A DNA stretch of 64,000 nt. Source: Myxococcales bacterium. Its GTDB lineage: Bacteria; Myxococcota_A; Polyangia; Polyangiales; DASUME01. Position 1 is the stretch's first letter, and every line of letters begins with the position of its first letter. The position numbers and the translations under genes were made by a program. The stretch is from contig JASGJH010000001.1 in assembly GCA_047601445.1 (NCBI GenBank), forward strand, positions 32,001 to 96,000, in the 5' to 3' direction. Below, one piece after another: positions 1 to 64,000 of this stretch. Below the pieces are notes generated by a model. The model was not told where the DNA came from, did no database searches, and worked only from the letters and a program-made list of their open reading frames with translations.

Positions 1-203
1 GATCGCCGTCGCAAATGGGCAATGCCCTCGGTCTTTCCGCGGCGGAAGTTGCCGCCCTTCCCGCCGCGGAACTCAAGTCTCGCTTAGCTCAGATCGAAGC
101 CGAGTTCCGCGCCGCTGCTGCGCACCTGGTCATCGACTCTGTCGCCAATCTCCCCGCACACTGGGCTGATATTGAACGCTTAGTAACCGCTGCGTCAAAA
201 TAG
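1..203 (+). CDS. phnX: Phosphonoacetaldehyde hydrolase (phosphonatase, HAD family), C-terminal part
   Basis: GNALGLSAAEVAALP...AAAHLVIDSVANLP resembles the PhnX C-terminus (GNExGLS...GAHYVIDTIADLP). The gene runs off the window start. Confidence 0.7.
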   Translation, partial: SPSQMGNALGLSAAEVAALPAAELKSRLAQIEAEFRAAAAHLVIDSVANLPAHWADIERLVTAASK

Positions 204-230
204 CGCAGCAGTTTGAAGAAAATGAGAAGC

Positions 231-1616
231 CTACTTCTTCCCTGCCTTTCTTTTTGTTGTTCTTCGCCTTGCCGGCCGGAGCATCGGGTGCGCTCGGCTC
301 GGCTTGCTCGGCGTTCCACGCACCATAGACGGCCAGCAGTTGCTTGACCTTCTCGGGCTGGTGCTGGCCAAATCCTTCGTCTCATTCCGATCGGTAACCA
401 GGTCGTATAGTTCCGGCTGCTCGCTGCCGCCATGAGAAACGACGAGCTTCCAGATCCCCCTGTCGCACGGCCCACTGCGGCCGAACCGCCAGTAAATCGT
501 CTCGTGCGGGCGAGCCTTGTTGCTGCCAGTAACGTAGGGCGTCAGATCAACGCCGTCGAGTTTCCACGACGGATTCGATCTTACCTCCAGCCGGCGGCTC
601 ACAATCGTCGGCGATCACATCGAGATTCATCACCGGGTAGCTCATAACTTTTGCCCGCTCGGAAACGTTGCCTTTCCACTGAGCACAAAGAACGGGCACG
701 CGAGGCCCTCCTTCGATACGTCGTCATTTTGAAACCGCGAAGGCCGCCGTTCTCCGAAGTTGTGCTGTTGCGTCGGCCCGCCGTTGTCGCCGATAAAGAT
801 AGATGATCGTGTTATCTTCTTGCTCGTGTTCGCGAATTTTAGTCGATCACTCGTCCAATCGGCATCGTCCATGCCCGACATCATCGCGGCGAAGCACTTG
901 CGTTTCTCTTCGGTGATGTTCGGAAACCGATCAAGATATTTTTTAGGAGCTTGCAGCGGGGCGTGCTGAGCGTTAAACGGCAGGTACAAGAACCATGGCT
1001 TTTCATGGTTCTTATCGAGCCAATCGACGGCCCGCTCGGCGTAGGCGTCGGTCGTGTAGAAGATTCGTCATCGTCAATCTTTTGACATCGTCCGGAGATT
1101 TGCGAATCGATAAATTTCGTCGGATGATAGAAAGGCGTGTTGGCGAGCGTGCCAAAGAACTCGTCGAAGCCGCGGCTGCGTCGGGCTGGTATTTCTCCGC
1201 GGACTGCCCGAGATGCCACTTGCCGATGCAGGCCGTGGCATAACCGAGCGACTTGAGCCGCGTCGGCTAGCGTCGTTTCATCGAGCGACAAGCCCGCTGT
1301 GTTGGGCGACGGCGTTGAACTCATGACCGAAACGAGTCGGATAGCGACCGGTCATCAACCCGGCCCGCGATGGACTGCAGTAAGTCGCAGCGACATAGCC
1401 TTGCGTGAAACGCACTCCGTTGGTAGCCATCGAGTCGATATTCGGCGTCGGAATATCCTTGTTCCCCTGGCACCCCGTCTCCCCCCAACCTAGATCGTCG
1501 GCATAAAAAATGATCAAGTTCGGCTTATCCGCCGCAACGGTTGCTGCTTGCCAACCGAGCGAACCCATCACAGCCAAAACTAAACTCACGCCCAAAATCA
1601 CACGAACCGATCGCAT
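231..1616 (-). CDS. Sulfatase (arylsulfatase family), secreted; split by apparent indels
   Basis: Signal peptide, KPNLIIFYADDLGWG, CSPSR formylglycine motif, RGFDEFFG, YLPFNAQHAP, FIGDNGG, LDGVDL and PELYDL, spread over ORFs 1278-1616, 881-1324, 642-989 and 231-602. The 3' end is approximate. Confidence 0.9.
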
Positions 1617-1807
1617 CGTCAGAGACTCCTACGAAAGAGACAGAAGGGAGAGGTACAAACAATGCTCAGACCAGCAGCATTCGGCAGCCGTCAGAAAGAA
1701 ACCCGACCGACGGCTGGAGTGTCTGATGCCTGACAGCAGCCAATTATTGGCTTGACAAGTCAATTTCCCAAAACAATTCACCGATTTCCCGGCCAACTGC
1801 AGCCGGA

Positions 1808-1838
1808 TTGCCGAAAAAAAATCTGATCTGCTTAGAAT
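1808..1838 (+). promoter_or_regulatory. Sigma70-like promoter upstream of the tRNA-Leu fragment
   Basis: TTGCCG (1808-1813) and TAGAAT (1833-1838). The 19-nt spacer contains an A8 homopolymer that is prone to length error. Confidence 0.4.
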
Positions 1839-1866
1839 GACCGCTGGTTGATTTGGAAGCTCGACT

Positions 1867-1918
1867 GCGCGAGTGGCAGAATTGGCAGACACGTCCAGAC
1901 TTAAAATATAGTGCGAAG
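1867..1918 (+). pseudogene. Degenerate 5' portion of tRNA-Leu (probable att-site remnant)
   Basis: GCGCGAGTGGCAGAATTGGCAGACACGTCCAGACTTA aligns with the 5' half of the tRNA at 31158 (2 substitutions, 1 insertion). No T-arm or 3' acceptor strand follows. Confidence 0.75.
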
Positions 1919-2580
1919 CCCTAAATCCCGGCCTTGAGTGCTAACGGTGGCATTCGGCATCTGAACCAGCAAATGAAAAACATGACTACGCCCATTGAAC
2001 TTCAAATCAATCAACGTGGGACGTAATTACGCGCTAACTGTTCTTATGCCGTAAAAAATGCCGGTTACGGGACTCGAACTAGAGGCATGTTTGTCCAAAA
2101 TCTCCGCTGCCGCCGACTTCCGTTGTGACGACACCTCTATGGCAGCGAATGGGCAGCACTGCAGGGGCCGTGAATGTCATTCTTTGACTACCAGTGAAGC
2201 TCGATTGCAAGAGTTCGTACAAGTCTGGCATGCCTACCCAAAACGAAAAACAAACGATCGAGTCCCTTTGTCGGCAAGTCGAGTACTGATCGTAACTGCA
2301 CCGAAAACCTGTATGAGATCAGGCCGCACGTTGCTGACCATCGGCGGTGGTATCGAGTGCCGGTTGTTGTCAATTGACGCCAAGGTGCGCAATGAATTCG
2401 CAGCGCGAGTGTAGCGAGTTTGTAGGCCGTCATACAGACAGTGTTTTGCCTCCTGAGTTTAGGAATTCGATGGAGTGGGTGGGTAATCCGGCAGTTGCAA
2501 CTGCTCTACGACGATCTCAAAAGCTGACAATCGTCTTCTTCGGGGCCACAGGATTCGATTAGCAGTGAGCCGGCACTGGC

Positions 2581-3291
2581 ATGTCGCATGCCGCCAAACT
2601 ACGATTCACGCCAATCTCGCCTTTTGTGAAATCTGGTTCTCTGTCAGGCGGCAGCATGTCGGACACCAGCCCTACTTCGCCAACGTTCGATCACAGGACC
2701 ACACGCCGGTTTGCTGTCCGCCTTCAATTGCTGCAGACACTCCCCCCGGGAGGCATCGTTGCCGAAGTGAGGGTCTTCAAAGGACGATTCTCGCGCCGCA
2801 TCTTAGATTTAGATATTGTTGGTCCACAGCGTTTGCACTTGATCGATCCGTGGGTCCATCAAGAGTTACCTTTGTGGAAAGAGCGCAACGACGAAAACCA
2901 TCTGGATTTCCTAATAGAGGTCCAGGGCTCCTTGCAACTGAAAATTGCCAGCCGCCGGGTGATCGTTCATCAGGGATTCTCGCTCGATGTGCTGGAGTTA
3001 TTTCCCGATCACTGCTTCGACTGGGTCTATTTGGATGGCGACCATCGTTACGAAAAGGTGCGAGCCGAACAAACGCTTTGCGATCGGAAAGTTAAACTCA
3101 ATGGATTGATTCTCGGGCACGATTACATCAAACCCGAACTCTACCCTCCCTCTCACCATGCTCGCTTGGGAGTTGTGTTCACGGTGCGTGATTTCTGCAC
3201 CCTGGGAACTTGGAAATTTGTCCTGCAAACTCCCCGCGGCAGCAAGCAGTGCCCTACTTTTGTCTTGCGACGCCGCTCTTTGGAGTTCTGA
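2581..3291 (+). CDS. Class I SAM-dependent methyltransferase (Methyltransf_24-like)
   Basis: GIVAEV(G)VFKG, LHLIDPW, FDWVYLDGDHRYE and GLILGHDY motifs. The start may be 2656. Confidence 0.8.
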   Translation: MSHAAKLRFTPISPFVKSGSLSGGSMSDTSPTSPTFDHRTTRRFAVRLQLLQTLPPGGIVAEVRVFKGRFSRRILDLDIVGPQRLHLIDPWVHQELPLWKERNDENHLDFLIEVQGSLQLKIASRRVIVHQGFSLDVLELFPDHCFDWVYLDGDHRYEKVRAEQTLCDRKVKLNGLILGHDYIKPELYPPSHHARLGVVFTVRDFCTLGTWKFVLQTPRGSKQCPTFVLRRRSLEF

Positions 3292-3292
3292 C

Positions 3293-3930
3293 ATGCCTAG
3301 CAATTTACTCGCCGGACGGTTGGCGAAGCTTCAATTCGATGTGACTGCCCTGGGGCAGTACAACGAGGAAATCGTAGCGCCCACACCCGCCACACCGTAT
3401 CACAACAATGACGCCGCCTATGAAGATTGGTCCCTTACGAGTCGGGATGGCAACGCTCAGCGACGGCGTGCAGCGAATCAAACTTTACAAGGATCGAACT
3501 GCGCGTGACAAAAGACGGGGAATCTTCCCTACGCCACTCTGCCAAGGTCATGCGACTGAGGTTCTGGAGCAGTTGGCAAGGGAGAGACTGAAACCACATC
3601 GGATCTGGGTGATGCGGCTCACCCACGAAGGATTTGCCATGAAGTGGCACCGGGACGCAGATGTCAAATCATGGCGCTTGCATATTCCGATCATCACGAA
3701 CCTGAGCAGTTTCTATGAGTGGAAGTTGGCAGATGAATCGGTCTAGCGGGTCGATCTACCAGCTGACGGCTCGGCATGGCTTGTGCGGGACGATGAGCTA
3801 CACCGAGCAGTCATCAGAATCCGGCAGGAGGTTTCGTGTTCACTTGATGATGAGCTTAAGCGGCATTCCATCGCGGGAGTTGTTTACAGAGCCTGTCTTG
3901 AGCCTCACGCCGCAAGGTGTAGCCGGCTAA
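3293..3930 (+). CDS. 2OG-Fe(II) oxygenase, aspartyl/asparaginyl beta-hydroxylase-like; split by indels and a stop
   Basis: WSLTS motif, MKWHRD (HxD), WRLHIPIITN, then LPADGSAWLVRDDELHRAV and RVHLMM across several frames. Confidence 0.65.
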
Positions 3931-3985
3931 AACTCAGCCAGGATGTTTGCCTCTCGAACGAGCTTATCTTGTTGAGAACAACGGT

Positions 3986-5656
3986 ATGTCCGTGAAGCAA
4001 GTTGACTGGAAGGCTGCGGAGCTGGCTGAACTGGGACGATTGGTCCGAGCGCTCGTGCAAGACAGTTCGCGTGGGCCAAATACATTAACTCGACAATCCA
4101 TCGCATCACCTGGTGCAGTTTCTATCGAATGGCGACATTCGGGGCGGTTCCTGGGAACTGCTTGGTTGGTCGCGCCGTCCCAGTTGTCCGCCCTGGCACA
4201 AATCATCGACAGAGCCAGGCCGTCGCTCCAAGCTGCCAACGAGCTATTGCTCTGCCTGGCATACACCCCCCGTACGGTGGCGCTGGGTGATGATCATGAC
4301 TGGCAACAGCTAACAGCCAATCTGCGCCGCGGGTTGGAAGCCTACGAATTAGAGATGTCTGGCCAACCGCAGACAGTCAAATTTGTTAACCCCTTCGCGA
4401 TCGTGGCTCAGAATCGACCGATTGAACGCCAGTTGCTGCACTACGCTCAGCAGTATGGATTTACGCTCCCGCAAGCCAGAGCAGGACAACTCATGGTCCG
4501 AGTTTACGATACACAGCAATTCTTCATCGATCTGTATCGCTCCAAAGCAGCGGCCGTGCCGCTCTATCGCACGCAAGAGATTGTTCCGCTCTCGACGATT
4601 AATCGCTCCCAGATTGAACGATTGAGAAATCTGTGGGGCGAATATTTGATAAGGAGCGTGCAAGCCGACGGGCGGATGAGCTATCTCTTTTATCCGAGCC
4701 GCGGCACAGAGGATTTGCAACGCAATAATGCTATCCGACAATGGATGGCTACCAGGGCTTTGATTGCCTGGTGGCGGGAAACCCAATCCGAACAAGTGCT
4801 GGTCATATTGCGACGGAACCTCGATTACAATCTCCGGGCCATGTACCGCGAAGAGGGAAACCTGGGGCTCATTCGCGACGGAGAGAAAATCAAGCTGGCG
4901 CAATCGTCCTAGCGGCGCTGGCGCTCCTGGAAGCACCGATCCCTGAGCAATATGCCGTTCAGCAACAGCGGCTCCTAGCCACAGTCGATACTTTGTGGCG
5001 ACCGGACGGCCAATTCAAAACTTTTTATCGCCCCGTGGACCGCAACGATTGCCAAAACTTCTATCCAGGCGAAGTGCTTCTGCTCTGGTCCAATCTGTTA
5101 ACTCGGAAAATGGATCCCTCGCTCCTGGCCCGCTTCAATCAATCGGTTGACTACTATCAACGTTGGCACCTGGCGAATCGCAATCCGGCCTTTGTCCCTT
5201 GGCACACGCAAGCCTATGCCAACGTATGGAAGCTGACCGGCGATCCGCGGCTGCGCGATGCAGTGTTCACCATGAACGATTGGTTGCTCAGCGTGCAGCA
5301 GTGGCATACAGCCCCTTGTCCTGATTGCCGGGGCAGATTTTATGATCCTCATCATCCTTTTGGGCCGCCCCATGCCTCGTCAACGGCCGTCTATTTAGAA
5401 GGACTCGTAGAGGGCCTCGCCTTGGCCCAATCGTGCGGAGAGTCCGCACGTGCAAAGCGCTATCGCACGGCAATTATGCGTGGCATTCGCAGCCTAGCCC
5501 AACTGACTTTCGCAACGGCTCAGCGACATGTACTACATCAGTCGGCGTAACCGATTGCGGGGAGGCATTCGCACGACTGAGTACAACAACGTGGTGCGGA
5601 TCGACAACGTGCAACATGCGTTCATGGCGCTGCAGCGTATTCTGAAGTTGATTTGA
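3986..5656 (+). CDS. Hypothetical protein with a C-terminal (alpha/alpha)-barrel (six-hairpin glycosidase/AMMECR1-associated type); frameshifted
   Basis: ORFs 3947-4912 and 4741-5550 plus a tail GGIRTTEYNNVVRIDNVQHAFMAL. QNFYPGE and VPWHTQA motifs. Function uncertain. Confidence 0.5.
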
Positions 5657-5688
5657 GTAGGAGCAGTGACCGCAATCCCTCATCTACG

Positions 5689-6420
5689 TCAAGCGCTCTG
5701 GATATCGCATGAATTGGGCAACTCCGGCTGCTGTTGCGATGACCAACAGACACCGGAGGCGTTACCGTCTGCATAGAAATGCAGAACTGCGTGAAGTTGG
5801 CCTCGATTAAGGGTGGCAATCGTGTCGTGCAAACGACGTTTGGGCATCTCTTCAGACAGCGGATTCTCGATGCGGCTTGGCCAGTCCTCCCTCTGGAAAG
5901 TGGTCAGGATCAATTCTTGGTTGGGAGCTGGATGCTTGTATTCCTTGACGAGCAGACTTCCCCAAAGCAAGTGACGCAGTTCGTGGTTCCAAAACGGCTT
6001 GGAAGACGATAAGAATTCACCTTTTGCCTGCGGCCGGCGTTTCGTAGCGGAGATTCTGAGCGAAGCCGAAGTTGAGACATTGGGTTGGGTTGAAATGCCA
6101 GCCAAGTCGAGTAGCAAGACCGCCCGGCGACCCAAGTCGGTGAGCACGAAGCAGGTATGGGGCTCAAAGGTCAAACTTCCCGTGGGTTGGAATAGTCGAT
6201 TATCAGACAGGGAGCCGTGAATCTCGGTTTGGTGTTCCAACAGTCCTTGGCAGATGAGCCAGCGGAAGTCCGTCAAGGTCAATCCCACATTACGCAGTTC
6301 GCCGATTTCGACGGCGAAATCCCAGCGGCTTCGGTCCACCGCCTCGGCGACCAAGGCGGCTTTCAACAACAGTTCTGCAGACGACGTGAATTCGGCAGGC
6401 CAGCGAGGAGAGGATCGCAT
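5689..6420 (-). CDS. Planctomycete-type hypothetical DNA-binding regulator (C-terminal winged-helix-like domain)
   Basis: Intact 243-aa ORF. The C-terminal PFWNHELRHLLWG...NQELILTTF...LHDTIATLNR resembles OmpR-type wHTH output domains. Divergent from the giant toxin gene. Confidence 0.55.
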   Translation of the reverse strand: MRSSPRWPAEFTSSAELLLKAALVAEAVDRSRWDFAVEIGELRNVGLTLTDFRWLICQGLLEHQTEIHGSLSDNRLFQPTGSLTFEPHTCFVLTDLGRRAVLLLDLAGISTQPNVSTSASLRISATKRRPQAKGEFLSSSKPFWNHELRHLLWGSLLVKEYKHPAPNQELILTTFQREDWPSRIENPLSEEMPKRRLHDTIATLNRGQLHAVLHFYADGNASGVCWSSQQQPELPNSCDIQSA

Positions 6421-6728
6421 GGTTGCTCCTTAGGAAAGCAGTTGCTTGGCACCGGCAAGTTGCAAACGAACCTGCTCCGGCCCCCTGCAAACCACTCCAA
6501 AAGCCCCCATTGCAAAACAGAGTGAAAAGAGGGCGCGAAATCCGCCCATTCGGAGCCATTTTTTGCAAAATTTTTTCCCGGCGGATCGCAAGGATATTAC
6601 CACCCTCGGCCGAATCAGCCATATCTTATTATGCTGCAATAACTTACAGCACACCAAAAAAAGTTGATTACGTGGCAAGAATCAATCCAGGCCGAAAAAA
6701 TTTTGCAAATTTTTCCCTCCTCAATCAC

Positions 6729-7065
6729 GTGAACAACTAGTGTACGCCGTTATCTTTCTCAGTGAACATGACAGTGTACAACAGACATTGCTTCGTGTGG
6801 ACAACCGATCACACGAAGCGTGACACATGTGTACAACCGGTGTACAGAGATGGTTTTCTAGTGAACAACTACTGCACAAACAACGGTTATTGGCTCCAAT
6901 TTTAGTGTACAAGACCAAGATCCGACGTCTTCACGAAGGATTTTTTAGTGAACAAACTCAGTGAACATCGAGTTTGCTTCGTGTGAACAAAGTAGTGAAC
7001 GTCGTAATATCACTAGTGAACAACACGTGTACAGCAGGCAACTCGACAGTGAACAAATAGTGTTC
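6729..7065 (+). repeat. Helically phased array of ~17 GTG(A/T)AC(A) direct repeats
   Basis: Motif starts at 6729, 6740, 6762, 6774, 6797, 6829, 6840, 6861, (6872), 6905, 6948, 6961, 6983, 6995, 7016, 7027, 7049 and (7060). Confidence 0.8.
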
Positions 7066-7416
7066 ATTTGAACCAATACGAAGGACGTACGACACGCCCA
7101 CGAAGGTTGCTTGACAACTTGTAGCCGTGCATTACAAATTTCCCCCGCGGTGTGGCGCGGCGGGCGTTTTCTCACTCACCAACGTTTCACCGGGGGGTAA
7201 TCGCACCTCTCCTGTGGGATGCAGGAACGTAGCGAATCATCCCCACCATCCGGTAGTGATTGTTCGCGATTGCATCTGCTAGTCCTTTCGGTTGCCTGAC
7301 AGAGTCTCGGCGGTCGATCCGAGGCTCAACTCGGATTCCTTCTTCATCAATTTGCAGAAAAGACCGGCCTTGCCGGTGGCGCCTGAACTGCGCGCTATCC
7401 TCACCAGGAGTTTTGC

Positions 7417-10400
7417 ATGAACTGGCTCAACTGGCTCTCTCACAGCTCTCGCCAACGAGTTCAAGCCCAACAAGCAGTCGAACGGAAACGCCGTCGCCGG
7501 TTGTTTTTGGAACGGTTGGAAATCCGAGCCATGATGACAATCGGCGATACACCTGCGTGGGGGAGCGTCGTCGATACGCACTCGTTGGGATCGACTATCA
7601 GGGGCGGCGACGACGACATGGAGTTGGCTTCTGCAACAATTCACACTTCACCCAACGCATATGGGTCTATCCAGTTCTTCGATGATCTTCAAGGAGAGGG
7701 CGAAGGAGACGGAGATGGAGATGGAGACGGAGATGGAGACGGAGACGGAGACGGAGATGGAGACGGAGATGGAGACGGAGATGGAGACGGAGATGGAGAC
7801 GGAGATGGAGACGGAGATGGAGACGGAGATGGAGACGGAGATGGAGACGGAGATGGAGACGGAGATGGAGACGGAGACGGAGATGGAGACGGAGACGGAG
7901 ATGGAGACGGAGATGGAGACGGAGATGGAGACGGAGATGGAGACGGAGATGGAGATGGAGACGGAGATGGAGATGGAGATGGAGATGGAGATGGAGACGG
8001 AGATGGAGACGGAGATGGAGACGGAGATGGAGACGGAGATGGAGACGGAGATGGAGACGGAGATGGAGACGGAGACGGAGATGGAGACGGAGATGGAGAC
8101 GGAGATGGAGACGGAGATGGAGATGGAGACGGAGACGGAGATGGAGACGGAGACGGAGATGGAGACGGAGATGGAGACGGAGATGGAGACGGAGATGGAG
8201 ACGGAGATGGAGATGGAGACGGAGATGGAGACGGAGATGGAGATGGTGGCGGTGGCGATCCTCCACCGATCACGCTTAGCATTGGCGATGCCGTGGCTAA
8301 CGAGAGCGACGGAACCATGTCCTTTACGGTGCGGCTATCGGCGGCAAGTACGGAGGTGGTCACCGTCCATTACGCCTCACAGAATTTCACAGCGGCGGAG
8401 ACCGCAGATTACGAAGCGGTCAGCGGCACACTAACATTCCAGCCTGGCGACTTGGAGCAAACCATCACGGTTTCTCTTACCGATGACAACATTGCCGAGA
8501 GCGACGAATTGTTTGCAGTAGTCCTTTCTGACTCCACTCAGGTCGGAATCGACGTGGGCGTTGGCACTGGCATCATTCAGGACGATGACTTGCCTACGGT
8601 CAGCATTACGGATTCGCTGGCAAACGAAGCCAATGGCTCCATGACGTTTGTGGTTACGCTCTCTACGGCTCGGGCGACCCCCGTATCAGTGCATTTTTCC
8701 ACAGCCGCTCAAACAGCCACTGCTGGCTTGGACTATACGACGACGACGGGAATCGTAACCTTCGCCCCCGGCGTCACTCACCAGGAGATCAACGTTCTCC
8801 TCGCCGATGACGTTTGGGACGAAGACAATGAAACTATTTCGTTGACGCTCAGTGCGCCGTCTGGCGCCACGATCGACAATGGCGCGGCTCTCGGAACGAT
8901 CGTGGACGACGACGAAATGCCGACGCTGGCGGTCAGCGATGTTCAGGTTCGTGAATCGGCGGAAGCGGCCGTGTTTACGCTGACGTTGTCGGCGGCTGAG
9001 CGAACGAACCGTCTCGGTAAGCTATGCCACAGCGGACGGAACGGCAGTCGCAGGAGCGGATTACTCGGCGACGAGCGGCACGTTGCTTTTCTCTCCGGGG
9101 GATACCGTGCATTCGATCACGGTTCCGATTACAAACGACGCGGATATTGAAGCAGTCGAAACCTTCTTGCTTGCGATCTCCGTTACCAATGGCTTGCTCG
9201 CAGGCACCACCACGCGCACCGTAAGCGGCACGATCTTGGACAATGACTCTCCCCCCAGCATTTCGGTGGGCAATGTCGAAGTCAACGAAAATGACGGCAC
9301 GGCGCACTTCCACGTCACGCTATCGCAAGACTTCGACCAGACAGTTACGGTGGACTTTGCAACCGCCAACGGCACGGCGTGAGCTGGCTCAGATTATACA
9401 ACGACCAGCGGCGCCTGAGCTTCACGTCTGGGGTGCGCGAGCTAGAAGTCACAGTACCACTGCTCAACGACGCGCTCGACGAACCCGCGGAAACTTTCAC
9501 GCTTCAACTGACCAATGCGGTTCACGCCACCATCAGCACGAGTACGGCCACGGGGATGATTCGGGCCAGCGACCCGACGCCGGCCATTGTGGTGAGCGAC
9601 GTCACGGTTCTCGAATCCAGTTCGGCAGTCGTCTTTACGGTGACCTTGACCAACGCCAGCGAGACAGAAGTGACGGTTGCCTACACAACCGTGGATGGCT
9701 CGGCAGTGGCAGGAAGTGATTACACGGCGACGAGCGGCACGTTGACTTTTTCAGCCGGTTCCCTAAGCCGGACGATTTCGGTTCCGTTGTTGAACGATAC
9801 CATTGAGGAATTGGATGAAGCATTTTCGTTGAATCTAGCCAATCCCACCGGCGCGACGATTGCCGATGGCCAAGCAACCGCGACGATTCACGACAACGAT
9901 TCCCCCACGATTAGCGTCAGCGATGTGTCGGCCAACGAGGGGAATGCGCTCGTTTTTACGATCAACCTCAGCAACGTCAGCACGCAGTCGATCACGTTGC
10001 TGTATAGTACAGTCAATGGCACGGCAACGGCCGGCGCGGATTACACGGCGATCGGCGTTTCCTCGGTGACATTTGCTCCTGGCGAAACGTCAAAGCAAAT
10101 TACCATCGCAACTTCCCAGGATGCACTCAACGAAGACGGCGAAACCGTCAAGCTCAATCTGTCGCTCGTTGCCAATGCCACCCATCCTATTTTAGGCAAT
10201 TCTCTGGCGATTGGCACGATTCTCGACGACGATCCGCTTCCCTCGCTTTCGATTGCCGGTGCATCAGCAACGGAATCTCAAGGCAAGGTCCGCTTTACGG
10301 TTCAGTTGAGTGCGGTCAGCGGTAAAAGTGTCTCCGTGCATTATGCGACGACCAGCGACTCGGGAGCCAGTCCCGCGACGGTGTCCGTCGATTATCAAGG

Positions 10401-13400
10401 CGCTAGCGGCAATCTGACGATCCCGGCCGGCCAAACCACGGGCACGATTGATGTAATGATTATCGACGACAGCCGTGACGAGGATGATGAAACATTCAAG
10501 CTGTTGTTGTCATCTCCGAGCGGAACAACAATCGCGAGCGGTTCCACTGCCGTGGTAGGAACCATTCTCGACGATGACCCAACTCCCTCCGTGATTGTCG
10601 GCGATGTCAACGTGCCGGAAGGGGCGGGGACGGCCAGTGTTACCGTGCATTTGTCGAGTGCCAGCAACAAGACGATCACAGTTAGCTACGTCACTGCCAA
10701 CGGCACTGCCACGGCAGGGGCGGATTATACGGCCGCCAGTAACTTGTTGACCTTTGAGCCGGGCGAAACAACCAAAACGATTCCCGTCAGCATTCTCAAT
10801 GATGCGACCGACGAGGATGACGAATCGTTCACAGTCACGCTCTCATCGCCGACAAACGCGACGTTGGGGCGTGCGACGGGAAACGTCATCATTCTCGATG
10901 ATGATCTATGCGCCGCTGCTGAGCATCAACAACCCCACTACCAACGAGGGGAACGGTACGATGACGTTCACCGTCTCGTTGTCGCAAGCTAGCGCCAAAA
11001 CAATTAGTGTGAATTACGCCACCGCCAATGGTACAGCCACAGCTGGCAGTGATTACACAGCGACCACCGGGGCACTGACATTTAATTCAGGAGATACCAC
11101 AAAAACTTTTACCGTTCCTGTTCTGGAGGATACCGCGGTCGAAACGGCGGAAACGATACGCGTCAATTTGTCCAATGCCACCAATGCGGCGCTCGGCGTA
11201 GCTCAAGGCACAGGCACGATCACGGATAACGACAGCCCGACCCTTAGCATCAACAACGTCACCGTTAACGAAACATCCGGGACCGCCACCTTGACGGTTA
11301 GCCTCTCGGCTCCCAGTGCTTTACCCATCACCGTTCACTGGGCGACAGCGGATGGGACGGCAACGGCCTCCGACGACTATTCCAGCAATTCTGGCAACCT
11401 GACATTCAACCCGGGAGTTACGACGCGAACGATCAACGTGACAATTAATCAGGATGCGGATACTGAGTTGGAGGAAACGTTTAAAGTTGCTCTAAGCAAC
11501 GCCACCAACGCCCAACTCCCGACTGGAACACAAGGTGTTGTCACAATTCGTGCCAATGGTCCCTTGACGGTCGCTTACGCCACCTACACCGTGCCACATG
11601 ACAAGCCGTTTACCTTCAACGTTGCCGCGAATGCCCAAGGCGGCTCCGGTTCGCCCCTGCAATACACTCTGGTAGTGCAGGCTGATCACGGTTCTGTCAT
11701 TGTTGTCTCAGGAACGACGCTCAAATACACGCCACGGCTGCACTATGTGGGTGAAGATTCCTTCGCTTACGATCTGAAAGACGGCACATACGAAATCCCA
11801 TTTGTGCAAGCCGAATTCAACGTCGTGGAAAACGCGCCGGTTGGGTTGCCCGATAGTTATACACTCGGCAAGGGAACAACCTTGTCGGGACAAAACGTCC
11901 TGACCAACGACTCGGACGCGGACAATGACGCGTTGACGGCGGTGCTCGATTCAAGCGTCACGCATGGTACGCTCGCTCTTTGGGCAAACGGTAATTTCAC
12001 TTACACGCCCGCGACAACGCCTGGCCTTTACGAGGGAACCGACCAATTCACCTACCACGTCACCGACGGCATCACATCCAGTGCTCCGGTAACTGTGACT
12101 CTCACGGTCGTGTCTCTTCCTCCCGTGGCGAATGCAGAGCCTGCTCTCAATGTGGTGCATGATCATGCGCTCACAGGCAATGTGCTTTCCAACGATGTCA
12201 GCCCCTACAACAAACCGTTAGTTGCTCAACTGGTGTCATCCGTAGCCACGGGAACTTTGTCACTGCAGCCCAACGGCAACTTTACCTTTACGCCGACTGC
12301 GGGCTTCTTGGGTGACGTGTCGTTCAAATATCGAGTAACCGATGGCAACCTGACATCAGGAATCGCGACGAACGTAATCCATGTTGTGAACCACACGCCC
12401 ACTGCCTTGCCGGATGCATACACCGTCACGCACGACCATGGTCTTGCCGTCTCCTCGGTTTATTTAGGCATTCTCGCCAACGACCCAGACGCTGACTACG
12501 ACACGCTCACGGCCAGCGTGAATCAGACGACGGCGCACGGCAAGCTGAGCCTTAACTCCGATGGCACGTTTACCTACACGCCTGACCCAACCTTCGCCGG
12601 GAGCGATTCGTTTACCTACACCGCCTCGGATGGCGTTTCCGCAAGCAACGTGGCCACGGTCACGATTCAGGTCGTGGAAACTGTGCCGACGGCCAGCAAC
12701 GTCAGCGTGAGCAACTTCCCGCACGACAAAACCCTCGTGCGCACGCTCGCCGCTGCGGAGATCTCGCAAGATGCCGACCTGGATTCCTTGAGCTTCGTGC
12801 TGGTCGAATCCGTCGCGCCCGACAAAGGCATTGTACGACTGCACGCCAATGGCGACATTGCCTACAGTCCTCCTCCCAATTGGACGGGAACCGCTCAATT
12901 CAAGTTCGCTGCCTATGATGGCCTGCAATACAGCCTACCGGCAACCTACACGATCCAAGTCGTGGAACATGCACCAGTGGCAGTGGCCGATTCGTTCACA
13001 GTCGTTCACGACCATTCACTTAACGCCCCATCCGTGCTCAACAACGACACCGATGCGGATGGCTCGGCCTCCGTCGAGCCACTCGCGGCTCGGCTCGTCT
13101 CGGGGGCTGGCGTGCAACATGGATTGTTGGCGTTCAACAGCGATGGCACTTTTGTGTATCAGCCGGCGGCTGGCTATTCCGGTAGCGATGCGTTCCAGTA
13201 CCGTGTTTTCGACGGCCGGCAATATAGTTCTCCGGTCACAGTGACGATTTCCGTTGCGGAACATGCTCCATTGAGCGTTGCAGATTTGGCGGTGGTCGGG
13301 CACGACCGCACCTTGACCGGCAACGTGCTGGCGAATGACACCGGATCAGGATACGGGCGAAACCCTATCGGCCCAACTTGTGAGCGGACCGGCCCATGCC

Positions 13401-16400
13401 AGCCAATTCACCCTCAGCCCGAATGGAACCTACAAGTTCGTGCCCGGCGCGGGGTACTCGGGGACTGATAGCTTCACGTACCAGGCGTTTGACGGTGCAA
13501 GCTTCCAATGTCAGCACCGTCACCATTACGGTTCGAGAAACGGCCCCGGTGGGAAATGCCGACACGTTTTCCATTGGCCATGACAAGTCGATCACACCAA
13601 TCCTGTCGGTGCTAACAAACGACTCTGACGCTGAGAATGACCTGCTTACCGCGCAGCTTGTTGCCTCGCCGGCGCACGCCAGCCAGTTCACCCTGAATGC
13701 GAACGGCACGTTCTCCTTCACGCCCGTCGCGGGATATTCGGGCGATGATTCGTTCACGTATCAAGCCAACGATGGCGCAACTGTCAGCCACCACGACGGT
13801 CACGATCCACGTAAACGAAACGGCGCCAATAGCAGCGAATGATGCGTTTACGATTGGACACGGACGCTTGCTCAACCGGTCCATCCTCACCAACGACTCC
13901 GATGCCGAAAGCGATCCACTCACCATTCAATTGCTCGACTGGCAAACCCAACAGCCGATCACTCCACAGGCGCTCGCCCAATCGATGGCGGGTACGTTCG
14001 TCTGGAATGCCAACGGCACGTTCCAGTACACCGCGCCCCAGAACGCGGCGACTGAACATTTCGCCTATCGGCTGAACGATGGCCTTAATAACAGCAGCAT
14101 CGCCACCGTCACGATTCAATCCACGCGCACAGCTCCCAATGTCGTCGCCGACAATTTCACCGACGTTCATGATCGATCCTTGTCAGCCAGCGTTGTCACG
14201 AACGACAGCGACGTTGACGGCGACTCGCTCACGGCTCAGCTTTACGACCCGGCGACCCAGCAGGTGGTAACCGCCGATCAACTGGGATTGCAAGGGAGGC
14301 TGACTTGGAGCTCCAATGGCGCCTTCGTCTATGCGCCCCCATTGCATTGGACGGGGACCGAGGTTTTTCGCTATCGCCTGTTCGACGGGTTCGACTACAG
14401 CTCACCCGTTGCCGTGACGATCACCGTGGGTGACCTCCCCCCTACCAGCCAGGACGACACCTACCACGTCAAACCTGGCACGAGTTATTACGCTCCGCCG
14501 CAGTTTAATCCATATCGACCTCAGCCCCTGGCCAACGACACAGATCCCGACAATGACCCCTTACAGGTGGCCACTGTCATCGGCCCCACACACGGCACGT
14601 TGACGATTCTGCCCAGTGGCGCTTTTACTTACACGCCTACTTCAGGATTTCGTGGAACCGATAGTTTTACCTATCGCGCGACCGATGGCGTAACCTTAAC
14701 AAACCCAACGACGGCCACCTTCCTCGTTGCCAATGCGCCGCCGGTCGCCAGCAACGACCAACTGACCGCTCAGGCAGAAATTCCGAGTTCGCTGAGCCTC
14801 GTCTTCAACGATACCGATCCCGATGGCGACGCGCTCACGGCCTATCCGGTCGATCCGGTGACCGGCAATCAAATCTCACCTGCCAGTTTAGATCTGCATG
14901 GCACGCTGGCTTGGGACTCGCTCGGCGGATTTACCTATCAGGCCAACGCGGGCTACTCAGGAATCGTCACGTTTTCCTATCGGATTACCGATGGATGGGA
15001 CATCAGCAATACCGCCAAGGTCACGATCCAGGTGCAAGGTTCGTCGGCAGTGAACCATTCCCCCGTCGCTCACGACGACAAGTTTGCCCTCGGTCTGGGG
15101 CATGTCTTAAATGTTCCCAGCTATCAAAATTGGCACGGTAGCTCGAACGCCCTTCCATTGCAACTCAACGATTCCGATGCGGACGGCGATGACCTAACGA
15201 CGCTGCTGATGACAGGCGTCAGTCATGGCTCGCTTGCGCTCAGTGCAGATGGTTCTTTTGTCTATACGCCTCAAGCCGGTTTTCAAGGGACCGACCAATT
15301 CACATATCAGTTGTTCGACGGCAACGCCAACAGCAACACAGCCACAGTAACCATCAACGTGGCCAATCACTTGCCAGTAGCCGCCGCGGCAACTTTCACG
15401 GTGACGCACGATCAAACGCTCGACACCTCCACGGGAAATGCCGCCATCGTGGGGGGCTTGTCCAGTACGCTCAGCGACGTTGATACCGATACGCTTACCT
15501 ATTCGATTACGGCCAACACGACGCATGGCCAGTTGACGCTGTTGACGGGGGGCAATTTCCGCTATCAGCCAACCCCTGGCTATGTCGGCGGCGACAGCTT
15601 CACGTATCAAATCGCCGATGGCCACGGCGGGACTGCCACAGCCAAAGTGGCGTTTGCGGTAGTTAACCAGCGGCCCACAGCCAATTCCGGCTTGGTCACG
15701 ATGACGCATGACACGACACTGACGAGCCATCTGCCCTCTGGATTTTCGACAGACGGCGATCCGATCGATGCCCGTCCCGCCGGCGGACCATTTTATGGTT
15801 CGCTCACGCTGTCCGCGGATGGAACCTACGTCTATACGCCGAGCGCCTCGTTCGTCGGCACGGACTCATTTACGTACGTGTGGCGCGATCGCGTTGGGCT
15901 GACGGGCGTCGCCGAAGGGTTGGAGAGCAATTTTGCCACGATCACGATTAACGTGCCGCGCTCGGTCTCCAGTGGCGGTGGACGACGTGTTTGCTTTCGG
16001 TTTCGAGCAAGGGCCGAACTACACGGCGAATGTGCTGAACAACGATCTCAACGCTGATGGCGGCGCGCTGACCGCTTCCGTTTCCGTTCCGCCTCAGCAC
16101 GGGATCGTGACGATACAAGCCAACGGCAGCTTTCAATACACCCCCACGAGCGCCGGCTTCATCGGCTCGGATAGCTTCGTCTATGTCGTTCAGGACAGCG
16201 TGGGAACTAGCGTGTCGGCCAAAGCAACGTTGACCATCTCGCCCCTGGCGGTGCATCCGGTCACGGACCTGCAAGTGCTGGAGCGTTCCAATCTGAACGC
16301 CGTCCTAGCCAATGTCACATTCTCCAGTGGCTACACGGCTGCGTTACCGCTCACCGTTTCCGTCGCTTGGGGGGATGGCCAAACCACGGCCGGAACGGTG

Positions 16401-19400
16401 TCTAACACGACCACTGGTTTCCAGCTTTCAGGAACGCATCGCTACGACAAAAACGGCGTCTATTCAGCCGTGCTGACTTTGCATGACTCGGCTGGTGGAA
16501 CTTGGTTGGCGACGACGAATGTGACCGTTGCCGATACGCCTCCACAAGTCTCAATCTCGCCTAATTTTTCGGCGCGGAAGGGGCAGGCTTTCCAATATGC
16601 GCTGGCCACCTTTACCGATGACGCCGACGCCACGCCAAGCCAGTTTACCGCCCAGGTTGACTGGGGAGACGGCCGGCAATCGCCAGCAACCATTACCGCG
16701 AACAACGGCACATTTACCGTGATGGGTTCGCACCTCTATGCCCATCGCGGCCAACAACCGGTGTCGCTGACGGTGACAAAGACGGGAGGCCTCACCGCGT
16801 CGGCCAGTGGCCAGATGATCAACGTCACGCACGTCATCACAGTGACCGGTCAGACCGCTCATATTGATCCAGGCAACTCGATCAATGGTGCAGTTGCTTC
16901 GTTCACCAGCGACAATTCGCAGGATAGCGCGGAAGATTTCTTCGCGATTGTTAGTTGGGGGGATGGCACGCAGTCGCTCGGCCTGATCACGGGCGAGGGA
17001 GGAATGTTCACCGTCTCGGGACAACACGCGTATTCACAGCCCGGCAGCTATCCCATCCATGTTGAAGTAACAGATGACGATCCGGCAGTCGGATCGATCG
17101 TCGTTGGCCAAAACTTGCCCGAAATTCCCAATGTCACTCTGCAAGTCTTTGGCAAAAATCTGGTGATCAATGCAGGTGAGGCCCTCTCGCAAAGCAATGT
17201 GTTGGCCGAGGTTTTTGAAACCGACGTCGGAGGAACCCCGGCGGCGGTAACTGCCTCGATCAATTGGGGTGATGGTAAGACGAGCAATGGCACAGTCAAT
17301 GGATCTGACGGCCAATTTGAAGTGACCGGCGATCACACGTACACCAGTGAAGGGGCTTACAAAGTAACGATCACGATCAGCGGCAGCGGCACGAGTACGC
17401 TCGGTACAGCTTCGATTCTCGTTCTCGGCAAACCGCTCCAGGGAACGCCCCAAACGATCGATCTGACTAACCTGAGTTATGACGTGGCACATGGGCGAGA
17501 TCCCCGCAACAACGCCTTAGTTGCTCAATTTACCGATCCCAGCGGCGCCAATGCGTCGTACACCGCGCTGCTCGACTTGGGAGATGGCCAGTTTGTCTCC
17601 GCTTCCGTCCAACGCACGCCCGGCGCGAGTTCGCAGACCTTGCAAGAAGGCTCTTCCGGCAGCGCTACCTCTCCTCCTGCGCCCGAAACACAACTGATCA
17701 CGCTCCCCAGCGTTCCGACGGGAGGCACGTTCACGCTCACGTTCGGTACCGCCACCACCGATCCCTTGCCGTCGAACGCCAACGCCGCTCAGGTGCAAGC
17801 GGCATTGCTCGATTTGCCAACGATTGCCGGAGTAACCGTCAGCGGCAATCCCGCGATCGGCTTCACGGTTACCTTCACCGCGCAGCAAGCCAATCAAAAC
17901 GTCGGGTCCATTTCTGCGAACGACGCGGGATTGACCGGAGGGGCCAAGACCTACGATGTTCGCGCCACCGTCAACGAGACGATGCCCGAATCGCTCAAAG
18001 TGCGCATCTACAAGAACGGCGAGCCGCGATTGGAGATCGAAAGCACGATCCAGCAACCGAATAGTTCCTCGGCATCGTCCAGCAGTGGCGATAGTCACGC
18101 CCCGGACGACCTTAAGGATTGGCTGGACGAGCAGGATGATAAAGCACAGCCCAAGACGATTTCCCCCCAGGGAGTGACGATCTCCGCCACCGAGAACGAG
18201 TCGTTCGACGGCAATGTGGCGGATGTCGCGGGCGACACGGAGGGCTGGACTGCCCAGATCAATTGGGGCGACGGCGACCAGGGGGAGGGGACGGTTAGCG
18301 GAGGACACGTTCAAGGCCAGCACACCTATGAAAAGCCCGGCGACTATCGCATCACCGTCACGCTCCGCCACGATCCACCGCAACATGATTCAAATGATCC
18401 TAACGACACCCTGTACGGCAACAGTTACTACTACAACAGCGGCTATTACTACAACGGCTATTATCAAGCGACCGTCTATAGTGGCGCGATTGTCAACGCC
18501 AAGCCGTTTACGCTAACGGCAGGCACGCTAGTCGCAGGCCAGACAGGGGAACGATTGGACGACCAAGTGCTGGCCACCGGCACGGACATTGGCGATAACG
18601 CGACCGCCGTCATCGAGTGGGGGGATGGAACTATCGATGAGGGGACGACGAGTGAAACGGAAGTTAAAGGCTCGCACGTTTATGAGAATCCTGGCGAGTA
18701 TCAAATCCGCGTGGTCGTGCGTAGCGGTTCGCATGTCAAGACTGTCGTCACCAATTCCAAGATCACGTTGCCCAGTCTTGCGTCAGGCGCCGCCGCGTCC
18801 CTTGGATCTATTGCCGCTCCCTCAACGGATCACCGGACAGGAAGAGCAGGAACTCAAGGATGGAACTCAAGGGCTCATCGTCGCGGTGATCAACGACATG
18901 AATCCCACACATATCGGCGGTCTGCATCAAGCGACGATCAACTGGGGAGATGGCTCTAAATCGGAGGGTGTGATCGAGTATGTCTCCGGCACGAAATACA
19001 ACGTCCGTGGGAAACATACCTATCACGACGCCGGCGCGTTCGGTATTAAGGTGACGTATCAAGACCAGGCAGACGAACTGATCGTTGGCACGACGGCACT
19101 GATCTCCGCGCCGCACATCGTCGGTGTGAACAGCAGTGCGGTCACGGCTGAGGACATTACCACCGGCGCGGGAGCGACGCTGCAAGATGTGCTCGTCGCC
19201 GAATTCAAGCTGGACGATTCCAACTCGCTCCGAACAGCCGCTGACTTCTCGGCCACGATTCACTGGGGCGATGGCACGCGGGCCACCACCGGAAAGATTG
19301 TGCAGTTCGGCGACAAGTTCCTCGTTTATGGCAGCCACATTTATCTTAGCTCGAATTCCTCCCCTTCTTGGTATTACGATAGCTACAGCTATGGATATTA

Positions 19401-22400
19401 CAGCTATGGATATTATGGATATAGCTACCCAGGCTACGGCGGCAGCGGCAAGTTCACGCTAACCGTGGATATTCAGGATGGTGCAGCAGTCACGCAATCA
19501 GTTGAGGCCAAAGGAACCGTGGAAGTGGGCCTCACCTATGTTGGCGGCGGCCCGATCAGCCTTTACACGGGCCTAGCCGGCCAAGCCACGATCAGCTGGG
19601 GAAACGATTATGTGGCCACCGACACCTACCATGGCCGCGGCGATATCAATTATCAATGGACCTCCTATGACTACACGTCAAATTCAGAGGGTGGCCTAGT
19701 CGATCACAGCTTTTCGCAACAGACTGAGACGTATTACGGGATCGCTCAGCTCACCCAGTCGATTGACTGGGGAGACAACGAAACGAATACACTAAATGCT
19801 TATCTCAACTATGGCGATTCGGAAACCGCTGGCGACAACGGCGATCATTCGAGCCAAACATGGAGCGGGCTCAACAGCTCAGGTGCTTTCGGCTGGGGTT
19901 GGGGGGGCTGTGGCATGGGGGGATGTGGTGGCTGGTTAGGTAGCTACTACGGATGGGGCTGGGGAGGTTGGTGGGGCGGTTATTATGGCTGGGGCGGGCT
20001 TGGCGGCTGGTATTCTTTAGGAGACACGTTCCCAGACGGCTCGCAAGAGAAGAGCGATTCTAGTTCGTGGGAGTACCCCGACTCCTTTGGCGGATCTTCT
20101 TATTACTCAGGTAACTCAAGTTACGATGCCACGCCGACGCATTATCACACTGAAGGACAGGAGCAGTGGAACAATCCTCCATGGTATTGGGGGTGGGGTG
20201 GCTACTACGGCTTGGGTGGCTACTACGGCTTGGGCGGTTACTATGGCTTGGGCGGTTACTATGGCTTGGGCGGTTACTATGGCTTGGGCGGTTACTATGG
20301 CTTGGGCGGTTACTATGGCTTTGGTAGCTACTATGGCTGGGGTTATTATGGCACTTCTGGCAACAGTAATTGGACGTCTGACTCCTACGCCTACGATTGG
20401 CAGCCGTATGGCAATACGTCGCATACCTACGAGGAACCTGGTTCCTACGAGATCGATGCGCTCGGCATTCAGCGAACGATCGTGGTGGGAGATGGCGTCG
20501 TTCTCAATGCCAAAGTGATTCCCGCGTTCTATGCCACGGCGGGCGAATCGGCTGAGACCACGCTCCTCACCTTCAGCGATAGCAAGTGGCTGGATGATAG
20601 CGATAACGGCTTCTTCGCCGAAGTCTCGTGGGGGGATGGCGAGGTCGGTACCGCCCCTGTCGAAATGGGCCCCGACAACCGCCTGAAGATCACAGGCGAC
20701 CATGAGTACGACCTCCCCGGCAGCTATCCCGTCACCATTCTCCTAAACGACGGCGGCGGCACACAACGTGTCTTCAGCACGTTAGCGAAAGTAGCCGATT
20801 ATGATCTGACCGGCACGGGCAAAGACTTCCGGACCGTGGCGAACGAATCGACCGGCGACGTGCTGGTGGCGACGATCGATAACTGGACCTCGCCCGAGGG
20901 GGATTATGAAGCCGATGCCGAGCTGTTCACGGCCGAAATCGACTGGGGTGATAAGAACAATCAATCCAGCGACGGGTCGTCGTCTAAGCCCTATCTCTCG
21001 CTCGGCACAATCTACTACAACGTCTTGACCGACAAGCTAGACGTCTATGGCAGCCACAAGTACTCGGCCGCCGGCGATTTCACGGTGAAGATCAAGATTA
21101 CTGACCTGGCCACCCCCGGTGTGGTCGTTAAGGGCCAGGCTCACGTCACCTCCGATTGGTCGCTGCAAGCGGTCCAGCGGACTGAAGGTTTCGAGGAAGG
21201 ATATCAGCAAAGTTTCGGCCCCGCCTCCGTCGCGCTGAACACCGGCGCGCTCCTCCTGGCTCAGGAACTCGATTTCGACGTTAGCCCCGGCACGGCCAGC
21301 GGCCGTGATCCGTTGCTCGTCTTCAACTCCAACACGCTCAGCGTCCACCCAATCATCCAGGCCGATTTGCAAAGCGTCGCCGGCACGGCGGTGCCGGCGC
21401 GGATCGAGGTGCAGCTTACCTGGAACGATCAGCCGCAAGCCCTGCGCACCTTTACGACCACCGGACATTCAGCCGGCGACAGCTACGTTATGGCGGCTCA
21501 GGTGGATGCAGCGGTCAAGCACTCCGGTGTGTATGCCTGGAAGTTCCACGTCAGCATCTATCGCACTGCGAACGACGATCAGCCGATCCAACTCGAAGAC
21601 TCCGGCCAGGCCCTGGTCATCGTCAACGAGGACGAGTCGGCCACGGCCGGCAATCCCTTCAACTATCTGGCCGCTTACCAACCTGGCTGGAACCTCAGCG
21701 TGCTTGACCGGCTGCTGATTCAAGACAACGGCGACGTGCTGTGGCAAACCGGCGCCGGCGGCACGCGATTGTACGTCAAGCAAACAAACGGAGAGTACGA
21801 AAACGCCGCCACGAACGATTTTGGCCAGTTGGAGTTCGACCCAGAACAGGTCGAATTCACCTACACCGCTAAGGACCGCACGCAGTACGTCTTCAACCAT
21901 CTGGGGCTACTCGCCAAAATCGAACCCCCCGACGAGTTGGAGTACAAGCTGCAGTACGATAGTGCAGGTCGCATTCAAAAAGTCATCTCGCCCGATGCCG
22001 CGCCGACGAATGCCAGCGCCACGTTTGGCTATACGGGAACTCGGCTGACCAGCATTGCGGAACCGGGGAGCCGCACGTTTAGCCTGGCCAATAACGGCAG
22101 CCAGTTCGTGATCACTGATCCGGAAGGATTCACTCGCACCTTTGCACTCGATGCGGCGGGACGGGTGACGGGGCAGGCCTGGGATCCGTACGCGAGTATC
22201 TATCATTATGCGACGAACGGCCTGCTCGATGGCGTGCAATTGGGCCTGACGGCGTTGGGAAGCATCTATCAGGTTCAGCCGTTGGCGGCGGTAGGCCTGG
22301 GAAGCACTGCCTCAAACAATGTCGCCCCCACCATTCCCTACACCTACGCGATGGTGACCGCCCCCGCCCTCCCCGGCGGCAGCAGCTTCCGCCACGACAC

Positions 22401-25400
22401 CAAGTACCAACTCGACCCCGAAGGACGCCTCCTGGCCGAGAACCGGCCGGACGGCGTCACGCTGAAGTGGGAGCGCGACAGCCACCACAACGTCGAGTAT
22501 TACCAAGACGCGAACGGCAACTACTCGTCGTATGTCTATGACTACAGCGACGAAGGCAAGGGAGATCTGGAACTCTTAGATGCTCCCGGCCAAGGGACGA
22601 CCGAGTATGAGTACGACCCGCGGTTCCATCTCGTCACCAAGATCACCGACGCCCGTAATAACAGCACATATTTTGAATACGACGACGAAGCGCATCTCAT
22701 CACGACCACTGATCCCTACGGCAAGACGATCGTCAACACCTGGGCTAGCGACGTCATTCAGTCCACCACCGACAAGCGCGGCAGCACCACGACCTACGCC
22801 TACGACACCAACCGCCGGCTGACCGACGAATACGATCCGCTGGCGGCAGCCGGAAATTACAAGACACACTACGTCTATGACAACCGCGGCAACGTCGAGG
22901 AAATCGACGACAACAACGGCAACGGGACGATCTATACGTATGACGGGCTGAACCGACTCACTTACGTTACCGACCCGCAGAATTACTTCACCGAGACCGA
23001 TTACACGGCGGCGGGACTGGCCTACCGTGAACGGGACAAAAACGGCGTCATCGCCAAGCAATTCTACGATACCCGCGGCTACCAGACCGACACCTACGCC
23101 GCCTTTGGCACAGCGGTCCAGCAGCACACGCACTTCGATTACTACGCCAACGGCTCACTCTGGAAAACGACCAATCCCTTCAACCAAGTCACCTCTGTCA
23201 CGCCGAATTTCGACCCAGCCGCTCGCCAGGTGACCGTCACCGATCCGCTGGGCGGATGGGTGACTAGCAGTTACGACGCGGCAGGGAATTTGAAAACCGA
23301 AGCGCGGCCTGGTCGGATCACGCTGTACGAATACGACGCTGCCAACCGCCAACGCTTTTTCTATCCGAACTACGGTGCCAATTCCTCGGTGCGGTACGAA
23401 ACGACCTACGACGATGTGGGGAACGTCCTGACCCAGACCGATCCGGAGGGGAACACCACGACGAATATGATCGATCCCAAGCTGAACCTGGTACGCGCCG
23501 TGACCGATGGCTCCGGCGTCACCACGTCGTACGATTACGATCCCAACGGCAACCTGTGGAAGACCTACTTCCCCAGTCAGCTCATCACGATCAACAACTA
23601 TGACGCCCGCAACCTGCTGATGGGCACGGAGTATTACGACTACTCGCAGGATGACTTCGTCGGCACGACCGGCTTCACCTACGACCACAACGGCAACAAG
23701 CTGACCGAGACCGACCTGCGAGGCAACACCACTAACTTCTATTACAACAACCTCGACCAACTCACCGACATCTGGCAGCCGTTGCCCGGCACCAGCCAGC
23801 ATGGCCGGCCGCACACGCACTACAGCTACTACGCCGATGGCAGTCAGGAGAGCGTCACCGACCCCATGGGACGCCTCACGACAACCTTCTACGACGCCTT
23901 GGGTCGGACCACGAGTGTTCAGGAATACGACGGCACCACGTATTTCAATCACACCACGTTCAGCGACAGCAACTATGGCACGGTGCAGATGGAGCAGGTG
24001 ACCGACAAGCTCAACCGTGTCACCACAGAGCTTTATGACCCGCTGGGCCGGCTGTATGAGCATCGCGATCCGAATCCGGCCACGGGGGCCGGGGATGGGC
24101 CGATCAGCAAGACGGGGTACAACGCCCAAGGAATGGTCAACCGGACGCTGGCCGCCGATGGGACGGAAACGCTGTACAACTACGACAGTTTCGACCGCGT
24201 GAGCTCCGTGCAGGAAGGGACGGCCGCCGATCTATACACGACGTACAAAACGGTCGCCGGCGCCACCTACTACGACAACGGCTGGACGCAGACGAGCACC
24301 GACCGGGCCGGCACGACCACGAGCTACACCTACGACGGCGCGGGGCGGCAGCGGACGGCGACCGTTTCGGATGGCACGCAGTCACTCGTCACCGAGCAGA
24401 TTTACGACACGGCTGGCGCTGAACGTGGTGCTCGCCCCCAATGGGGACCAGACGACCTACGGCCGCGACGGTTTTGGCGACCCGCACCGAGACGGTGACC
24501 ATCGGCGGGGTGGACCTCGAACGGAGCTACGGCTACGACGAGAACGGCAACCTGACCGACTATACCGACCGCGATGGCCGCCGCACCCACTACCAGTACG
24601 ACACACTGAACCGGAAGACCGACGAAACCTGGTTCGACGAGAGCGACGACCCCACTGGCTACTCGGCGACCTACAGCTACACCATCGACAACTCGCTGCA
24701 CACCGTCACCGCTTATCAAGGGGCCAGTGTCGCTTCCAGCACGACGTACACCTACGACACGATGGGGCGGCCTGATGACGTGACGCGGTATGTCAACGGC
24801 GCGGGCAGCTTCGATTTGAACTACGACTACAACTCGGAAGGTTTTCTCTATCACCGCACGATCGACGCCGGGTTGTCTTCGCTGTTAGTGGATACCAGCT
24901 ACAGCTACGACTACGAGGGGCGCCCTGGAAGATTAGCGAGTCGGGCCTTTACGCTCAGGCCAAATCGATTGAATACGGCTACGTGCCGTTTGGCGATGCT
25001 CATGGCGGGCAACTGCTGACGATCAATCGGCATCTGGGGACAACTCCCACTTCAGGCAACCAGATTCTTTCCACCTTGTATGGCTACGACAGCCGCGACC
25101 GCCTCACCAGCATTGAGAACTATGGCTTTGGCCATACCCTGCCCATCAGCGAGTATGCCTATAGCTACAACACGGGAGACAGGATCGACTCGTTTGGCGT
25201 CACGCTTGATGGCGATCCGCAAACGGACGAAACGCGGACCTACGGCTACGACGCGACCGGCCAGCTCAAGACCGCCAAGGACAGTAGCAACACGGCGGTC
25301 GAAAGCTACAACTACGACGCCAACGGCAACCAGCAGAGTTGGGATCTGGACAATTTGAATCGGCCCCAGGACGACGGGGCGTACACCTATACCTACGACG

Positions 25401-27254
25401 CCGAAGGGAATCGGCTGACGCGGACGAACACCGCCTCGGGGGATGTCGAGACCTATTCCTGGGACAACCGCAATCGGCTAACGCAAGTCCAAAAGACCGA
25501 CGGCAGCACGGTGGTTTTCACCGTCGAGTATGCCTACGACAACGAGAATCAATTGGTTGGCCGCCGCGAGACGGTCGGCAGCAATGATCCTATCACGAAC
25601 TACTTCGTCTGGGACAACGGCCAGATCGTCCTGCGGCTGGATGGCAACGACGAGATGCTGAACCACTACACCTGGGGCTTTGGCACGGATCAGTTACTGG
25701 CTGACGAGCAGTACGACGCGGATACCCAGGCGCTCGACCACCTCTATTGGACGCTGGGGGATCACCAAGGCACCCTCCGCGACATCGCCGAGTTCACGCC
25801 GGCGGCAGGAGAAACAGACGCCCACACCGACTTGGTCAACCACCGCACGTTCGACTCGTTCGGCCTCCCCACCGGTGAAACCGACACCGCCATCGACGAA
25901 CTCTTCGGCTTCACCGGCGTCTATCTCGACCCACTAACAGGCCAACAATACAACCGCGCCCGCTGGTTCGACCCCCAGCTCCACCAATGGCTCAGCGACG
26001 ATCCGCTGGGGCTGGCCGCGGGTGACCCGAATGTGCGGAGGTATGTCAAGAACGACCCGGTGAATAAAACCGATCCGAGTGGGCTAGAGGAACGAGCGTT
26101 ATCGCCGGTTGAGTCGTTCATGCTTCGCGAGGCTAACTCGCGAGGGGTTGATATTCCTACGCTCGTCCAGCAACTTCAAGAAGAGGCAGCGATTGTCATG
26201 GCGCAAAATCGCGCCAGGGAATGGAATGAATTGTCCACCAAGATACAGCTGGAGGCAGATCGACGAAGGCGCGCTGCGGCTGAGATGGGAGTTGGAGGTG
26301 CGATTGCGGTCGGCACCCTCGCGGGTTCCATGGAAATAGGACGCGCTTTGACGATGCCTTTGCGATTGGTGGGCCGCGACTATTCCCAGCAGGATTTGGC
26401 TCTGGAGCAGATGTGGGAACTCTGCCAGCTTCGTGCGGAAGATGAGAAGTTCACGAGGACAGGAACTCGGGCTGCGGCGAACGTTTCCGCGCAAGCCATG
26501 ACTGCACTCACGCTGTCGGGTCCAGTCGAAGGAACGCTGACTTGGATTGGTGGAACGCGCCTTGTTCAAGCGGGGATGGCAACAAACACTGGAATTGTCC
26601 TTGCCAATGGCGCAAGCAGCGGCTCCTCTGGCTAATCTGACGGCCGGCAGCATGATGGGATACGCGGCTTACGAGAACGGGGTTGCCTCCTACTATGCAT
26701 ATCAAGTCGGTGACACGGACGCTTCGGCCAACTATGCGTCTCTATCCGTAATGCAAGGGTCGTTCGGGGCCTATGGTGTGGCGGATGGAACTTTTGGTGT
26801 TACTGGACAGTTGCGTCAGTTATGGGCATCCCAAGCAGACGCGTCCACAAGTCTGTTTTCTGCTGGCGAGGAATTCTACTGCAACGGAACGGGGAATTCA
26901 TATAAAACACTTCAGAGAAATGACATAAACTGGGGGCACATACGCACTGCTGGCGATCGTCGAGCAATTGGCCTAACAAATGCTGAAGCTGCAGAACAAT
27001 TTGGACTCGCGCCTCAATTGGATGATGGCTTCTTCGCAACACTTCACCACTGTGAGCAAGATGCGGGAGGTCCACTTTTTGAGGCCTCAACCCGCTACCA
27101 TAATATCACGAACATTAACAAAGCGCCTTTACACCCATACGGACGCGCCGGTCATCCATTTAATCCAATGGGGAGAGGTCCGGGATCACGACGGCAATTG
27201 TTTCAAGATCATGAAGTCGGAGAGTATTGGCAATGGAGGGCAATGACTAGATGA
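7417..27254 (+). CDS. Giant (~6,600 aa) secreted adhesin-RHS polymorphic toxin with C-terminal LHH (HNH/EndoVII) nuclease; broken into about 10 ORFs by indels
   Basis: N-terminal RRRRLFLERLEIRAMM planctomycete signature. Then poly-GD, Calx-beta repeats (TATAGxDY, TIxDDD), Ig/cadherin-like tandem repeats (LxNDxDxD...GTDxFTY) and PKD-like repeats (IxWGDG). Then YD/RHS repeats, an RHS core ending PVNKTDPSGL, and a tip GLAPQLDDGFFATLHHCEQ...YWQWRA. Confidence 0.9.
7705..8244 (+). repeat. Tandem hexamer (GGAGAY) x90 encoding (Gly-Asp)90
   Basis: 540 bp of GGAGAC/GGAGAT. Variation occurs only at the synonymous Asp third position. Confidence 0.95.
20197..20322 (+). repeat. 18-bp tandem repeat x7 encoding GGYYGL
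   Basis: GGYGGYTACTAYGGCTTG units inside a Gly/Tyr/Trp-rich segment of the giant protein. Confidence 0.9.
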
Positions 27255-27676
27255 ATATAATTCTACAGATTGCGACAAAGCTGTCTGCGAAACAATTTGA
27301 GCATGAACATCCTCACAATGTTGATAAGGCAATTAATGCGATTGTCGATGCCAATGCGGACCTTTTGAAGGCATATCTACGTCGTTTTCGAGGGCCTATT
27401 GGTTCATCAAGAACCAGCTTTCAACTTTTAGACGCGATTGAGGAACAGCCAAATATCGTTACTCAGACGACATTTTTGCGCAGTGAATTCCAGCTAGGAC
27501 AACAGTGGGTGGCGATTAGTGATATCGTCGGTGGTTCACTGCTCGTACTTAATACTGAAAAAGATAAAGTGTTTAATGTCGATTTTGAAGGCGGAATCGA
27601 ATTGCTTCGAGACGGAACCTTGCCTCCAATTTCAAACTCATTCGAAGAGTTTTTGATTTGGTTTTTTGTTATATGA
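27251..27676 (+). CDS. Cognate immunity protein (SMI1/KNR4-SUKH-like)
   Basis: Overlaps the toxin stop (ATGA), has lower GC, and ends in SUKH-like GGSLLVLNTEKDKVFNVD...SFEEFLIWF. Confidence 0.7.
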   Translation: MNIILQIATKLSAKQFEHEHPHNVDKAINAIVDANADLLKAYLRRFRGPIGSSRTSFQLLDAIEEQPNIVTQTTFLRSEFQLGQQWVAISDIVGGSLLVLNTEKDKVFNVDFEGGIELLRDGTLPPISNSFEEFLIWFFVI

Positions 27677-27804
27677 TGTTTGTGTAGTGGTTCAGCGATT
27701 GTTGTGTGGTCTGATGTTCACTTGTGAACTGGTCCATCGACTTTTGGATGGGCACTTGTTCAGCGGTTGGAGGGTTGAGAAAATAGATTGTGAGGCCAGA
27801 ACTG

Positions 27805-28398
27805 AATAACCACCGGCTGCAAGCCGGTGGGTTCGGGAAAATCGTGGCTTCGGACTGGAAGTCCTTCGCTCACGATTTAGGAACTTGGAAATTGTCACCG
27901 CCATCACCGGGTTCCGTTCCTTCTTGCTGGCGGATGTATTCCAGAATTGCCTCATCCGTCACATTCCCGCTCGTAGCCACGAAGTAGCCCCGCGCCCACA
28001 AATGTCGCCCCCAATACTGTTTCTGAATGTGCTTGAACTCCATCATCAGTTTCCGCGAGCTTTTGCCTTTGATGTACTGCATGATCTTGCTCGGCGAGAG
28101 ATTCGGAGGGCAGGAGAGCAGCACATGCACGTGATCGCGTGACACCGCTCCTTGCAGAATCTCAATTTCATTGGTCCGACAGACCTCGCGGATAAGGTCG
28201 CGAAGCCGCACGCCGACTTCACCCGTCAGAATTGGTTTGCGATACTTTGTCACCCATACAAAGTGGTACTTGATGTCAAAACGACTATGCGAACCAGTTC
28301 GATAATGCTCCATGACTCCCAAGTCTAAACCACTAACCGAAGAACCTAAAGGATTCGCCTGAAGGCGAGGGTTTTAGACCCATCGTGGAGACAATAAA
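27805..28398 (-). mobile_element. IS200/IS605-family insertion sequence (tnpA only)
   Basis: Y1 transposase flanked by subterminal hairpins CACCGGCTGCAAGCCGGTG (27811-27829) and TCGCCTGAAGGCGA (28355-28368). Ends are approximate. Confidence 0.8.
27870..28322 (-). CDS. tnpA: IS200-type Y1 (HUH) transposase
   Basis: YHFVWVTKYRK, DHVH (HUH), KGKSSR, LWARGYF and YIRQQ. Confidence 0.95.
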   Translation of the reverse strand: MGVMEHYRTGSHSRFDIKYHFVWVTKYRKPILTGEVGVRLRDLIREVCRTNEIEILQGAVSRDHVHVLLSCPPNLSPSKIMQYIKGKSSRKLMMEFKHIQKQYWGRHLWARGYFVATSGNVTDEAILEYIRQQEGTEPGDGGDNFQVPKS

Positions 28399-28494
28399 CG
28401 CGACCTCGTCCCGCGACAAGAGTTTGCGGCAGATGTGCCCTGACAATTTGGTTGTGACTTCCATCGAACCAGCCGCGCCAGCCTAGGCATCGGC

Positions 28495-28695
28495 TTGGCC
28501 GCCACCGGCGGCGACTTCGACGCCGCACTCGGCTATGCCGAATGGGGCACGACCATCGGCGGTGTGGCCAGTCAATTCATGGTCGCCTGCTTTGCCGCTG
28601 GCACACCAATCTTGACGCCGGAAGGCTCAAAGGCAATTGAGGAAATCAAGGTTGGCGATTTGGTTCTCTCCCGTGATGAGTTAGAAGCTCGTTGA
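28495..28695 (+). pseudogene. Orphan polymorphic-toxin fragment with the N-terminal part of a pre-toxin Hint domain
   Basis: CFAAGTPILTPEGSKAIEEIKVGDLVLSRDE is a canonical Hint N-terminal block. Truncated on both sides. Confidence 0.75.
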
Positions 28696-29440
28696 AAATT
28701 TTGTTGTGTTGGCAGTGGGCCTGCGCGGCGGCTGTTAGCCAGTCGCAGCCAGTGGCGGCGAGGCGGAGTCAAGGGTAATTTCGCGAAAGATTTTCGGGTG
28801 GTCTCGGGAATAATTCCACGCCGCCGCGCATCTATACGTTCGTGCATATGCCGTGCGCCGAACGGCTCTTTGCAATCCCTTTCCCAAGAACCAGGAGACA
28901 ACAACCACTTGAGCGCTGGCCGTTGTTGACCGTTTTTCCCAAGTCTTTTGCTATCAATGACTTTTCGAAAGCCGGCCACAAGCCAAGGCGATTGCACGTT
29001 AAGTCATTCACCGAGTAGGACTTGGGCGAGGTAGTTGTCATCCCAGCCGGCGGCGAGGTTTCACCGGTCAAGTCTGGTGGACAGCCGGCCAGCTTAATAG
29101 CGGTGCATTCTAGCGGCGGGTAGTGATCGTGAGCTTTCAGGGGATCAGCAAGCCGCTCGTTATCGAGCATTTGCAATTCATTTCTTGCGTCTGGAACGGA
29201 AGGTGTTGCGCGCGGCGGCCTCATCCGCCGAAACGAGCTGTGAAGCTGCGGCCGCAACGGTCAAAAGAAGTTAGAGCAACGGGGAAACTCGCTCAGACAA
29301 ATGCGATGGCAGGCCCCTGTGAGCCGATTAACGAGGCGACAGCATCGGCTGCTGATCGAGCGCGACGTCGGTGACGGCCTTTTCAAGTCAGCGAATTGTC
29401 AGATCAGCGGGATGTGGCTAACTCAGCGAAAACCGAATCG

Positions 29441-30691
29441 TTACTTCGAAAACGTCGTGTACGTTGGATACGCCTTATACGGGTCGGAATCCGCCGATAC
29501 TTTCGTCGTGGTTCCCGTCTTCACATCATGCTGCATGATGGCTCCGTCTTTGGCGAAGAGCAGGAACCTGTTATCTGTGGAGATCGAAACGTACCAGGCC
29601 ATCCGGGACGGTTCCAAATCATCGAAGATCACCTCGTTGGTGATGGCAGGAACGGACGCATCAAACTTGGCATAGACCATGACCCCGCCCTTGTACATGT
29701 CCTGCTTCCGATCGACCCATTTCTGGTAAGCGATCATCGTCTCGTCCTGAGACAAAGCGATCTTGTGGATGAATTTGGCGTCAGGGCGCTGGACCTGAAC
29801 GTATTTTGCTTCGCCATTGCTAGAGGGAGTTGCCAGATAGCTGTCTCCACCACGTTGCATGAACACGCGCCCGTCTGCTAGATGCGGATTGATCCAGCCC
29901 CAAGGGGCGATTCTTTGTTCCGCATCCGGTTGCCCATCTGCATCGTTCCAGTATGGCCCGGCCTCTTCCACATTCATGCGATTGAAGCTGATGCGATTCG
30001 AGCCATCTCGTGACCAGTATGGCTCGGTGTTGAAACTCTCTTTACCCTCGATGATCTCGTGGAGACTGCTACCATCGGCGTTCATGACACAGACAGAAGA
30101 ACGCCATGTCTCGCAACACGGTCCGTTTACCGCATAACGCCTGAAAAACGTCAGTTTTCTACCGTCGGGACTGAAGTTAGGCTTGAAATTCCATACTTCC
30201 GTGTCGGTCAGATAGGTGATCTCGGATGTCTTGGACTCGGGGTCGTACACAGTTCGAGCAATCTGCCATCTGCCTTTCGCATCGGCCGTGGTACAGACAT
30301 AGGTCACTTTGCCTGCCAGGGTCAGCACGACATTTTCCGTGCCACCAACCGACTTGACGCTTCGCGCAACCGAGTCGTAACCGTCCTTGCTGAATGTGAC
30401 CACGGCTGCTGACGCCGTCGTGAGAAATGGTGCCCGGCCATCGGTCTGCTGCGAAAAATCTCCGTCAATCCGCACTTTTGAAACGGAGGCTTTGTTCGCA
30501 ACCGCGTCGCCATCAAAGCTGAACCGTCCCTCGGCATCAGTCGTCGCAACGAGCCCAGCATCTCGTAGCGTGACTGTTGCACCTTCGAGAGGAACTCCTT
30601 TGCTCCCATCCATGACCAAACCTGACAGGATGGCTGATTGTGCGGAGACACAGGAGGTCAGCAGCAAAAACACTGAGATGAATCGGAACAT
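29441..30691 (-). CDS. Secreted protein with a carboxypeptidase-regulatory-like domain and a TolB/PD40-like beta-propeller
   Basis: Signal peptide, LSGLVMD...PLEGATVTL...TTDAEGRFSF, PNFSPDGRKL, VMNADGS and PYWSRDG. Confidence 0.75.
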   Translation of the reverse strand: MFRFISVFLLLTSCVSAQSAILSGLVMDGSKGVPLEGATVTLRDAGLVATTDAEGRFSFDGDAVANKASVSKVRIDGDFSQQTDGRAPFLTTASAAVVTFSKDGYDSVARSVKSVGGTENVVLTLAGKVTYVCTTADAKGRWQIARTVYDPESKTSEITYLTDTEVWNFKPNFSPDGRKLTFFRRYAVNGPCCETWRSSVCVMNADGSSLHEIIEGKESFNTEPYWSRDGSNRISFNRMNVEEAGPYWNDADGQPDAEQRIAPWGWINPHLADGRVFMQRGGDSYLATPSSNGEAKYVQVQRPDAKFIHKIALSQDETMIAYQKWVDRKQDMYKGGVMVYAKFDASVPAITNEVIFDDLEPSRMAWYVSISTDNRFLLFAKDGAIMQHDVKTGTTTKVSADSDPYKAYPTYTTFSK

Positions 30692-31157
30692 CTTTCACGA
30701 CCTTCTGGCTTGCTCGTCTGAGTCTTGATCCGTAGTAGAACAGACGGAGTTTAACGCGATTTTATCACTTTTTGCATCCCACACTCGTTTGTGAGCTTCT
30801 TCCGAGAATCTTCTGTGAAGTTCAAAGTATCGCCGGACACTTATCAGCCTGAAGCGATCAGCTAGATGTTAACAGCATTGTCCAGAGTTCGATGAGGAGC
30901 GAGGTAGTTGTGGGCGTGCTGGAACCTGCATCGGCCTCATCCACCGAGCAGCACACCAAATCTACTGAACCGGCTTCGACTCCACACACCGAGAATGGAA
31001 AGCACAACTTTTCCCAGTCAAAAAATCTGACACAAATCTGACACAGGGTGACCCATTTACAGTCGCTGCTAACCCGATTCAAATCAGGGGGAAGAGGACG
31101 GCAGAAGTTGCGTTTTGCGAAGCAAATCGCGACTAAGTGTCCACTAAATCGATACAA

Positions 31158-31239
31158 GCGCGAGTGGCGGAATTGGCAGACGCGCCAGACTTAGGATCTG
31201 GTGTCGCAAGACGTGCAGGTTCAAGTCCTGTCTCGCGCA
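31158..31239 (+). tRNA. tRNA-Leu (anticodon TAG)
   Basis: Full cloverleaf: GCGCGAG/CTCGCGC acceptor stem, CCAGA-CTTAGGA-TCTGG anticodon arm, long variable arm, GGTTCAAGTCC T-arm. CCA is not encoded. Confidence 0.95.
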
Positions 31240-31368
31240 TTTGAGTAGTCTTTTCACGCGGTTTCCTATGATTGGTTGGGAACCCGCAACGCCCCCTCCC
31301 GTGCTGGCTCGCCTCAAAATGGTAACAATTAGGTAACAGCGTTGCGGTGACATTGGAGCCGCAATTCG

Positions 31369-32723
31369 ATGGCCGCCCTGCAATCCCGGAATGGCAGTTA
31401 CCGGATCGTCTTTCGTTATCAAACCAAGCAACACGCATTCACAATCGGCCAAGTGTCCAAGGACGAGGCGGAGACAAAAGCCGCCCAGGTCGATTACCTG
31501 CTGATGCGGCTAAAGCAGCGTCTGGCATTTCTCCCGCCGGGCATGAACATCGTCGAATACGTCCAGTTCGACGGCAAAGAACTGCCAGCAACACAGCCCG
31601 TTCCCGTCGTCGTCCCGACGCCAGCCGACAAGCTCACGCTTGCCCGACTCCGGGACCGCTACCTCGCCACGCATGAGGCGTCGCTGGAAGCCAACACGGT
31701 CGCGACAATCCGCATGCACTTTCGGCATCTTGCCAGCCGGCTGGGCGAAAGCTTTCTGATCGCTGAGCTGTCGCTGGCCGACCTCCAGCAGTATGTCGAT
31801 CGACGCGCCAAGGCGGCTGGCATCAACGGCCGCAATCTTTCTGCAGTCACCATCCAGAAGGAAATCATTTCGCTTCGCACCGCGTGGAACTGGGGTGTCA
31901 AAATGAAATTGCTGTCCGGCCGTTTTCCCTACGACGGCCTGCGCTATCCCAAGACCACCGAAAAACCTCCGTTCCAAACGTTGGCGGAGATTGATCGACA
32001 AATCAAGGCCGGCGGATTGACCGAAGCTGAGCAGGCAGAATTGTTCGACTCCCTCTATCTTCAACTTCACGAGACTATCACCCTATTAGCTCACGTCCAA
32101 ACCCATGCCAACCATAGATTCATCTACCCAATGTTCTGTGTGGCGGCTCATACCGGGGCCAGGCGGTCGGAGTTGATTCGCATGAAGGTGGCCGACATCG
32201 ACCTCGCCGGACGAATCGTCACGATTCGGGAACGCAAGCGTGTGAAGGGGCAGGCAACAACTCGCCGAGTGCCCATGTCAGCCTTTCTGACCGCCATTCT
32301 CGCACAGTGGCTTGCGGACCATCCCGGCGGACCTTGGCTGTTCTGCCATGAATCGACGATCGCCCATAGCCGAAAACGCAGCTTAACCACCGGTCACTTA
32401 GGTGAGCGGACTCGCCCCAAGAACGGTAACGAGCGAAAGTCCAGGGTCCGCCAAAGGAACCTGCCGACCTCGCGGCTTTGACGAAAGACGAAGCCCACGA
32501 CCATTTCAAACGCACATTAAAGGGAAGTCGCTGGGATGTGCTTCGCGGCTGGCACACGCTCCGGCACAGCTTTATCTCGGCTTGTGCAAGCAGGGGTGTC
32601 GATCAGAGGCTGGTCGAAACGTGGGCAGGTCATATGTCGGCAGACATGAGCCGCCGCTATGCCCACCTCTATCCCAGCACCCAACTGGAAGCGTTGTCGG
32701 GCGTGTTCGACAACGTAGCCTAA
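31369..32723 (+). CDS. Tyrosine integrase (phage-integrase family), one frameshift near 32480
   Basis: HTGARRSEL (R), WHTLRHSF (HxxR) and GH...MSRRYAH (H, Y). Lies immediately downstream of the tRNA. Confidence 0.9.
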
Positions 32724-32986
32724 GAGCGACTAAGGGGCAGCAGCCCTTCGCGTTGATAGCGGATCAGTTCGGCATGGCTGAATACCCAGGCGGCATGGGG
32801 ACCGCGCCCCGATCCACGTTTCTCGCCCTTGACGCGGCCCAGCCGTGCCCATTCGCGAACGGTAAAGCATGCTTTGCCGACCAGCCGGGCAAATTCCTCG
32901 ACTTCGTAGAAAGCCTTCACGGTCTGCCGGTCCATGAGCGCCCTTAGCATCCTTTCAATTCTCTCTAACCTTTCGTCGAGCGTCAT
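32720..32986 (-). CDS. Excisionase-like helix-turn-helix protein
   Basis: FYEVEEFARLVGKACFTVREWARLGR is a MerR/Xis-type HTH. Convergent with the integrase. Confidence 0.75.
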   Translation of the reverse strand: MTLDERLERIERMLRALMDRQTVKAFYEVEEFARLVGKACFTVREWARLGRVKGEKRGSGRGPHAAWVFSHAELIRYQREGLLPLSRS

Positions 32987-33234
32987 CGAATGGCTTCTTT
33001 CTTCGGTCGGCATTGTTGCTCGCATGATCAACTCTCGGCCACGTACATCGTAGGCGTCAGCATCACGTCAAACGTCTTTGATGATACGTTTTTCTAGCGA
33101 TGTCGAACTCGTGTATAGCTTATGGGGCGGACAAAGGTAATCGATGGATATCCTTGCAAGTTTGCTCCTTGGACATTTAGCTTGGCCTTTTACAGACAGG
33201 CGTGACGAACGCCATTAAGCCGTAGTGGAACCGT

Positions 33235-33711
33235 TCAATTCATTTCCAGCACCTTCGCCGGCCCATGCGCTGGCATCGGCTCATCTCGTTCATCCGCCTC
33301 GGGAAACTCAATCGCCGTGATGACGGGTTCTTTCCCGTCTAAAAAATCTCGTTCTGCGTCGAGCTGCATCACCCACAGGGTCTTGTGCTGATGGATGTAA
33401 TCATAGATTTCGCGGAGGTTTCGCCCGCGAATCAGCACGGTCGTCGTCTTCGAGCCGACGAACCGCAGTGCAATTGCCTGCCCCCGCCGGTCGATGGTGA
33501 AACGGGAGTCCGAATCTAAATCGGCATACTGAAAAGACCGGCAGCCAGTCGCGCCCAACAGGCAATGCAGCGTGTACACCGGCTGTGCCCGCTTGGCATA
33601 GGCTTTGTACGCATCACTGGCTGTTGGTAATACAGGACCGTCGTCGCCGCCGGCAGCGTCACGCGACGTGGTGGCCCGAGCCAGGTAGTCTTTCAAGTGC
33701 TCATCGGGCAT
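33235..33711 (-). CDS. Hypothetical protein, translationally coupled to the relaxase
   Basis: ORF starting MPDEHLK overlaps the relaxase stop. Confidence 0.6.
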   Translation of the reverse strand: MPDEHLKDYLARATTSRDAAGGDDGPVLPTASDAYKAYAKRAQPVYTLHCLLGATGCRSFQYADLDSDSRFTIDRRGQAIALRFVGSKTTTVLIRGRNLREIYDYIHQHKTLWVMQLDAERDFLDGKEPVITAIEFPEADERDEPMPAHGPAKVLEMN

Positions 33712-36409
33712 ATCCCGGTTCCCACTGCCGCGGCCGAGCGGCCGTGAATACGTCGCGTGCCTTCTCGCCAAGTTGACGGTAGCGAGTGCGCAATTCCCGC
33801 AGGAATAGTTTCGCCTTGCGGCGCAGCCGGCTAGGCTTTGGCTCCTGCAGCAGTTCGCTTGCCGATTTACGTGGTTGACTGCGCTGCACTGCTTCCCGCA
33901 ACTGAGGCCAAGCTAGGTCACTGTAGATCGAGCAGGATTCACGCTGCGGCTGCCACTCACAAAGAACGTGGCCGCATCAATGGCCGGCCGCGACTCATGC
34001 CCCATCGCAATGAGAACCCGATCGACGGTTCGGCCTTGCGAACCGTAAGAGGTACGGGCGTAATCGTGGCTGATAACACCCACATCGGTCTTGAGTACCC
34101 AGCCATTGTTCAGCCGTATGCAATCCTCAGTCAGAGCCGTGACCGTATAAGACCTGCCATTATCGAGCTTATGCCGGCCCGTTTGGTCTTTGGCGTTGTT
34201 CGTCATCCTGATCTTGTCGCCGACGGCGAGTTGGATTTCATCTTTACCATAGACCGAGAAATGGTCGGGCCGCAGTGTGTAGCCGCCAGCCTGAAGCTGG
34301 CTGGCTTCGATGCGCTGGCCGGCTTTGAACGGCCCGCTGTTGCGGTGGAACTGGATGATTTCCGTGCCGGCATAGTTCCCCAGGTCGGCCTTCTCGGCAT
34401 CGGTCCAGTGCAGCGGCTTGAGCTTGAGGAATGTCCTGTCTTCTGTGCCGATTTCGTTTCGCTGTTTGAGCTGTTCTCGAATCTGGCGGGTGATTTCGTC
34501 GCACGCCGCGTGGACAGGGGCGACGATGAGCGTATCTTTATGAGCATCGAGGCCGGCGAAATAGTCGCTCACCAATTCGCCGTAGCGATCGACAAGATCG
34601 GCCTGCTTGATCCAACCCAGCTTATGCAGGATGTCGAAGCCGGCCCCGATGTCGCCGCGATCCATCGCGATCACCGCTCGCTTATAATCAGCGTGCTTTT
34701 GTCGCCAGATTTCTTTGAGTTCGGCAACGGGCAAGCCGGCGAACTTTTGCAGTACGTCGTAGATAGCACCCCGTTCGACGGCCTGATGCTGCTGCGGGTC
34801 GCCCTGCAGAATCACGCGAGCGTTGAGCTGCTCGGCTACGTCAAACACTTGCCTTAACTGGCGAATCGGCATCAGCGCGGCTTCGTCGATGAAAATCACA
34901 CCGTCTTTGGCCCTCGCTTGAAGGCCATTGGTATCGCTCAGGAATTGTGTCACCGTATCCGCATCGGCAAAGCCCTTGGAGCGAAGTGTATTGCGCGAGG
35001 CATCGCCGGAGGGTGCGAGCATCACCACCAGCTTGTCGATGCCGACCACGGCGGCTTGCGTGGCCTCGGTCTTACCCGATCCTGGCGAGCCCCTGACTAG
35101 CAACACCCTGTCGGGTGTCCGCCAGAGGTGTTCGATCAAGGCGTGCTGTTCGGCCGACAACGTCAACCCATTCCATTCGGCCGGAATGGGTTTATCCGAC
35201 AGCGGCCGGCAGGTGCCACGCCCTTCGCTGGCAAACCCAATGCACCGCCGCTCTTCCGCCAGCACTTCGGCCGTCGTCGCTTCGCCATCGCGAACGAGCA
35301 ACTTCTGTTGCGCGGCCGATCGTTCTACGTCTTCGGGCAGCGCGTTTCCCATGCACCGTTCCATCGCGGTGACTTCGAGCGTCGTCACGGGAACGACCGA
35401 GTGCCGCGTGAAGTGATGGTCGATGCTGTACTGCATCGCCTCCTCGACTTGTGGCTCGCGTGCGGAACACCCTCGCGCCACGGCGACGCGAATGGTTCTC
35501 TCGATCTGGAGCCGTTCATCGTCAGTCAGACGGGCGTTCCAATATGCTCGCAAATCATCGAGTGTCAGGTCTTTCCGTTTATTCTCCCGGTATGTGGCTC
35601 CGAGCTTGTCCTTGGCTATGGTATCGGTAACACCTAAGCGCTCGGCGACCTGCTCAATCTTCTGCGTGCGCCGGGAGAATTTTTCGATGGCCGAATCCGG
35701 GATACCTTTAATATCCCAGCCCACATAGCGTCGGCTCCCTTTGCTATCGCGCTCCCATTTGGTATCGATGGCGTAGCCGAGGGCGGCCACTTTGGCGGCG
35801 AAACGCTGGTTGAAGCGACGGTCGAAATACTTCCGCTCATCCATGATTGGCCGAAACTTCACGGCCTTCCATTTGTTCTCTTTTCTTGTCCCAGGTCAAA
35901 TTGAAACACACCACGTGGATATGGCGGTGGCAGTCGGGCATTTTGTCGGTTTTTGATGGCCGGGTTTCGGCATGCTCGACGGCATAGCCCACAAGGTTAC
36001 CGGTAATACGGTCGGCTTGCTGTTTCCCTTTACGAACGCGGGTAGTTGCCTTGCGTTCCAGGTCTGCGATGGTCTCCTTGGTTGCTTCCCACAACGCGGT
36101 CTGGATGCGCAAGTCCCCTTGCTCCAGTGCAAGCGTCACGCCCTTCGCGCAATGCACATTGATGTCCCACGCGGGCACACGCCCTACGATGAGCTTTGCA
36201 GTCAGTTGGCTGCCTGAGTGCGGATCGAGACCCTGAATGAGTCGGCGGAACTGCTCGTAGTCGGGCGTGTCGTGGAGCTTGAGTAGTTCAGCTCCCCGGC
36301 CCACCCATTCGCGCCGCAAATCGCCGTCGGCCATGTAATAGCCAGCGTCGGACTTCGAGTAGTACTGTGCCGCTTGCTTGGCGTTGACGATTGGCTGGAT
36401 TCGCAGCAT
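33701..36409 (-). CDS. mobF: MobF (TrwC/TraI-like) conjugative relaxase-helicase, two frameshifts
   Basis: N-terminal YY...YY tyrosines, HAETRP...PDCHRHIH (HUH), FSRRT, Walker A GSPGSGKT, IDEA, GDPQQ and HDYARTSYGSQGRT. Confidence 0.9.
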
Positions 36410-36625
36410 GTTGGTTGCCCGTCTTGAGAGAAGAACGAGGAACCATATTCGCCAAAAGCGCGAAGATCAAACTGAAAAATGCAGTCAGGCAGCAGCAGCC
36501 AAAAAAGTTACAGACTGATGCCCTTCGCCGTGCCGGCGAACGATTACGCGGGGGAAGTCAACTGGCTTGTTTCTCCTGGTACATGAACGATTAACGCAAA
36601 GTTAAGTAACATGATTTAACGTCAC

Positions 36626-38560
36626 TTGATGGCTTTCTACCCCCGTTACGCACCGAGTCACGGCCAGCACCCTGCATCAAGTGGCTTCTCGCTCATCTGG
36701 ATGAGCATCATGCTCACTGCGGGCGCGATGGTTTTTGCCTCGCTGCTGCCCGGCAATGAAGCCGGTGATTACAACAACAAAATCATCAATAACAACAAAA
36801 AACTACAACGCGTCGAGGAAGCGATGCGCACGTTCATGGTCACCAATGGCCGTCGCCCATGCCCGGCTGATGGTTCATCGGTACCCGGCCAGGCCAACTT
36901 CGGGTTGGAAGCGGCTACGCCTGGGAGCTGCACCGGCTCTTCACCCGCCGCACCACTCGGGCCTGATGATGCTACCGGCTACATCGTCGGCGGTACCATC
37001 CCCACACGTTCGCTCCATCTCGATGACAGTTTCGCGTTTGATGATTTTGGCCGCCGATTTACTTACGTCGTCGACAAGCGCGCCACAGCAATGGCGAGTT
37101 GTCTGGCGCTGGAAGTCAACCCGAAGACACGCACTGGCAAAGGCGGCGTCGAGATCCACGACAGCAGCGGCACGAAGACCGACCAGGTGATGTATACCTA
37201 TATCAGCCATGGCCCCAGCGGCTATGGCGCATTCCCCGAGCAAGGCAGTAACGCCGCCGGGCGGGTTAACAGCGGCAGCACGAATACATTGAAACAAATC
37301 AACGCTGGTGTCGACGTGGGCGCGAATCCGGGTACATCGACCTTCACGTACAGCACGACTAACTTTACCGATGTCAAAATCCGCAATGATCGCGTGTTCG
37401 CTTCCGGCAATGACACGGGATTCGATGATGTGCTCTTCTACCGCGAGGATATCGAGAATACCTGCTGCTTGGGGTGTATTTGCGACGTCATTACTACTGG
37501 CGCCGACCTGGTAGTAGGTTGGTTTTATGCCTCTGGCGGACCTTATGCCTACCAGTATAAATGTGGCGGCTGGCAACGGCTACCGCCAGGCACATTTGAT
37601 GTGGAAACAGGCGGCGGGATCACTAACGCTAAATTTTCGGGCGATAATCAATACCTGGGCGTGAGCAGTTGGTCTGGCATTTATATTTATAAACAGAACA
37701 AAACCACTGCGACTTTTACTTATCTGCCCTCTTCAACCACGGTTGGCAACACAGGAAGGCCCAGCATAGCTTTCCCGTCCTCTATGGATTACGTGATGAC
37801 TGTAGGTTGCAGCACTCCCTATATCAGTTTCTTTAAGCGCACCGGCGACAGTTTCTCCTTATTAGCCGGCCAGCCGGACACCATACCACCCATTACGCCG
37901 TCTCCACCATGGGGTTGTTACTACTCTTATGCACCTTCGCTGGCTGCTGCTTCGCCTGACGGAAATTATTATGCTGCCGCCTGGGATGGCGGCGCTATCT
38001 ATATGTACAAGCGATCGGGCGATACGTTTTCGCTGCTGGGCAACACAAAATTCGATCCGGCGTCAGCCGTGTCATCGTGCGGCGGCGGGTTTGATTTTTC
38101 CCCTGACGGGAAATATTTTATCGGAGGAGGAACAGGAGGCGGCGGTGGCGACGCCTCGCTTTGCGTTTACAAAATCAACAGCGCTACCGATACGTTTACC
38201 TTGCTCCCGACCCAACCAGTGGCCCCTGGGTACGGCGGCACCGGTGGCAGTCATGCCACCTTTACCGCCGATTCAAAATACGTTGCGATCGGCACCTACT
38301 GGGTGCCTGATAATGCAATCTGGTCGATCGACAGCAGCACCGATACCTTTACCCTGGCCGGACCGGTCACTGCCCTTCCTCCCGGCGGCGGCACCCAAAC
38401 CGGTGCTATCGGCTTTTCGCAGGATGGAAAATACTATGTCTCAGGCTCTAACTATTACCCTCAGCTCTATATCTCCAATGTGAGCGCGGGATCGATCACC
38501 ACTCCCAAGCTCATCGACACGCTGCCTGCCGGCGCTAATGGCAGAGCCTGGCGGCATTGA
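36626..38560 (+). CDS. Prepilin/pseudopilin-like protein with a C-terminal WD40-like beta-propeller
   Basis: GFSLIWMSIML hydrophobic N-terminus, NGRRPCPADG, GTIPTRSL...DDFGRRFTYVVD, ISHGPSGYGA, and repeated FSxDGxY blades. Confidence 0.7.
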   Translation: MMAFYPRYAPSHGQHPASSGFSLIWMSIMLTAGAMVFASLLPGNEAGDYNNKIINNNKKLQRVEEAMRTFMVTNGRRPCPADGSSVPGQANFGLEAATPGSCTGSSPAAPLGPDDATGYIVGGTIPTRSLHLDDSFAFDDFGRRFTYVVDKRATAMASCLALEVNPKTRTGKGGVEIHDSSGTKTDQVMYTYISHGPSGYGAFPEQGSNAAGRVNSGSTNTLKQINAGVDVGANPGTSTFTYSTTNFTDVKIRNDRVFASGNDTGFDDVLFYREDIENTCCLGCICDVITTGADLVVGWFYASGGPYAYQYKCGGWQRLPPGTFDVETGGGITNAKFSGDNQYLGVSSWSGIYIYKQNKTTATFTYLPSSTTVGNTGRPSIAFPSSMDYVMTVGCSTPYISFFKRTGDSFSLLAGQPDTIPPITPSPPWGCYYSYAPSLAAASPDGNYYAAAWDGGAIYMYKRSGDTFSLLGNTKFDPASAVSSCGGGFDFSPDGKYFIGGGTGGGGGDASLCVYKINSATDTFTLLPTQPVAPGYGGTGGSHATFTADSKYVAIGTYWVPDNAIWSIDSSTDTFTLAGPVTALPPGGGTQTGAIGFSQDGKYYVSGSNYYPQLYISNVSAGSITTPKLIDTLPAGANGRAWRH

Positions 38561-38774
38561 GAAATCTACTCCTTAAACTACTGCTCAGGCAGGCACCTCA
38601 GTCGACAGCTTTTTCTTCATGCCTTCAGCAAACAGCCCTGGCTGTTTATTTGTGCAAAGTTATTCCGCACGGTGTACTTCCAGTGCGTTTTGTGGATAGA
38701 GGCAAATAACCTCCTTTATGAGCCCCTAGCCGCTCCGCTCCCGTTTTCGCCCGACATCGTCAGCGAAGAAACCT

Positions 38775-38808
38775 TTTGACAATCGCTCTCGTTTCTGGCA
38801 TTGTCGAA
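38775..38808 (+). promoter_or_regulatory. TA operon promoter/operator
   Basis: TTGACA at 38776 lies inside the inverted repeat TTTGACAAT...ATTGTCGAA upstream of the antitoxin. Confidence 0.4.
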
Positions 38809-38831
38809 GGAGTTGGGCAACTACGCGGGTA

Positions 38832-39107
38832 ATGGGCATGGAGCAAGGATTTAGGGAAGAACCGAAGGTTTACCGAGCGAAGGTCGATTCGTCAGGCAGG
38901 ATTCTTCTGCCGCTGGAACTTCGGTCGCAGCACGGAATCGGTCTAGGTGATTCCGTGATTCTCGTCGATGAAGGCAAGGGCGTCGAATTGAAATCGGCGG
39001 CGGATGCCATCCGCGACGCCCAGGAACTCTTCAGGCAAGCGGCACCGCCGGAGCGCGTGCTGTCGGACGAGCTGTTGCAAGAAACGTCGCCAGGAAGCCG
39101 AGCGTGA
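38832..39107 (+). CDS. vapB: AbrB/MazE-family antitoxin
   Basis: KVDSSGRILLPLELR...GIGLGDSV swapped-hairpin motif. Overlaps the PIN gene. Confidence 0.8.
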   Translation: MGMEQGFREEPKVYRAKVDSSGRILLPLELRSQHGIGLGDSVILVDEGKGVELKSAADAIRDAQELFRQAAPPERVLSDELLQETSPGSRA

Positions 39108-39487
39108 GTGAAGTTGCGCTCGACGCCTCAGCGCTACTGGCCTTCTTACGCAAGGAGCCCGGCCAGCAAGTTGTACGAAAGCATCTCGCACAATCGATCA
39201 TCTCCACCGTGAACATCGCAGAGGTACTTGGCAAAGCGATCGAGCGCAAAATTGGCTTGGACGTAGCCATCGCGAAGATTCGTGCGTTGCCCATTACCAT
39301 TGTTCCGTTCGATTTCCAGCAGGCGGCTATCTGCGGCACGATGCGTGAGCCAACGCGGCACTTGGGGCTTTCGCTCGGCGACCGTTCCTGCTTGGCGCTG
39401 GGTTTAGCTCGTAAAATCCCAGTGCTGACGACAGACGAAGAGTGGCTAAAGGCCGATTTGGGCGTCGAAGTTCGGCTGATCCGGTAG
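39104..39487 (+). CDS. vapC: VapC PIN-domain toxin
   Basis: LDASALLA, VNIAEV, LSLGDRSCLALG and VLTTD. Confidence 0.9.
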   Translation: MSEVALDASALLAFLRKEPGQQVVRKHLAQSIISTVNIAEVLGKAIERKIGLDVAIAKIRALPITIVPFDFQQAAICGTMREPTRHLGLSLGDRSCLALGLARKIPVLTTDEEWLKADLGVEVRLIR

Positions 39488-39491
39488 AGCA

Positions 39492-40477
39492 ATGGTTGCA
39501 GATGAATTGATAAGCAATGCCATTGTTCCCGCGCCAGCGAACGCGATCTCCGCCAAGGCCATGTCTCTGCTCATCTGCCTCGCCGGTCCCCGCGCTGAAT
39601 TCGCGTGGGACGAATTTTTTTCCGGCCAGCTCGCCAATCGGCATACCAAAGCTGCCTATCTCTTTGCCGTACGCCGCTTCCTGACTTGGGCAGAGCGGCG
39701 CACTCGGCAGATCAATGACATCACGCCGGGAATGATTGGGATCTATTTTGGCGAGCATCCCGGCAGCCTGCCGACCAAGAAGCTGCATTTGGCAGCCCTC
39801 CGAGCTTTTTTCGACCTACTTGTGAATCGGCACGTCATCATCCTGAATCCTGCAGCCACGGTTCGCACGGGAAAGCACCAGGCGGTCGAAGGTAAGACGC
39901 CGGCAATATCGCCTGATCAAGCACGGGCCTTACTTCAATCGATTAGTGGTCCCTCTCCCACCGCACGCCGCGACCGAGCCATTCTTTCGACGCTCATTTA
40001 TACGGCCGCGCGTGACGGGGCCGTCGCGGCACTACGCATCAAAGACCTCAAATGGGATGGCACGCAGTACAAGTTGCGGTTCCTCGAAAAAGGCGGCAAG
40101 GAGCGGTTGATTCCAGTCCGTTACAATCTTCAACTCGACTTGCTGCAATATTTGGAGTGTTTTGTTTGGCAGGACGAACCGAGCGATGCACCGCTCTTTC
40201 GATCCGTGGCCGGCCGCACCGGTCAACTCACGAAGCGCCCATTCGGAATGTGGATATTTGCCGAATGATGAAACGGCGGCTACGCGAAGCCAAGCTGCCT
40301 ATGGACCTGTCGCCCCACTCTTTCCGCGCCGCGACCGTCACGGATTTGTTGTCGCAAGGCGTGCCGCTGGAAGATGTTCAATACCTTGCCGGGCACAGCG
40401 ATCCAAGAACAACACGGCTCTATGACCGTCGGCAACAACAGGTCACGCGGAATACGGTGGATAGGATTTCGATCTAG
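39492..40477 (+). CDS. Tyrosine recombinase (resolvase-like, XerC/D superfamily), one frameshift
   Basis: RDRAILSTLIYTAAR, EKGGK, SPHSFRA and LAGHSDPRTTRLYD. Confidence 0.9.
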
Positions 40478-40496
40478 CTGGTCGGCGCACCCCGTG

Positions 40497-40620
40497 CGTC
40501 CGACAAACGGTCGTTTTTCGGATGCATTGCCTGCCAGGATCGTATTTGAACCGTAACCGTCCAGAAATTGCGTCCAGAATCAGCCACTGTCCAGAAACAA
40601 TTGAAGACAGTTTTTGGATG
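40497..40620. promoter_or_regulatory. Candidate recombination (res) site of the adjacent tyrosine recombinase
   Basis: 11-6-11 core CGTCCGACAAA-CGGTCG-TTTTTCGGATG plus GTCCAGAA direct repeats at 40559, 40572 and 40589. Confidence 0.55.
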
Positions 40621-40809
40621 CTAAATCGCACGGCTGGCAAGAAATCGCCGTCGATACAATTATTCTACCGCAGCGACTTGCCCCGAAGAATCAAGTTACT
40701 GACGCACCTTGTTCGGTCGGCCACGTCCTGCAATAGCCAGCTAAGCTTGCCTTGAGTCTCTCGATTAATCGATCCGAATACGATTACGCAGTGAAATGCC
40801 CAGCACATC

Positions 40810-40919
40810 AAAAAAAAGAGCCGTCCTCTTACGATGACGGCTGGTTGCTCCGTAGAGCAGTGCCTGCGAATGTTTCTTCTTGTTGCGAAAAGAATTCGCG
40901 GGCTGAGATTGGTTACACT
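40810..40919 (-). ncRNA. tracrRNA
   Basis: Anti-repeat AGTGTAACCAATCTCAGCCCGCGA-ATTCTTT-TCGCAAC (40919-40882), downstream hairpins, and terminator AGCCGTC/GACGGCT followed by T8. A promoter TTGCAT-N16-TAGAAT (40954-40927) places the start at the anti-repeat. Confidence 0.85.
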
Positions 40920-40994
40920 GCTCGTGATTCTACATGAATCGCGAGCAGATGCAACCAAATACATAAAACACAAAAGGATCCGGAGGCTGAGGGT

Positions 40995-41064
40995 AGTGCA
41001 ACCAATCCCAGCCTGCGACCAGTCCGCAATTTCCGGATTACGGACGATTAACTCGTCTCGCAAC
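40995..41064 (-). ncRNA. Solitary CRISPR repeat with an upstream guide-like segment (scaRNA/crRNA-like RNA, or 5' part of a long tracrRNA)
   Basis: 40995-41030 matches the array repeat at 30/36 positions. It is in crRNA orientation on the tracrRNA strand, about 4.9 kb from the array. Confidence 0.65.
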
Positions 41065-41371
41065 TAAGAAATTATGTGTACCGGATTACGACTACTGTAC
41101 ATTGACTTGACACATCGTACAATGGGCCCTGAAGTTGGGGGACATGAAAGCGGCGTCGAGATGCATTGCATCAAGTCCGTCAGCAGTTTGACTGGGGTCG
41201 CAACCCAGTCAAACTGTGAGCGTCCATAGCCTGTCGGAACGGACTCCAACACCGTTCAGCCGCACATGTCTCTCCTTTTAAGAGGATAGCATGCTGGTTT
41301 CAGTTCAGGTATCTCGCGACTCATGCGATCAAGGAGCGCAGCGTCGGCCAAATTAATGTGACGAGGAAATC

Positions 41372-44300
41372 ATGGGCGATTTTGTTTTGGGTCTCGACAT
41401 AGGCTCGAACTCGATTGGCGGCGCACTCGTTGACGAGTCAAATCAAAAGATTCTCGCGAGCTTCGTTCGCATCTTTCCCGAAGGCGTTGATCGCGATCAG
41501 ACGGGTGGTGAAGTTTCAAAGAGTGTGGCCCGCAGAATTGCCCGCGGGATGCGACGCCAGATTGCTCGTCGAGCCAAACGAAAAAAACTGCTACGAACAG
41601 CACTAGCAAAGGCGGAGTTGCTTCCGGCTGATCCTGCAGAGCAACGAAATCTTGATCAACTCAACCCATACGAGTTGCGGCAGAAAGGATTGACCTCGAA
41701 GCTCACGCCGTATGAATTCGGGCGAGTGCTCGTGCATCTCAACCAGCGACGCGGTTTTTTGTCGAACCGCAAAGCTGACCGGGGTAACAAGAAAGAAGCC
41801 TCGGTAATGCTTCAAGCCATCAGCGATTTAGAGGCAGAGATCAAGACAGCAGGGCATGAAACACTTGGCGAGCATTTGGCGGCGTTATACCTAGCCGCCC
41901 CGACCGAGCGAATTCGTGGCAAGCATACTCGCCGCGAAATGCTGCTGGCCGAATTCGAGGCATTGTGGAAAGAGCAGAGCAAGCATCACCCAAAGCTGCT
42001 TACGAACCAATTGAAGTTCGGCAGTCGCGGGCAAGCCAGCTATCCTCGCCCGCATGAACGAGTTGGCGGCGCTGATCAATGGCTCGCTGATTTTGGACTG
42101 TTCGGCATCATCTTCTTTCAGCGGCCGATGTATTGGCCAAAATCGGTGATCGGACAGTGTGAATTGAACCCGAAGATGAAGCGCTGCCCGCGGGCAGATC
42201 GCGCAGCGCAGCGATTTCGTGTTTTGAATGAAGTAAACAATTTACGAATCATTGCGTGCGACGGAGAAATTAAAGAGCTAACGTCGCAGCAGCGAGAGAA
42301 GTTGCTCAAATTGTTGAGCCAAAAGGAATCCGTAACATTCGATGACATCCGCAAGAAATTAGGGCTGCTCGAAAACGACGGTTTCAATCTGGAGGAAGGT
42401 CAGCGACGAAAATTGCTAGGAATGCCAACCGACGCAACACTGGCCAGCAAGCGATTTTTTGGCCCGAAATGGCATGAACAGCCTGACGAATGGAAGGATC
42501 ACGTCGTTCGTTCACTCATTCATGACGACGAAGCCAAATTTCTAAAAAGCTGCCAGTGAAGAGTTCGAGATCGACTCTGAAGTGGCGGAAAAACTGCTCG
42601 ATGCCTCGTTGCCTGAAGGCTATGCCAGCTACGGACGCGAAACGATTGAACGCCTCTTACCACACATAGAAAAGGGACTTCCCTTGATGTCTCGCGACGG
42701 CCAGCCGTGCGCGATCCGGTTGGCTAACTTTGTTCCCGTGTTCGAACGAATGGTGAAGAAGGGGCAGTTTTTGCCGCAACCGCCTGAAATTACCAATCCG
42801 CTCGTTCGACAAGCACTGTTTGAAGTCAGGAAACTGATTAACACGGTCCTTCGCGAGTATGGGAAGCCACGTGCAGTTCATATCGAGTTAGCCCGCGAGG
42901 TGAAAGGCTCAGGAGAGCAGCGAGTTGCCCGCACGCGAGATATGCGCGATCGAGAGAGGAAACGAGAAGAGGCCGCAAAGCGGATTGTAGAACATGGCGA
43001 GAAGCCTACGCGGGGAAAGATCGAGCTTTATCTTCTATGGCAAGAGCAGGGCGAAGATTGCATGTATTCAGGGAGGAAGATTGGGATTCGACAACTCTTC
43101 GGCGGCGAAGTGAACATTGACCACATCTTGCCCTATTCCAAGAGTCTTGACGATTCGCTCATGAACAAAGTCGTTTGTTTTCGCAAAGAAAACGATGACA
43201 AAGGCCAACAGACGGTTCATGAGTGGCTGGCCTCTACGAATCCCCAAAAATACGAGCAGATTCTCCAGCGGGCAGCGAAGCTACCAATCGATATTCGAAA
43301 TCGAAGTGCGCAAAAGCTGGCGCAGAAGACTTGTGAGCTCGAACAGTTTATCAGTCGACAATTGACTGACACGGCCTACATCACGGCTGCTGTTGTCGAA
43401 TATCTCAAAGTGCTCGATTTGGATGTTCTCGGATCGAAAGGGCAGTTGACCGCTGAACTGCGTCACCAATGGGGCTTAAACGACGTGCTTCGTGATGATG
43501 GCTTGAATGTCAAAAATCGTGAAGATCATCGACATCATGCCGTGGATGCCATCGTGATTGCCCTAACCGACCGCAAACGGTTGCAACGACTTGCAAAATG
43601 TAGAGGCAATGATGAGTTGACGCCCCCTGATACCGGAAAGTGGAAGTCGTTCCGTGCGGATGTCGAAGCCGCAATCAACGGAATCAAGGTATCTCATCGA
43701 GTGCAAAGAAAGGTTTCCGGCGCATTGCATGAGGAAACAATCTATGGACCAACGCCGAATGTGGGTGAATTTGTCTGTCGTAAGCCGCTGCTTTCGCTAA
43801 CAGGGCCGATGATTGCTGATATTCGCGATCCCGAAGTGAAACGAATTGTGATCGAGCGATTGGTGAAGTGTGGCATTGATCACGAGGCTGTCTCGAAGAT
43901 TCCCAAAGAAGTTTGGAATGAGCCGCTATATATGACTCGTAAGCTTGGCCGCATCGCTTCGGCACCAGCAGTCATTCAGAAGGTGCGATTGGTTCGTAAA
44001 GATGAGACGATTCGGCGGCTTCGCGGTGAGGGACAGTTTATTAAGCCTGGCAGCAATCACCATGTTTGTATCTTTGAAATGACAGACGAAAAAGGAAAGG
44101 TGCGACGGGAATCCGTTTGGGTCTCCATGCTGGAAGCAGTGCGACGCATCAAAAGCGGCGACGAAATCATCCAGCGAGTTCATCCATCGCGGCCCGAGGC
44201 GAGGTTCGTCATGTCGATCAGCCGGGGCGAAATGTTCCTAGGCACTTTCAAGGGTCAAGAAAGATTGGTTTGGTTCAGAACGGGAGCTTCAACTCAAGGG

Positions 44301-44435
44301 CAGCTATATTTTGTCGATCATACCGACGCAAGGCCGGACAAAACTGCCACGAAATTCGTTGCCACAGCAAACTCATTGAAAGCTCGCAAAGTAACCGTTG
44401 ATCCGTTAGGCCGTATCCGTTGGGCTAATGATTAA
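41372..44435 (+). CDS. cas9: Type II-C Cas9 (~1,020 aa), one apparent frameshift near 42550
   Basis: RuvC-I LGLDIGSNSIG, Arg-rich bridge helix, HLNQRRGF, RuvC-II HIELARE, HNH DHILPYS...NKVVC...N, and RuvC-III HHAVDA. Confidence 0.97.
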
Positions 44436-44550
44436 GATTTCTCACGGCAAGACTGGTAATTGCCGTTCGCTCGAATTAGCGTGGCGCGAGTAGGAAATGA
44501 CCTCTCGCGCCACGGATGGTCCTTCGCTCCTTGTTTGCGAGGACCGCCGA

Positions 44551-45516
44551 GTGATTAAACGCACCATCGAGATTTCGCAGCAGCCGGCTCATGTGACGGT
44601 TCAGCATTCGCAATTGGTGCTGAAGCGCGAGGGGAGTATTGTTGGCCAAGCCCCGTGCGAGGATGTGGGGGTGGTGCTGGTCGATCAGCCACAGGTGACC
44701 TATTCGCACGCGGCCCTGGCGGCTTTGGCCGAGTCAGACGCGGTGCTGGTGGTGTGCGGGCGGAATCATTTACCAGTCGCAGTGCTGCTGCCGCTGGCTG
44801 ATCACACGCAGGTGGTGTGGCGGATCAACGAGCAGCTGGCGATCAGCCGCCCTCTGAAGAAGCAACTGTGGCGGCAGCTCATTCAGGCCAAAATTCGGGG
44901 GCAGGCGAGGAATCTAGCCGGGGGAAGTCCTGCGCGATCGAAGCTGCTCGATTATGCTCGGCAGGTCCGCTCCGGCGATCCAACTAACCTGGAGGCGCAA
45001 GCGGCCCGCGTCTATTGGCAGAACTGGCTGCCGGAAGAAGTGTTTCGCCGCGATGCGGATGCCAGTGGTCTGAACGCTCTTTTGAACTATGGCTATGCGG
45101 TGATGCGGGCGGCTGTGGCGAGGGCCTTGGTCGCTGCGGGATTGATGCCATCGGTAGGTTTGCATCACAGCAACCGGAGCAATGCGTTTTGTTTGGCCGA
45201 CGATGTGCTAGAGCCGTTACGGCCGCTAGTCGATGACCGGGCGCGGGAGCTTTATCGCCAAGGCTACGATCAGCTCGATGTCGAGGCGAAGGCGGGGCTA
45301 CTCAAGCTACTGGCCGAAGACGTGCGACTGCGTCGGGCGGACAGCACGACGGAAACGGGGCCGCTAATGGTGGTGCTGCACCGCTATATCGCCTCGCTCG
45401 TGCACTGCTTTCAAGGCGAGACGAAACGCCTAGAGATACCGGAGATGGTCGATTCCCCGGAGATCGACCATCAGCCGCAAGAGGCAACGCCCGAATCTCT
45501 AGTCCCCAGCCCCTGA
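44551..45516 (+). CDS. cas1: Type II Cas1
   Basis: NLEAQAARVYW, NALLNYGYAV and GLHHSNRSNAFCLADDVLEPLRP. GTG start at 44551 (alternative 44497). Confidence 0.95.
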   Translation: MIKRTIEISQQPAHVTVQHSQLVLKREGSIVGQAPCEDVGVVLVDQPQVTYSHAALAALAESDAVLVVCGRNHLPVAVLLPLADHTQVVWRINEQLAISRPLKKQLWRQLIQAKIRGQARNLAGGSPARSKLLDYARQVRSGDPTNLEAQAARVYWQNWLPEEVFRRDADASGLNALLNYGYAVMRAAVARALVAAGLMPSVGLHHSNRSNAFCLADDVLEPLRPLVDDRARELYRQGYDQLDVEAKAGLLKLLAEDVRLRRADSTTETGPLMVVLHRYIASLVHCFQGETKRLEIPEMVDSPEIDHQPQEATPESLVPSP

Positions 45517-45528
45517 CCCCAGCTCATC

Positions 45529-45857
45529 GTGCTTATAAGCGGATACCGTTGCATGTGGGTTCTGGCCATGTTCGACCTACCGGTTGATACGAAGAAGTGC
45601 GCAAAGCATACGCCCAGTTCCGCAAAGGACTGCTCAAGGACGGCTTTACGAAGATGCAGTTTTCGGTCTATGTTCGCCATTGCCCGAGCGAGGAGAACGC
45701 TACGGTACATATGGCTCGCGTGGAAAAAATGGTGCCTCCCGATGGCGAAGTTCGGATCATTACCCTTACCGACAAACAGTTCGAGCGGATGCGCATCTTT
45801 TGGGGAAAAATGCGCAAGGCAGTCGCCACACCGCCGCCGCAGCTTGAACTTTTTTAG
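45529..45857 (+). CDS. cas2: Cas2 (frameshift near 45597)
   Basis: YRCMWVLAMFDLPV followed by FRKGLLKDGFTKMQFSVYVR...QLELF. Confidence 0.95.
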
Positions 45858-45907
45858 CCACGGCGCGATCGTAAGTTGTTGCCAATCAGTCGGTTGGGAG
45901 AGGATCG

Positions 45908-48900
45908 AGTGTAACCAACCTCAGCCCGCGACCAATCCGCAACCGCAGCACGACGCTGTGCGCTGTCGATAAGAGTGTAACCAACCTCAGCCCGCGACCA
46001 ATCCGCAACCGGCTGCCGCGATCTTGATCTAGCAACGGAAGTGTAACCAACCTCAGCCCGCGACCAATCCGCAACGCAATGTGGCAAGACGGCGAACGGT
46101 TGCGAAGTGTAACCAACCTCAGCCCGCGACCAATCCGCAACACAGCGAACGCTCGTTCGCCTGCCGGCAGCAGTGTAACCAACCTCAGCCCGCGACCAAT
46201 CCGCAACCCGGGAACCGGTTTCAACATCCGAGGCTAAAGTGTAACCAACCTCAGCCCGCCGACCAATCCGCAACAGGCAGATGATGACAGCCAGACGCGA
46301 GGCAAGTGTAACCAACCTCAGCCCGCGACCAATCCGCAACTTCACAAGAATGGCGAACTGCATACTTCTCAGTGTAACCAACCTCAGCCCGCGACCAATC
46401 CGCAACTGTCTGTGACTTCTACAGAACAATTGGTGAAGTGTAACCAACCTCAGCCCGCGACCAATCCGCAACCCTTAGATTGCTCTTCGGAATTCTCTTG
46501 GGAGTGTAACCAACCTCAGCCCGCGACCAATCCGCAACTACAACGAAAACTGCACCATGAAGGGCCGGAGTGTAACCAACCTCAGCCCGCGACCAATCCG
46601 CAACACCGAACAGGCGTGGCGATTTAACGCCCGTAGTGTAACCAACCTCAGCCCGCGACCAATCCGCAACGAGTCTCGCAATTGGGAGCTTATCTCCCTG
46701 AGTGTAACCAACCTCAGCCCGCGACCAATCCGCAACTTACCCAACCGGCTGGCCATCGCACGGCTCAGTGTAACCAACCTCAGCCCGCGACCAATCCGCA
46801 ACTCTCCATCCATGCCAGTGCTCCATTAGGTGAGTGTAACCAACCTCAGCCCCGACCAATCCGCAACGTTTCGATTGATTTAACGAATCCGCTCATGAGT
46901 GTAACCAACCTCAGCCCGCGACCAATCCGCAACAGACGTTGACGCGAGCTTGATCGAAGCCGTAGTGTAACCAACCTCAGCCCGCGACCAATCCGCAACC
47001 TAGCAACAGCGCCATATCCTAATCAAGCCAGTGTAACCAACCTCAGCCCGCGACCAATCCGCAACTTCGTCATCTGACAGCATCAATCGACGGACAGTGT
47101 AACCAACCTCAGCCCGCGACCAATCCGCAACGCACAGTGCGCAGAATGTCTTCGTTCTGTCAGTGTAACCAACCTCAGCCCGCGACCAATCCGCAACTAA
47201 GCCATACCGTCCGAGGTCTTCGTAGCTAGTGTAACCAACCTCAGCCCGCGACCAATCCGCAACAAGGGTTGGTGTACTTATTCCAATCTGTTGTAGTGTA
47301 ACCAACCTCAGCCCGCGACCAATCCGCAACATTAGCAGGTTAGGTAAACCCTAGTAGCTAAGTGTAACCAACCTCAGCCCGCGACCAATCCGCAACGTGC
47401 TGGGTCTCTCCGATCTTTTGAAAAATAGTGTAACCAACCTCAGCCCGCGACCAATCCGCAACGCTCAACGTCACATGGACGCGAGAGACGCCAGTGTAAC
47501 CAACCTCAGCCCGCGACCAATCCGCAACGGTTGTGGTTCCGAATGAGACAGAAGAACTAGTGTAACCAACCTCAGCCCGCGACCAATCCGCAACTCAGGG
47601 TTGGCGATGGAAGAAGGCACAAGGAGTGTAACCAACCTCAGCCCGCGACCAATCCGCAACGCTGGACGAGTGGGTTGCTTTTACATTTTCAGTGTAACCA
47701 ACCTCAGCCCGCGACCAATCCGCAACAGCCTATGAATCTGTAAAAGCCGTTATGTAAGTGTAACCAACCTCAGCCCGCGACCAATCCGCAACTTAGCTTC
47801 GCTGGTTTCAATTAGCTGCTCGAGTGTAACCAACCTCAGCCCGCGACCAATCCGCAACGGCAGCTAACATCTCAACCGCCTCGATCGAAGTGTAACCAAC
47901 CTCAGCCCGCGACCAATCCGCAACGCTGCAACATGTTTTTCCTCAACGTGGTGCAGTGTAACCAACCTCAGCCCGCGACCAATCCGCAACGGCGAGCGGC
48001 AAATGCCGAACGAGCTTCGCAGTGTAACCAACCTCAGCCCGCGACCAATCCGCAACTGGGCCGCCGGCCGATTGCCAGGCTACGAAAGTGTAACCAACCT
48101 CAGCCCGCGACCAATCCGCAACTCGGGTGAAGTCGGTCGCATGAATCCGGTCAGTGTAACCAACCTCAGCCCGCGACCAATCCGCAACCGGCATTGCGTG
48201 CGCGAGACGGTGCGAAACAGTGTAACCAACCTCAGCCCGCGACCAATCCGCAACTGTAATGGCGTCGTACAAAGTTCCTGCTCAAGTGTAACCAACCTCA
48301 GCCCGCGACCAATCCGCAACTGCGAAGATTGCCAGTGCTGACCTGAAAAAGTGTAACCAACCTCAGCCCGCGACCAATCCGCAACGTGGCTGCCGGCTCT
48401 GGCGTCTGCGATTCGAGTGTAACCAACCTCAGCCCGCGACCAATCCGCAACTATACGGTCAAAAACAAGGGCGCAGGCCTAAAGTGTAACCAACCTCAGC
48501 CCGCGACCAATCCGCAACTTGTGCTGGCCGCGGCGCTTTGTCGTCCTAGAGTGTAACCAACCTCAGCCCGCGACCAATCCGCAACCGTGGATAGCGAACT
48601 TTGGCCAGCAGCCTCAGTGTAACCAACCTCAGCCCGCGACCAATCCGCAACATCACTGTGGAGTCTATTGGACCGGTCCTGAGTGTAACCAACCTCAGCC
48701 CGCGACCAATCCGCAACTGTTTCGTGACGCTGCGGATCCCGGTTGCCAGTGTAACCAACCTCAGCCCGCGACCAATCCGCAACAACGTGTCAAAGCTCAT
48801 CGCGCGATCTCGAAGTGTAACCAACCTCAGCCCGCGACCAATCCGCAACTGGGTCTTAGCGATGCCAGCAAACAACTGAAGTGTAACCAACCTCAGCCCG

Positions 48901-51900
48901 CGACCAATCCGCAACTATAGTGATACACATGACGCACCGAGTTGGAGTGTAACCAACCTCAGCCCGCGACCAATCCGCAACGGGCGCTGTGGGCGCGATA
49001 CTGCTAGCGCCAGTGTAACCAACCTCAGCCCGCGACCAATCCGCAACTGTTGAGTTGAAGGGTAATTATGTCAGTCAAGTGTAACCAACCTCAGCCCGCG
49101 ACCAATCCGCAACTTCCCAGGACAATCCACCAAAGGTTAATCCAGTGTAACCAACCTCAGCCCGCGACCAATCCGCAACAGTTTCTACAGGATCAGAAGC
49201 AGAGACAACAGTGTAACCAACCTCAGCCCGCGACCAATCCGCAACTTCAGTCGCAGGCTGCTAGTAGCTCTAGGGAGTGTAACCAACCTCAGCCCGCGAC
49301 CAATCCGCAACTCTGGAATTTATAGTAGCCTCCATATTGTAGTGTAACCAACCTCAGCCCGCGACCAATCCGCAACTCTGCGTGAAGCATGGGCGAAAGT
49401 TCGCGAAGTGTAACCAACCTCAGCCCGCGACCAATCCGCAACTCTCTAGGAGGTCGGCAGGATGGCAAAATAGTGTAACCAACCTCAGCCCGCGACCAAT
49501 CCGCAACGGTCAGCAATTTGACCCTTTGCTGATCTTAAGTGTAACCAACCTCAGCCCGCGACCAATCCGCAACAGCGATCTGTCAGGATTGACCGTGATC
49601 GGCAGTGTAACCAACCTCAGCCCGCGACCAATCCGCAACGTCGGAGTTGTGCATACCAACGGCCTCGAAAGTGTAACCAACCTCAGCCCGCGACCAATCC
49701 GCAACCCGCTTCAAAGATGACAGCGAACGGCGCATAGTGTAACCAACCTCAGCCCGCGACCAATCCGCAACGGTGTACGCGGTTGGGGCTTGGTTGGTGG
49801 GAGTGTAACCAACCTCAGCCCGCGACCAATCCGCAACCGTGGCGGTTGACGGCGTTGACGTGACTGAAGTGTAACCAACCTCAGCCCGCGACCAATCCGC
49901 AACACCACCCCCACCGCCGCCTCACCCACGCCAAGTGTAACCAACCTCAGCCCGCGACCAATCCGCAACCGTCTTCCGGCTGGTCGTATTGATCCGAGTA
50001 GTGTAACCAACCTCAGCCCGCGACCAATCCGCAACAGCGCGGTAATGCTAATGAGCGCGGATACAAGTGTAACCAACCTCAGCCCGCGACCAATCCGCAA
50101 CAGCGGTGCGGTTACAGCCAATCTGCGCATGAGTGTAACCAACCTCAGCCCGCGACCAATCCGCAACTGTTACCGAATTGGCGAGAACTTGCCAAACAGT
50201 GTAACCAACCTCAGCCCGCGACCAATCCGCAACTCCATTTACCTGCTACGGACTCTTCCCATAGTGTAACCAACCTCAGCCCGCGACCAATCCGCAACGG
50301 TGAGTATGTCGCCTGCGTTGAGCTCGGCAGTGTAACCAACCTCAGCCCGCGACCAATCCGCAACGCGATCAGTAGGAGGTATTGGGCCAAAGGTAGTGTA
50401 ACCAACCTCAGCCCGCGACCAATCCGCAACCCAAGCGGCTCTTGATAGTGGAGAGACCGTAGTGTAACCAACCTCAGCCCGCGACCAATCCGCAACATGC
50501 ATCTAAAGTTCAAAAACATAAATCAAAGTGTAACCAACCTCAGCCCGCGACCAATCCGCAACAGCGGGATGCGCCACGCCCACGGTCCGCTGAGTGTAAC
50601 CAACCTCAGCCCGCGACCAATCCGCAACGGGTAATAAACCGTCAGACGCAGCGATTAAGTGTAACCAACCTCAGCCCGCGACCAATCCGCAACTGTTGGC
50701 TCAACTACAGGTGCAACGCCTGTAGTGTAACCAACCTCAGCCCGCGACCAATCCGCAACGAGCGGCCATGCCGGCAAACTCGTAGCTCAAGTGTAACCAA
50801 CCTCAGCCCGCGACCAATCCGCAACTACAACTTAACGCATTTCAATTCACAACTCAGTGTAACCAACCTCAGCCCGCGACCAATCCGCAACGCGAAGCCG
50901 GTTGGCCAGTCTAGCTCTATTAGTGTAACCAACCTCAGCCCGCGACCAATCCGCAACTGTCGGCTCCGTAGGGGCAAACCGAGACGGAGTGTAACCAACC
51001 TCAGCCCGCGACCAATCCGCAACGCTGAGGATGCGTATCTGTTTCAGTGCCGAGTGTAACCAACCTCAGCCCGCGACCAATCCGCAACGCAGCATGGTTG
51101 TCGTCAGCGCCGGATAGGAGTGTAACCAACCTCAGCCCGCGACCAATCCGCAACCGCGGCCAAAGCATAGAATGTTTCCTGTGCAGTGTAACCAACCTCA
51201 GCCCGCGACCAATCCGCAACCCCCTCGCGTCCCTTGGCCAACATCGCCTCAGTGTAACCAACCTCAGCCCGCGACCAATCCGCAACTCGCGCGTTGCTGC
51301 TGGACAAGATTTGTTTAGTGTAACCAACCTCAGCCCGCGACCAATCCGCAACTTGTATCATGAACACAATTTGAAGTTTCAAGTGTAACCAACCTCAGCC
51401 CGCGACCAATCCGCAACACCAACACTGACTTAACTACCAAAGGATAAAGTGTAACCAACCTCAGCCCGCGACCAATCCGCAACTCCGGGGTCCAGTTGTG
51501 GTCATGCGCCAGCAGTGTAACCAACCTCAGCCCGCGACCAATCCGCAACGTTCGTTCGTCGTGGCCAATTCGTGGTAGTAGTGTAACCAACCTCAGCCCG
51601 CGACCAATCCGCAACCGATTGAACCTTGCCACTCTTGGGCAAAGCAGTGTAACCAACCTCAGCCCGCGACCAATCCGCAACTGATTGGTCGTCATCAACC
51701 CACATTTTCAAGTGTAACCAACCTCAGCCCGCGACCAATCCGCAACGAGTGATGAGTTGATCCCGTAAGTCGCGAAAGTGTAACCAACCTCAGCCCGCGA
51801 CCAATCCGCAACGCAATTGGACTGGCCCTGCTGTTTCGTTTTAGTGTAACCAACCTCAGCCCGCGACCAATCCGCAACAACGCAGGCTACGTCCTCTACG

Positions 51901-53102
51901 ACACCGGCAGTGTAACCAACCTCAGCCCGCGACCAATCCGCAACCTGAATTAGCTTCAGGAATTAGACAACTAAGTGTAACCAACCTCAGCCCGCGACCA
52001 ATCCGCAACAAACCAGGTACAGGTAAAAAGTATCTGTCAAGTGTAACCAACCTCAGCCCGCGACCAATCCGCAACGTAAAGTAAATAGGGTACAACTCAA
52101 AATCTAGTGTAACCAACCTCAGCCCGCGACCAATCCGCAACGCATGACGCCAGCGATGTCGTGATAGGTCGAGTGTAACCAACCTCAGCCCGCGACCAAT
52201 CCGCAACACCTCTGGGACTGTATCGCCAGAGGGTTTTAGTGTAACCAACCTCAGCCCGCGACCAATCCGCAACTCCATGAGCACAGGCCCCGACTTCGGC
52301 TGTAGTGTAACCAACCTCAGCCCGCGACCAATCCGCAACACCTCTGGGACTGTATCGCCAGAGGGTTTTAGTGTAACCAACCTCAGCCCGCGACCAATCC
52401 GCAACTCCATGAGCACAGGCCCCGACTTCGGCTGTAGTGTAACCAACCTCAGCCCGCGACCAATCCGCAACGGCACGGATGCTATGGAACTTCGCTGGTA
52501 CAGTGTAACCAACCTCAGCCCGCGACCAATCCGCAACATGGAGCCGTATTTGAAACGCGGCAAATTGAGTGTAACCAACCTCAGCCCGCGACCAATCCGC
52601 AACGGCGCGGCTCAAGGCGATGGCATTGGCCGAAGTGTAACCAACCTCAGCCCGCGACCAATCCGCAACAGGATCAATTAGAGCAGCGCACCCGCTCCTA
52701 GTGTAACCAACCTCAGCCCGCGACCAATCCGCAACAATCGAACTGCGGGACCGCATCTATTTGAAAGTGTAACCAACCTCAGCCCGCGACCAATCCGCAA
52801 CCATTAGCTCGCGGTCCAGGGCTTGGTGATGAGTGTAACCAACCTCAGCCCGCGACCAATCCGCAACGGCAGCTAACTAACATGCTTCACCCACGCCAGT
52901 GTAACCAACCTCAGCCCGCGACCAATCCGCAACCCCACGATGCTTTCCCAGCACGTCGCTTGAAGTGTAACCAACCTCAGCCCGCGACCAATCCGCAACA
53001 GCCAACCTGGCTTGATCGCCGCTTAATGCAGTGTAACCAACCTCAGCCCGCGACCAATCCGCAACGTGCATGGGGTGCTAGGCACGACGTATGGTAGTGT
53101 AA
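45908..53102 (-). CRISPR. Type II-C CRISPR array: ~109 full 36-bp repeats, ~30-bp spacers, truncated terminal repeat
   Basis: Repeat AGTGTAACCAACCTCAGCCCGCGACCAATCCGCAAC on + (crRNA sense GTTGCGGATTGGTCGCGGGCTGAGGTTGGTTACACT). First copy at 45908, last full copy at 53030, AGTGTAA remnant at 53096. The count is estimated from the 66-bp period and the strand from tracrRNA complementarity. Confidence 0.99.
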
Positions 53103-53476
53103 TTGCACTTCGCACTTCCGTTCGACCGGGTGCATTCCAGGCTTCGCGTTAGCTGCGGTCGCTCAAGCCGACGGACTAGCATCCCCTTCCCGCCCCCTGG
53201 TGCTTCCGGCTGCTTGCCGGCAACGGTCACCTGCGGCGACGTGAATTTCTTGGGAGTGCGGGGGGAGCATCCCCCAGGCCGTCAAGGCAACCGCTGCGCT
53301 ACGGCCGGCGCGGTCCCTCCCAATCTTCCGCGGCTAGCGCCTTGTGCAGACCGGTGGCCCCCCACGCCGGCCGTCCTTGACTGCCTGCCCCCTCTGTGTT
53401 TGGGCCTTCGTCCCCCTCGCCCAAAGGAATGTGCGAGGGGCACTTTCCATTTCATTCCAAGAGGAGGAACCAGACC

Positions 53477-54382
53477 ATGACCGCTACTACCACTACACCG
53501 CGAGTTGACGTTTATACCCGCGTCACCAATCGCATCATCGAGGATTTGGAACAAGGCGTCAGATCGTGGCAGCGGCCGTGGGATGCTGCGCATACGGCCG
53601 GCAGGATCACCAGGCCGCTACGCCACAATGGCGAGCGGTACAACGGCATCAACATCCTGCAGCTTTGGTACGCAGCTGAGACGAGCGGCTTTGCCTGTCC
53701 AATTTGGATGACCTATCAGCAGGCCATTGAACTTGGAGGGCACGTCAAGAAGGGGGAGCATGGCACGCCGGTGGTGTATGCGTCGAAATTCATCAAGAAG
53801 GAAACCGCCGACAGCGGCGACGAGGTAGAACGGGAGATTCCTTTCTTGAAGGAATACACGGTGTTCAATGCTGAGCAGTGCGACGGCTTGCCGGAGCGGT
53901 TTTACCAGCTCCAGCAGCAACCTACGGAGACCATGCAGCGGATCGAACAGGCTGATCGGTTCTTCTCCAACACGAAAGCCGACATCCGGCACGCCGGCAA
54001 CCAGGCTTGCTACAGCGTGACGGGGGATTACATAAGAATGCCTCCCTTTGAATGTTTCCGCGATGCGGAGAGTTATTGTGCTACGCTAGCCCATGAAATG
54101 ACGCACTGGACCCGGTACCCGTCACGGCTCAACCGCGACTTCGGCCGCAAACGGTTTGGCGATGAAGGTTACGCCGTTGAAGAACTAGTTGCGGAATTGG
54201 GAGCCGCTTTCCTGTGTGCCGACCTGTCGATTACCGCGGAGCCCCGCCCCGATCACGCCGGTTACATCGAGAATTGGCTGACGGTGTTGAAAAACGACAA
54301 GCGGGCCATTTTCAGTGCCGCAAGCCATGCCAGCCGGGCGGTGGATTTCATGCACAAACTACAGCCCACCGATGCAACTTGA
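53477..54382 (+). CDS. ardC: ArdC-family antirestriction/ssDNA-binding protein with a zincin-like domain
   Basis: YNGINIL, WMTYQQAIELGGHVKKGE, YTVFNAEQ, HEMTHWT and YAVEELVAE. RBS GAGGAGG. Confidence 0.92.
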   Translation: MTATTTTPRVDVYTRVTNRIIEDLEQGVRSWQRPWDAAHTAGRITRPLRHNGERYNGINILQLWYAAETSGFACPIWMTYQQAIELGGHVKKGEHGTPVVYASKFIKKETADSGDEVEREIPFLKEYTVFNAEQCDGLPERFYQLQQQPTETMQRIEQADRFFSNTKADIRHAGNQACYSVTGDYIRMPPFECFRDAESYCATLAHEMTHWTRYPSRLNRDFGRKRFGDEGYAVEELVAELGAAFLCADLSITAEPRPDHAGYIENWLTVLKNDKRAIFSAASHASRAVDFMHKLQPTDAT

Positions 54383-54467
54383 TCCAACTCGTTCACCGGG
54401 CGTTCCATTGAATGGTACGCAATCCGGGCCAAATTGATCCCGCGAATCCAGACGAGAGCCAATAAAA

Positions 54468-54496
54468 AGGCCCCACGACGTAATACGGTGGGGCCT
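54468..54496. terminator. Hairpin terminator between convergent genes
   Basis: AGGCCCCAC...GTGGGGCCT stem, with an A-run on the left (U-tail for the minus strand). Confidence 0.6.
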
Positions 54497-54521
54497 GGAA
54501 TTATCGGGCTTAAGTCACTGC

Positions 54522-54887
54522 TTAAGCTTGAATAGCCTTCAGGATTGCCGTAGCCGTTTCGTAGCTGCCAGCCGATGCCAAGAGCTGACGAGCGTGCTTG
54601 ATTGCATCGACCCACGAGGCCGGCGCGGCACTATTGCTCGGTGCGGGCTTGCCGGCTGCTGTAGCGGCGGCTGTTGCCTTGCGCCGGCCACGTTTGACAT
54701 TGGTCTTTGACTTGACCATGTAGATTTGATGGATGCTTACACTGTGGCCGAATTGCTTTTTAACTTCATCGACAATCTCTTTCCCTGCGGCTTTCGGCAA
54801 GGCTTTGACCACCATGCGAATCGCCAAACTCTTGTTTTGCTTGGGATCGGTCCTGTCGCCACTGAACGCAACTGCTTTCTTTGCCAT
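54522..54887 (-). CDS. Small basic (Lys/Ala-rich) putative DNA-binding/nucleoid-associated protein
   Basis: Intact 121-aa ORF, strongly basic, with the pattern NKSLAIR...EIVDEVKKQFG...IYMVKSK. Confidence 0.6.
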   Translation of the reverse strand: MAKKAVAFSGDRTDPKQNKSLAIRMVVKALPKAAGKEIVDEVKKQFGHSVSIHQIYMVKSKTNVKRGRRKATAAATAAGKPAPSNSAAPASWVDAIKHARQLLASAGSYETATAILKAIQA

Positions 54888-55239
54888 TCTTCGATACTCT
54901 TCGGCTTGTGGATAGGTTACTGAATTGCCAACGTATTTGTGTGCCAGTTGATCGTCAACCGTAGGTGAAAGGAAAGAGCCTCACATTGTGCCAAGTACTG
55001 ACGATTACAAGGCGATCAAAAAACTGTGAGATATGTAATGTTTCGTGATTTTCCCCTTGGACGGAACGTCAATCAGCCAGCACGGCCTACCGTATAGTCG
55101 ATAGCGCTTTTGGCTTCGCCGGCTTCCTGCCGGCGACCAGGGAAAACGCGGCCCCTCTCCCCTGGACCCCTCTACCCTCTTCTCTGTTGTTCCGTTTGAA
55201 GCAGTGTTTCACAGTGGATGCTCAACGGCATTTCCGAGC

Positions 55240-55557
55240 TCACAGCCCCGGCCCACGATAGGGCTGCAGTTCCATTTGTTTCATGTCGGTCAGAATGGCT
55301 TGCCAGGTTTGCTCGGCAAGCTTGCCATCGGCCAGATCGGCAAATTGCGGATGTCCCTTCCCCGGCACGTTGAAGTGCGTGCGGCAGGTGCAGCCGAGGT
55401 AGTCGTTGGCCACCGACGCGGACACGATAAAGATGTGGCTGCGGCCCGTGAAGTGGAACGTCACCTCGCCGCTGCTCTCGTTGGTAATTTCGATCCGCCA
55501 GCGGCGCGGTTGCACGTCGCGTTCGATCCATTGTTTGAGTTCATCCAGGCTCGCCAT
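55240..55557 (-). CDS. Hypothetical protein
   Basis: 105-aa ORF with protein-like composition. No family recognised. Confidence 0.5.
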   Translation of the reverse strand: MASLDELKQWIERDVQPRRWRIEITNESSGEVTFHFTGRSHIFIVSASVANDYLGCTCRTHFNVPGKGHPQFADLADGKLAEQTWQAILTDMKQMELQPYRGPGL

Positions 55558-55962
55558 TCGAGCTTGGTAGCGCAGTGCGGATCACCACGCAACAAAATAC
55601 GCCCTCTCGACCGTCCTGCCCCTCCTCCCCGTCCCAGCTTGCAATCAGCCAGTTAGCGGGCTGGCTTTGGCTCATCCAGCATCAGGCGTCTTCCCTTAGC
55701 AGTGCTAAGGTGGAGTTTTACCGTAAAACCACCCTTAAGAAACAACTCCTGCGACAGGGCTACCTGCGCATGATGGACATGTCTGCACTGCTCCATGTTC
55801 ACTTGTCGCCATGTCTACACGTAGCGAGTTCTACCCGTAAACATGGTGGCGTGTTGTATTCGCAACAGTTCATCAAGCATACGAATCTACCAATAGCAGT
55901 GTGGCCCCGTATCGTGTCATACAAGTTGACAAGTGACCTGATCTACATGTACGTCTTATCCT

Positions 55963-56589
55963 ATGCATGTGATTGCGGTTCTGTCTCAAAAGGGAGGAGC
56001 GGGGAAGACAACTCTCGCCGTCCATCTGGCTGTCGCCGCCGAGCAAGCGGGGCAAGCTGCCGCCATCATTGACCTTGATCCCCAAGCCAGCGTCACCGGC
56101 TGGGCCGATAGCCGATCCTCGGATGCCCCGGCCGTTGTTTCGGCCCAAGCGAGCCGCTTGCGGCAGGTGCTGGACGTGGCCGAACGGGGAGGGGCCGCAC
56201 TGGCCATCATCGACACAGCTCCGCACTCTGAAAGCGCTGCACTGGCCGCCGCACGTGAGGCGGATTTGATTTTGATTCCCTGTCGTCCGGCCATTCTCGA
56301 CTTAAGAGCAATTGGGCAGACAGTGGACCTCGCTCGCCTGGCCGGCAAGCCCGCGGCCATTGTGCTCAACGCGGTTCCGCCGCGTGGCACGTTAACGGAT
56401 GAAGCTGTCCAAGCGGTCGAAGCGTATGGCTTGCCGGTGGCTCCCATTTATCTGGGCCACCGCGCATGCGCTCGTGCATTGTCTCACGGCAGGTCTGGCG
56501 GCTCAGGAATTCGAGCCGGAGGGGAAGGGGGCAAAGGAAGTCGAACGGCTATTTCGGTGGACGCAACAACAATTGGAGAAACAACATGA
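55963..56589 (+). CDS. parA: ParA partition ATPase (type Ib), frameshift near 56465
   Basis: SQKGGAGKTT deviant Walker A, IDLDPQAS, IIDTAP and ADLILIP. Confidence 0.92.
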   Translation: MHVIAVLSQKGGAGKTTLAVHLAVAAEQAGQAAAIIDLDPQASVTGWADSRSSDAPAVVSAQASRLRQVLDVAERGGAALAIIDTAPHSESAALAAAREADLILIPCRPAILDLRAIGQTVDLARLAGKPAAIVLNAVPPRGTLTDEAVQAVEAYGLPVAPIYLGHRACARALSHGRSGGSGIRAGGEGGKGSRTAISVDATTIGETT

Positions 56590-56861
56590 CCAGCAAAAAA
56601 CCGAGCTTGTCGGCAGCTCTTCGTGAGGTTACGGAGCGACGTGGCCGACTGAAGTGGTCGTCGAGCAGCCGCAGCCGGCCCCCAAGGTAACGAAACCACC
56701 AGCCAGGCAGGGCACAAAAGTCGTGTCGGGCCACTTTGATCCGGCCGTGTCGAAGCAGTTGCGCCTTGCTGGCCATAGAGCGCGACACCAATCTCCAAGA
56801 CTTGCTGGCCGAAGCCATCAATGACCTCTTCGCCAAATACCAGAAGAGCCAGATCGCATGA
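56586..56861 (+). CDS. Ribbon-helix-helix partition adaptor (ParG-like), frameshifted
   Basis: MTSKKPSLSAAL..., then KVVSGHFDPAVSKQLRLLAIERDTNLQDLLAEAINDLFAKY. Coupled to parA. Confidence 0.75.
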
Positions 56862-56899
56862 AGATACCAGCGACCACAGACGCATTCCGAAAAAGTGCC

Positions 56900-57522
56900 T
56901 ACAGCGACTCGGTTGCGTCAGGAGTTTCGACGGCGCGGGGAGGGGAGTCTCCTCGGTAAGCGGCAGTTCTTGTTGTCGCGAAGCGTCCTTGAGATGATAC
57001 GACCTCACGAACGCCAAGCGATCGCCATTGAACATAAAACGAATGTTGACAAAAAACACGCCGTCGCTGGGGCTGCGGTAGAGGAATTCCTTTTCAAGCA
57101 ACTCACGAACGCCACGTTGGTAGGTCCGGTCACTCATGCCGTCTCTTCGCTACGTATTGATTGAGTTTGATTTCGTCCGAGCCGGGATTGGCCCGCATCT
57201 GGTAGTAAACCAGCTCGAACACCTGAATCCCAGTCTTCGAGAGACCGGCAGCCTGCCGGATGCCATCCAGAAACAACTTCACGAAGTGCGTGGTATCGAC
57301 TTCTTCTTCCCACCAGAAGCCCATGCCCCCGATGCCTTTGATTTCGCCGGTGCTGTTATCGACGATGACCGAGGCTTTGCCCCCCGGTACATGGAACCGG
57401 CGGCTGCGACTGGGGATCCCAGTCGTCGAGGGAATGCTGGGGTTCGTGCGATAGACGGGAAAGCCACGCTTCGTGCTGATCTGATTCGTTGGAAGTGTCG
57501 CCAGTTGGCGTTCATCCGTCAT
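56900..57522 (-). CDS. Plasmid replication initiator (RepL-like wHTH), frameshift near 57135; 3' end approximate
   Basis: EVDTTHFVKLF...GLSKTGIQVF and SDRTYQRGVRELLEKEFL...FFVNIRFMFNGDR. Confidence 0.75.
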
Positions 57523-58083
57523 TTTAAGCCTCCGATTTTGTCACTAGACAGTCAGGACACTGGCACATTAGCGACAAAGTGCAAGGGCTTTTTGACGGTT
57601 GGCCGACTGCTCTTGACGGGGGACCGTCAAAATCTGTCGTTTCGCCTTGAAGGAAATCAAAGACTTACGCGGTTCCCTTTTCTGTATTAAAACCCTCCCT
57701 GCAAATCCCGCCGCCGGAGCGCACCCCAACAGTGCTGCGCAGGCGGCGGGATTCCTGCGCCATTGCAAGACCACCGAAATGCTCGTGCTCTCGGTAGTCA
57801 TTCTTTTATTTTTGATGAATGCTCATTTGCATGCTTGACAGTCGGTAGAGCAGTTCTATAGATTTACCCCCCGGCCAGTTAACCCCTCTTGGAGAGCGGT
57901 TAACTTGGCCTATGCGCGAGGGGGCTAACGCCAGAATCCTAGGTAGCCACTACCCCCGGAACATCTTCTAGGCAAAACGGAACGCCCACTTCGCGTAAGC
58001 GGCTTTTCCGTTCCTACCCTCCTCACACTTTTTGCTTTCCAAGCATTCATGCTTCCAGTGTGCGCTGACCCCAAGGACGTGCC

Positions 58084-61000
58084 ATGCGCCTCTCTAACTG
58101 GCTCTTTTCCGTGCTTTCGTCGCAACTCAGCAGCTCGCCGAAAATCGATCCAGACCGACAGCGCCGCAATCGCCGAATGTTTCTCAAAACTTGGAAGGTC
58201 GTTATGCCCTGACCGCTTACTTCTACTCGGCTGGTGTCAGCTCATTGGCTAACGGCTTCGTCGAAGACCGGTTCGATTGTTTTCAACCGCGGCACCGACG
58301 ATGGCAATTTCACAAGTGACGACCTGACCATCCATTACACCCTGAGCGCGGCCACACGTGGCACGGACTATACAACCTCGCTGAGTAGCAGCGGAACTGT
58401 GGTCATTCATGGAGGGAGTGATTCGGTGGAGTATGACGTTGTCGGCGTTAACGATGACATTACGGAAGGGGATGAAACCATCACGGTGAACATCACTTCC
58501 GTATCAGATTCGTTGAGTCGGACCTATACAACGTCGGATGGTGAGACCTATTTGGACCGGTCACATCGATGACAACGGCGACGGGCGATACGCCCAGCAC
58601 GCCCACGGTCTCAATCGTCTCCAACGGCAACGCCTCAGAGTCTGGTCCGACGAGCAATACCTTTACCGTCTCTCGTACCGGTTCGACGAGCAGCTCCTTG
58701 GCCGTCAGCTACACAGTGGGTGGTACGGCCAGCGCCGGTCCCGATTACACCAGCCTGAGCGGGAGCGTCACGATTCCAGCCGGCTATTCGTCGGCGAACA
58801 TTACCGTCACTCCACAGCAGGATTCGACCTACGAGGGGAATGAAACGGTCATCGCCACGCTGACGGACGGTGGTAGCTACGATCTGGGCACTCCCTATAC
58901 GGCCACGATGACGATCAAATGACAACGACTCGCAGCCGACGATCAGCATCGGGGACTGGTCGGGATTGGAGTCGAGCATCTGCTCCGTTCCCGGTGACGT
59001 TATCCAATCCTTCGAGCCAAACAATCACCGTCCATTATGCCACGTCAGACGGCTCAGCCACCGCTGGCTACGATTACACGTCCACCAGTGGAACGGTGAT
59101 GTTCTCCCCTGGTGTCACCAGCCAATCGATAAGTGTCACGATCGCGCACGATTCCACGGACGAGACGGATGAAGACTTTGACGTTGACCTCTCCATCGAA
59201 TGCCAGCATCTAGCGACGGCTCGGCCACGGGGACCATTCAAGACGACGATGGGCCGACCATCTCCATCAGCGATGCGACTGCCGTAACGGAAGGTGGCAC
59301 GCTCAGTTTTACCGTTAGTTGGAGTGCATCCAGCCCACAAACGGTGACGGTTTATTACTCCACGCAAGATGGCACGCAACTTCCAGCAGCGGCGATTACA
59401 CCGCGATTAGCACGACGATGCTCACGTTCACGCCAGGTACGACTTCTCAGTCCGTGAGTGTGGTTACACACCAAGATTCACGCGATGAAGCCAACGAGAC
59501 GGTATATGTAAACCTGTCGGGTCCCACCAACGCCACGATCTCCGACTCTCAGGGGACGGGGACCATGAACGACGACGATCCCACGCCCACGGTCTCCATC
59601 GACGACGTGTCCATCTCCGAAAGCGGCGGAGTGCTTACCTCACGGTCTATCTGGACGCTCTCAGTGGGCAAAACGTCTCGGTCCACTATGCTTCGTCCAA
59701 CGGGTCTGCAACAGCCGGTTATGACTACACTTCCGAGAGCGGCACCGCCACGATCTATGAAGGGCAATGGAGCACGCTCATCGAGATTCCCATCACCAAC
59801 GACAGCATTGACGAAGATGATGAAACTTTGACCGTAACGCTCAGTTCGCCGGTCAACTGCACCATCGACGATGGGACGGGAACGGTCACCATTCTCGACA
59901 ACGTACTGCCCCGACGATCAGTATCGGAGACGTGACGGTCAACGAGTCTGCCGGCCCACCAATTTCACCGTGACTCTTGCCTCCGCCAGCGGCAAAGCGG
60001 TCTCGGTGGGTTACGCGACTGGACGATGGGTCCGCCGTGGCACCCGACGATTATGAGGACACCAGCGGCACCTTGAATTTTACGGCTGGTCAGACGAGTA
60101 AGACGATTTCGGTGCCCATCGCCAATGATTCACTCTATGAAGATTACGGAGAACTTTTTCGTCAACCTGTCTGGTGCGACTAATCCACGATCAGCGATAG
60201 CCAAGCGCAAGGGACGATCACCGACAACGATCACTGGAGCGTCTCCATTCAAGCGGTTGCCGATGCGTTCGAGACGGGCGAACAAGACGGTTCGTTCGTC
60301 ATCACGCGGTCGGGTGAATCCGATAAGTCAAATGCTCTGACTGTGAACTTTACAGTTAGCTCTTCCAGCACGGCCACCCCAGGTGTGGATTACCTAGATT
60401 CTCTCCGGAACATCCGTTACGATTCCGGCTGGCCGAAGCTTCGGTAACCCTTCCCGTGTCGGCCATTGACGATTCGCTGGTCGAAGGAAAGGAGTCGGTC
60501 ATCGTCGAGCTGGACGATGACGCTATCACTACCGAGTTGGTGGTTCCGATGCGGCCACGGTCTGGATCATGGATGACAACGTGCAGCCGACGGATTCTCA
60601 AACCTGCGTACTGCGCTCCTTCCGGGACCGGTGTCCTACCGCAGTTAGGTTTGGGAGAGGGGAAGGTTGTAGCTGCCGGCACGCCCGCGGGTTCGCTCGG
60701 GGCGGGGATGGGTGTCTCGGCCCTCGGTGGACTCGTTAACCTATCGTCCGGTGATCCACGTCCCATTGTCGCGATCGACACGACATTTACCTATCATAAC
60801 CACCGCGCCGACGACGTTAACGGCGAGCTCACTATCGGTGGAGTGGCTGGTCCCGTGGTTTACTACGCATCCAACGGGGTTTTCACCTACCGCTTCGTAT
60901 CGATTTGCGTCGCAGGTTGATGCCTCGTCTCTGGCTACGGGTCGCTATGCCTGGACGTATGAAATCGTTCAGACTTTTGGCACGGGAGGGATGCCCAACG

Positions 61001-64000
61001 CACTACCCGCACATATAGCGGCTACATCGATATCAATAACCTGAGCAGTAGCTCCTTTGGTAATCGATGGACGTTAACTGGCCTGGACCGCTTGGACGGA
61101 AGCAACTCGGGCGGCCAATTGCTCGTAATGGGGGGAGGGAAACATGTTGTTCTTCCCCTCCGACGGTTCGGGCGGCTATCTGCACGCTAACGGAGACGGC
61201 GACAACTCCACCCTAACACATAACAGCGATGGTACGTTCACACTGAGTTCTCGCGACGGCAGCCTCAGCAAGTTCAACTCCAGCGGTGTCTTGACCGAGC
61301 GTGATGACCGAGCCGGCAATGCCGTGACGTATCACTATTCGAGCGGCAATCTGAGCTACGTCGAAGACTCCGCGGGACGCACGGTAACACTGGGTTATAC
61401 CAGCGGTAAAGTGACCAGCATCACCGATCCGGCAGGCCGCGTCACCACACTGGCCTACGATGGCTCTGGCCGGCTGACGTCGGTGACTGATCCCGATCCC
61501 GATGGGTCTGGTTCGGCGACATGCACCAGACAACCTTCACCTACAATTCGACGACGAGTCTTCTTACGGCATTTGACGCGGGCGATAGTCAGACGGCCAG
61601 CCTGGCTTACAACACCGATCGAACCCTACAGTCGGCAATGCGCGGCAGCGGCGTGGCGCAAGCGTATGCCCCGCAGCAAGCCGCCGGTCTCGTACTTCCT
61701 TCCACGGGGGTCGGCACAAGTGGCACTCCCGCAGTGCTCTTTCTTACGTCCAACGTCAACGGCGCGACGACCGATGGGCTGAGTCAGACATCGACGTTTA
61801 CTGCCGATCCGCGGGGCCTCATGCTCACATCAACTGATGCCGCCGGAAATGTTACGTCTTTCGTGCGCAATGCCGACGGCCAGATTACGCAACAAACGGA
61901 CCCCGATCCAGATGGTTCTGGTTCGCTCCCCGCGCCGGTCACGACGTATACCTACGATTCCTACGGCAACACAACCGGTATGACGCATCCCGATGGCTCG
62001 ACCGAAAGCTGGACCTACGATAGTACGTTCCATCAGCTAACGAGCCACACGGATCAGTTGGGCCATGTTACGTGCTACACCTTGACTTCCAACGGCCAAG
62101 TGGCCACGGAACCAGAGAAGTGATCGGAGCGGTGGATGGAGTGGGGAATTCTGAGACCAACGACCTAGTCACTTCCTATACCTACACCGCTGCACCTAGT
62201 AGCATTGGCGACCCACCAGCCGGATTAGTTGCAACGATGACCGATCCGCTCGGACGAGTTACCGCCTACGAGTACGACCGGCACAGCAACGTCCTGAGCA
62301 TCACCTATGCCGTGGGGACTGACGACGAAGCCGAGGTGAGTTACGAATACAATTCGGCTGATGAGCCGACAGCGTCGATCGATGAGCTAGGACGACGGAC
62401 CGAGTATGCCTACGACGATGCGGGCCGAAACTCCGATGACGCTCCCTGACCCGGACGGCAGCGGCTCATTAACTTCCCCGGTGTTTTACTACACGTACAA
62501 CGGCAATGGCCAACTCGTTACAGAAACCGATCCCTTAGGGCATGTAACGACCTATGCCTACGATAGTCGCGGACGACAAACGTCGGTTACCTCCCCCGAT
62601 CCCGATGGCAGCGGCTCGCTGACCGCTCCAGTAACTTCGAGCGCCCCTATGACGACAACGACCAGTTGACGAGTACGACCGATCCACTCGGTCACGTCAC
62701 CACCTATGACTACAACTCGATCGGGCAGCAGACCTCGGGTTACGCTCCCCGATCCCGATGGGAGTGGCTCGCTAACAGCTCCGGTTTCTTCCTCGACTTA
62801 CGATCATCTGGGGCGAGTCATCACGACAACCGATCCGTTGGGGATGTCACCACTTACGCCTATGCCGACTACGGCCGTCAGGTCACCGTGACCTCGCCCG
62901 ATCCCGATGGCAGTGGTCCGTCGGCCAGCCCTGTCACCGTGACGTATTACGACGCGGCCGGTAACGTTAGTCAGCAGGTCGATGCCCTTGGTGGCGTCAC
63001 TGATTATGCGTATGACGATGCGGGTAGGCTCCTGACTGTGACGCAACCCGACCCTGATGGTAGTGGTTCGCTGACGCGGCCCGTGACGACGTACACCTAC
63101 GATAAAGCCGGTAATCTACTGACGACGACCGATCCGCTGGGCCGTGTCACCACTCGGGTTTATGACAATCGCAATCGCCTGATCGAAATGGACCAAGCGG
63201 ACCCGGACGGCAGCGGCTCGCTCATCTGCCAGTGACGACATACGTCTATGACGCAGCGGGTCAACTGACGAAGCTGCCCCACTGCTCGAACGGACAACAA
63301 GCTACGTGTACGACAATCTGGGCCGCCAGATCACCGTCACTCAACCCGATCCCGATGACAGCGGTTCCCTCTATTCGGCCCGTTTCGCACTACGCTTACG
63401 ATGCAGCCAGCCGCCTCACCAGCATGACCGACGCACTCGGGAATGTGACTACCTACGCCTATGACAACTTAGGGCGCAAAACGAGCGTAACCCTGCCTGA
63501 CCCGGACGGCAGTGGTTCGCTCACCGCCCCGGTCAGTTCCAAACGTTTACGATGTGGCGAGTCGGGTTACGTCGAGTACCGACACGATGGGCCGCGTCAC
63601 CACCTATGTCTATGACAACCTTGGCCGGCAAACCAGTGTTACGGCCCCGGACCCAGACGGCAGCGGCTCGCTTACTTCGCCGCGGTCACTTCCTACGTCT
63701 ATAACGCTGCCAGCAACCTTACCAGCATGACCGACCCGCTGGGGCATGCGACGACGTACACCTACGATCATTTGGGACGGCAGACGAGCGTTACTGACCC
63801 TGAGACCGGGGTAACCAGCTACACGTATGACGCTGCTGGTGATCGGCTCACACTGACTGATCCCATCGGCAACACCACAACCTGGGCCTATGACAAACTC
63901 GGACGGGTTACCAGCGAAACAAACCAGCTTACGTATGCCCGGCCTTACGAATACGACGCGGTGGGCAATCTGACGCAGAAGACTGACCGTGACAGTCGGG
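58084..64000 (+). CDS. Second giant Calx-beta/RHS(YD)-repeat secreted protein (partial, many indels)
   Basis: ATG at 58084 after AAGGA. MRLSNWLF...RQRRNRRMFL/LEGRYALT planctomycete signature across a frameshift. Then Calx-beta repeats, a pre-RHS domain similar to that of the first giant protein, and YD repeats running to the window end. Confidence 0.85.

Follow-up and report, generated by a model that had tools for sequence, protein, structure and literature searches.

The stretch of DNA analysed here (64,000 nucleotides; the window) carries a type II CRISPR-Cas locus, the features of which are collected in Table 1. Pfam domains Cas9_a, HNH_4, RuvC_III and Cas1 were found at the locus, and the 147-aa ORF in the position expected of cas2 gave no Pfam match. 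The array proper spans 45908-53065 and is built of 36-nt repeats, 107 of them identical. Between cas2 and the array there is no ORF of at least 80 aa besides frames inside the array or overlapping cas2, and thus no csn2 or cas4. The order cas9-cas1-cas2, the tracrRNA, the 36-nt repeats and a short Cas9 (class of ~1000-1100 aa; 1000-1022 aa in relatives) mark subtype II-C, the name given to cas9-cas1-cas2 systems lacking csn2 and cas4.

The initial annotation of this DNA had assigned the locus to a planctomycete. The host is a myxobacterium by its RpoB, so that this part of the assignment was mistaken, and the II-C system itself does read as planctomycete-like and as horizontally acquired by its myxobacterial host. 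As assembled, cas9 is frameshifted by one extra base in an A5 run (42544-42548). The rpoB gene is likewise frameshifted in the assembly, which suggests that the cas9 frameshift may be an assembly error; this single base aside, cas9 is collinear with its intact relatives. The intergenic region before cas9 is unique in the genome and belongs to no repeat family, and an Rfam scan of 40000-42000 returned only two weak microRNA-family matches, at chance level.

Table 1. Features of the II-C locus and of the region upstream of cas9 (positions in the window).
Feature	Position	Strand	Basis and remarks
tracrRNA	40810..40921	-	by sequence; anti-repeat 40919-40883, scaffold hairpins, intrinsic terminator with T8 run ~40817-40810
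Candidate tracrRNA promoter	40927..40954	-	read by eye; TTGCAT (40954-40949)-16-TAGAAT (40932-40927)
Terminator-like structure after solitary repeat	40965..41014	-	minimum-energy fold
Solitary CRISPR repeat	40995..41030	-	crRNA sense, ATTGCGGACTGG...GCACT, 30/36 to array repeat
Guide-like segment	41031..41064	-	30 nt adjoining the repeat, probably ~34 nt; PAM-proximal end 41031
-10-like CATAAT, candidate guide promoter	41071..41076	-	sequence; also the flank where the PAM would lie
Candidate Cas9 binding site	41079..41090	-	CGTAATCCGGTA, 11/12 to last 12 nt of guide
Candidate cas9 promoter	41096..41123	+	promoter scan, 9/12; TGTACA (41096)-16-TACAAT (41123)
13-bp hairpin	41184..41216	+	CAGTTTGACTGGG/CCCAGTCAAACTG; presumed cas9 5' leader
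cas9 (II-C)	41372..44435	+	two frames, 41372-42559 and 42546/42582-44435
cas1	44497-45516	+	Pfam Cas1
Candidate cas2	45529-45972	+	147-aa ORF, called by position only
CRISPR array	45908..53131	-	107 identical repeats and two with indels; crRNA on minus strand
Degenerate terminal array repeat	~53096-53131	-	read by eye from array flank

Upstream of cas9, the minus strand reads in the order first described: guide (41060-41031), repeat (41030-40995), a 75-nt linker, the anti-repeat from 40919 and the terminator to ~40810. Outside the array, the repeat at 40995-41030 is the sole copy that a search of the entire 9.5-Mb genome, allowing up to 9 substitutions, brought up. Direct inspection and a script agreed that it shares 30 of 36 positions with the array repeat and differs at the other six by transitions only (in crRNA numbering, 1 G>A, 9 T>C, 17 G>A, 23 A>G, 25 G>A and 32 A>G). 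When set against the anti-repeat, changes 23 and 32 yield G-U pairs and change 25 turns G-U into A-U, so the proposal that at least three of the changes keep the pairing with the tracrRNA holds. Change 9 falls in an internal loop, and changes 1 and 17 break pairs, which leaves the first base of the repeat unpaired with the tracrRNA. Retention of pairing at three of five stem positions is about the chance level for transitions and is not significant. As functional evidence it was given no weight, because three of the six variant bases are ancestral ones that other arrays of the clade retain, and because a metagenome contig holds two array-like copies, 30 nt apart and ~35/36 identical to the solitary variant. 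The predicted duplex with the anti-repeat amounts to -49.1 kcal/mol for the solitary repeat versus -60.3 kcal/mol for the array repeat, and to -8.2 versus -12.9 kcal/mol over the first 14 nt (lower stem).

The repeat-proximal stretch of the guide, CCGGATTACG (41033-41042), was found to recur exactly at 41081-41090 and to extend to 11/12 over 41079-41090, in agreement with the initial annotation. The mismatch lies at position 2 from the PAM side, and beyond the 12-nt match guide and site agree at only 3 of 18 positions. The 345 nt from the solitary repeat to cas9 contain no other exact repeat of 9 nt or more, the hairpin excepted. Over the 724 positions searched, an anchored match of 11/12 was reached by 93 of 50000 shuffled guides and 90 of 50000 random genomic 30-mers (~0.2%), and by none of 104 array spacers. 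The anchored-run score of the window was likewise reached by 43 of 20000 random 30-mers, 48 of 20000 shuffled guides and none of 95 array spacers. Local repeats are ~7x commoner in this genome than in random sequence, and against this local background 2736 of 200000 random 12-mers (~1.4%) have such a neighbour. Genome-wide, the guide matches eight sites at 11/12, the local one included, and none at 12/12. Taken alone, the match between guide and site in the window is therefore only suggestive. Two other origins were considered for these sequences and rejected. As a degenerate upstream repeat, the site gives ~11/36 matches by count, with nothing closer than a loose likeness in GGT(T)ACAC (the 36 nt upstream of the guide likewise score ~11/36 to the repeat), and as an array leader, the guide resembles neither of the two sequences that flank the main array.

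The -10-like CATAAT at 41076-41071 was confirmed. It has a poor -35 and was not flagged by a consensus scan; the start of the guide near 41064 is placed from this box. The same geometry is found in relatives, where the -10 ends 10-11 nt before a 30-nt guide (TAGGAT in locus L049, CATAAT in L072). The boxes initially assigned to cas9, TTGACA (41107) and TACAAT (41118), stand too close together, at 5 nt, to form one promoter, and the scan instead pairs TACAAT with TGTACA at a spacing of 16. This is the sole plus-strand promoter-like site, and its -35 starts 6 nt from the candidate binding site; one site found versus 0.8 expected in the region is weak by itself. With a presumed cas9 start at ~41130, the binding site would lie at ~-51 to -40, at the edge of the range (-40 to +20 of the predicted cas9 start, with a matching PAM) used as target criterion in a recent preprint (10.64898/2026.06.01.729453). 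Relative to the presumed start of the guide itself, it would lie at ~-26 to -15.

The candidate tracrRNA promoter escaped the scan because its -35 matches at only 3/6, and a 12/13 palindrome, CTGCTCGCGATTC/GAATCACGAGCAG, overlaps it. Its equivalent in L049 reads TTGACA-16-TACAAT (11/12), and in both loci the boxes are placed for a start at the anti-repeat. Between the solitary repeat and this promoter, the proposed fold of AGGCUGGG/CCUCAGCCU and AUCCGGA/UCCGGAU ahead of UUUUGUGUUUU proved to be the minimum-energy structure (z -2.55; 3 of 200 shuffles as good). In it, AGGCTGGG (41014-41007) pairs with CCCTCAGCCT (40993-40984) and TCCGGAT (40984-40978) pairs with the guide seed ATCCGGA (41038-41032), followed by TTTTGTGTTTT (40975-40965); a simple terminator scan did not flag it. 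The tracrRNA folds with a terminal hairpin and U-run (z -3.76). A 259-nt RNA running from guide to tracrRNA folds at -110 kcal/mol (z -7.28) with the solitary repeat paired to the anti-repeat, a strength that arises by construction from the complementarity of the two.

On its PAM side, the candidate binding site is flanked by CACATAAT. Protospacers that could define the PAM were sought for the array spacers. The host genome holds no full-length match; comparison of the whole array with phage and plasmid collections gave chance pieces only (E of at least 0.2), as did 200 genomes of relatives (best two candidates scored per genome), and exact 23-mers of three leader-distal spacers (3 of 106) had no match in IMG/VR. 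Solved Cas9 structures match the HNH/RuvC part only, the PDB matches stopping at residue 338-360 of the 617-aa C-terminal part, and offer no structural homologue for the PAM-interacting end.

The decisive evidence for a putative guide module is its recurrence across related loci. Among 43 II-C loci of this Pirellulales-type Cas9 clade (the window, L011, L012, L034 and L044-L082), six have a crRNA-sense solitary repeat upstream of cas9: the window, L049, L050, L067, L071 and L072. The initial annotation had named the lack of a guide/target match in homologous loci as an outcome that would count against it. Such a match was found in all five of the others, so that in 6/6 loci the repeat-adjacent sequence recurs in the interval from the repeat to cas9, each time with a different, locus-specific sequence. 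One copy always begins 1-8 nt from the solitary repeat, in regions that hold only one or two exact repeats of at least 9 nt per locus. In the anchored-run test, the score was reached by 245 of 20000 random 30-mers for L049 (run 9), by 1 for L050 (run 13) and by none for L067 (run 17) and L072 (run 20); own array spacers reached it in 0/64, 0/31 and 0/25 cases in other module loci. L071, where a 12-nt copy starts 8 nt from the repeat, fails this predeclared score (run 6, reached by 7652 of 20000 random 30-mers). The product of the per-locus chances is 1.6e-7 for the six loci, a value that overstates their independence since L067, L071 and L072 are kin. Comparison of L067 with L071 shows five positions at which guide and site have both changed. 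Gene conversion between two such copies could mimic covariation.

Guide and site lie on the same strand in the window, L067, L071 and L072, and in all four the 2-7 nt nearest the repeat are disrupted in the match. PAM-proximal mismatches are those most harmful to Cas9 binding. The 17-20 nt matched in L067 and L072 exceed the length of known regulatory guides. L049 and L050 each have an inverted second copy, which begins right at the junction and is situated in the promoter facing cas9. The -35 of this promoter (TTGACT-17-TATACT) directly adjoins the site in L049, where the guide is preceded by a TTGACT-17-TAGGAT of its own; in L050 the site is inside TTGACG-16-GATATT. Of the six solitary repeats, that of the window departs furthest from its own array (30/36, versus 33-34/36 in L049, L050 and L072) and is the only one with changes in its first 14 nt. 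A second, truncated 19-nt repeat is present in L050 and L072. In L050, L067, L071 and L072 a hicA and/or hicB-like gene follows guide and repeat on the same strand, before the tracrRNA, and the second copy of the guide lies in the promoter of this transcription unit in L067, L071 and L072 and in the cas9-facing promoter in L050. These hicBA genes are absent from the window and L049, and 37 loci lack the module. The HicB-like ORFs (67-82 aa) have an N-terminal HicB/DUF1902-like match only, with no match to a DNA-binding domain. The tracrRNA lies ~630-660 nt from the module in L050, L071 and L072, with the hicBA genes between; in L067 the search upstream found none. The solitary repeat and the anti-repeat of L049 are separated by 45 nt, in which the scan marks no terminator on the minus strand.

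On a quick tree of the Cas9s the modules are dispersed, and its marked branches force at least five gains or losses. The anti-repeat-to-cas9 distance is 456 nt in the window versus ~50-140 nt in most of the 37 module-less loci. The closest loci read without a module are L044 and L045 (at most 63% Cas9 identity), L012 (57%) and L011 (52%); closer Cas9s exist as proteins (P0002, 87%; P0003, 80%; P0004, 78%) and lie outside the loci read. Scans of genomes and metagenomes turned up no others than L011/L016 and L012, which are 52-57% identical and have no module. The Cas9s in 400 genomes of the host's phylum are all at most 40% identical, and none of 400 genomes of its own order has a related Cas9. 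The stretch 40835-40924 is 95-100% identical in contigs of three metagenome runs, which diverge upstream of the tracrRNA. No sequencing run contained more than 7% of the sampled words from the locus, and four runs yielded short contigs of relatives only. A metatranscriptome contig covers the tracrRNA region, which is no proof of transcription.

The reading that we prefer, with a probability of roughly 0.6, is that a scaRNA/tracr-L-type guide RNA, together with the tracrRNA, parks Cas9 on the divergent guide/cas9 promoter region. Anatomy, capacity to pair with the tracrRNA, the anchored match and its recurrence with different sequences are directly observed. For the 40995-41064 unit we infer transcription, RNA ends, Cas9 loading, PAM compatibility and repression, in the following way. 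The unit would encode a regulatory RNA that resembles a crRNA and is of the scaRNA or Cas9-regulating-scaRNA type, with tracr-L logic, transcribed on the minus strand from the promoter with -10 CATAAT. The RNA would consist of a guide of ~30-34 nt followed by the solitary repeat, probably ending at the hairpin and U-tract before the tracrRNA promoter, possibly with some read-through into the tracrRNA. Its repeat would pair with the anti-repeat and the duplex would load into Cas9, upon which the 10-11 repeat-proximal nt of the guide would pair with 41079-41090, between the guide's -10 and the divergent cas9 -35. So short a match would permit binding without cutting, and Cas9 would thus sit on the bidirectional promoter region and, by negative feedback, damp the production of itself and of the guide. 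The original proposal of a tracr-L/scaRNA-like module aimed at the promoter before cas9 survives in its core, as far as sequence reaches, and gives way on the host and on the promoter boxes.

The form of the active RNA could differ from this. A read-through natural single guide of the tracr-L type, extending from ~41064 through repeat and linker into the tracrRNA and folding on itself with no separate partner, would suit the placement of guide, repeat and tracrRNA on one strand 75 nt apart, the short, terminator-free spacing in L049 and the predicted pairing within the 259-nt RNA, although the strength of that fold is expected by construction. It would also suit the description of tracr-L as a scaRNA inserted upstream of the tracrRNA, including in II-C (10.64898/2026.06.01.729453). 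In the window, however, the hairpin and U-tract separate the repeat from the tracrRNA promoter, and there as in L049 the tracrRNA has promoter-like boxes of its own for a start at the anti-repeat; a separate small RNA is therefore likelier than one long RNA. Since the tracrRNA is distant in L050, L071 and L072 and missing upstream in L067, the family as a whole would have to act in trans. This favours a trans-acting scaRNA as the general mode of the family. The read-through form seems quite unlikely. A decaying or already inactive copy of the same module, which once worked here or in the donor, also seems unlikely, if less so. It would agree with the repeat divergence of the window and its weakened lower stem, with the mismatch at seed position 2 in a match of only 10-11 nt, with the cas9 frameshift as assembled and with tr_L-negative loci in which the element persists but has mismatches in its seed (Workman et al., bioRxiv 10.1101/2020.05.21.102756). 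The PAM-proximal disruption is, however, common to the four same-strand loci and retained in both L067 and L071, whose guides and sites otherwise co-vary, and therefore looks maintained and not decayed. In this assembly rpoB is frameshifted as well, cas9 is otherwise collinear with intact relatives, and the 107 array repeats are identical.

We consider it improbable that the module guides no Cas9 at all, the repeat being a leftover of rearrangement or of a second array, or a decoy for tracrRNA or Cas9, and the copy a local duplication, operator or promoter element. The variant repeat is a real repeat type elsewhere, as the metagenome contig indicates, and could therefore have come by recombination; local repeats abound in this genome, PAM-proximal disruptions fit Cas9 binding poorly, and phage solitary repeats are known as decoys (Camara-Wilpert 2023). 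For a pure decoy, however, the matching site is superfluous. The same-strand copies lie in an operon promoter, and operators are common at hicBA operons such as those of L050, L067, L071 and L072, but the HicB-like ORFs lack a DNA-binding domain match and the window and L049 lack hicBA. Duplication and operators also leave unexplained why in 6/6 loci one copy is found on the guide side, 1-8 nt from the repeat, and why inverted copies lie at the junction and in the cas9-facing promoter in L049 and L050.

The module belongs to a known kind of Cas9 self-control and opens no new category. The tracr-L of the Streptococcus pyogenes II-A system likewise has a repeat-like part and a short guide upstream of the tracrRNA, on its strand and divergent from cas9, and its guide matches 11-15 bp in the tracrRNA-cas9 intergenic region, where the window has 11/12. 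Criteria used for tracr-L include a match of at least 11 bp in the cas9-promoter region (one mismatch allowed), an adjacent lower stem and a PAM (bioRxiv 10.1101/2020.05.21.102756). In the window the match is 11/12 with 10 contiguous positions, using the allowed mismatch, and AUUGCGGA stands directly 3' of the guide with 7 of 8 lower-stem pairs kept and the first lost. Patchy distribution among relatives and a longer intergenic region in element-bearing loci are also shared with tracr-L (Workman et al.). Unlike tracr-L, the window system is II-C, has a terminator-like hairpin and a separate tracrRNA promoter between repeat and tracrRNA, and has a site that carries a PAM-proximal mismatch and lies on the flank of the promoter from which the guide would be read.

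The preprint [quoted passage not shown] (10.64898/2026.06.01.729453) treats tracr-L as a scaRNA upstream of the tracrRNA and places tracr-L in II-C. Its Cas9-regulating scaRNAs combine a guide and a repeat-like element near cas9, tracrRNA pairing and a cas9-promoter target, and the window module resembles them in these predicted features. According to the accessible text of the preprint, its search was built on 80 characterised sgRNA groups and required a PAM match, the 32 scaRNAs it describes are located either downstream of the array or within the cas9 5' UTR, unlike the window module, and its validated case is the II-A system of Lactobacillus hominis, whereas the window is II-C. A scaRNA has been defined as an array-sense repeat homologue with its own transcription start and terminator (Guzina et al. 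2018), and the solitary repeat is array-sense, outside the array, 30/36 identical and complementary to the tracrRNA. The scaRNAs of Francisella novicida (II-B; Ratner et al. 2019) and Neisseria meningitidis (II-C; PMC13431127) are Cas9-bound small RNAs from outside the array, linked to type II systems, a class to which the window RNA would belong by its predicted anatomy. In Francisella a degenerate repeat pairs with the tracrRNA and a short guide represses without cleavage, in parts like the window module; there, however, the target is a lipoprotein regulon and not cas9 (Ratner et al. 2019). In the meningococcus, efeO mRNA is the post-transcriptional target of the scaRNA, for the most part without Cas9 (PMC13431127), and, in contrast with the targets of both, the only good match of the window guide is local.

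Mini-arrays and CreR/CreTA (Shmakov et al. 2023; 10.1101/2023.03.10.532045) are likewise degenerate units with a spacer partly matching the promoter of cas genes or of toxin-antitoxin cargo. As with mini-arrays, loci occur with cargo and module (L050, L067, L071, L072), with the module only (window, L049) and empty (37 loci). These units (types I and V-A) use Cascade or Cas12a without tracrRNA, whereas the window would use Cas9, and type II mini-arrays are only counted, at ~6% of loci (Shmakov et al. 2023). A mini-array has two repeats flanking a spacer (Shmakov et al. 2023), whereas upstream of cas9 in the window only one repeat-like sequence besides the anti-repeat was found, with no second upstream repeat recognisable. 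By analogy with CreTA, we tentatively suggest that Cas9, tracrRNA and scaRNA hold the toxin-antitoxin operon down, the solitary-repeat guide being the leader of a Cas9-policed unit of which the window is the cargo-less form; this is possible rather than probable. If so, loss or inhibition of Cas9, for instance by anti-CRISPRs, would release the operon, and in the window the circuit would only feed back on guide and cas9. On this view, the 1-nt bulge or mismatch conserved at 2-4 nt from the PAM side would be an inherent safeguard through which 12-20 nt of complementarity are tolerated without self-cleavage.

Self-repression of Cas9 by a natural short guide is already established in II-A (tracr-L), and the 2026 preprint (10.64898/2026.06.01.729453) extends it to Cas9-regulating scaRNAs and to II-C. 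To these, the window and its five relatives would add an environmental II-C clade with compact Cas9s of ~1000-1020 aa, in which the covariation of guide and site makes the circuit legible from the sequence by itself. The six loci provide natural pairs with which to define what II-C Cas9s need for binding without cutting, and the module loci offer a testable link between Cas9 and the HicBA toxin-antitoxin. The window itself would be an example of such a circuit travelling with its system into a distant host, a myxobacterium.

The window carries a compact type II-C locus on its plus strand, composed of cas9, cas1, a probable cas2 and the array. Taken in minus-strand sense, the array repeat is GTTGCGGATTGG..., and since the repeat sense, the tracrRNA anti-repeat and the terminator are all found on that strand, the crRNAs are made from it. 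Two array repeats contain an indel relative to the consensus (46208-46304 and 46803-46897). Beyond the last spacer, on the cas-distal side, stands a degenerate terminal repeat (53096-53131), which suggests that new spacers are added at the cas2-proximal end. Directly upstream of the tracrRNA lies a toxin-antitoxin pair of the MazE-like/PIN type (38832-39487), next to an ORF (39492-40268) that weakly resembles a tyrosine integrase and is probably partial. The spacer between tracrRNA and cas9 has 453 nt and is unique in the genome.

Features of the Cas9 locus in the window and of the corresponding units in related loci
Feature	Position	Strand	Remark
Window, -10-like CATAAT	41076-41071	-	first in order within the tracrRNA-cas9 spacer
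Window, spacer-like segment (guide)	41060-41031	-	30 nt
Window, solitary repeat	41030-40995	-
Window, composite hairpin, then UUUUGUGUUUU	to about 40965	-
Window, TTGCAT-16-TAGAAT		-	candidate promoter, placed for a tracrRNA start at its anti-repeat
Window, tracrRNA anti-repeat	40919-40883	-	followed by terminator
Window, cas9	41372-44435	+	read in two frames
Window, CRISPR array	45908-53065		107 identical 36-nt repeats
L050, hicA and/or hicB-like ORFs	6133-6363	guide's strand
L067, hicA and/or hicB-like ORFs	5123-5565	guide's strand
L071, hicA and/or hicB-like ORFs	5303-5775	guide's strand
L072, hicA and/or hicB-like ORFs	10731-11186	guide's strand
L050, truncated 19-nt repeat	6653-6671 (oriented)		30-45 nt downstream of solitary repeat
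L072, truncated 19-nt repeat	about 6636-6654 (oriented)		30-45 nt downstream of solitary repeat

A whole-genome search showed that the solitary repeat in this spacer is the only other copy of the repeat in the 9.5-Mb genome, and that it matches the array repeat at 30/36 positions with six transitions, as described in the initial annotation. That some of these transitions keep pairing with the tracrRNA does not testify to selection. Three of the six differences (plus-strand positions 12, 14 and 20) also occur in array repeats of related loci, and a 96-nt contig from a freshwater-sediment metagenome (run X1, aligned to window 40994-41029) contains, 30 nt apart, two copies of a repeat that matches the window's solitary repeat at ~35/36. 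The differences therefore did not arise by in-place decay, and in another organism the variant serves as a working repeat type. The duplex with the tracrRNA was calculated at -49.1 kcal/mol for the solitary repeat versus -60.3 kcal/mol for the normal crRNA repeat, and its first pair is lost. The candidate tracrRNA promoter is overlapped, across its -10 and start region, by a 12/13 palindrome, CTGCTCGCGATTC / GAATCACGAGCAG (40918-40948), a possible operator or, in a read-through RNA, a possible hairpin.

The repeat-proximal part of the guide, CCGGATTACG, is found again at 41081-41090, with 11/12 matches across 41079-41090, which bears out the earlier observation; beyond these 12 nt only 3/18 positions match, i.e., there is no similarity. 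This site is flanked on one side by the guide's -10 and on the other, 6 nt away, by the -35 of a candidate cas9 promoter. The plus-strand boxes originally proposed are 5 nt apart, and a promoter scan gives TGTACA(41096)-16-TACAAT(41123) instead. The presumed cas9 5' leader contains a perfect hairpin of 13 bp (41184-41216) that lacks a U-run, and the related loci L049 (12 bp) and L067 (10 bp) have hairpins of their own at comparable places, 195-290 nt from the solitary repeat. By itself, the window match goes only moderately beyond chance: within the intergenic region, 93/50000 shuffled guides, 90/50000 random genomic 30-mers and 0/104 array spacers attained an anchored match of 11/12, and random 12-mers of the host genome have such a neighbour in 2736/200000 trials. 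Across the genome, the guide matches eight sites at 11/12, counting the local one, and no site at 12/12.

Window-type Cas9 was found in 0/400 other genomes of the host's order, including 0/9 of its genus, whereas 45/401 genomes of the Pirellulales order of MAG L014 carry it. The nearest named relatives of the host RpoB are Myxococcota (Sandaracinaceae, Polyangiales, Myxococcales) at 70-75%. The locus is a planctomycete-type system that was horizontally acquired by a myxobacterium; the planctomycete label fits the II-C system and not its host. In the window, the A5 run of cas9 at 42544-42548 contains a surplus A; apart from this, the gene is collinear with intact relatives, which are 1001-1022 aa long. 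Outside the window, a single additional base within a conserved domain likewise breaks rpoB of the same single-contig assembly (G000:C1:2770900-2771130) into two frames, while every relative is one protein of about 1380 aa. Indel errors are thus present in the assembly, and an assembly error is as likely as a real lesion in cas9.

To place the solitary repeat in context, 43 loci were compared (40 from the 45 Pirellulales-order Cas9 genomes, the window, L011 and L012); in 41 of them the sequence extends 600 nt or more upstream of cas9. Most have the anti-repeat 50-140 nt from cas9. A crRNA-sense solitary repeat lies upstream of cas9 in six (the window, L049, L050, L067, L071 and L072), which were selected on the repeat alone, before their guides were inspected. 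A quick Cas9 tree, from which three loci were excluded for their short matches, shows these six scattered; its starred branches require at least five gains or losses. The collection-scan loci L011/L016 (Cas9 52%) and L012 (57%) showed no solitary repeat, and their tracrRNA is 87-88 nt from cas9. Closer Cas9s (87%, 80% and 78% identity) are known as proteins only, and contigs from three metagenome runs with a 95-100% identical tracrRNA diverge upstream of it. In L012, a Planctomycetota MAG, an array repeat is split by a ~1.2-kb insertion (11086-12332) with a 374-aa ORF, presumably an insertion sequence, and cas9 is spread over three frames, probably due to long-read errors.

The guides of the six loci were scored by the longest exact run beginning at most 4 nt from the repeat, on both strands of the guide-to-cas9 interval. 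The run is 10 nt in the window (a score reached by 43/20000 random 30-mers), 9 nt in L049 (245/20000), 13 nt in L050 (1/20000), 17 nt in L067 (0/20000) and 20 nt in L072 (0/20000); L071, with 6 nt (7652/20000), fails. The loci's own array spacers reached the score in 0/95, 0/64, 0/31 and 0/25 cases. Exact repeats of at least 9 nt between solitary repeat and cas9 number one or two per locus, and in 6/6 loci one copy begins 1-8 nt from the repeat (in L071, a 12-nt copy at offset 8); the remaining ones are local hairpins. The guide/target match that the initial annotation proposed to look for in homologous loci is thus present as a repeat-adjacent copy in all six. The product of the per-locus chances is 1.6e-7, assuming uniform placement and counting L067, L071 and L072 separately; since these three are kin, the independent cases number four to five instead of six. 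From locus to locus the copied sequences bear no relation to one another, and between the homologous guides of L067 and L071 five positions are changed identically in guide and site.

Two layouts were observed. In L049 and L050 the second copy is inverted, begins exactly at the guide/repeat junction and lies in a cas9-facing promoter. Against an expectation of 0.2, L049 shows three clean promoter-like sites, for the guide (TTGACT-17-TAGGAT), the tracrRNA (TTGACA-16-TACAAT) and facing cas9 (TTGACT-17-TATACT), and its site abuts the -35 of the last; the L050 site falls inside TTGACG-16-GATATT. The window, L067, L071 and L072 have a same-strand copy that falls inside the promoter of the guide itself or immediately upstream of it (in L067, upstream of the -35). 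Over the 2-7 nt closest to the repeat the match is broken, by a mismatch at position 2 in the window and by a 1-nt extra base in the site in the other three.

Small ORFs, read as a hicB-like/hicA toxin-antitoxin pair, follow the solitary repeat on the same strand in L050, L067, L071 and L072. For HicA_toxin, the hits of L050, L067 and L071 exceeded the Pfam cut-off (E 1e-17 to 1e-18), while HicB-like or DUF1902 matches in L067, L071 and L072 were below it; L072 has a second cargo ORF without family. These ORFs separate the solitary repeat from the tracrRNA by about 630-660 nt in L050, L071 and L072, and for L067 none was found upstream. The promoter region of the cargo unit contains the guide's second copy in L067, L071 and L072; in L050 that copy lies in the promoter facing cas9. 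From the window and L049, hicA/hicB-like genes are absent. Shmakov et al. 2023 likewise describe three states of type I-D mini-arrays: cargo with mini-array, mini-array only, and empty. No title among the matches listed for 'HicA' with 'tracrRNA' was relevant. L050 and L072 share an identical truncated repeat, GTTGCGGATTGGTTACACT (first 12 and last 7 nt), which could serve either as another mini-guide or as promoter for the next gene.

From this sequence anatomy we infer that the unit in the window is the gene of a scaRNA-type guide. The guide would pair with the tracrRNA through the solitary repeat, and together they would lead Cas9 to bind the divergent promoter region without cutting, giving negative feedback on cas9 and on the guide itself. 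A read-through guide-tracrRNA transcript is possible in the window and L049. A separate small RNA is more likely, because of the hairpin and U-tract, the tracrRNA's own candidate promoter, and the distant tracrRNA in three of the five relatives, with none found upstream in L067. Cas9 tolerates disruption least at PAM-proximal positions, so the conserved disruptions there in all same-strand loci count against a Cas9-guiding role, as do the lost first repeat-tracrRNA pair in the window and the extra base in cas9 as assembled. Protospacer searches of the host's own genome, phage and plasmid collections, 200 relatives' genomes (two candidates scored per genome) and IMG/VR (three of 106 spacers, as exact 23-mers), and PDB homology, yielded no PAM. 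The locus itself was absent from every sequencing run screened, each of which contained at most 7% of the sampled words.

Circuits of this kind are already known. They include tracr-L in II-A (Workman et al.; 10.1101/2020.05.21.102756) and scaRNA in II-B (cited in PMC13431127); a Neisseria II-C scaRNA acts post-transcriptionally (PMC13431127), CreR and mini-arrays occur in types I and V-A (Shmakov et al. 2023; 10.1101/2023.03.10.532045), and a 2026 preprint treats 'Cas9-regulating scaRNAs' and tracr-L in II-C (10.64898/2026.06.01.729453). The initial comparison with tracr-L and scaRNA was largely right in kind, given the guide/site copy in related loci, and was mistaken about the promoter boxes and the host. 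The window module differs from the II-A and II-B cases in belonging to a II-C system. The locus adds another case to the known guide-RNA regulators, with a predicted activity for the window copy.
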